From a virus: a DNA stretch of 30,124 bases. The notes beneath the pieces were generated by a model. It did not search any database, had not been told where the DNA came from, and saw only the letters and a program-made list of their open reading frames with translations. Positions 1 to 30,124 of the stretch are shown in pieces; within the stretch, counting starts at the first letter, position 1; each line of letters starts with the position of its first letter. The position numbers and the translations under genes were made by a program. The stretch is from IMG/VR virus record IMGVR_UViG_3300045988_119602, positions 1 through 30,124 of that record, one strand, 5' to 3'.

Positions 1-54
1 TGATATACTATAAATGTAGCCAGGAAGGGCTACACAACGAAAGGAAAGAAAATG
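1..54. repeat. Terminal direct repeat (wrap-around overlap): nt 1-54 are identical to nt 30071-30124. Genome unit length is 30,070 bp.
   Basis: Direct comparison of the first and last 54 nt (tgatatactataaatgtagccaggaagggctacacaacgaaaggaaagaaaatg) shows they are identical. The ATG at 52 equals the ATG at 30122. Confidence 0.95.
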
Positions 55-516
55 GAACAGGAAACCGTGAAGAACGAGCGTAAGTACGAACTGATTAAAG
101 AAGACACGATCACTATTGGGGACAATAAGCTTCATAGGGTTAAGGCGTTAAAAGATTCCAAATTTTTTAAAGCTGGGGATATTGGCGGGTATATTGAGAA
201 AGTAGAAAACCTGTCTATGTCTGGTGATGCTTGGGTGTCTGGTAACGCACGGGTGTCTGGTAACGCACGGGTGTCTGGTGACGCACGGGTGTCTGGACAA
301 AAATCAATGATTACTATTCTTGATATTGGAAGAGAGCGAGGGTGCCTTACAATCCATTCAGATTATAAAATTGGAGTTAGGGTAACACGGGGTTGTTTCA
401 CTGGCAGTATTGACGAATTTCTATCAGCTGTTGAAAAAACTCATGGTGATAATATTCACGGAAAAATCTACCGCGCAGCTATTGAGATGGCAAAAATACA
501 GTTTGAGTTAGATTAA
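52..516 (+). CDS. Hexapeptide-repeat protein of unknown function (conserved phage protein upstream of the terminase genes)
   Basis: 154-aa ORF. ATG 52 follows a purine-rich RBS (cgaaaggaaagaaa). The centre carries SG[DN]A[WR]V x4. The flanks KLHRVKALKD..KAGDIGGYIE and GCFTGSIDEF..THGD resemble a widespread phage family I recall only as hypothetical (not searched). Confidence 0.8.
   Translation: MEQETVKNERKYELIKEDTITIGDNKLHRVKALKDSKFFKAGDIGGYIEKVENLSMSGDAWVSGNARVSGNARVSGDARVSGQKSMITILDIGRERGCLTIHSDYKIGVRVTRGCFTGSIDEFLSAVEKTHGDNIHGKIYRAAIEMAKIQFELD
220..297 (+). repeat. 18-nt tandem repeat, 4.3 copies, in frame (encodes SGDAWV-SGNARV-SGNARV-SGDARV-SG)
   Basis: Units at 220-237, 238-255, 256-273 and 274-291, plus a partial unit at 292-297. 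Copies 2 and 3 are identical (tctggtaacgcacgggtg). Confidence 0.95.
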
Positions 517-525
517 TAACCGCTT

Positions 526-558
526 GTAACCTCCATGTATAATATGCATGGAGGTTAC
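526..558 (+). promoter_or_regulatory. Perfect 12-bp inverted repeat (gtaacctccatg / catggaggttac) with a 9-nt loop tataatatg. The 3' arm contains the terS Shine-Dalgarno GGAGG.
   Basis: Arms at 526-537 and 547-558 are exact reverse complements. ATG of the next gene is at 562. The loop holds a TATAAT hexamer. Confidence 0.6.
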
Positions 559-561
559 GTT

Positions 562-1164
562 ATGTCTGATAAAAAGCAATGGTATCAGGGTATGAAATGT
601 ACTGCGGTTAGCCGTAGGACTGGCAGACCCTGTGGTAGTTACGCAGTTAAAGGGACTGTCGTATGCCGCAAGCATGGCGGGTCGGCTCCGCAGATAAAAA
701 AAGCCGCGAAACTGAATTACGCACGTTACGTTGTGCAAGAGAAAGTTCGCCGCAAGGTAGGCGAACTGGCTGTTGATGTTCCTATCGAGTCGCGTGTTAC
801 TGACCCGCTTATTGAGTTACAGCGCCTAACTACTGAGGCTATCCATTTCAAGGATATTCTCGGACGTATGGTGAATGAGCTAAATCATAATATTGAGCAC
901 TTCACAGAAGAGGGTTCGCTGCAAATCCGTGCTGCCGTGCAGCTTTACGGCGAGGCTATGGATCGCACAGCCAAGTTCCTTGATATGGCTATGAAACATG
1001 ATATTGCAGGTAAGATAATGCAGATTGAGGCAGCTAAGGTATCTGCTATTTCTGCTGCCATTTCGCGTGCTATAGCGTCTGCCGGGCTGACTAGCGAGCA
1101 GGAAAATGCTGTACGTAATACGCTCGCTATTGAACTGCACGCACTGGAAGCGCAGGAGGGGTAA
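562..1164 (+). CDS. terS: Terminase small subunit (putative)
   Basis: ATG 562 lies 6 nt after GGAGG (551-555). The track ORF from 535 would start inside the hairpin. The N-terminal Cys-rich motif C..SRRTGRPCG....G..VCRKHGGSAP is, as I recall, typical of actinophage small terminases. The gene sits directly upstream of terL. Confidence 0.6.
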   Translation: MSDKKQWYQGMKCTAVSRRTGRPCGSYAVKGTVVCRKHGGSAPQIKKAAKLNYARYVVQEKVRRKVGELAVDVPIESRVTDPLIELQRLTTEAIHFKDILGRMVNELNHNIEHFTEEGSLQIRAAVQLYGEAMDRTAKFLDMAMKHDIAGKIMQIEAAKVSAISAAISRAIASAGLTSEQENAVRNTLAIELHALEAQEG

Positions 1165-2644
1165 AATATTCTACTCGGAATTGGCGCGTGCCGTAGCCCC
1201 ACGCACCGTATCATGGGCTACCCCCGGTGAGCTTGCAGCAGATTTAGACCCTAAAAATGTTCAGACCCCCGCACTTGATGTTATTGACGCGGCGCTTGTG
1301 CGCGCCTACAACACACCTGATGCAAGGTTAATTATTTCTATGCCACCACAGGAAGGTAAATCCCAGCGCGCCACACGCAGATTTACAGAGTGGGTTTTAT
1401 CTAAAGACCCTGATAAGCGTGTGATTATCGCCTCATATCAGGCTGCTATTGCGTCTGACTGGGGGCGCACTATCCGCAATGACATTCGCGAGCATGGCGA
1501 CAAAATGCAAATAGAGCTTGCGGCTGACTCATCGGCAGCGCACTACTGGCATATACGAGGACATTCTGGCTCGCTATTCTGCACTGGTGTAGGCGGCTCA
1601 ATGACCGGTAAACCTGCTGACGTGCTGATTATTGATGACCCTGTGCGTGGCATGGAAGACGCGCGCTCAGAGGCTTACCAGCGTCGCGCTTGGTCTTGGT
1701 GGACATCAACCGCATCTACCCGTCTAGCCCCCGGTGCACCCGTGATTATGATTCTTACCCGCTGGCATGAAAACGATCTAGCGGGTCAGGTGATGGCTAA
1801 TCAGCCCGGCGAATGGGAGTACATACGCATCCCCGCGCAGGCAGACCATAGGCCAGAATACGGTGAGACAGATATTCTTGGGCGCGAGCCAGGAGAATTC
1901 ATGATTAGCGCCCGCGGTAGGTCACGTGAAAACTGGGAAAAGCGTAAGCGAGACGCTAACCCGCAGGCATGGGCAGCGTTATATCAGGGCACGCCTGCAC
2001 CTGATGAGGGCGGAACATTTCCTAAGTCTGATGACCTAGCGCGCTATACGTCGCCTATCTGGATAGAAAATGCAGACGGGTCACGCACATTCCCAGGCAT
2101 ATCAAATGGCGGAATACTTGTACAATCTTGGGACTTGACCTTCAAAGACACTACAGGGTCTGACTACGCTGTGGGACAAACATGGTACGCAGAGGGAAAC
2201 ACGGCATACCTAGTATACATGGTGCGTGAGAGGATGAATTTCACCCGCACATGCGAAGCCATAGAAGCTATGGCAGCGAAATACCCACAGGCAACAATCA
2301 AATATGTGGAAGACAAGGCGAATGGTCCCGCTGTGATTGACTCGCTGCGGTCACGTGTGCCTGGGATTATTCCTGTGAACCCTGAGGGCGGTAAGGTTGT
2401 GCGCGCTAACGCTGTTACTGCGTATATTCATGCGAAAAATGTGCTATTTCCGTCGCCGGCTCTACTGCCGAATGTGGAAGAGCTGATAACAGAGATGCGG
2501 CAATTCCCATCTGGTGCACACGATGATACTGTGGATGCTATGACACAGGCGCTAAACCAAATCTTCCACCACCCGATATACGGCGGGTATGATGATGTGC
2601 AAGACTATACCGAATCTGACTATGAGATAGGATACGCATACTAA
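1106..2644 (+). CDS. terL: Terminase large subunit
   Basis: Walker-A-like PPQEGKS, Walker-B-like VLIIDDP, the TRWHENDL motif and the C-terminal nuclease motif HDDTVDAMTQAL. The start is uncertain: ATG 1106 has a weak RBS and overlaps terS by 59 nt, and TTG 1181 is an alternative. Confidence 0.9.
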   Translation: MLYVIRSLLNCTHWKRRRGKIFYSELARAVAPRTVSWATPGELAADLDPKNVQTPALDVIDAALVRAYNTPDARLIISMPPQEGKSQRATRRFTEWVLSKDPDKRVIIASYQAAIASDWGRTIRNDIREHGDKMQIELAADSSAAHYWHIRGHSGSLFCTGVGGSMTGKPADVLIIDDPVRGMEDARSEAYQRRAWSWWTSTASTRLAPGAPVIMILTRWHENDLAGQVMANQPGEWEYIRIPAQADHRPEYGETDILGREPGEFMISARGRSRENWEKRKRDANPQAWAALYQGTPAPDEGGTFPKSDDLARYTSPIWIENADGSRTFPGISNGGILVQSWDLTFKDTTGSDYAVGQTWYAEGNTAYLVYMVRERMNFTRTCEAIEAMAAKYPQATIKYVEDKANGPAVIDSLRSRVPGIIPVNPEGGKVVRANAVTAYIHAKNVLFPSPALLPNVEELITEMRQFPSGAHDDTVDAMTQALNQIFHHPIYGGYDDVQDYTESDYEIGYAY

Positions 2645-4050
2645 TGAGTATTTTCAGTGCGCGCCGCGAGCGCCGCGAGCTGCAAGAAGCCACCCGAGAC
2701 CTACAGGAATCAATCGCCGATCTAGAACAGGCTTGGGCACAAAACACAGAATGGCGCTCCATCGCAGCCGCAGCAGAAACAGAATTCTCCCTATCAGGAA
2801 TCCAGAATATTGCTGAGACCTGCCGTGTGCTCGCCGTTGCAGACCCACTAGGCAAGCGCGGCGTGAGCATCCGCGCATCCTACGTGTTTGGGTCTGGGGT
2901 AGGTATCACCTGTGAGGAAGAATCCGGCGTAAATGAGATTATCCAAGATTTTCTAGACGATCCAGATAACCGCATCTCCCTTACCGGACACAGTGCACAC
3001 CAAGCACTCGGCGTGCAGGAAGCCGCAGACGGAAACATATTTTTTCTGCTATTCTCCGACCCCGCTACAGGTCGCACCGTAGCACGCACCGAAGGCATCG
3101 AACATATCGAGAAAATCCTGCCAATGCAGGAAGACAGCGCCCGCCCAGCGCTATACCTACGCTCCCACTGGCAAGACGGGCGCACAGTCAAGACCTGGCA
3201 CCCCGCACTAGGGTACCAGCCAGCGAGCAGTTACGCGGAGGTAGACGGCGTGCCTGTGGACTGGAACACACCCATCTACCACCACGCCGTAAACCGCATA
3301 CCCATGTCACTACTAGGCACACCCGATCTATTCGCAGCCTCACCCTGGATAAGCGCATACAAAAACTACCTGCAAGACTGGGCGCGATTGATGCGCGCGA
3401 TAAGCAAAATAAGCCACCGCATCACAGGCAAAACATCACGCGCCGTACAAGAAGCACGCCGCGCAATACAGCAAGCCGCCGCAGCCACACAGCCAGGCGC
3501 AATAGGCATAGTAGACGCAGAAATCACAACCATACCAAACACAGGCGCAACCATCGACGCAGAATCAGGCAAACCACTCGCCGCAATGGTCGCCGCCGCA
3601 CTAGGCGTACCCGTAACCATGCTGCTCGCCGATCCCGGACAGACAGGAGCGCGCGCAGTAGCCGAAACACTCGACCGACCCCTGCAACTCGAAATCGAAG
3701 CACGCCGGCGCACCTGGGAAGAAACCTACCGCGCCATCATCAACCACATAATCAACACCCAAATAGCGCTAGGCAACCTCCCCACAGAAGCACCCCGCAC
3801 TATCACATTCCACTGGGACGACATCACACCCGAACCCACCCAAGCACAGCTAGACGCAATAACCACAGCAGACCAACTCGGCGTACTCCCACTCGACCAA
3901 ACCGCACTACTCGCAATGCGTGCCCTAGGCATCACAGACCCAGACGAAAAAATCAACCAGCTCCGCGACGCAGACGGAAACATCCACCGCACCACCGAAA
4001 CCACCGGCGACGCACTCATCCGCGCCGCATACGCAGGAGAAATCAAATGA
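2644..4050 (+). CDS. Portal protein
   Basis: 468 aa, immediately after terL with a TAATG stop/start overlap. Size and position are typical of a portal, and it is followed by a MuF-like gene. Confidence 0.8.
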   Translation: MSIFSARRERRELQEATRDLQESIADLEQAWAQNTEWRSIAAAAETEFSLSGIQNIAETCRVLAVADPLGKRGVSIRASYVFGSGVGITCEEESGVNEIIQDFLDDPDNRISLTGHSAHQALGVQEAADGNIFFLLFSDPATGRTVARTEGIEHIEKILPMQEDSARPALYLRSHWQDGRTVKTWHPALGYQPASSYAEVDGVPVDWNTPIYHHAVNRIPMSLLGTPDLFAASPWISAYKNYLQDWARLMRAISKISHRITGKTSRAVQEARRAIQQAAAATQPGAIGIVDAEITTIPNTGATIDAESGKPLAAMVAAALGVPVTMLLADPGQTGARAVAETLDRPLQLEIEARRRTWEETYRAIINHIINTQIALGNLPTEAPRTITFHWDDITPEPTQAQLDAITTADQLGVLPLDQTALLAMRALGITDPDEKINQLRDADGNIHRTTETTGDALIRAAYAGEIK

Positions 4051-4892
4051 CCCCAGAAGAATACGCACAAAACCTACAAGACGACCTCACCCAAATAGAA
4101 AACCAAGCCGCACAACCACTCATCATCGCCGCACACAAAAACCACCAAAACCTAACCACCACACTCGCCGCCATCACCGCACTAGACACACTCACACCAC
4201 GACACACACGCCGCCGCCAAGAACGCACCGCACTCGCCACCTACGCCGCAACCCTAGCCACCATCCAACACCAAACCAACCAAGCAGCAGAACAAGCCGC
4301 ACAGCAAGCCACCGCCACCACACACCACCACCTCCAAAACTACACAACCCAAACACTCCCACAACCCACACCACCACCCAAACCAGAAAAAATCAACATA
4401 ACTAGCCTAAAAACCAAAATCACACAAATAGCCACCGCCATCACACTAGGCATAAACCTAGCCACCCAACAAGCCACACGACACACCACCCAAACACTCA
4501 CCCAAAACATCCAAACCGAAGGCTGGCAATGGGTCGCACAACTCGACAAAAACACATGCCGATCATGCATCATGCACCACGGAGAAAAACACATGACAGG
4601 TACACTACACTCACACCCAAACTGCCGTTGCGTAATGGCACCGCTTCTAAGTCAGTATCCTGACATTACCGCTCGTAACTCGGGTAGGGAGTGGTTTGAC
4701 TCACTCGATTTCGATTCACAGGTAGAAGCTATAGCTGGTGTCGCTTCGTCGCCTCAGGGTATGAAGGTTGTGCGTGGTCTGGCTGATGGTTCTATTGCGT
4801 GGTCTGATTTGTCGAGGCGTGCCCGCTGGTATGATGGTTCCATGTATTGGACGCAGCGTAATTTGTCTGACATTTTAGCTAGGAGGAAATAG
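4047..4892 (+). CDS. Minor head protein, phage Mu F / SPP1 gp7-like, with a long T/Q/H/A/P-rich low-complexity N-terminal part
   Basis: ATGA overlap with the portal stop. The C-terminal motif WVAQLDKNTCRSCIMHHGEKH....HSHPNCRCVMAP matches the MuF-family signature (lD.rTC..C...G......HpnCRC). Confidence 0.8.
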   Translation: MTPEEYAQNLQDDLTQIENQAAQPLIIAAHKNHQNLTTTLAAITALDTLTPRHTRRRQERTALATYAATLATIQHQTNQAAEQAAQQATATTHHHLQNYTTQTLPQPTPPPKPEKINITSLKTKITQIATAITLGINLATQQATRHTTQTLTQNIQTEGWQWVAQLDKNTCRSCIMHHGEKHMTGTLHSHPNCRCVMAPLLSQYPDITARNSGREWFDSLDFDSQVEAIAGVASSPQGMKVVRGLADGSIAWSDLSRRARWYDGSMYWTQRNLSDILARRK

Positions 4893-5806
4893 TGTCGAGT
4901 GTGCATTTGATTGAGGCTGAGGGGGAGCCGACCGGTTCCCTTGTGGCTGTGACTATCATTACGCCGGGTAAGGGGTCTTCTGGTGAGTACCCGCCCGAGA
5001 CTATTAAGAAGCTTGCAGAGTCGCCTATCTGGGATTCGCCTGTACACATGTATATGAACCATGCGACAGGGTCTGAGCGTGCGTCTCGTCCTGAGGGTGA
5101 TATTCGGGAGCTTGCCGGTGTGATTGACGGTCGCCCCGTGATTGATGATTCGGGCGCACTGGTGGGGCGTGCGAAGATTTTCCCTGAGTACAGGGATTTT
5201 ATCCGTGAGCGTGCACCATATATAGGTGTGTCTATAAATGCGTCTGGTATAATAGCGCCTGGAAAAGACCGTGTGATCCAGGAGATTACCCAGGTCGATT
5301 CCGTCGATTTTGTTACGAAGCCGGGGCGCGGCGGAAAAATTACTGCCGTCCTGGAATCTAGTAGAGAGGTGGACGGCATGGCGAACATTGTTGAAGCTAT
5401 TGACGTACCCGTGGCTAAGCCCACACCCGCACCTGTGCAGGATGCGCCTAAGGCTGAGTCACCAGAAGTTGCCGATTTGAAGAAGCAAGTTGAAGACCTG
5501 AAGGCTGAGCGTGACGAGCTGAAAGCCAAGGTCGAAGAACTCGAAGCTGAGAGTGCTAAGAAGGATGCTGAGGCTGTCGTAGCTGAAGCATTCCGCAACG
5601 TGGACGCGCCCATGGCTCGCAAGATGCTTGTAGAGTCCGCAGCGTCACTGAGCAAGGATGAGTTCGAGACCCGTGTGCAGGAATCCCTACGCGAAGTACT
5701 CGCAGCAAAGAGCGCACAGTCGCCTGTGTACGGCATGGGGGCGCACGTGCAGGAATCCAAGTCTGCAACTGTTGATGACATTCTTTCGATCATGAAGGGG
5801 CTATAA
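4892..5806 (+). CDS. Capsid scaffolding protein (possibly a protease/scaffold-type head maturation protein)
   Basis: GTG 4892 follows AGGAGG. The product is acidic with a C-terminal coiled coil (KKQVEDLKAERDELKAKVEELEAESAKKDAE). It lies between the MuF-like and capsid genes. Confidence 0.55.
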   Translation: MSSVHLIEAEGEPTGSLVAVTIITPGKGSSGEYPPETIKKLAESPIWDSPVHMYMNHATGSERASRPEGDIRELAGVIDGRPVIDDSGALVGRAKIFPEYRDFIRERAPYIGVSINASGIIAPGKDRVIQEITQVDSVDFVTKPGRGGKITAVLESSREVDGMANIVEAIDVPVAKPTPAPVQDAPKAESPEVADLKKQVEDLKAERDELKAKVEELEAESAKKDAEAVVAEAFRNVDAPMARKMLVESAASLSKDEFETRVQESLREVLAAKSAQSPVYGMGAHVQESKSATVDDILSIMKGL

Positions 5807-5809
5807 ACA

Positions 5810-6136
5810 ATGGCTATCAACGTATCCTACGGCAAAGGCGAACACATCGCGCTCATTGCCGACAAAAAGTACGTATCCGGTGCACCCGTCCGCATTGGCG
5901 CTATCGCAGGTGTCGCAATGACTACCGCAGAGCAGGGGCAGAAAGTCACCATCTGGCGCAACGGGTCATACCGTCTGCCAGTGAAAGAAACCGTGCAGGC
6001 TGGCACAATCGTCAAGCTCGGTACCGACGGCGTACTCACCACTGGCGCAGGCAAAATCTGGGGAGTCGCACTCCAAACCTCTGCATCCGCTGGCGCAACC
6101 GTCGAGGTTGCACCCGTAGGCGTAGCATTCGACTAA
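5810..6136 (+). CDS. DUF2190-like head decoration / capsid cement protein
   Basis: 108 aa, Gly/Val/Ala-rich beta-type sequence with the pattern G.PV..G...GVA....QGQKVTI...G.Y.LPV.....G..V. It sits directly upstream of the major capsid gene, the usual place for this family. Confidence 0.55.
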   Translation: MAINVSYGKGEHIALIADKKYVSGAPVRIGAIAGVAMTTAEQGQKVTIWRNGSYRLPVKETVQAGTIVKLGTDGVLTTGAGKIWGVALQTSASAGATVEVAPVGVAFD

Positions 6137-6155
6137 ACCAAGAAGGAACCAAATA

Positions 6156-7226
6156 ATGAGTGAATTTCTTAATTATGAAAAGCTGCGCGACACTGGTGCA
6201 ACCCAGCGCGTAGCAGAAGCCGCCACCATCCTCCGCGATGGCATCCGTGGCGGGTACACTGCACAGGCTCGTTTGCAGGAAGCGCTTACTACTAGTGATT
6301 TTCCTGCTTTGCTTGGACGCGCTTTCGAGTACGAAGTCTTGGACTTGTACCGTGGCTACGAAACCCAGTGGCAGAAGGTAGCACAGACCACGCGCCTGTC
6401 GTCCTTTAATCCTACCCCGCTGGCTACCCTAGCAGGTGACATTGACTATATGCATGTCAATGAAGCGGAAGAGTACAAGGCTGCTGACCTGCTGCCTGGA
6501 ACCGTGCAGATCAAGAATGACAAGTATGGTAGGGTGTTCCCCTTCACATGGGAAGACGTTGTAAACAAAAACTGGGATAAGTTAACCCAGATTCCTAAGC
6601 GCCTAGCTGCTGGTGCAGCAAAGCTGGAAGATAAGGTAGTGTTCTCTACCTTGTTCGATGCGCAGGGCATTAATCAGGCATTCTTCTCTGGCGCGTCCGT
6701 GGCTGACACTAAGGCGCTATCGCTTGAGAACTTGAAGGCAGCATACGCTGCTGTGTCTGGTCGTGACGGCGTGCATGGTTCCGCTATCGACGTTGAGCGC
6801 ATGGTACTGGTGGTTCCGTCTGCTCTGGCTGTTCAGGCTCGCGAGATTCTGGGTGCTAAGGAAATCCGCACCAAGTCCGGTAACTCTGAGACTGTTTCGG
6901 CTAACTTCCTTTCGTCCAACATCGATATTGCGGTTGTGCCTCAGCTCGCACAGCTGAACCCGGCTGTTACTAAGAAGAACACTACCTGGTTCCTTCTGCC
7001 TGCTGCTGGTTCCGCTAATCCTGCTATCCAGCGCGCAACCCTGGTTGGGCATGAAACCCCTGACCTGCGTATCAGCAATAACACTGGTATCTCTGTTACC
7101 GGTGCAAGCATTGATGCGCGTGAAGGCGGCTTCTCTGATGATACTATTGCTTACCGCGGTCGCCACGTCACCGGCGCTGCTGCTGTCTTTGCACATGCAG
7201 CTTACGCATCTGACGGAACCAAGTAA
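6156..7226 (+). CDS. Major capsid protein
   Basis: 356 aa with RBS gaagga. The position after scaffold and decoration genes, the size and the codon usage fit a highly expressed structural gene. Confidence 0.8.
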   Translation: MSEFLNYEKLRDTGATQRVAEAATILRDGIRGGYTAQARLQEALTTSDFPALLGRAFEYEVLDLYRGYETQWQKVAQTTRLSSFNPTPLATLAGDIDYMHVNEAEEYKAADLLPGTVQIKNDKYGRVFPFTWEDVVNKNWDKLTQIPKRLAAGAAKLEDKVVFSTLFDAQGINQAFFSGASVADTKALSLENLKAAYAAVSGRDGVHGSAIDVERMVLVVPSALAVQAREILGAKEIRTKSGNSETVSANFLSSNIDIAVVPQLAQLNPAVTKKNTTWFLLPAAGSANPAIQRATLVGHETPDLRISNNTGISVTGASIDAREGGFSDDTIAYRGRHVTGAAAVFAHAAYASDGTK

Positions 7227-7249
7227 GCTATACTAGGAAGGTAAGCTCT

Positions 7250-7642
7250 ATGTCTCTGACAGCAGAAGATATTTACACGATCCGCCTACTGGTAAACGAT
7301 TTACCAAGCGACGATAAGCAGGTGCACGATCATGAGACTATCTTCTCTGACAGGGACATAGAGCTTCTAGCGTCTCTGGAGCCTGCTAGTGTCGCGGCTG
7401 TTGTTGTGCGTCGTGTCGCAGCCCGCCTGCTGCGGCGAATGGCAACAGATGAAAACCTGCTGTCCAAGAAAATTACGACACAGGATTTATCTGTTGATGG
7501 TGTCGCCGTGGCTGCTGAGTTGCGGGCGCAGGCCGACGCACTGGATGCTGAAGCTACCCGTATTCATGATGAGGGCGACCCGATGCTTGGTGCTTGGTTC
7601 GAGCCGATGGGGGAGTGCCGCTATGGCTCGCTATACTTCTAA
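7250..7642 (+). CDS. Head-tail connector / adaptor protein (putative)
   Basis: 130 aa with RBS ggaagg. It is the first gene after the capsid gene. The call is by synteny only. Confidence 0.5.
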   Translation: MSLTAEDIYTIRLLVNDLPSDDKQVHDHETIFSDRDIELLASLEPASVAAVVVRRVAARLLRRMATDENLLSKKITTQDLSVDGVAVAAELRAQADALDAEATRIHDEGDPMLGAWFEPMGECRYGSLYF

Positions 7643-8066
7643 GCAGCGTGTAGTGCCGCGTGACTGGTCGCTACGTTTGGCACCTGTTATTGAGCAGGGT
7701 ATGACGGCTATGGTTGATGTGCTCGCGCCAGCTGCTGTGAACATTAAGGCACCGCTTGCGGGTGTGGTTGAGAAGCGCGTGTTTACGGATGTGACTTGCC
7801 GTATCCAGGAGCTTAACCGTTACGCAGATAACGTGACTGGTAGTGTGCAGGACGCGGCTACACGTGATTATCTGGTGCAGATGCCGTTGCGTATGTGGGA
7901 GTTACAGGGCGGCTTACGTAATCACGTGCTCGTTGTCACAGCGTCTAATATTCCTGGCATGCATGGTAAGCGGTTCACTGTTAAGCAGATCATGGCTGGC
8001 TCGCTGCTTGGGTCTATCGACCTTATCTGTGGTGAGATGCAGAACCAGAAAGCAGGCGCGAAATGA
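7623..8066 (+). CDS. Head closure / head-tail joining protein (putative)
   Basis: ATG 7623 is preceded by GGGGGAG. The longer track ORF from 7389 overlaps most of the previous gene and was trimmed. The call is by synteny only. Confidence 0.55.
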   Translation: MARYTSKQRVVPRDWSLRLAPVIEQGMTAMVDVLAPAAVNIKAPLAGVVEKRVFTDVTCRIQELNRYADNVTGSVQDAATRDYLVQMPLRMWELQGGLRNHVLVVTASNIPGMHGKRFTVKQIMAGSLLGSIDLICGEMQNQKAGAK

Positions 8067-8395
8067 TGCAGCAGGACTGGGAAGAAATGACAAAGCTGGC
8101 TGTTACCTTTCAGGTTGCGGCGGCACACGATTTCTCCCCTCAGGTACTCGCTGCCGGTAAGATACTGCGGGACGAAGCGAAACGCCGCGCACCAGTACGC
8201 ACAGGGTACCTGCGCTCAAACATCACAGCCGCCAAGGCTGGCAAGAACGCAGCTGACGTTATCTCTGCCGCACCATACGCCGCATACGTGGAATTTGGTA
8301 CGTCTAAGATGGCACCACGTGCACATCTACGCCCTGCGATTGATGCGACCATGGATGATATGGTTGCTGCGATTGTTGAGGGGGTAGAGCTGTGA
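8063..8395 (+). CDS. HK97 gp10-like tail-completion / neck protein
   Basis: ATGA overlap with the upstream stop. The motif VRTGYLRSNI....AAPYAAYVEFGTSKMAPRAHLRPA is characteristic of the HK97 gp10 family. Confidence 0.75.
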   Translation: MMQQDWEEMTKLAVTFQVAAAHDFSPQVLAAGKILRDEAKRRAPVRTGYLRSNITAAKAGKNAADVISAAPYAAYVEFGTSKMAPRAHLRPAIDATMDDMVAAIVEGVEL

Positions 8396-8823
8396 GTATC
8401 ACGATTGATCTTGCTGAGGCTATCGAGCATGCACTAACTGGTATCGAGAATGTGTCTGTTTTCCAGGGTTTTGTGCCTGAGTCTGTCCCTGAGTACCTGC
8501 CGAACCATATTAAACCGTATGTGGCTATCTTCATGGGCGTAGGTGCAGGGTATGAGGACATGGTCGGTTTGTGTGGCACACCTGACAATGATTCGTTGAC
8601 AGTTGACTTCACTGTTACCTGTGTGGCACAGACCACGCACGAGCTGTACGCTCTCACTGATACTGTGCGTGACCGGCTCGCAACTACAAAAATCATGGGT
8701 GACAGCTACGCAAATCTTGACTGGGCGCAAGCACAAGGGCAGGTCATGCTAACAGACTCAGAGGTCACGCCTGCACGCCTGTACACCCCATTGACCTACA
8801 CTATTACCATACCTAGGGGGTAA
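8392..8823 (+). CDS. Tail terminator-like protein (putative)
   Basis: GTGA overlap with the upstream gene. 143 aa, and the last long joining gene before the major tail protein gene (only the 55-aa ORF at 8823-8990 intervenes). The call is by synteny only. Confidence 0.5.
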   Translation: MSITIDLAEAIEHALTGIENVSVFQGFVPESVPEYLPNHIKPYVAIFMGVGAGYEDMVGLCGTPDNDSLTVDFTVTCVAQTTHELYALTDTVRDRLATTKIMGDSYANLDWAQAQGQVMLTDSEVTPARLYTPLTYTITIPRG

Positions 8824-8990
8824 TGATGGATAATTTTATGTGGCTAGTGCACCCTGAGACTAAGCGTCTCGCGTATGTGCCAGCAAGCTACATTGAGCTA
8901 TTTGGTTTTGAGGTTCCGCCGTCACAGCGCGAGCAGGAACCAGCAGAGCCAATAGAATACACCTACACTGTCGAGTCTGAGGAGGACTAA
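8823..8990 (+). CDS. Small acidic hypothetical protein (55 aa, below the ORF-track cutoff)
   Basis: Hand translation gives MMDNFMWLVHPETKRLAYVPASYIELFGFEVPPSQREQEPAEPIEYTYTVESEED. It has a TAATG overlap with the upstream stop, fills the 8824-8992 gap exactly, and its end carries the GAGGAGG RBS of the next gene. Confidence 0.4.
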   Translation: MMDNFMWLVHPETKRLAYVPASYIELFGFEVPPSQREQEPAEPIEYTYTVESEED

Positions 8991-8992
8991 AA

Positions 8993-9547
8993 ATGGCTGA
9001 TTCTTCGCCGGGACGCACCTACGCGGGTGCCAAATTAAAGCTTATGCTTATCCCTATGGGCGGTGTTGTCTCTATGGACAAGCCCAAGATAGCTGAACTG
9101 AATGCTACTACCGCACTCGATATTTCGTGTGCAGCTATCAAGTCTCAAACCAAGATCGGGTCTACTGACTCTGAAACCATTGACGGCATGGCTGCGGTCT
9201 GTGAAGACACAAATGCTAAGGCTTGGGGTCAGTCCAATGCTGAGGTTGAGCTTGCTATCTTCCGTTACTTTCAGGAAGGCGCTAACGGCGGTAAGTTCGA
9301 CCCTATGCGTGACAAGATTTTCCAGATGCTCAAGAACAAGGGCACCGAAGCATATGTTGTTACCCGCCACACCAACAAGCCGTACTACGAGCCGTTCGCG
9401 GAAGGCGACGAAATCAGCATCTACGCATGCTCATTCGACCAGCCCCACCCCGTCAATGAAGCAGCTGACCGTACCTCTGGTTATATCCGTACCATTCACA
9501 AGTGCCAGGTTACTGGTTTCCGCGAGTTTATTTCTGTGGTAGCATAG
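8993..9547 (+). CDS. Major tail protein
   Basis: 184 aa with a strong RBS (gaggagga). It is followed by a strong intrinsic terminator and then by the chaperone pair and tape measure. Confidence 0.7.
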   Translation: MADSSPGRTYAGAKLKLMLIPMGGVVSMDKPKIAELNATTALDISCAAIKSQTKIGSTDSETIDGMAAVCEDTNAKAWGQSNAEVELAIFRYFQEGANGGKFDPMRDKIFQMLKNKGTEAYVVTRHTNKPYYEPFAEGDEISIYACSFDQPHPVNEAADRTSGYIRTIHKCQVTGFREFISVVA

Positions 9548-9579
9548 TAATGTGTCTTGAGTGAGTGAGTGATACAATG

Positions 9580-9627
9580 TTGGGTGTCTCCCCTATGGTG
9601 GTTGGGGGAGACACCCAATATTTTTTA
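9580..9627 (+). terminator. Rho-independent terminator after the major tail protein gene
   Basis: 14-bp perfect stem (ttgggtgtctcccc 9580-9593 / ggggagacacccaa 9605-9618), 11-nt loop, then tatttttta. Confidence 0.85.
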
Positions 9628-9660
9628 CCCATCACACCACCAGATGAGGGAGAAAACCTA

Positions 9661-10215
9661 ATGGCTAAGAACACTACTGAAAACACTTTCAACCTCTCCG
9701 AGTGGCTGTCTGGTGCAGACCAGTACAAGCTTCACCGCGAGACCCTGCTGCTGTTGAATCCTGATGATATGGCAGGCCTCGCAGAAGTAGAAGAGCAGAT
9801 CGAAAAGCTAGAAGCGTTGCGTTCCGAGGGTGAGAGAGACGACATGGAGACTGTCGCCTCCGAGTCGCTGGAAGGTGAGCTTGCCGCACTGTATGAGCAG
9901 GTAGAAGAAATTACTGCTAACGCTAAGACTGCTACTTTCCGTACACGCGTCCTCAACGATGCTGAGCTGAAAGAAATCAATGCGGACTGGAAGAAAGACA
10001 CGGGCAAAGATGAAGTAGACACCGAGGATTTGACTTGGTGGGCGCGCGTATTCCAGCTAACTGCCACCCTTGAGGGGCAGTCACTCGCCGCGTCTCAGTG
10101 GCTGAAGCTCGCGGACACCTTGGGCGGGCAATTCGTCAAATGCCTATCGACTTATGGTGAAGCTCGCGCAGCCGAAGCAACCTTAGAGGTGTCGCCCCGA
10201 TTTCGTCGCCGATAG
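9661..10215 (+). CDS. Tail assembly chaperone (gpG-like)
   Basis: ATG 9661 follows GAGGGAG. The track ORF start at 9565 lies across the terminator hairpin and was rejected. The product is acidic and lies directly upstream of the tape measure gene. Confidence 0.7.
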   Translation: MAKNTTENTFNLSEWLSGADQYKLHRETLLLLNPDDMAGLAEVEEQIEKLEALRSEGERDDMETVASESLEGELAALYEQVEEITANAKTATFRTRVLNDAELKEINADWKKDTGKDEVDTEDLTWWARVFQLTATLEGQSLAASQWLKLADTLGGQFVKCLSTYGEARAAEATLEVSPRFRRR

Positions 10216-10612
10216 CCTAATTGAAGAAGAAAACGCGGCGGCTGTACTCGTAATGCGTGCAGCCGCCCGTTGGGGCAAACCGCCATCAGCAATGCTACTA
10301 GGTGACAGTACCCGCGACTGGACAGACCGCGACATGACCGCCGCCTTGGGATGGGAAATCTACCAAGCAGAACTATGCCACGAATGCGGCAACCCACGCA
10401 AAAAATGCCGCGAAGGACACACACAATTCGAGGTCGAAACGTACACATGTAAGGCGAAAGAAGCTGTCGAGCAAATTACGCAGCGGGAAGACTACAAGCC
10501 CCGCCCAGGCGATATTCTTGTTCCAGAGCCTTACGACGCTACAGAAGACCCAGCGTACCTAGACCTACTAGAATGGCAGCAACAACTAGCTGAGGAAGAG
10601 CAGGAGAACTAG
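10196..10612 (+). CDS. Tail assembly chaperone extension (gpT-like segment), reachable only in the +1 frame of the gpG-like gene
   Basis: The +1 frame is open from 10187 to the stop at 10610-10612. No RBS precedes the internal ATG at 10253. The segment contains an ELCHECGNP motif that I recall from actinophage gpT-type segments. It ends 1 nt before the tape measure start. Confidence 0.55.
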   Translation, partial: PDFVADSLIEEENAAAVLVMRAAARWGKPPSAMLLGDSTRDWTDRDMTAALGWEIYQAELCHECGNPRKKCREGHTQFEVETYTCKAKEAVEQITQREDYKPRPGDILVPEPYDATEDPAYLDLLEWQQQLAEEEQEN

Positions 10613-10613
10613 C

Positions 10614-13600
10614 ATGGCACGAACAGGCGGATCACGCGGCGGCAAATCAAACGCTGCACAAACCGTAACTATCCAGCTACGGGCAGACACCAAGAACTTT
10701 GTCGCCGGTGTGACCGCCGCCGCCAACAGTGCACGCAACGCAGCCAACCAGGCAGCACGCGAAACAGCCAAAGCAACAGCCAATGCAGCCAAAGCAGCAC
10801 AAGCCGAAGCAACCAAAGGCTCCGCCCAATCAGCCGCCGCAGCCGCACGCGAAGCAGGACGCGCAGCCGCAGCCGCCGCATCAACAGCAGCACGCGAACG
10901 CGTAGGCGTAATAAGCGGCATGACACGAGCAGAAAAAGCCGCATACCGCGAAGCCGCAGAAGCCGCAAAAGCAAGCGCGGGCAGTATTACCGGTGTAATG
11001 CAGAACGCATCACGTACCGCTAGTGTTGGTTGGCGTGATTATGCGTCGGCTGTGAAGTCGAGTGTGTCTTCTGCTGCGTCTGCGGCCGGCAATGCGTTCA
11101 AGAACTCTAATTTTGGCTCTGCCGTAATGTATAACCAGTTTACGACTGGTATTCGTTCTGCTTTTTCTAGTGCTAAGGATTCGGTGGCTGGCGCGTTTGG
11201 GGCTATGGCGGATCGTGGTAGGGCTATGGTGTCGTCTGTTGGCGGGTATTTCCGTGATTTGAGTAATGAGGCGCGTACGCTAGCAAAAAACATCCTGTCA
11301 AACCGTGAAGCGCTGGATCATATAGCGACGGGCGCTGCGCTTGGTGGTGCCGCGTTGACGGCTGGTTTTGGTTATGCTGTGAAGCAGTACGCCGATTTCG
11401 ATAAGGCTATGTCGCAGGTGCAGGCGGCTACGCATGAGACTGCCGGGAATATGGAGAAGCTGCGCACGGCTGCTATGAAGGCTGGTGCGGATACTAAGTA
11501 CTCTGGCTCTGAGGCGGCTAATGGCATTGAAGAGCTGGCTAAAGCAGGTGTCGAGACTAAGGACATTCTCTCTGGTGGTCTTGATGGTGCTTTGGCGCTC
11601 GCGGCTGCAGGTAATATTGAGGTTGGTGAGGCTGCGGAGCTTGCGGCTACCGCTATGACGCAATTCGGTTTGAAAGGCTCGGATATTGGGCATGTTGCCG
11701 ACCTTCTAGCGGCTGGCGCTGGTAAAGCGCAGGGTAGTGTTGGCGACCTTGGGTACGCCTTGAAACAGTCTGGTCTTGTTGCTGCACAGACTGGTCTTTC
11801 CATTGAGGAAACTACGGGCACACTGGCGGCGTTCGCGTCTGCTGGTCTGGTAGGCTCGGATGCGGGTACCTCGTTCAAGGTCATGCTGCAAAAGCTACAA
11901 AACCCCTCCAAGGAAGCGGCTGGGCTTATGGCTGAGTACGGCATCTCACTGTACAATGCTGAGGGCAAGTTCAAGGGTATTACCGCTGTCGCTGGCGATT
12001 TGAAACGCGGTCTACAGAACCTTACCCCTGCCCAGCGTGACGCTGCGCTCGCTACCATTTTCGGGTCTGATGCTGTGCGTGCAGCTAACGTTCTCTACAC
12101 TCAAGGCCAGGAAGGTATCCAGGGCTGGATTGAGAAGACTAATGACGCTGGCTACGCTGCGTCTACGGCTGCTATCCAGCAGGACAACCTAGCAGGCGAC
12201 ATTGAGAAGCTGGGCGGCGCGATAGATTCGCTAATCCTTGGATCGTCTGGCGGGTTCTCTACATTTTTCCGTGGCGTTGTACAAATGGCTACATCCTTCA
12301 TTGATGTACTCTCTAAAGTTCCTGCACCTATTATGGCTGTAAACCTTGGCTTTATTGGTATATCAGGTGCCGCGCTGTTGGCTGTTGCTGCTGGTGCGAA
12401 GCTGATTACATCTTTCCAGACTATCCGAGCGACTCTGGCTACTATTCGTGGTGCTGAGGCCGCGGGTGGTGTGCGTGCAACTGCTGCGGCTGTTGGGGAG
12501 ATCGGCGAGCATGCGGAGCGGTCAGAGTCAAAGTTGGGTCGACTAGGTAAGGGTATTGGTAAGGTTGCCGCTGCTGCTGGTATCGCAGCAAACGCTATCG
12601 GTCTGCTCGGTGCTGCAACACAGCACGACCTGAACATTTCAAGTGTTGACTCGTTCACTAACTCTCTAGCTAATGCTGGTAGTGGACTAGGTGACATAAA
12701 CTCCGCGTACATCAATTTGTCAGGTCAAAAGTCGAATTTCTTTATGGCTGAGGTACCTAAGATAAACTCCATGTCTGATGCGTTGCTGAAGGTCAAAGCA
12801 TCTAATGAAAACTGGTGGGAGTCCATGCAGCAGAGCGGCGCGCAGATGCTCGGCTGGAAAACATCAGTAGACCTCGTGAATGACACTACAAAGAACCTTG
12901 ACGAGTCTCTAGGCAACTTGTACAAGACAAACCGCGATCAGGCCACCACAACATTCCGTGAGATAGTCGAGCAGACAAACCGCCTCGCCTCTGAGACTGG
13001 AAAGGCTGGTCTATCTGTTGACGAGTACAGGCAGAAATTCCCTGAGCTGCAAAAAGCTGTGGAAGAGTACGCAACCCAGCTTGGCGTGTCTCTTACTGAT
13101 GAAGAGAAATATCAGGCCATGATGGGTAACATGCCTCCGAAGCTGCAAGAGGCTGCGCGCGCCCATGAGGAATTACAGCACAAGCTGGAGGTTCAGAAGA
13201 ACTCGCTCGATGAAGGTTCTGCCGCGATGCAGGGGCTTTCTGGTGAAGCTCAGGAGATGGCTAAGTGGGTTGAGGGCGCTGGTTCGGCGGTTGAAGACCT
13301 TGATAAGGGTTTGAAGATGCTCGCGGGTGGGTTTGCTGACTCGACTAAGAGCATGGCTGACTATTACAAGTCCATGGATGATTTGTCTGAGGCTATCCAG
13401 AAGAACTCTGCTGCGTATGATGGGCAGACGAAAACTTTCGATCAGACTACGAAGGCTGGGCAGAAGCTGAATGATGCTTTTGCTAAGATGGCGCAGGAAG
13501 GTATTCAGGCTTCGTCTGCTGTTGCCCGCCAGGGCGGCGACTATGAGGCTGTTAAAGCGCATATTCATGGTGTGATTGATACGCTACGTCAGTCTGCGTT

Positions 13601-14480
13601 GCAGATGGGCTTGACCTCTGATGAGGCGGAACAGCTTATTCATTCGATTTACGCTATCCCAGATCGTGTGGATATTAATACTTGGGCGGATACTACGGCT
13701 GCACGTGTTATGACTTCGTTGAATAATGATATTGAGCGGATGCCACGCGAGGTTGTTATTGGTACGCAGGTGTTTGGTGTGGATGCGGCTACTGGTAAGC
13801 TGAAGTATTTGCGTGAGGCTAGTGATGCTGCGGGTGGGGATATAAATATTAATGCTCATGCTAATACGAATCAGGCAACAAGTGCGTTGAACGGTGTTAT
13901 TAATAATGCTAACCGTGTCCCTGGGTGGACTAGTACCACGGCATACGCGTATACTGGGCAAGCTAATTCTAATGTGAATAGCTACCGCTCTAATTTAGCG
14001 CAGATTCCGAGCACGAAAACAACACATCTACGTGTAGTGAGTGACTCATTTGACGCACCAGCAGGCAGAAGTTCTTTTAAGTGGCGTGCGCCACATGCAC
14101 ACGGCGGTATGGTACAAGGCTTTGCATCTGGCGGTGTTATCCCTGGGCGTGAGCCGCTGTCTCGGTGGACTGATAATGTGCCTGCTGTTACTGATGCTGG
14201 TTCGCCGCTCATGGTGCGTTCTGGTGAGTTTATTGTGAATGCTGATGCCACCCGTAGGCACCGGGGGCTTCTGGAGCGTATCAATTCGGGCGATTTTGTC
14301 AGGGGCTTCTCTGCTGGCGGGGCTGTGTCAGGTCGGCGCGAGTTTGTGGCACCTACACAAGCGCCTGACCTGTATAATCAGATAGTCGATGCGCTGTCGA
14401 ATTGGCGGCCTATGGTGAATATTGATGGGCGACAGTTCTACGGCACGATGCGTTCAACAACTTTGCAGGCACGGAGGTAA
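10614..14480 (+). CDS. Tail tape measure protein
   Basis: 1288 aa. It has the TP901-type core (ADFDKAMSQVQAAT....KYSGSEAANGIEELAKAG....GSVGDLGYALKQSG...), hydrophobic central segments and a C-terminal GGMVQGFASGGVIPG motif. Confidence 0.95.
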   Translation: MARTGGSRGGKSNAAQTVTIQLRADTKNFVAGVTAAANSARNAANQAARETAKATANAAKAAQAEATKGSAQSAAAAAREAGRAAAAAASTAARERVGVISGMTRAEKAAYREAAEAAKASAGSITGVMQNASRTASVGWRDYASAVKSSVSSAASAAGNAFKNSNFGSAVMYNQFTTGIRSAFSSAKDSVAGAFGAMADRGRAMVSSVGGYFRDLSNEARTLAKNILSNREALDHIATGAALGGAALTAGFGYAVKQYADFDKAMSQVQAATHETAGNMEKLRTAAMKAGADTKYSGSEAANGIEELAKAGVETKDILSGGLDGALALAAAGNIEVGEAAELAATAMTQFGLKGSDIGHVADLLAAGAGKAQGSVGDLGYALKQSGLVAAQTGLSIEETTGTLAAFASAGLVGSDAGTSFKVMLQKLQNPSKEAAGLMAEYGISLYNAEGKFKGITAVAGDLKRGLQNLTPAQRDAALATIFGSDAVRAANVLYTQGQEGIQGWIEKTNDAGYAASTAAIQQDNLAGDIEKLGGAIDSLILGSSGGFSTFFRGVVQMATSFIDVLSKVPAPIMAVNLGFIGISGAALLAVAAGAKLITSFQTIRATLATIRGAEAAGGVRATAAAVGEIGEHAERSESKLGRLGKGIGKVAAAAGIAANAIGLLGAATQHDLNISSVDSFTNSLANAGSGLGDINSAYINLSGQKSNFFMAEVPKINSMSDALLKVKASNENWWESMQQSGAQMLGWKTSVDLVNDTTKNLDESLGNLYKTNRDQATTTFREIVEQTNRLASETGKAGLSVDEYRQKFPELQKAVEEYATQLGVSLTDEEKYQAMMGNMPPKLQEAARAHEELQHKLEVQKNSLDEGSAAMQGLSGEAQEMAKWVEGAGSAVEDLDKGLKMLAGGFADSTKSMADYYKSMDDLSEAIQKNSAAYDGQTKTFDQTTKAGQKLNDAFAKMAQEGIQASSAVARQGGDYEAVKAHIHGVIDTLRQSALQMGLTSDEAEQLIHSIYAIPDRVDINTWADTTAARVMTSLNNDIERMPREVVIGTQVFGVDAATGKLKYLREASDAAGGDININAHANTNQATSALNGVINNANRVPGWTSTTAYAYTGQANSNVNSYRSNLAQIPSTKTTHLRVVSDSFDAPAGRSSFKWRAPHAHGGMVQGFASGGVIPGREPLSRWTDNVPAVTDAGSPLMVRSGEFIVNADATRRHRGLLERINSGDFVRGFSAGGAVSGRREFVAPTQAPDLYNQIVDALSNWRPMVNIDGRQFYGTMRSTTLQARR

Positions 14481-14485
14481 AAACC

Positions 14486-15337
14486 TTGAGTTCGTACCCT
14501 ATGATGATTGGACAGCAAGCCTCCTTTATGCAGGTACGAGGCGGCTCTACAGAGCAGGTGAACTACTCTTTCGCTAACCGCCAGGTGCAGCAGTCTGCTA
14601 CTGGTGCGCGTAGGTTTTCTTTCTATGGTCGCCCTCAGGCGCTAAAAGATTTCTCGGCTACATTCCGTGTTGCAGGTAAAGATCGTGAGAAAGTCGAAAT
14701 GATGCTCATGAACGCTGCTTATAATGTGCACAATTTGAGTACGTATTATCCTTTGACTATTTTTCCGGCAGGGTCTCAGGTTGAGAACCTGCTGACTGAG
14801 CGTGACTCTATGATGCTGCCTGCTGCTGTTAATGGCGGGGCTACACTTTCTGGTGGCGACGTTGATGAGTATGACCGATCTATTTTCTACCGCGATTTAT
14901 ATTCGGTAACTAAAAATGTACATATAGTGAATAACCAGCCATTGCCTTTCGGTAGACAAGAGTATAACTTCAGTGCCGTGCTATCGCCTGGTGCTACTAT
15001 AAATATTGCGATAGATATTGCTGGAGCCAAGACTATAACCTACACTCTTTCGCGTGGCTCGAATGATGGCTTATTTCCAACGCGCAAGGCAATCTGGTTT
15101 ACTCTTGACGCTAACCCGATCAGCTTTTCCGTTACCGCAATAGAAGGCGAACTTGGATACCCAAGCCTGACTACTGGTAGGGAGATGAAGGCGTGGACAC
15201 CTGGCAGGTGTATTCAGAATGTTGCGCTAACCGAGTTGTCTTCGCAGAAGCTTCGCGGTATGACTGGTATGCCACCTATTTATGAGTATCAGTGCAAGTT
15301 TATTGAAGTCGGAGCAGGTAGGGAAAAGGTTGTGTAA
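14486..15337 (+). CDS. Distal tail protein (Dit-like, putative)
   Basis: TTG 14486 lies 7 nt after GGAGGT. 283 aa, and the first gene after the tape measure. Confidence 0.55.
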   Translation: MSSYPMMIGQQASFMQVRGGSTEQVNYSFANRQVQQSATGARRFSFYGRPQALKDFSATFRVAGKDREKVEMMLMNAAYNVHNLSTYYPLTIFPAGSQVENLLTERDSMMLPAAVNGGATLSGGDVDEYDRSIFYRDLYSVTKNVHIVNNQPLPFGRQEYNFSAVLSPGATINIAIDIAGAKTITYTLSRGSNDGLFPTRKAIWFTLDANPISFSVTAIEGELGYPSLTTGREMKAWTPGRCIQNVALTELSSQKLRGMTGMPPIYEYQCKFIEVGAGREKVV

Positions 15338-17592
15338 TGAGGTCTGATTTTCCACCACCACAGGTTATAAAAACAGAGGCTGAGATAGCCAAACATGGTG
15401 TGACTGTTATCAACGCATCCGTAAGGATTGACGGCGTCGATAAGGGTATGCATGAGGTGACTATCAGCCAGTCTGCCTCTAAAGATGCGGCGGGTCGACT
15501 CGCCACTAATGATGGTTTCTCTAACTCGGGTGCTACTATTACGTGGGATTTGCCTATGGGTGCGACACCTGATTTTGTTAGCATGTCTGCTTCGGCTGAT
15601 CGCCCTGATTTTGCTGATAAATTTAGTATCCCTTATTTGGGTGATAAGGTAGAGATTTTTCTGCACAAGTCGCCAGCATCCAGCCCTAAACAGTACTACA
15701 GTAAAGTGTTTACCGGTACCGTATCCCTGAACCGTATCGACTCAAACACTGGCGGCCTGGTGACTGAATGTATAGACTATGCGGATAAGTTGTCGAAGGT
15801 TGTTGACGTGTTGCCGCTGTCGTACATTATGCCTGGTCGCCGCCGTACTGATAATATTCGTTTCTATCCTGGTGTGTCTCTGACATATTTTGTTTGGGAT
15901 ATTTTGGAGCAGTGCGGGTATTCGCCTGCTGCACGCTCGAAGCTGCCTAACGAGGACAATAAACAGGTTCTCCTGTATGCCCCGTTGCAGGGTAGCTACA
16001 TGTGTAACTGGCGGCGCGGGCACGGGCAGCTAATCGGCGCGTCTGGTGGTAGTAAGTGGGGCGATCAGTCGCAGCCTATATTTTACTATGATTTCAATGA
16101 GGGCACCTCATACCTGCATCAGGGGCACGCTACATATGAGACAGCGAATGGGCATAATAAGACGTATTCTAAGGGTCGCCCGCTAATTCTGCGTGGGAAG
16201 AATAGCAGGAATAGGTCTAATGAAGCGTGGATCAATATTTATTGTGAGCGCGGTAATGATAAGGACGCGGTGCGTTTCGGTATCCTCAAGGACGGGTCTA
16301 TCGCCCTGGATACTGTCGAGAAGAGCATGAAGCTGCAACCTGGTGCGCGTTTTGAACTGAAAATTGAGGGTAACCGTTGGCGTGTAGACCAAGAGAATGG
16401 CGAGTATGCTACCGGTACGCTGCCTGATACCAGGTTGCGTGACGGTGGTAACCTTTATGCTGTAGAGGTTTTCGCTGCGCCTGGTGGGCATATTTCTGAT
16501 GTGCTTCTGTTGAATGGTGATTTGCCGTTTCAGGATAGGGTTATGGCGCGTGTTGCTCCGCCTATGCATTCGCTATCACTGAATTTTTTCAGGTCTGTTC
16601 GCGGTCGTGTTGCACGGGAGGTTTTGCAGGAAGTCGCGGAATATTTCTCGTGTATGATGTGGCATGATGCTGACGGGTATCTGAATTTTATTAATGTCCC
16701 TAGGGAGATAAAAAACAAACCTAGAATGCGTATTGATGCGGATGAGATTATTTCTGCTGATGTTACGCAAGATTCATCTAAGATAGCGTCTGTGGTGAAC
16801 GTATCGTACAATGTTCCGCAGTTTTCGCGTATGGGTATTAGGGGTAATGATGCGCCAGTCGTGTTGTGGCAAGGCCCTGGTGGACAGCTTGCACCTAATG
16901 AGTCGCGTGAGACCTGGTTCTCCCCTGCAGATACAGAGGACTGGTTCGAGACTGATACGCAGCTAAATTATGACTTCTTCTATTTGTTTACGATAAACAG
17001 TGTCCCTAATACTGGTGCTGACCCGCAGCATGACGCGGCAATGCACAAAATGTACCACGGGTCTGTTGGTGAATACATGTGGCCTGCTGGCGCTACTGAA
17101 GCACAGTTTGAGCAGTATGTCGATGGCGTGAACCCGTTCCAGTTCATTCTGCGCGAGAAGAATTTGCAGCCTGGCTCTGTTATTGAGGCGCGTTTCCCTA
17201 CTCAACGTGAGGCGCACGGCATGATGGAGGATCTGGCAGGTAAGCCTACACCTATTATTCGTGGCGGCTTGAAGGTCGATTTTAGCGGGAATAGGAACAC
17301 GGCACATTACGACCAGCTTACTATCCCTCTTTCTATTCCTGCTCTCGAATTAGATGTTGGTGTTTGGGGCAATACTCCGCAGATTGCTATTAAGATTGCT
17401 GAGGATATTGCTACTATGGCGCGTTCTCGTATTCAGATTCCGAGTCTTACCATTTTTTTCCGTCCGGATATTAAAATTGGTGAGACGTATACTGTTGAAC
17501 TGCCTAGCGGTGGCAACCTGAATGTCATTATTACTGGTGTTAGTCATGTGCCAGCTGATAATCAGACGCGGCTAACATGCCGTGTCTTCTAA
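15337..17592 (+). CDS. Tail-associated / minor tail protein (Tal-like, putative)
   Basis: TAATG overlap with the upstream gene. 751 aa, and the second gene after the tape measure. Confidence 0.55.
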   Translation: MRSDFPPPQVIKTEAEIAKHGVTVINASVRIDGVDKGMHEVTISQSASKDAAGRLATNDGFSNSGATITWDLPMGATPDFVSMSASADRPDFADKFSIPYLGDKVEIFLHKSPASSPKQYYSKVFTGTVSLNRIDSNTGGLVTECIDYADKLSKVVDVLPLSYIMPGRRRTDNIRFYPGVSLTYFVWDILEQCGYSPAARSKLPNEDNKQVLLYAPLQGSYMCNWRRGHGQLIGASGGSKWGDQSQPIFYYDFNEGTSYLHQGHATYETANGHNKTYSKGRPLILRGKNSRNRSNEAWINIYCERGNDKDAVRFGILKDGSIALDTVEKSMKLQPGARFELKIEGNRWRVDQENGEYATGTLPDTRLRDGGNLYAVEVFAAPGGHISDVLLLNGDLPFQDRVMARVAPPMHSLSLNFFRSVRGRVAREVLQEVAEYFSCMMWHDADGYLNFINVPREIKNKPRMRIDADEIISADVTQDSSKIASVVNVSYNVPQFSRMGIRGNDAPVVLWQGPGGQLAPNESRETWFSPADTEDWFETDTQLNYDFFYLFTINSVPNTGADPQHDAAMHKMYHGSVGEYMWPAGATEAQFEQYVDGVNPFQFILREKNLQPGSVIEARFPTQREAHGMMEDLAGKPTPIIRGGLKVDFSGNRNTAHYDQLTIPLSIPALELDVGVWGNTPQIAIKIAEDIATMARSRIQIPSLTIFFRPDIKIGETYTVELPSGGNLNVIITGVSHVPADNQTRLTCRVF

Positions 17593-17608
17593 AGAATGGA
17601 GTTAGTGT

Positions 17609-18076
17609 ATGGGTTATGCGACTGTGCGCGGTAGGTTTTTGAATCCTGCTGCACCTGTTGGCAGGAATGCTCGCCCGCTGCGTGGAAAGATTATTTTTCG
17701 TCCTACTAGCCTTGTGGTGTCGGGGTCGGCTACTTCGCTTCCTGTGGAGGTGACGGCTGAGCTGGATTCTAGCGGGTATCTGTCGTATGAGGGTGAGCGT
17801 GATATTCGTCTGCTTGCGCCTGATGGTGGGCAGGATGCCCCTGCTTGGTGGTCGTGGGAGGCTCACGCGCGTCTTTATACTGATGGTGGGGTGATCCCGC
17901 GTGACCCGGTTGTGTTTACTTTGCAGGCTGGGGATGCATTGGACATTGCTGAGATTTTCGCGGCACCTTACCGTCGCGGTAATGTGCGGAATGTTGAGCA
18001 GGGCGGCGGAGGGTCGCCGCGTGACTACCGCGTTGTTGATAATGGTGACGGCACTGCCCGTATTGAGGAGGTCTAA
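17609..18076 (+). CDS. Hypothetical tail/baseplate protein
   Basis: 155 aa with RBS ggag, embedded between Tal-like and fibre genes. Confidence 0.6.
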   Translation: MGYATVRGRFLNPAAPVGRNARPLRGKIIFRPTSLVVSGSATSLPVEVTAELDSSGYLSYEGERDIRLLAPDGGQDAPAWWSWEAHARLYTDGGVIPRDPVVFTLQAGDALDIAEIFAAPYRRGNVRNVEQGGGGSPRDYRVVDNGDGTARIEEV

Positions 18077-18078
18077 TT

Positions 18079-20199
18079 ATGGCTATTAGCGGTTTGAACC
18101 GCCTGGTTATTGCTGACGAGAGCGGGGCGCTTACGGGTCTCCCGCTTGCGTCTGCTCGTGCGGCTGCTGAGCAGGTGGCTGTTGAGAAGGTAACTGAGGC
18201 GAAGTCTGAGATTCGGTCTGCTGCTGCGCAGGAAGCAAATCAAATAGCAACCGAGAAGGTCGCTGCGGTCAAGTCTGAGGCTGTGCAGGCGGCTAAGGAT
18301 AGCGTTTCGTCTGCTGTGGCTGATGCTATCGCGCCTGTGGTGTCTACTACTATCCCCGCTGCTGTGGAGTCTGGTGTGCGTGAGCATGCTGGTGCTGTTG
18401 CTGACGAGCGTATTCAGGCTACTGTTCCTGGGATGATTCAGTCTCAGGCGGCTACCGTGGTCGAGTCGCAGCTGAATGAGAAGCTTCCTTCGGCTGTGCA
18501 GGCTGCGGCTGGTAGCGAGATTACCCGTCAGATTGATGAGCGTGTCACGCCTACGATTGAGGCGAAGGTTTCTTCTGTAATTACAGAAAAATCTGCGTCT
18601 ATCAAGGACGAGGTGGTGCAGTCTGTCAATTCGTCTATCGACGGGAAGATAGAGTCTGTTGTTACCCCTAAGATTGATTCGGCTTTTGACTCCAAGTCGC
18701 AGGTGCTTAAGGGTGATATTCTCCGCACCGCTGGCTCTGCGATTGATTCTAAGATTGAGGCGGCTAAGCCGGGTATTGTGCAGGCTGCTACTGAGTCTGT
18801 GACTAGCACCCTGCCAGCGAAGATTAGTGAGGGTATCACGCAGGCTAAAGGTGAAATTGTTCATGCCGCAACCGAGTCAGTTAGTGGCACTATTGACACG
18901 AAAATCAGTGAAGGTATCGAGCAGGCGCGGACTAGTATCGTGTCTGAGACACTAAGCTCTGTCGATCAGACGATTGACGGTAAGATTGATGCCGCTAAGA
19001 CTGATATTTTGCGTGAGTCTGAGAAGAATGTTGCCCCGGTTGTTGCTCGCGCTATTTCTGACATGAATATTGGTGAGCGTAATCACGGTTTCGGGCAGCG
19101 TAACATTTCTATGGTTACGTATTACTGGCCTGATTACTATAACCGCGATCAGCCCGGTAAGGTGTCGCAGTGGGATAAGACTCTGTTGTTTGGTGACACG
19201 CTAGGCATTGTCATTTTGAATAAGTCTTCTGGCAACTGGGGTGACAAGGTTGATAATGACTTCTTGACTCAGGGTAAGCTTGCTGAGGCGGCTGGTGCTA
19301 AGTACGTAGCGTTCTACTTGCAGACTCGGTACGGCGCTAACTCAGAGTTTGCTACGCCTGCGTATTTTGAGCGTATCCGTAAGAATCTTAATGTTTCTGC
19401 TGAGGCTGTGCGTGAAGACACTGAGGAAGCTATTCTTGCCCAGGTTCGTAACGTGGTGAAATGGTACAAGACTGATGGCGGGTTGAAGAAGTTTGCTATC
19501 TTCCTTGATGAGGTCGTGAACGGCTGGGATGAAGAGCAGAAAGCTATCATGCCGTACTACAAGCGCCTGTACGGGAAAATCAAGGAAATAGCTGGGCAGG
19601 ACACACTAGTTATTATTAACCCTGGGTCGAATACGCGCCCTGAGATGATGGATGCGTGCGACATTGCGTTAACCTATGAGTCTAACGCTCAGAAGTATAT
19701 TGATGCGAAGGTGACTGATATTCATCCGCGCCATTATGATGGTATGCCGTCGTGGCGGTTTTGGCATGTTGTGCATGGCATCACTAAGGATAATGTGGAT
19801 GCGGTGTTCGCTAAGGCTGATAAGGCTGGTATCGGGCACCTATATGCTACGGATCGTACTTTTGCTGTTGGTAATGGTAGCGAGGATGAACCAGACCAGA
19901 ACCCGTATGATAAGGCACCGGCTGAGTGGGTTGCTGATCGTGCGAAGGCTTGGATTAATAATGTTCTGCCTTTTGAGAAGCGTGTTTCTCAGCTGGAGAC
20001 TGTGCAGGTTGTGAATAATCGTGCGTATTCTATCCCTGAGGGTACGGATATTGCCTGGTTTTTCCTGCTGAATAATGTTACTCACCCTGAGGGTGTGACT
20101 TGGCAGACTAAGAATGGTGCTGCTCCTGCTAGTGGGCTGGTTATTCTGGTTCGTGCTGGCGACCATTTGTACGGTATCGTACCCGGTACTGATGGTTGA
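18079..20199 (+). CDS. Tail fibre / spike with a repetitive N-terminal shaft and a C-terminal Spherulin-4 / GH135-like putative polysaccharide hydrolase domain
   Basis: GGAGG RBS. Residues about 1-330 are A/S/V/I/E/K-rich repeats (for example ESVTSTLPAKISEGITQAKGEIVHAAT / ESVSGTIDTKISEGIEQARTSIVSETL). The C-terminal pattern is YYWPDYY...W......GIVILN..SG......D.......AGAKYVAFYLQTRYG......V.WYK......FAIFLDEV......YYKRLY..IK.....LVIINPG.......DACDIALTYES.....YATDRTF. Confidence 0.65.
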   Translation: MAISGLNRLVIADESGALTGLPLASARAAAEQVAVEKVTEAKSEIRSAAAQEANQIATEKVAAVKSEAVQAAKDSVSSAVADAIAPVVSTTIPAAVESGVREHAGAVADERIQATVPGMIQSQAATVVESQLNEKLPSAVQAAAGSEITRQIDERVTPTIEAKVSSVITEKSASIKDEVVQSVNSSIDGKIESVVTPKIDSAFDSKSQVLKGDILRTAGSAIDSKIEAAKPGIVQAATESVTSTLPAKISEGITQAKGEIVHAATESVSGTIDTKISEGIEQARTSIVSETLSSVDQTIDGKIDAAKTDILRESEKNVAPVVARAISDMNIGERNHGFGQRNISMVTYYWPDYYNRDQPGKVSQWDKTLLFGDTLGIVILNKSSGNWGDKVDNDFLTQGKLAEAAGAKYVAFYLQTRYGANSEFATPAYFERIRKNLNVSAEAVREDTEEAILAQVRNVVKWYKTDGGLKKFAIFLDEVVNGWDEEQKAIMPYYKRLYGKIKEIAGQDTLVIINPGSNTRPEMMDACDIALTYESNAQKYIDAKVTDIHPRHYDGMPSWRFWHVVHGITKDNVDAVFAKADKAGIGHLYATDRTFAVGNGSEDEPDQNPYDKAPAEWVADRAKAWINNVLPFEKRVSQLETVQVVNNRAYSIPEGTDIAWFFLLNNVTHPEGVTWQTKNGAAPASGLVILVRAGDHLYGIVPGTDG

Positions 20200-20208
20200 A
20201 GAGAACAA

Positions 20209-21150
20209 GTGGGCGGTGATGGTGAGCATGTGGCTGGTGCGGATAATGTTCCTCCGCCTGCTAATCTGCGCGTTACCGCGAACGAGTATAATATGACTGT
20301 GAATTGGGATTCTGTGGCTGGTGCTACTGGGTACCAGATCGCGATTGATGGGTCTTCACCTGCGCCTGCTCAGCCTGGTCATGTGTTCACTGTTAGGGCG
20401 GGGCAGTCTGGTATTATCCAGGTTCGCACCGTGAAGGGTGACAAGCACTCTGATTGGTCTCAGCTGAGCTATCAGGTGGCGGATGCGCCTAAGCCTGGCG
20501 AGAAGCCTATCCAGTGGGTATTCACTTGGACTCATGGCGGCTGGAAGGACGGCGACTATAAAACTGGTGTGCTGCGTGAGTATTTCTGGGCACCTGGTTT
20601 GAAATCGCCGGATGGTAAGGCAAGGTCTTACGAGCGTCCTGTGTCGAGTAAGACAGGTGAACCTTTGGAAGCACCCAATAACATGCCTATCCAGAAGCAG
20701 TCTCTCGTATCACCTTCTGGTATGTTTGTGAATGATGGTTCGTATGCTGTCATTTCGTGGACTGGTGAGGGGCCGAAGATTGAGGCTTCTACTAATGGTG
20801 GCGGTGACACGTGGGAGCGGTCGGCTATCTCGATTGAGAAGCGCGCTGTTTCTACTGCACCTAAGGCTGATGGTAGCGGGCGCGAATACATAAACGCTAC
20901 GGCTGGGTATGATCTTCGTTGGCTTAATACTGAGACTCGTGGTTACGAGAATCGGGATGTTAAGCCAGGAGATAAGGGTATTGAGTTGAAGCATGAGGGT
21001 AATATCATGGTTTACTCTGTTATCCGTGCTGATGGTTCGCGTGAGCGGCTGGTGTGGTTCCCTTATTCCGATTTGCGGTCTAGCTCTGGTATTGAGCTGC
21101 ACGGTGGTACTTGGGGTGAGATTACAGGCGTGTTTTATGATGCGTCATAG
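20209..21150 (+). CDS. Fibronectin type III domain-containing tail protein (putative receptor-binding accessory protein)
   Basis: GTG start. The N-terminal PPPANLRVTANEYNMTVNWDSVAGATGYQIAIDG...VRTV is an FN3-like signature. Confidence 0.6.
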   Translation: MGGDGEHVAGADNVPPPANLRVTANEYNMTVNWDSVAGATGYQIAIDGSSPAPAQPGHVFTVRAGQSGIIQVRTVKGDKHSDWSQLSYQVADAPKPGEKPIQWVFTWTHGGWKDGDYKTGVLREYFWAPGLKSPDGKARSYERPVSSKTGEPLEAPNNMPIQKQSLVSPSGMFVNDGSYAVISWTGEGPKIEASTNGGGDTWERSAISIEKRAVSTAPKADGSGREYINATAGYDLRWLNTETRGYENRDVKPGDKGIELKHEGNIMVYSVIRADGSRERLVWFPYSDLRSSSGIELHGGTWGEITGVFYDAS

Positions 21151-21166
21151 CTTACCTTGAGTATCT

Positions 21167-21206
21167 ACTGCACCCACACTAAACATATAGCGCAGGTGCA
21201 GTTTTA
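21167..21206 (+). terminator. Weak candidate terminator / hairpin after the tail genes
   Basis: 8-bp stem actgcacc (21167-21174) / ggtgcagt (21195-21202) followed by ttttat. The 20-nt loop is large for an intrinsic terminator. Confidence 0.3.
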
Positions 21207-21267
21207 TATTCAGGTATTTCCATGTTTTAGCGGTATAATTCAGGCGACAAAAAAAGGGGGAGTATGG

Positions 21268-21744
21268 GTGAACATTGAACTACCCAAAACTGGGCATCCT
21301 GTGGTGGATGCCATAATAATAATGTCTGCTGCTGTCGTCATATCAGCTATGACAGGAATATATGTGTATAAAGCTGTGACTAACAAGCTGTCTACGCTGT
21401 CTGAGCAGGTTAGCACAGTTGGCGAGAAAGTGCATGTAGTCAGCAAGGATGTTGAGATTGCTAAGCATCAGGTGAAAAACGATCACGGAACTAATTTGCG
21501 TGACGATTTGGATGCGGTGCGTGACAGGCTAGACCTGATTCTTGCGGAGCAAGCACGGCAAGGTGAGAAGCAGCGCGAAATGACTAAAGCTATCTCTGAT
21601 GGCGTGGAAGAGCATTCTCAGTTACGCACGCACATTGAGGGCGTGCGGGTTGAGATGCGGCATGAGCGTGAACGAGTTGATAATATATTGTTGGCGCATA
21701 CTGGTGTTTTGCCGGTTGTGCGTGCCGCTAAGAGAGGAGGTTAG
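21268..21744 (+). CDS. Lysis-cassette membrane protein: N-terminal single TM segment plus a long charged coiled-coil tail
   Basis: GTG 21268 lies 5-6 nt after AAGGGGGAG. The track start at TTG 21157 has no RBS. The TM segment is VVDAIIIMSAAVVISAMTGIYVY. The gene sits directly upstream of the endolysin. Confidence 0.55.
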   Translation: MNIELPKTGHPVVDAIIIMSAAVVISAMTGIYVYKAVTNKLSTLSEQVSTVGEKVHVVSKDVEIAKHQVKNDHGTNLRDDLDAVRDRLDLILAEQARQGEKQREMTKAISDGVEEHSQLRTHIEGVRVEMRHERERVDNILLAHTGVLPVVRAAKRGG

Positions 21745-21746
21745 TA

Positions 21747-22550
21747 GTGGCTTATAAATATGTGACTAACCGTGATGCTAAGAATTTCACACCTAACTAT
21801 CTTGTCCAGTCAACATTTGGGTACCCGCGTGTTATCACGAACATCACATTACACTGGTGGGGTAAGCCTGAGTGGGGGCAGACCTGGGAGCAGGTCATGG
21901 CGTTCTTCTGTGACTCACCTACTGTTGGTACGAGTGCTCATGAGGTTATCTCTGACGATATCGTTGGATGCATTGTCGATCATTCTGCTGCGGCGTGGGC
22001 TAACGGTAACGCTAAGGGTAATGCTCAGAGTATTACACTGGAATGTAACCCGCGTATGAGCGAGGGTGATATAAATACTGTGGCTGAGCGTATCGCTGAC
22101 ATTTGGCGTGAGCAGGGGCGTATTATCCCGCTGACTGAACATCGGGATTGGTTCCCTACCGAATGCTCTGGCACGTGGAGCAAGGGCGAGATGACACGCC
22201 GAGCAATGGCATACTACAACGGGAGCGGTGGCTCTCAGAAAGATTGGTTTGATATGGCAACCAAGCAAGAACTAGAAGAAGTTGTTTTCAACACTAAGCG
22301 ACCTGAATTTGGTGGACGCACCCTAGCCGAAGCTGTGCGAGAGATCGACCAAAACACATGGGCTGGTGTGCGCATGGTGAAGGTGCTGTTTAATCAATTC
22401 CGTGTGGGTATCCCGCACCGCATGACTGATGGCTCTTTTGCCGCTGGTTTGCGTAAGATTTTCGGCTACACTGATGAAGCCCAGGGCGATGCGCGTAAGA
22501 CTGAGTTCGATCAGGACGCGCAGGCTATGTACCGTAACTTCCCTAACTAA
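21747..22550 (+). CDS. Endolysin, N-acetylmuramoyl-L-alanine amidase (amidase_2 / PGRP type) with an unknown C-terminal domain
   Basis: GTG follows GAGGAGG. Motifs are ITLHWWG.....TSAHEVISD..IVGCIVDHSAAAWANGN..GNAQSITLECNP and a later H..W..TECSG. Confidence 0.85.
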   Translation: MAYKYVTNRDAKNFTPNYLVQSTFGYPRVITNITLHWWGKPEWGQTWEQVMAFFCDSPTVGTSAHEVISDDIVGCIVDHSAAAWANGNAKGNAQSITLECNPRMSEGDINTVAERIADIWREQGRIIPLTEHRDWFPTECSGTWSKGEMTRRAMAYYNGSGGSQKDWFDMATKQELEEVVFNTKRPEFGGRTLAEAVREIDQNTWAGVRMVKVLFNQFRVGIPHRMTDGSFAAGLRKIFGYTDEAQGDARKTEFDQDAQAMYRNFPN

Positions 22551-22563
22551 GGAGAAAAAATAA

Positions 22564-23100
22564 ATGAGTAATGAACGTTACGCAGGAAACGTAACTAAGA
22601 CCGCGACTATGGGTGTTGCTATGGTTGGCGCTGTGATGACTATCCTAGTCTTTATCGCTGGCCGCTTTGGTATTGAGCTGCCTGGTGAAGTCCAGGCGGC
22701 TATTTCTACCCTTATTCTTGGAGCTACTGCGTATTTCTTTGGTCGCAACGCTGTTGGGGAAAAGGCTCATACTGAGGGTATCGTGTCTGATGCTGTTGAT
22801 TCGCACGTTAGTGAAGCTGTTTCCAAGGCGGTAGGGGCTGTTGATTTCTACGAAGCGTTGGAAGCTATCTCTCGCGGTGTTGTCGGTGATCCTGCGCCTG
22901 AGCATGTGTCCGAGGTGAAACCGAACCCTGCTGACTCTATGCGTGAGCAGTGGGAGAAGGAAGCTCTCGGTGGCCGCCAGTACCGCTACGGTGAGGAAGG
23001 CGCACCTGAGGGTGGCGCACCGGGGCAGATTTATGACCCGCGCGTTGGTTGGGTTGACGAAAATCCGGATCAGTTTCCGAGTGATTCTGTAGCCCGCTAA
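22564..23100 (+). CDS. Holin (putative, two TM segments)
   Basis: AAGGAG RBS. Two hydrophobic segments (MGVAMVGAVMTILVFIAG and AAISTLILGATAYFFG) are followed by an acidic tail. It lies immediately after the endolysin. Confidence 0.6.
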   Translation: MSNERYAGNVTKTATMGVAMVGAVMTILVFIAGRFGIELPGEVQAAISTLILGATAYFFGRNAVGEKAHTEGIVSDAVDSHVSEAVSKAVGAVDFYEALEAISRGVVGDPAPEHVSEVKPNPADSMREQWEKEALGGRQYRYGEEGAPEGGAPGQIYDPRVGWVDENPDQFPSDSVAR

Positions 23101-23106
23101 GTATGG

Positions 23107-23156
23107 AATTATCCCCCGCACCTGCCACATGATTTAGGTGCGGGGGATAATTTTGT
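23107..23156. terminator. Strong hairpin terminator between the convergent late (+) and accessory (-) units
   Basis: 17-bp perfect stem aattatcccccgcacct (23107-23123) / aggtgcgggggataatt (23136-23152) with a 12-nt loop. A T-run (ttttgttt) follows on the plus strand. Confidence 0.85.
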
Positions 23157-23217
23157 TTCGTCCGGAAACCAGAAAACAATACCTGAATCCATTATAGATA
23201 GTTTTGTTTACTTGGTA

Positions 23218-23463
23218 CTAATCCAGTATATCAGCTAATTTTACGTCTTGGTACTCGATTCGGTGTGATTTGTATTGCATATAGGCAGATAGTGCGTGCG
23301 GTACGAGCAAGGTAATGCCGATAATGGCGCATCCTGCTACGTATGCCATGTCTGCATAGAGGGTTTCTCCGATCATCGCGGATAGGATGTTTACGCATAA
23401 CAGGAATGCTGATAGCCCGAGCATTACCCAGCCGAATGTTGCAATATTTTTGGTGATTTTCAT
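23218..23463 (-). CDS. Small membrane protein (81 aa, 2-3 TM segments), unknown function
   Basis: ATG start. Hydrophobic segments are FGWVMLGLSAFLLCVNILSAMI and VAGCAIIGITLLV. It is the last gene of the minus-strand unit. Confidence 0.7.
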   Translation of the reverse strand: MKITKNIATFGWVMLGLSAFLLCVNILSAMIGETLYADMAYVAGCAIIGITLLVPHALSAYMQYKSHRIEYQDVKLADILD

Positions 23464-23475
23464 GAGTGTGCCTTT

Positions 23476-23622
23476 CTAGAGTGTGAGTTTTAGGATTACG
23501 AAGAACATGATCGCGGGCAGTGCTGCGAAGTAGTTTCCGAATATTGCGGCGATCGTGAAGCCGATAAACAGTAGCATGCACATTCCTACGAGTAGGTTGT
23601 AGCAGTATTCGCTGATTTTCAT
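23476..23622 (-). CDS. Tiny membrane protein (48 aa)
   Basis: ATG at 23622 follows AAGAAGGAG. The track start (TTG 23682) has no RBS. The hydrophobic core is LLVGMCMLLFIGFTIAAIFGNYFAALPAIMFFVIL. Confidence 0.5.
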   Translation of the reverse strand: MKISEYCYNLLVGMCMLLFIGFTIAAIFGNYFAALPAIMFFVILKLTL

Positions 23623-23624
23623 TT

Positions 23625-23843
23625 TTATAGACTCCTTCTTATTATTTTTAAGATTCTGTAATTGTTTTTGTAAAGTAGGCAAGAAAACGTAGTAGCAATA
23701 TTGTTTTCGTCAATAGCTTGAACTTTTGCAAATGTGCCAATCTTGCCAACTTCTACGTCGTATCTAATTATTTTAGATTGTGGCGCTTCTTTGTCTACTA
23801 TTCTTTGAATAAGCGATAGGTAGCTGTCTTTATTAATTAGAAT
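23625..23843 (-). CDS. Candidate 72-aa gene with no canonical start (possible ATT start, or -1-frame extension of the methylase)
   Basis: Hand translation gives (I)LINKDSYLSLIQRIVDKEAPQSKIIRYDVEVGKIGTFAKVQAIDENNIATTFSCLLYKNNYRILKIIRRSL. The frame is open from 23957 to the stop at 23627-23625, 2 nt before the next ATG. It contains no ATG/GTG/TTG. GGAAAGG lies 7 nt upstream of ATT 23843. Confidence 0.25.
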   Translation of the reverse strand: MLINKDSYLSLIQRIVDKEAPQSKIIRYDVEVGKIGTFAKVQAIDENNIATTFSCLLYKNNYRILKIIRRSL

Positions 23844-24328
23844 TTTACTACCTTTCCGTTTAGCCCTGATTTTTCTAGTATGTCTAGGTCTGAGTAAGTG
23901 TATGCGATAAGCACTGATGGGGCTGGTGCGGCGTGTTTTCCTTCTACTCCGCTTGAGTCAAAAAATTTTGTCCTGCCTGCTAGGAATAATGCTCCTTTTG
24001 CTACTGGGAATATGTGCTCGTGCCAGTAGCTTGTGTCTGTTCGTGCGAATATGAATGCTATTCCGGCGCCGCCGTTTTTAGCATGTTCTGCCATTTTCTG
24101 CATCCATTTGTCTATCCCTCTCCCATATGGAGGGTTCAGCCATACACGCCCATCCCAGCGCTGCACAAGACCATCTTCTAGCTCTGTGTATGTTTTCTTT
24201 GCGCCTACCCAGTCTCTATTCTCGATTGGGGATGCTGGATCTAGGTCAAACTCACCTAGTGGGTCAAGAATCCTTCGTGGTGTTAGCCACGTATCCGTTG
24301 CCTGAGCTTCCCTTTGCGGAATTGCCAT
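23837..24328 (-). CDS. Phage-type DNA N6-adenine methyltransferase (Dam family)
   Basis: ATG 24328 forms a TAATG overlap with the upstream gene and follows cgaaaggaaaag. Motifs are DTWLTPRRILDPLGEFDLDPA and the catalytic WLNPPYGR. The track extension to 24457 overlaps the preceding gene and was rejected. Confidence 0.85.
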   Translation of the reverse strand: MAIPQREAQATDTWLTPRRILDPLGEFDLDPASPIENRDWVGAKKTYTELEDGLVQRWDGRVWLNPPYGRGIDKWMQKMAEHAKNGGAGIAFIFARTDTSYWHEHIFPVAKGALFLAGRTKFFDSSGVEGKHAAPAPSVLIAYTYSDLDILEKSGLNGKVVKF

Positions 24329-24522
24329 TATTTCTTTTCCTTTCGGGTGTTCCATGCGACGTATTCGCGGGCGGCTAGTGCGGCGGCTGCCATTGCGAAG
24401 ATTCCGTATGCCATTTGTTCTGCGTCGAACTCCATAATGCTCAGGGTCGGGGTGCATACGATTACTGAGGCTGCAATGACTACTGCGCTAATGATTATTG
24501 CGGTGATGATTGCTTTTCCCAT
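24328..24522 (-). CDS. Small membrane protein (64 aa, two TM segments)
   Basis: ATG 24522 follows aaggaaaggaaaaggaa. Hydrophobic segments are AIITAIIISAVVIAASVIV and AYGIFAMAAAALAA. It is the first gene downstream of promoter cassette C. Confidence 0.65.
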   Translation of the reverse strand: MGKAIITAIIISAVVIAASVIVCTPTLSIMEFDAEQMAYGIFAMAAAALAAREYVAWNTRKEKK

Positions 24523-24547
24523 TTCCTTTTCCTTTCCTTGTACTTCT

Positions 24548-24594
24548 AGCGTATCACCCCCTACCGACTAAACCAAGCTGATAGAGGGTGATAT
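24548..24594 (-). promoter_or_regulatory. Inverted-repeat promoter cassette, copy C (minus orientation)
   Basis: The minus strand reads ATATCACCCTCTA tcagcTTGGTTtagtcgg TAGGGGGTGATACGCT. -35 TTGGTT is at 24576-24571, the spacer is 17 nt, TG is at 24556-24555 and -10 TACGCT is at 24553-24548. The ATG follows 25 nt downstream. Confidence 0.65.
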
Positions 24595-24603
24595 ATGTCA
24601 TAT

Positions 24604-24957
24604 TTAGTTATAGTATCTAGGAATGCGCTCCCGAATTAGTGCATCTACATCAGCAGGAAAGCCCTCAATGACATCAGCCTCCCAAGGCAATACGCTTAGA
24701 ATATCAACATATTTACTGGCATCCGTCATTGTAACTATAGCATTCGCTATGTTTTCCTCCGGAAGTTCAAACGTTGCTGCTGCTATAGGCTTGTTTTTCA
24801 TGTCGCCTCGTCGAGTGAATATTTCAACAGCACCACTAGCTAACCTACGGATTGTGTATATGAGCCTATCTTCATCTTGCTTACGCCTGTAGAGTACTAC
24901 AAGCTCTTTGTGATCGAAGCGGAATAGCAGATAAGGCGGCTCATGTTTATTGCCCAT
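24604..24957 (-). CDS. Hypothetical protein (117 aa), gene 4 of the ORFan operon
   Basis: ATG start with an 11-nt overlap with the upstream gene. I recognised no motif. Confidence 0.7.
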   Translation of the reverse strand: MGNKHEPPYLLFRFDHKELVVLYRRKQDEDRLIYTIRRLASGAVEIFTRRGDMKNKPIAAATFELPEENIANAIVTMTDASKYVDILSVLPWEADVIEGFPADVDALIRERIPRYYN

Positions 24958-25276
24958 TGTCTCGCTCTTCTAGAACCAGGTGGATAATTATGTCATGCCT
25001 GTTTCTGTTTACCAACTCTAGCCTTGTTTTAGAGCGTTGTACCTGTATTCCGTATCGCTTAAGCGCAATATTTATGAGGTCTTCTACTTGCTGTGTGCGC
25101 CATACGATCTTTGAGGTGCGCGGCATATCGTACTCGTCGAGCACCTGCGTGATTGCCGAGTAGTGCGCGTATGAGTTTTTGAATGCTGCCTGCGATAGGC
25201 GGGATGTGTCTAGCGCGGCGGTGTTGCCTATGACTTTTACGGTTATTACGTGGTGGAGAATGTTTTTATTACTCAT
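24947..25276 (-). CDS. Hypothetical protein (109 aa), gene 3 of the ORFan operon
   Basis: ATG 25276 follows GAGGCGAAAG, with an 8-nt overlap with the upstream gene. Confidence 0.7.
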   Translation of the reverse strand: MSNKNILHHVITVKVIGNTAALDTSRLSQAAFKNSYAHYSAITQVLDEYDMPRTSKIVWRTQQVEDLINIALKRYGIQVQRSKTRLELVNRNRHDIIIHLVLEERDNGQ

Positions 25277-25556
25277 CTTTCGCCTCGATTGAGAATTGGA
25301 TGTCTGCGTATTTTTCTGCGGGCTGTTTTCCGTCTGGTACGACTCGTACTATACAGTCCTCAAATGCGGCTTCCATGGCATCCCATGAAGCTAGACGGAT
25401 GGTTAGGCGGCTAGAGTATGACTTGAGGAATGTTAGCTCTTTCAGTGCGTTTTCTAGGCGTGTATGCTCTTCAAAGGTTAGGCCTGTTGTGTTAGCAGGC
25501 TTTACCTCGACAGTACCATCTTTGCTTACTGTGGGTTGTAGGCTGATTTTACGCAT
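25269..25556 (-). CDS. Hypothetical acidic protein (95 aa), gene 2 of the ORFan operon
   Basis: ATG 25556 with an 8-nt overlap with the upstream gene. Confidence 0.65.
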   Translation of the reverse strand: MRKISLQPTVSKDGTVEVKPANTTGLTFEEHTRLENALKELTFLKSYSSRLTIRLASWDAMEAAFEDCIVRVVPDGKQPAEKYADIQFSIEAKDE

Positions 25557-25830
25557 CGAATCTCACTACTTTCTGCTGTGCGATTTCGTAGCGCAGATCA
25601 GCGATTAGGTTGTCGAGTGAGGTGTGTAGGATGAATTTCATTGCTCGTGCATAGCCTCGCTGTTTAGCGTGGATGCCGTTTCCTGCGATTGTGGTGTACT
25701 TTTCGGCAACTTTTTTGGCGGTTGCGCATGAGCAGTATTTGCCGTACTGGCGGAATACCTTAGTGAGCTTTTGCGCTAGGTGCTCGAATGTGTCGGCGTG
25801 AATCAGAATGTATTTCATGTATTTAATCAT
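25549..25830 (-). CDS. Hypothetical protein (about 89-101 aa), gene 1 of the ORFan operon
   Basis: The frame is open from TTG 25854. ATG candidates are at 25830 and 25818. None has a clear SD, so the start is uncertain. Confidence 0.55.
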   Translation of the reverse strand: MIKYMKYILIHADTFEHLAQKLTKVFRQYGKYCSCATAKKVAEKYTTIAGNGIHAKQRGYARAMKFILHTSLDNLIADLRYEIAQQKVVRFDA

Positions 25831-25911
25831 GGCATTACATGGGTCGAAGCGCAAGCTGATTTTGTGTGTTTATTGTCACATATACATCAGGTGTATCTTC
25901 CTGCACTTGAG

Positions 25912-25920
25912 TGGTATACT
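25912..25920 (+). promoter_or_regulatory. Candidate extended -10 promoter for the replication/early block
   Basis: TGgTATACT (TG at 25912-25913, TATACT at 25915-25920) has the same TGnTAyryT form as the three cassette promoters. The -35 (TGTATC) is poor. Confidence 0.35.
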
Positions 25921-25926
25921 GGATAA

Positions 25927-25958
25927 CGAAAAAGCCCCCGAGGCGAAAGCCTCGGAGG
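25927..25958 (-). terminator. GC-rich hairpin with a GAAA tetraloop. It reads as an intrinsic terminator on the minus strand (stem + CTTTTTCG) and as a 5'-UTR stem-loop on the plus strand.
   Basis: cccccgaggc (25935-25944) gaaa gcctcggagg (25949-25958) gives 7 perfect bp plus 2 more after one mismatch. An A5 run at 25929-25933 precedes it on the plus strand, which is a T5 run after it on the minus strand. Confidence 0.4.
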
Positions 25959-25999
25959 CAATTCCGGAAAGGAAAATAAGAAACAGAAAGGATGTCCCA

Positions 26000-26965
26000 G
26001 TGGATATTATACACCATTTCGACTACCAACACTCTTTCACCATGGTACCAAACCAAATCCTGCGCGATTCAAGGCTTTCATGGGGTGCGCGCGGGCTTAT
26101 GGCGTTCATCGTTGCGCAGAAGCCTGGATACTCACTCTCGCGCCAAGAATTGATCGAAGCATCACGTATGGGGCGCATGGGAGTGAAATCTCTAATCGAT
26201 GAATTGCAAGAGCTAGGGTATCTGGAAATTTCGCAGTCTCGCGAGGGCGGCAAATTTGGTTCTTCGACCATGGTTGCGAAGCTCCCAAGTGTCTCACATA
26301 GTGAGCCGTTGTCAGGTTTACCGACAGCGGTTGAACCATCGACGGTTTCGCTGCATACTCCTCTTAATACTAAAGTTATTAATAATACTAATTTACCCCC
26401 TATAGTCCCCCATGGGGATGATGTGGCTTGCGCCACAGAGACGTTACGCGCTGGCGCGCTCACTGATTGTGATGAACTCGAAACTGAGGCGATCTTGAAA
26501 ATCAAGCCTGATACTCGTCAGCATTGGCGAAAAGCTGGCGAAGCAGTCCAGGTATCCAACGTTAATACCCCCCAGAAGCCTCAGGACGCCCCTCTAAGCG
26601 ATTTTGATACGTTTTGGGCACTGGTTCCCAGGCGGGTAGGAAAAAAGGCGGCAGAGCGCGCCTGGAGGGCTGTAGAGCGACGTGGTGAGTCATTCGAGGC
26701 TATCGAGGGCATGCGGGCATACGCAGCAGCATTCGCACAGAGCGGCACAGAGCTGAAATATGTTCCTCACCCGTCCACCTGGCTCAATCGTCGCGGATGG
26801 GAGGACGACCTAGCGGCAGTATTCCCCTCTCGGAAGCCACAGGTGACCGAATGGGAGCAAAAAGCGGCTCAAATGGGTTACGACCTATCCGCCCTAAAAA
26901 GCGCCCCGCAAATCGCCGCACAGCGCTTTGAAGAAAATCGAAAGGAAATTACCCAATGGAGCTAA
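26000..26965 (+). CDS. Replication initiation / replisome-organiser-like protein with an N-terminal winged-helix domain
   Basis: GTG 26000 lies 7 nt after GAAAGGA, and ATG 26041 is an alternative. The N-terminus is VPNQILRDSRLSWGARGLMAFIVAQKPGYSLSRQELIEASRMGRMGVKSLIDELQELGYLEI. The C-terminal FDTFWALVPRRVGKKAAERAW.....YVPHPSTWLNRRGWEDD resembles phage replication/DnaD-like organiser motifs as I recall them. The track start at 25808 overlaps the divergent gene and was rejected. Confidence 0.55.
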   Translation: MDIIHHFDYQHSFTMVPNQILRDSRLSWGARGLMAFIVAQKPGYSLSRQELIEASRMGRMGVKSLIDELQELGYLEISQSREGGKFGSSTMVAKLPSVSHSEPLSGLPTAVEPSTVSLHTPLNTKVINNTNLPPIVPHGDDVACATETLRAGALTDCDELETEAILKIKPDTRQHWRKAGEAVQVSNVNTPQKPQDAPLSDFDTFWALVPRRVGKKAAERAWRAVERRGESFEAIEGMRAYAAAFAQSGTELKYVPHPSTWLNRRGWEDDLAAVFPSRKPQVTEWEQKAAQMGYDLSALKSAPQIAAQRFEENRKEITQWS

Positions 26966-27504
26966 ATACAATGCGAGCGCTCTACATGATCGCCGCCGGG
27001 CTAGATCAGCGCCTAAAGCCACTGCCCGATGAAATCCTTATGGTGTGGGCAGAGATTTGCGCGGAGGTGCCAGACAAGTACGCCCGCGAGGTGCAAAAGA
27101 GGCTTTATTCAACACGGCGCATATCCATACTCCAGCCTGGGGATATTTTGGAGACCTGGCAGGAAATGAAGGCCGAGATTGACGGTGCGCTTGGAAGGTG
27201 CTCGCGCCTCGCAGCCAAATTCAAGTCTCTTGAAATTGAGGATAAGCAGGATTACGAGGCTGCTGTACGCGTGTATGAGTCATGGAAGCGAGCATATGCT
27301 GCTGTACCTGAGTTTGTGCGCAGTGAGGTTGATTTGCGTGTCTTGAGTGCCCCGTGTGCGCCGCGTGAGATTGAATCCGTTCCGCCGCCGCCTGAGTTGC
27401 GGGCGCTTGTGCGTAGCTTTGGCAAGACAGAGACAGGTTCTATGCGTCGTGGCGTGGTGGAGCGTGAGCGTGATAGGCAGATGCGAGCACTAGAGAATAT
27501 GTGA
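26956..27504 (+). CDS. Hypothetical protein (182 aa) in the replication block
   Basis: ATG follows cgaaaggaaatt, with a 10-nt overlap with the upstream gene. I recognised no motif. Confidence 0.7.
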   Translation: MELNTMRALYMIAAGLDQRLKPLPDEILMVWAEICAEVPDKYAREVQKRLYSTRRISILQPGDILETWQEMKAEIDGALGRCSRLAAKFKSLEIEDKQDYEAAVRVYESWKRAYAAVPEFVRSEVDLRVLSAPCAPREIESVPPPPELRALVRSFGKTETGSMRRGVVERERDRQMRALENM

Positions 27505-27512
27505 TGCACCTC

Positions 27513-27554
27513 ATGCAAAATCAGCTTTGCATTACTGGTATTGCATGATACACT
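27513..27554 (+). promoter_or_regulatory. Candidate promoter with an overlapping 7-bp inverted repeat
   Basis: The inverted repeat is ATGCAAA (27513-27519) n6 TTTGCAT (27526-27532). -35 TTGCAT is at 27527-27532, the spacer is 16 nt, TG is at 27546-27547 and -10 TACACT is at 27549-27554. The ATG is at 27584. Confidence 0.45.
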
Positions 27555-27583
27555 TGAGGTATCGAACGAGAGGAAAGAAGAAA

Positions 27584-27979
27584 ATGAGCGAAACACTCGA
27601 AGGCGCAATCAGCCTAACCTACCGCCAGGACAAAAAAGCCGCATGGGTAGAACTACTGGAAGACATGCCCTTTGTAAAAGATTCCGAGAGCGGCAAAAAG
27701 GTAGTAGAAGCCACCGAAAGCTTCATAAAGAATGGGCTTGCGCGAGTGCAGGTCGAAGACGGCACCGTGTTCGATTCGTCGCGGTACTGGCAGCAGATTA
27801 TCGATGGGCACCAGGAAATTATCAAGTCCCTAGAGAAGTATCTAGCCAAAGAATTAGCTGAGCTTGTACCAGACGGGCATGAACTAGCCCTAACCGAGGT
27901 GGCTGTGTACCGCGCCTATGTTGGTGAGGAATTTTGCACAGTCGAGGATTACGAGGTAGGCACGCGCAAAGTATCCTAA
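27584..27979 (+). CDS. Hypothetical acidic protein (131 aa)
   Basis: ATG 27584 follows GAGGAAAGAAG. The track start at 27527 lies inside the promoter region. Confidence 0.7.
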   Translation: MSETLEGAISLTYRQDKKAAWVELLEDMPFVKDSESGKKVVEATESFIKNGLARVQVEDGTVFDSSRYWQQIIDGHQEIIKSLEKYLAKELAELVPDGHELALTEVAVYRAYVGEEFCTVEDYEVGTRKVS

Positions 27980-28353
27980 TGAAAGTAGTCATTGAGATAC
28001 CGGATAGCCATCCGCTGCTGTCGATAAATAAGCTAATGTCTGAGCATTGGCGCACTAGACAGAAATCGTCCAAATACTGGCGACAGGCAGGGTATGAGGC
28101 AGTGAAAGACTCACCACCCTTGGAGCCACCAGTCACATGTAATGTGTATATTTACCGTCCACGCGCCGGTCGGTACGACCCTGGTAATTACTACCCAACA
28201 GCCAAAGCCATCATAGACGGGATGATAGATGCGGGGATGCTTCCAGATGACTCATTCGAGTATCTGGATGGCGCACACCTCCACCACGGAGGAATAGACA
28301 GAGAAAACCCGAGGCTTGAAATATTTTTCAGCCCATACGAAAGGAAGAAATAA
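27979..28353 (+). CDS. rusA: RusA-like Holliday junction resolvase
   Basis: TAATG overlap with the upstream stop. 124 aa. SINKLMSEHWRTRQK and YDPGNYYPTAKAIIDGMIDAGMLPDDSFEYL fit the RusA pattern (D..N...K...D.l...g...DD). Confidence 0.7.
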   Translation: MKVVIEIPDSHPLLSINKLMSEHWRTRQKSSKYWRQAGYEAVKDSPPLEPPVTCNVYIYRPRAGRYDPGNYYPTAKAIIDGMIDAGMLPDDSFEYLDGAHLHHGGIDRENPRLEIFFSPYERKK

Positions 28354-28676
28354 TGTCCGATCTGCAAGATTTGCGTGTAGCACTCAAGAATATTCAGCTG
28401 CTTGCTGATGAACTCACGGATAAGAATATTGGGCACCTTGAAGACCTGCATGACGAGGTTGACCGCATTCGTGAAATGATTTCGCCTGATAATCCGGAGA
28501 ATATTATTAGCACTCTATTGACTGTCCGAGAGGTTGCAGAGATGGAGGAAATGACTCCGAACGGTGTGCGTAAGGCTTGCGCATCTGGTAAGTTGAAGCC
28601 GTTTAGGACTTCTGGCAATGATCGGCTTTTTGACCCGCAAGATGTATATGAATGGTCGAACATTAGGGATATTTAG
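28353..28676 (+). CDS. Excisionase/MerR-type helix-turn-helix DNA-binding protein
   Basis: TAATG overlap with the upstream stop. The C-terminal LLTVREVAEMEEMTPNGVRKACASGKLKPFRTSGNDRLFDPQDVYEW fits the HTH_17-like pattern. Confidence 0.55.
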   Translation: MSDLQDLRVALKNIQLLADELTDKNIGHLEDLHDEVDRIREMISPDNPENIISTLLTVREVAEMEEMTPNGVRKACASGKLKPFRTSGNDRLFDPQDVYEWSNIRDI

Positions 28677-28685
28677 TGATATATT

Positions 28686-28729
28686 TCACCCCCTCCCAGC
28701 TTGGTTTAATTGGTAGGGGGTGATACACT
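28686..28729 (+). promoter_or_regulatory. Inverted-repeat promoter cassette, copy B
   Basis: Reads TCACCCCCT cccagcTTGGTTtaattggt AGGGGGTGATACACT. -35 TTGGTT is at 28701-28706, the spacer is 17 nt, TG is at 28721-28722 and -10 TACACT is at 28724-28729. The ATG follows 26 nt downstream. Confidence 0.6.
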
Positions 28730-28755
28730 AGAGATATAGGAAAGGAAAAGAAAAA

Positions 28756-29262
28756 ATGACAGTAGGATACCTACTCCAAAACAGGTTCACAGGAAAAACA
28801 CTGCGAGTAATCACAGCCTTAGACGGGAAAAGCTACCTGGTAGCAAAAGACATTGACGAAATGTTCTTCAATGAGCAAGGACACTCGCGTACGCTAAAGG
28901 CACTCAAGCCAGGTGCTATACGCAAGAAATTCTCGCTACCTAAGAAGCTCGCAGCAAATGAACGCACGCGCAAGCTAACAGTGATAACAACAGAAGATTT
29001 ACTGGGCGCAACCGGGAAGCTGCGAGACGCAAGCACAGCACAGGCTATACAAGACTTCTGTCTAGTCTTCAATGTTTTCATGATCGGCATAACCCATGAA
29101 GCCAAGGTAAAGTCTCGGAAGCATGACGGTAAATGGTATGCAGATTGCAGCGTGTGCGGAACCATGAAACCTATGAACACGCACCAAGGGATCGTGCAAG
29201 CATCTGATGCGCACGTCAAGAAATTTCACCAATTCAAACTAGTAGCAACGGCGGTAATCTAA
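28756..29262 (+). CDS. Hypothetical protein with a possible Bro-N/antirepressor-like N-terminal domain
   Basis: ATG follows aggaaaggaaaagaaaaa. The N-terminal LRVITALDGKSYLVAKDIDEMF weakly resembles Bro-N (iR.i...g.pwFvakDv). The domain call is low confidence. Confidence 0.6.
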   Translation: MTVGYLLQNRFTGKTLRVITALDGKSYLVAKDIDEMFFNEQGHSRTLKALKPGAIRKKFSLPKKLAANERTRKLTVITTEDLLGATGKLRDASTAQAIQDFCLVFNVFMIGITHEAKVKSRKHDGKWYADCSVCGTMKPMNTHQGIVQASDAHVKKFHQFKLVATAVI

Positions 29263-29263
29263 A

Positions 29264-29635
29264 ATGGCTGGAAAAGAATACACAACCCACTGCGGTACAT
29301 GCGGGTGCCCGCGTGAGGAAAGAACAAAGGGGTGCACGCAGTGCAACAACCGGCACCGCAAATGGAAAATCGTAGGCGACATACGATATAAAGCACCAGA
29401 ACCACCTAAATGTAAAGGGTGTGGAATTGACATGTCGGAAATAAATCCAGACTGCTCAATTTGCCGCAAGAGGCAGGAGAAACGCAAGTATAAGGAAGAG
29501 CGAATAACAGACCCTAACGAGTATCGCAGCACTGAGCTAACTAAACGGTACTACGAAGTATGGGTGCAAGCGCGGCGCGAGCGCATCGCAAGGAATCAGG
29601 GTCTACTAGCTGCTGGGAGACGACCAATTGTCTAA
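29264..29635 (+). CDS. Double zinc-ribbon protein with a basic C-terminal tail
   Basis: Cys clusters are HCGTCGC-x9-CTQC and CKGC-x11-CSIC, followed by a KRQEKRKYKEER basic stretch. Confidence 0.65.
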   Translation: MAGKEYTTHCGTCGCPREERTKGCTQCNNRHRKWKIVGDIRYKAPEPPKCKGCGIDMSEINPDCSICRKRQEKRKYKEERITDPNEYRSTELTKRYYEVWVQARRERIARNQGLLAAGRRPIV

Positions 29636-30023
29636 CAACTACCAAGAAATCGACGGACACAAGCTAACTGATTTCATTCATGAGCTTCCATTTTATCTAG
29701 GAAATATCATGAAATATGCGTGGCGTGCACCGCACAAGAATGGGATTGACGACACTATAAAGCTTCTGGACTATCTGGATATGTCGCATTATGGATGGGT
29801 CAATTACGATCTGTCGGATAGGGCGACAACGATTCTTTCTGAGATTTCTAGCTGCGATTTTTACGGTAAAACATCTGGCGCGGATAACGTTCACAGGAAA
29901 TGCATAGCGAGTGTTGCTGAGTGGATTTTGAATAGCGAAGGCTCAGGTGGAATAGACTATAAGTCTCAAAAAAATCTAATTTTATCTGTGGCTTCTTTGC
30001 AGGTTAACTTATTCAATAAATAA
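29628..30023 (+). CDS. DUF3310-like phage protein
   Basis: TTG start 8 nt after GGGAGA. The motif FYLGNIMKYAWRAPHKNGIDDTIKLLDYL matches the DUF3310 signature (gn.iKY..R...K.g..eDl.Ka..Yl) as I remember it. Confidence 0.55.
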   Translation: MSNNYQEIDGHKLTDFIHELPFYLGNIMKYAWRAPHKNGIDDTIKLLDYLDMSHYGWVNYDLSDRATTILSEISSCDFYGKTSGADNVHRKCIASVAEWILNSEGSGGIDYKSQKNLILSVASLQVNLFNK

Positions 30024-30032
30024 ATGTAGCAA

Positions 30033-30079
30033 ATATCACCCTCTATTGGCTTGGTTTAGTCGGTAGGGGGTGATATACT
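30033..30079 (+). promoter_or_regulatory. Inverted-repeat promoter cassette, copy A (drives gene 52-516 and probably the structural operon)
   Basis: Reads ATATCACCCTCTA ttggcTTGGTTtagtcgg TAGGGGGTGATATACT. -35 TTGGTT is at 30051-30056, the spacer is 17 nt, TG is at 30071-30072 and -10 TATACT is at 30074-30079 (= nt 4-9). The ATG follows 42 nt downstream (30122 = 52). Confidence 0.65.
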
Positions 30080-30124
30080 ATAAATGTAGCCAGGAAGGGC
30101 TACACAACGAAAGGAAAGAAAATG

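Follow-up and report, generated by a model that had tools for sequence, protein, structure and literature searches.

A repeated intergenic cassette with promoter and hairpin features heads the gene blocks of a small, uncultured phage

Introduction

What does the short intergenic region at positions 24523-24603 do, and why do near-copies of it stand at other gene junctions of the same genome? The region belongs to the window, by which we mean the whole stretch of 30,124 nt analysed here (IMG/VR record IMGVR_UViG_3300045988_119602). To our knowledge, T4-type phages are essentially the only ones in which promoter/stem-loop cassettes have been shown to double as recombination hot spots, and we know of no explanation as yet for the repeats of actinobacteriophages, such as SAS/ESAS and others. 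The lineage to which the window belongs is a compact case, with 4-6 copies per ~30 kb, ~20 sequenced relatives and clear strand-biased pairing, and it shows footprints of exchange between cassettes, also around recE/recT. We propose that the cassette is probably a composite intergenic regulatory unit that arose independently in a siphovirus-like phage of an oral actinobacterium and that works in a manner resembling the promoter-early stem-loop (PeSL) cassettes of T4-type myoviruses (Arbiol et al. 2010, PMC2839356; Comeau et al. 2014, PMC4122927).

The phage and its contig

The source of the window is a small, uncultured oral phage, probably of Rothia. It is siphovirus-like, with a genome of 30-32 kb and with capsid, terminase and lysin of the actinobacteriophage type. 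Each of ~20 related IMG/VR contigs carries 5-6 cassette copies (one IMG/VR contig is two genomes concatenated), and all IMG/VR matches to the cassette are confined to this phage group, the other scanned viral contigs being devoid of it. Megablast of positions 23000-30124 against cultured phages gave no match, and the cassette HMM had no hit in Rothia phage Spartoi, in prophages of actinobacteria or in relatives whose terminase identity is 33-56%. Because the HMM was negative in all of these, deeper conservation of the cassette cannot be claimed. Scanning the window with Rfam (at gathering thresholds) and for tRNAs likewise gave no match.

Bases 1-54 of the window repeat bases 30071-30124, and this 54-nt end overlap, on which the contig was circularised, falls exactly inside cassette A. 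For that reason the contig probably lacks a module of ~2.3-2.5 kb, the cassette-flanked genes having probably been lost during assembly. Cassettes of this kind are a practical hazard for metagenome assembly, causing breaks and false circularisation.

Cassette copies in the window

The first-pass annotation had described three copies of the cassette, heading three separate gene blocks. We scanned the window with a degenerate 40-nt pattern, using 100 shuffles as a chance control, and obtained exactly three sites, at 30036-30075(+) (A), 28686-28725(+) (B) and 24591-24552(-) (C), against none in the shuffles; the three copies are thus located where they had been placed. Their described anatomy also proved accurate: A and C are identical at all but 4 of 47 positions, and all three copies possess a -35 TTGGTT (Table 1), a spacer of 17 nt, an extended -10 (TGATATACT in A, TGATACACT in B and TGATACGCT in C) and the common ribosome-binding site GAAAGGAAA, with 42 nt (A), 26 nt (B) and 25 nt (C) between the end of the -10 and the ATG.

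Two points of that description required amendment. The three near-identical copies are real, but the count overlooked a diverged fourth copy, D, at 27499-27561(+), which is kept in all relatives. Similarly, the inverted repeat is present, but it extends beyond the proposed 13-nt arms to form a 15-19 bp RNA stem with G·U pairs and an 8-nt loop; in copy B, the perfectly paired part of the outer stem is only ~9 bp long. What is conserved is the entire intergenic region between stop codon and ATG, a unit of about 75-100 nt.

The hairpin of cassette A folds at -31.8 kcal/mol (z -7.0) on the sense strand versus -16.7 on the antisense strand, that of C at -24.5 versus -16.7, and that of B at -23.5 kcal/mol. 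Cassette D forms a weak hairpin (-14.9, z -0.6) in comparison with the three main copies (-23.5 to -31.8 kcal/mol, z -3.3 to -7.0). A small additional hairpin in the long leader of cassette A, at the predicted 5' end, may act as a 5'-end stabiliser.

The blocks that follow the cassettes comprise early-type and structural genes (Table 1). The HTH gene lies directly 5' of cassette B in every relative, and the Logan contig L120 covers exactly the B block, from cassette to cassette. The 168-aa protein has no match in Pfam or PHROGs, and an exact look-up of the first protein of the structural block (52-516) returned none.

Table 1. Cassettes, their component signals and the gene blocks that they head (window positions; "=" gives the equivalent position in the end overlap)
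Feature	Position	Strand	Details
Cassette A, whole unit	30024-30124	+	From DUF3310 gene stop (30023) to ATG 30122 (=52); nhmmer 62 bits
Cassette A, hairpin	30033-30076	+	19-bp stem with G·U; TTGGTT 30051-30056 in loop
Cassette A, extended -10 TGATATACT	30071-30079 (also 1-9)	+	Predicted start G 30086 (=16)
Cassette A, small leader hairpin	30086-30103 (16-33)	+	GTAGCC-AGGAAG-GGCTAC; predicted 5' end, long leader
Cassette A, SD GAAAGGAAA	30109-30117 (=39-47)	+	3' of small leader hairpin
Cassette B	28677-28755	+	Hairpin 28684-28725; TTGGTT 28701-28706; TGATACACT 28721-28729; nhmmer 67 bits
Cassette B, start signals		+	Predicted start ~28736; SD 28740-28748; ATG 28756
Cassette C	24523-24603	-	Hairpin 24593-24552; -35 24576-24571; TGATACGCT 24556-24548; nhmmer 69.5 bits
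Cassette C, start signals		-	Predicted start ~24541; SD 24536-24528; ATG 24522
Cassette D, diverged	27499-27583	+	Stem TCATGCAA 27511-27518 with TTGCATGA 27541-27548; ATG 27584
Cassette D, promoter		+	-35-like TTTGCA 27526-27531; TGATACACT 27546-27554; layout as other copies
Block of cassette A	52-23100	+	Beta-solenoid repeat gene (variable) 52-516; large terminase 1106-2644; portal
Block of cassette A, continued		+	Capsid 6156-7226; tape measure 10614-14480; amidase 21747-22550
Block of cassette B	28756-30023	+	168-aa protein; 123-aa Cys-rich (zinc-ribbon-like) protein 29264-29635; 131-aa DUF3310 protein
Block of cassette C	23218-24522	-	64-aa membrane protein; Dam methyltransferase 24328-23837; two small membrane proteins
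Block of cassette D	27584-28676	+	131-aa protein 27584-27979; RusA-like resolvase 27934-28353; HTH_17 protein 28353-28676

Hairpin or operator

The inverted repeat had been interpreted either as a symmetric operator or as a hairpin in read-through RNA. We examined this with an alignment of 42 distinct cassette copies from the lineage; these copies are related, so the cell counts given here do not represent independent events. Across the alignment, 90.5% of stem cells pair, whereas shifting the partner by 1-3 columns lowers the proportion to 42-55%, and none of 500 shuffles reached the covariation score of the stem. Compensatory changes are seen as CCACC/GGTGG and CCCTAT/ATAGGG, while stem column 19/44 contains UA 14, CG 12, UG 12 and CA 2 times. 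Covariation is weak in the inner stem, where A·C occurs at columns 25/38 about as often as by chance. The mismatches favour the sense strand, with 96 G·U against 15 A·C cells, as does the mean fold (-25.2 kcal/mol for sense versus -18.2 for antisense), the sense strand being more stable in 41 of the 42 copies; D follows the same trend. Furthermore, the left-arm TCA, which has no promoter role itself, is conserved in both cassette classes, where it faces the TGA of the extended -10. Because the pairing favours the sense strand, these data speak for an RNA hairpin in read-through transcripts more than for a symmetric operator, and the finding that D pairs with a different stem fits the hairpin better as well.

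A transcript reading through from the upstream block would fold the same 47 nt into a hairpin of 15-19 bp and ~-25 kcal/mol, with the -35 in the loop and the -10 overlapping the 3' arm. This hairpin may attenuate read-through, or stabilise or define the 3' end, and each block would thereby be insulated. It is found 8-16 nt past the upstream stop codon and, like Rho-independent terminators, it is GC-rich, lies soon after a stop codon and is more stable on the sense strand. Such terminators, however, need a U-tract, and no copy of the cassette has a T-run after the hairpin; a terminator scan of the window did not list the cassettes, and canonical U-tailed terminators of the same phage are located at 9576-9630 and 23105-23160. 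Because the hairpins are without a U-tract, efficient intrinsic termination is doubtful, and the cassette is unlikely to be an efficient intrinsic terminator.

The most credible alternative, though one we regard as doubtful, is that the inverted repeat is mainly a DNA operator, with a dimeric phage regulator binding its 12-13 bp arms and switching all cassette promoters together. The HTH_17 and Cys-rich proteins would be the candidate regulators, D would respond to a second regulator, and a role for the hairpin could coexist with such binding. The arms are suitably placed at -52 to -36 and -27 to -11, where a bound protein would occlude the polymerase, and their sequences are found nowhere else in the genome. 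The HTH gene adjoins cassette B upstream in every relative, and without such switching, early-type and structural blocks with identical strong promoters would have no evident control in time. In addition, the outer stem TCACCC/GGGTGA is almost invariant in the 42 copies, beyond the needs of pairing, which could reflect sequence-specific protein recognition and not pairing alone. Nevertheless, the complementarity runs unbroken to the 8-nt loop instead of forming two short half-sites, and half-site centres ~30 bp apart would be unusual for HTH dimers. Recognition at the DNA level does not predict the sense-strand bias in G·U pairs and fold stability, and arm variants coexist with each copy self-complementary, contig 3300007091_000004 having both CCACC/GGTGG and CCCTC/GAGGG. 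Finally, the 123-aa Cys-rich protein matches no regulator-type family in Pfam (Ogr/Delta included, at E <= 0.01) or PHROGs.

Promoter features

The order of elements in the cassette is an AT-rich stretch after the stop codon, the hairpin, TGATAYACT overlapping the 3' arm, a purine, and a leader with GAAAGGAAA before the ATG. In the alignment of related copies described above, the -10 TA[CT][AG]CT is present in all 42, and the TG of the extended -10 in 41. The -35 retains TT[G/T], with variants including TTGATA and TTTACT, and its distance of 17 nt from the -10 shows no length change in the 42 copies, with only 1-nt indels among further copies. A purine occupies the predicted +1, 7 nt past the -10, in 42 of 42, while, 5' of the hairpin, each of the three window copies, like the consensus, is AT-rich (75-83% A+T, columns 1-12). 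Cassette D, with its different stem, matches in -35 position, spacing and -10, and TGnTATACT also occurs in the non-cassette promoter upstream of the replication gene, where relatives keep it. In these relatives, the cassettes are always found between a stop codon and a co-directional start. A generic sigma-70 promoter scan of the window did not list the cassettes because their -35 matches at only 3 of 6 positions.

At the level of sequence, the cassette corresponds to a sigma-70-like promoter. The RNA polymerase of the host with its primary sigma factor would use the extended -10 TGATAYACT together with a weak -35 TTGnTT 17 nt upstream and the AT-rich stretch, and transcription would begin at the purine ~7 nt past the -10. 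The resulting leader, which would be short in some copies and in others long, with a 5' hairpin of its own, contains the strong SD GAAAGGAAA. If these functions are confirmed, the cassettes would provide short, strong promoter/SD parts for Rothia and related oral actinobacteria.

A second alternative dispenses with the promoter, proposing that the cassette is an RNA element within polycistronic transcripts, where the hairpin would serve RNase III-type processing or 3'-end protection, followed by a translation leader, and where the -35 and -10 are incidental. It is close to the translation-linked view of the SAS/ESAS repeats of Cluster K mycobacteriophages, whose ESAS geometry of 17-bp imperfect inverted repeats 5' of a conserved SD-region motif is similar (PMC3203893). 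The sense-strand bias in pairing agrees with this proposal, and read-through is plausible given that all cassettes lie between co-directional genes. Moreover, conservation of leader and SD equals that of the putative -10, so that conservation of TAYACT does not by itself prove a promoter. We nevertheless judge it improbable. A loop sequence need not be conserved for such a role, yet TT[G/T] is kept exactly 17 nt from TAnnnT, and the -35 variants (TTGATA, TTTACT, TTTACA) move toward the consensus and not randomly. The occurrence of TGnTATACT at the independent promoter of the replication gene, the AT-rich stretch 5' of the hairpin and the invariable purine at the predicted +1 also argue against it, as does the 23-kb structural operon, which has no other candidate promoter nearby.

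Exchange of gene blocks at cassettes

A search of related contigs revealed the cassette at different module junctions, in agreement with what had been predicted from the window. The cassette that follows the DUF3310 gene stands before RecE in some genomes and before a 65-aa gene, X2 or the structural block in others; X1 of the relatives is a RecE/YqaJ exonuclease, and their X2 block contains RecT. Gene blocks, including RecE and RecT, are present or absent at cassette boundaries among relatives, and in the closest relative a 2.5-kb block is flanked by a 74-nt exact direct repeat. In contig 3300045988_130229, the cassette after the DUF3310 gene heads X2 (nhmmer), and the segment of ~1.2 kb from the cassette to the small-terminase homologue has a length that fits X2 plus RecT.

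The cassette cores at the same genome position are no more alike than those at different positions. Indeed, the mean core distance between different genomes is 7.65/40 at the same position and 7.72/40 at different positions, while different positions within one genome give 7.26/40. Identical 40-mers are found at different junctions, the inverted one included, and whether a leader is short or long bears no relation to the downstream gene. The first-pass annotation had suggested that recombination between copies could delete, excise or invert modules, and the metagenome assemblies of relatives contain deletion-, replacement- and inversion-type arrangements bounded by cassettes. Related phages thus appear to have swapped gene blocks at these sites. 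Some of the apparent rearrangements could be metagenome misassemblies at repeats, and the window itself ends inside cassette A. Of the matches to an 18-mer specific to the junction 5' of cassette A in a metagenome search, one was a true relative (L145) and 15 were due to chance, and no independent contig crossing the DUF3310-to-structural junction of the window was found.

In the PeSL-like scenario that we favour, the near-identical units of ~100 nt would act as portable homology through which blocks are moved, deleted, replaced and possibly inverted by recombination. In relatives, RecE and RecT are encoded between two cassettes, and this pair may help the recombination; a moved block would retain its own promoter and SD. 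A bolder version, which we consider unlikely, holds that the blocks are insulated plug-and-play units and that RecE/RecT, themselves among the mobile cargo, delete, replace, invert or perhaps excise blocks (as mini-circles) at high frequency via cassette homology; the window would then be a natural recE/recT-less deletion derivative and not an assembly artefact. If true, PeSL-type modular shuffling would extend from T4-like myoviruses to small actinobacterial siphoviruses.

That the repeats are instead mobile DNA (MITE-like) or attC-like folded sites of a dedicated recombinase is very unlikely: they do resemble integron attC sites superficially, in folding better on one strand and in flanking variable gene-sized cassettes, but no integrase, transposase or serine recombinase was found in the window (Pfam/PHROGs give replication, RusA, Dam, HTH and structural proteins), their orientation always follows the start of the downstream gene, with SD and ATG at a fixed distance, target-site duplications are not seen, and crossover footprints anywhere in the ~100-nt homology, first codons included (MEKATY/TTRTEA hybrid), are typical of homologous recombination.

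Comparison with known phage repeats

The likeness to T4-type cassettes noted from the window is borne out, as the anatomy of the cassette matches the published description of PeSL (PMC2839356). Both are repeated intergenic units of ~100 bp with many copies per genome, in which an AT-rich region after the upstream stop is followed by sigma-70-type -35/-10 boxes, a stem-loop with G·T pairs overlapping these boxes, and the SD and start. In both, cassettes mark the limits of the indels or replacements that distinguish close relatives, and chimeric cassettes occur at the junctions. Sequence homology is not apparent in a comparison made without direct alignment to the PeSL consensus, and the hosts and genomes differ, PeSL belonging to myoviruses of 170-250 kb that infect Gram-negatives and the present cassette to a 30-32 kb siphovirus-like phage of Actinobacteria. 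Unlike in PeSL, the hairpin encloses the whole -35 and reaches into the -10. Furthermore, PeSL mainly head ORFans in hyperplastic regions, whereas here every major transcription unit is headed by a cassette, including the 23-kb structural operon and recE/recT. Promoter and terminator activity and mini-circles have been demonstrated experimentally for PeSL, while the promoter and hairpin functions of the present cassette are predicted from sequence. The cassette is, in these terms, a non-homologous analogue of the T4-type PeSL cassettes, and hairpin-plus-promoter modules would, if the functions are confirmed, have evolved convergently as a means of insulating phage gene blocks and of shuffling them.

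In actinobacteriophages, close comparisons include the repeats known as SAS/ESAS, which occur in mycobacteriophages of Cluster K and in Microbacterium phages of Cluster EF (Pope et al. 2011, PMC3203893; Jacobs-Sera et al. 2020, PMC7302621). These are likewise cluster-specific, with a conserved SD-region motif just before start codons, which in a subset is preceded by imperfect 17-bp inverted repeats and which occurs cluster-wide before genes of different families; their function, too, is putative. The sequences are different, the SAS/ESAS motifs being GGGATAGGAGCCC and GGGAAAGGACCCC and that of the cassette GAAAGGAAA. Indeed, the 13-bp SAS motif GGGATAGGAGCCC is absent at the ribosome-binding position, and GAAAGGAAA is shared with non-cassette genes, before which it stands at 24336-44, 25967-75 and 26940-48. 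The ESAS inverted repeat lies immediately 5' of SAS and has a spacer of 4-13 bp, whereas the cassette has arms of ~17 bp, an 8-nt loop, and a -10 hexamer plus a leader of 15-35 nt separating the repeat from the SD. A role in translation has been proposed for SAS/ESAS, for which an embedded -35/-10 is not described; in contrast, the cassette has an extended -10 promoter within or after its inverted repeat. Confirmation of the proposed functions would make the cassette a testable model for the start-associated repeats of actinobacteriophages.

Short start-associated inverted repeats are also found in Cluster O mycobacteriophages and Cluster EG Microbacterium phages (PMC4351075, PMC7302621), and these too are cluster-specific dyads in short intergenic gaps 5' of start codons. 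They are, however, palindromes of 17-18 bp with arms of 7-8 bp and a spacer of 2-3 bp that resemble protein-binding sites and not promoter-containing hairpins, and they occur in 8-34 copies, partly within genes and in inconsistent orientation.

A cassette repeated at gene-block boundaries

The first-pass annotation had described three copies of a promoter cassette, and a 40-nt degenerate pattern recovered exactly these, at 30036-30075 (+), 28686-28725 (+) and 24591-24552 (-), with no match in 100 shuffles. Cassettes A and C are unlike at 4 of 47 positions, and the distances from the end of the -10 hexamer to the ATG are 42 nt in A (ATG 30122, equivalent to 52), 26 nt in B (ATG 28756) and 25 nt in C (ATG 24522, minus strand), as had been claimed. 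GAAAGGAAA was also correctly placed upstream of all three starts; it is a strong Shine-Dalgarno (SD) sequence general to the genome (7 sites against 0.1 expected). The total of three did not stand, as a fourth, diverged copy (cassette D, 27499-27561) had been missed.

Some 20 IMG/VR contigs with a terminase 94-96% identical to that of the window all possess the cassette, seven of them being ~31-32 kb long with terminal overlaps. Their 42 distinct copies align over 64 columns with no gaps, and in each complete relative an HMM built from these copies reports five strong cassettes and one weaker, which is cassette D, kept in all relatives. When every IMG/VR contig was scanned with a loose pattern, matches were confined to this phage group, and the cassette was absent from the more distant relatives examined and from Rothia phage Spartoi. 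The entire intergenic gap is conserved as a unit: the stop codon of the preceding gene is followed by some 12 AT-rich bases, the inverted repeat, TAYACT, about eight conserved bases, one of two leaders and the ATG. The short leader is CACTAGAGATACAAGGAAAGGAAAAGAA; the long leader, TACTATAAATGTAGCCAGGAAGGGCTACACAACGAAAGGAAAGAAA, contains a separate hairpin of 6 bp at its predicted 5' end. A genuine regulatory unit present throughout the lineage, the cassette is best interpreted from its sequence as a putative combination of hairpin, promoter and SD. A scan of the window revealed no matching Rfam family.

Features of the window and their positions
Feature	Position	Strand	Remarks
Structural and lysis block	52-23100	+	beta-solenoid repeat gene, large terminase, portal, capsid, tape measure, amidase
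First gene of this block	52-516		headed by cassette A; 18-nt tandem repeats at 218-307 giving hexapeptide beta-solenoid (YdcK-like) repeats; repeat number and entire gene highly variable between relatives, gene missing in two
Inverted repeat, 20 nt	7243-7262 / 7347-7366		90% complementary, 84 nt between arms, across start of gene following major capsid gene
Terminator- or attenuator-like hairpin	9576-9630		18 bp, then TTTTT; directly past major-tail-like gene (8993-9547), inside structural operon
Hairpin between convergent structural and leftward blocks	23105-23160		20 bp, perfect, GGAATTATCCCCCGCACCTG / CAGGTGCGGGGGATAATT, then TTTGTTT
Leftward block	24522-23218	-	64-aa membrane protein, Dam methyltransferase, two small membrane proteins
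Dam-family methyltransferase gene	23837-24328	-	indel: gene only in window and contig 3300008485_000004, ~260 bp there in other relatives
Cassette C	24523-24603	-	
Leftward block, four small ORFs	25854-24604	leftward	
Replication-initiator ORF	25808-26965		true start probably GTG 26000, preceded by SD AAAGGA; with ATG 25808 as start it would overlap divergent leftward gene
Non-cassette extended -10 promoter	25912-25959		TGGTATACT, upstream of replication gene
Rightward genes		+	replication initiator, 182-aa, 131-aa, RusA, HTH_17, 168-aa, Cys-rich 123-aa and DUF3310 proteins
Cassette D	27499-27583	+	heads block of 131-aa gene, RusA and HTH gene; same promoter layout and leader, different stem sequence
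Cassette B	28677-28755	+	
Cassette A	30024-30124	+	

Predicted promoter elements

The -10 element is TA[CT][AG]CT in all 42 copies, with TG two bases upstream in 41, and the hexamer 17 nt upstream of it begins TT[G/T] throughout. The variants of this hexamer (TTGGTT, TTGTTT, TTGATA, TTTACT and TTGCTT) keep a -35 character with no fixed sequence, while a purine always lies 7 nt past the -10; a few additional copies have 1-nt loop indels, leading to 16- or 18-nt spacers. Cassette D differs in its stem but retains a -35-like TTTGCA (TTTACA in one relative), the 17-nt spacer and TGATACACT. These elements support well a predicted promoter activity of the cassette. By contrast, the cassettes are not among the promoters listed by a strict E. 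coli-type scan, because their -35 matches the consensus at only 3/6 positions. In actinobacterial promoters, a weak -35 combined with an extended -10 is usual.

The non-cassette promoter before the replication gene reads TGnTATACT in the window and relatives alike. Downstream of it lies a GAAA-tetraloop hairpin (GCCCCCGAGGC GAAA GCCTCGGAGGC), identical in the two relatives compared, which resembles a U-tailed terminator when read on the minus strand.

A probable hairpin in read-through transcripts

The proposed inverted repeat is present, although its 13-nt length was an underestimate: the stem extends over alignment columns 11-27 and 36-52, and the 8-nt loop between them is the -35 region. 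Pairing is found in 90.5% of cells, and shifting the 3' partner by 1-3 columns lowers this to 42-55%. Neither the covariation score nor the percentage paired was reached in any of 500 shuffles; the 42 copies are related, so that cell counts are not independent. Compensatory changes occur in one copy (CCACC/GGTGG) and in another (CCCTAT/ATAGGG), and columns 19/44 hold UA (14), CG (12), UG (12) and CA (2). At columns 25/38, covariation is not above chance.

Non-Watson-Crick cells comprise 96 G·U against 15 A·C, and the inner stem places a freely varying C/T opposite an invariant G in both arms. The mean RNA fold is -25.2 kcal/mol for the sense strand versus -18.2 for the antisense, the sense being better in 41/42 copies (in the window, -31.8 versus -16.7 for A and -24.5 versus -16.7 for C). 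Cassette D maintains pairing with another sequence (TCATGCAA/TTGCATGA), the variation of its left arm being chiefly transitions that yield G·U. Furthermore, despite having no function in the promoter, the TCA of the left arm is conserved in both cassette classes, where it faces the TGA of the extended -10. Where the first-pass annotation had allowed either a symmetric DNA operator or an RNA hairpin, these data fit better with selection on a sense-strand hairpin in transcripts that would read through from the upstream gene. The near-invariance of the outer stem could reflect a protein site, with the operator acting alone or in addition, but its half-sites would be 30 bp apart and the pairing favours sense-strand RNA, leaving this reading unlikely.

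The RNA hairpin would most likely attenuate or process upstream transcripts or protect their 3' ends. An efficient intrinsic terminator is improbable, since in none of the copies does a U-tract follow the stem, though the phage has canonical U-tailed terminators elsewhere. Indeed, the hairpin between the convergent blocks has, unlike those of the cassettes, the predicted make-up of a canonical bidirectional terminator. The stem-loops of the promoter-early stem-loop (PeSL) cassettes of T4-type phages, which likewise overlap promoter boxes, terminated in reporter assays (PMC2839356).

Proposed exchange between cassettes

Most relatives possess the cassettes in the order C(-), D, B, X1, X2, A, the additional X1 heading a RecE/YqaJ exonuclease and X2 a 107-aa gene followed by RecT. 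The exonuclease and RecT annealing protein are encoded at 14087-16280 of contig L091 (IMG/VR 3300008304_000001) and equivalents, with a cassette before each gene set; both are missing from the window as assembled. Between genomes, mean core distances are 7.65/40 at the same position and 7.72/40 at different positions; inside one genome, different positions average 7.26/40, and a within-genome distance no greater than that observed arose in 76/2000 permutations. The cores are not position-specific. Identical 40-mers occur at different junctions, the inverted one included: C of one genome recurs as X2 and as X1 in two others, and one genome has the same 40-mer in C and X2. Leader type is independent of the downstream gene. 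What the cassette downstream of DUF3310 heads is RecE in most genomes; three have a 65-aa gene at this place, one has X2, and the window has the structural block. One hybrid junction reaches the first codons (MEKATY fused to TTRTEAIE).

A 25-kb contig (L023/L100, IMG/VR 3300006545_000010) carries its replication module in inverted orientation with respect to the structural genes, and a cassette marks the junction. The same contig has a small-terminase homologue directly after RecT, and a 58.5-kb contig (L021/L029/L097/L102, 3300006261_000005) consists of two different relatives concatenated; both arrangements could be real rearrangement or repeat-driven misassembly. The suggestion that cassettes recombine with one another is matched by the expected footprints, some of which repeat misassembly could mimic. 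There is good comparative evidence for the cassette as a putative recombination hot spot.

Completeness of the window

Positions 1-54 are identical to 30071-30124, which makes the sequence a circularised contig, 30,070 bp in length. The limits of this overlap coincide exactly with the TG of the -10 and the ATG in cassette A; two long-leader cassettes would have this stretch in common, and a random cut point would not fall there. A Logan contig (L120, run ERR589680) matches window 28719-30099 at 100% identity; its right end lies 29-30 nt into the overlap and its left end inside cassette B, though B has no 30-mer in common with the other window copies, which suggests additional cassette copies in that sample. 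Of the closest relatives with a like upstream context, 3300045988_137377 has two long-leader cassettes, with 74 exact nt in common, around a 2.5-kb block (MAQKYT gene, X2, RecT), and contig L145 has the same order of MAQKYT and X2 cassettes. All complete relatives have a RecT-containing block. Given the overlap position, the L120 breakpoints and this block, the window is likely a repeat-bounded contig, possibly falsely circularised, that lacks ~2.3-2.5 kb. If so, cassette A is a merger of two copies. The alternative to such assembly loss is a genuine cassette-mediated deletion.

Comparison with known cassettes

Like PeSL, the present cassette comprises, in ~100 bp, a stop codon in an AT-rich stretch, a sigma-70-type promoter, and an SD and start; in both, a stem-loop with G·T pairs overlaps the promoter boxes and indels are cassette-bounded (PMC2839356, PMC4122927). 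Since the two differ in phage type, host phylum and apparently sequence, it is probably not PeSL by descent; unlike PeSL, it heads all major units, the structural operon included. By analogy, it would be a convergent variant of the PeSL principle. Among actinobacteriophage repeats, those nearest in description are the start-associated SAS/ESAS (Clusters K and EF) and, in Clusters O and EG, short palindromes; none of these has been described with a promoter inside.

Genome and probable host

The window is a small tailed-phage genome, in which no integrase was found. A megablast of 23000-30124 revealed no DNA-level relative among cultured phages. Its capsid and terminase are similar to those of Micrococcales phages and prophages, the catalytic part of its lysin shares 74.8% identity with lysin A of Rothia phage Spartoi, and the samples of its close relatives have IMG identifiers resembling the Human Microbiome Project series, from which we infer their origin. 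The host is therefore probably Rothia.

At 3001-5000 and 10001-11000, where the portal gene, the gene after it and the beginning of the tape-measure gene contain repeated CAGCAAGCCGCCGC-type stretches, there is a strong AT skew (A over T, 0.32-0.44).
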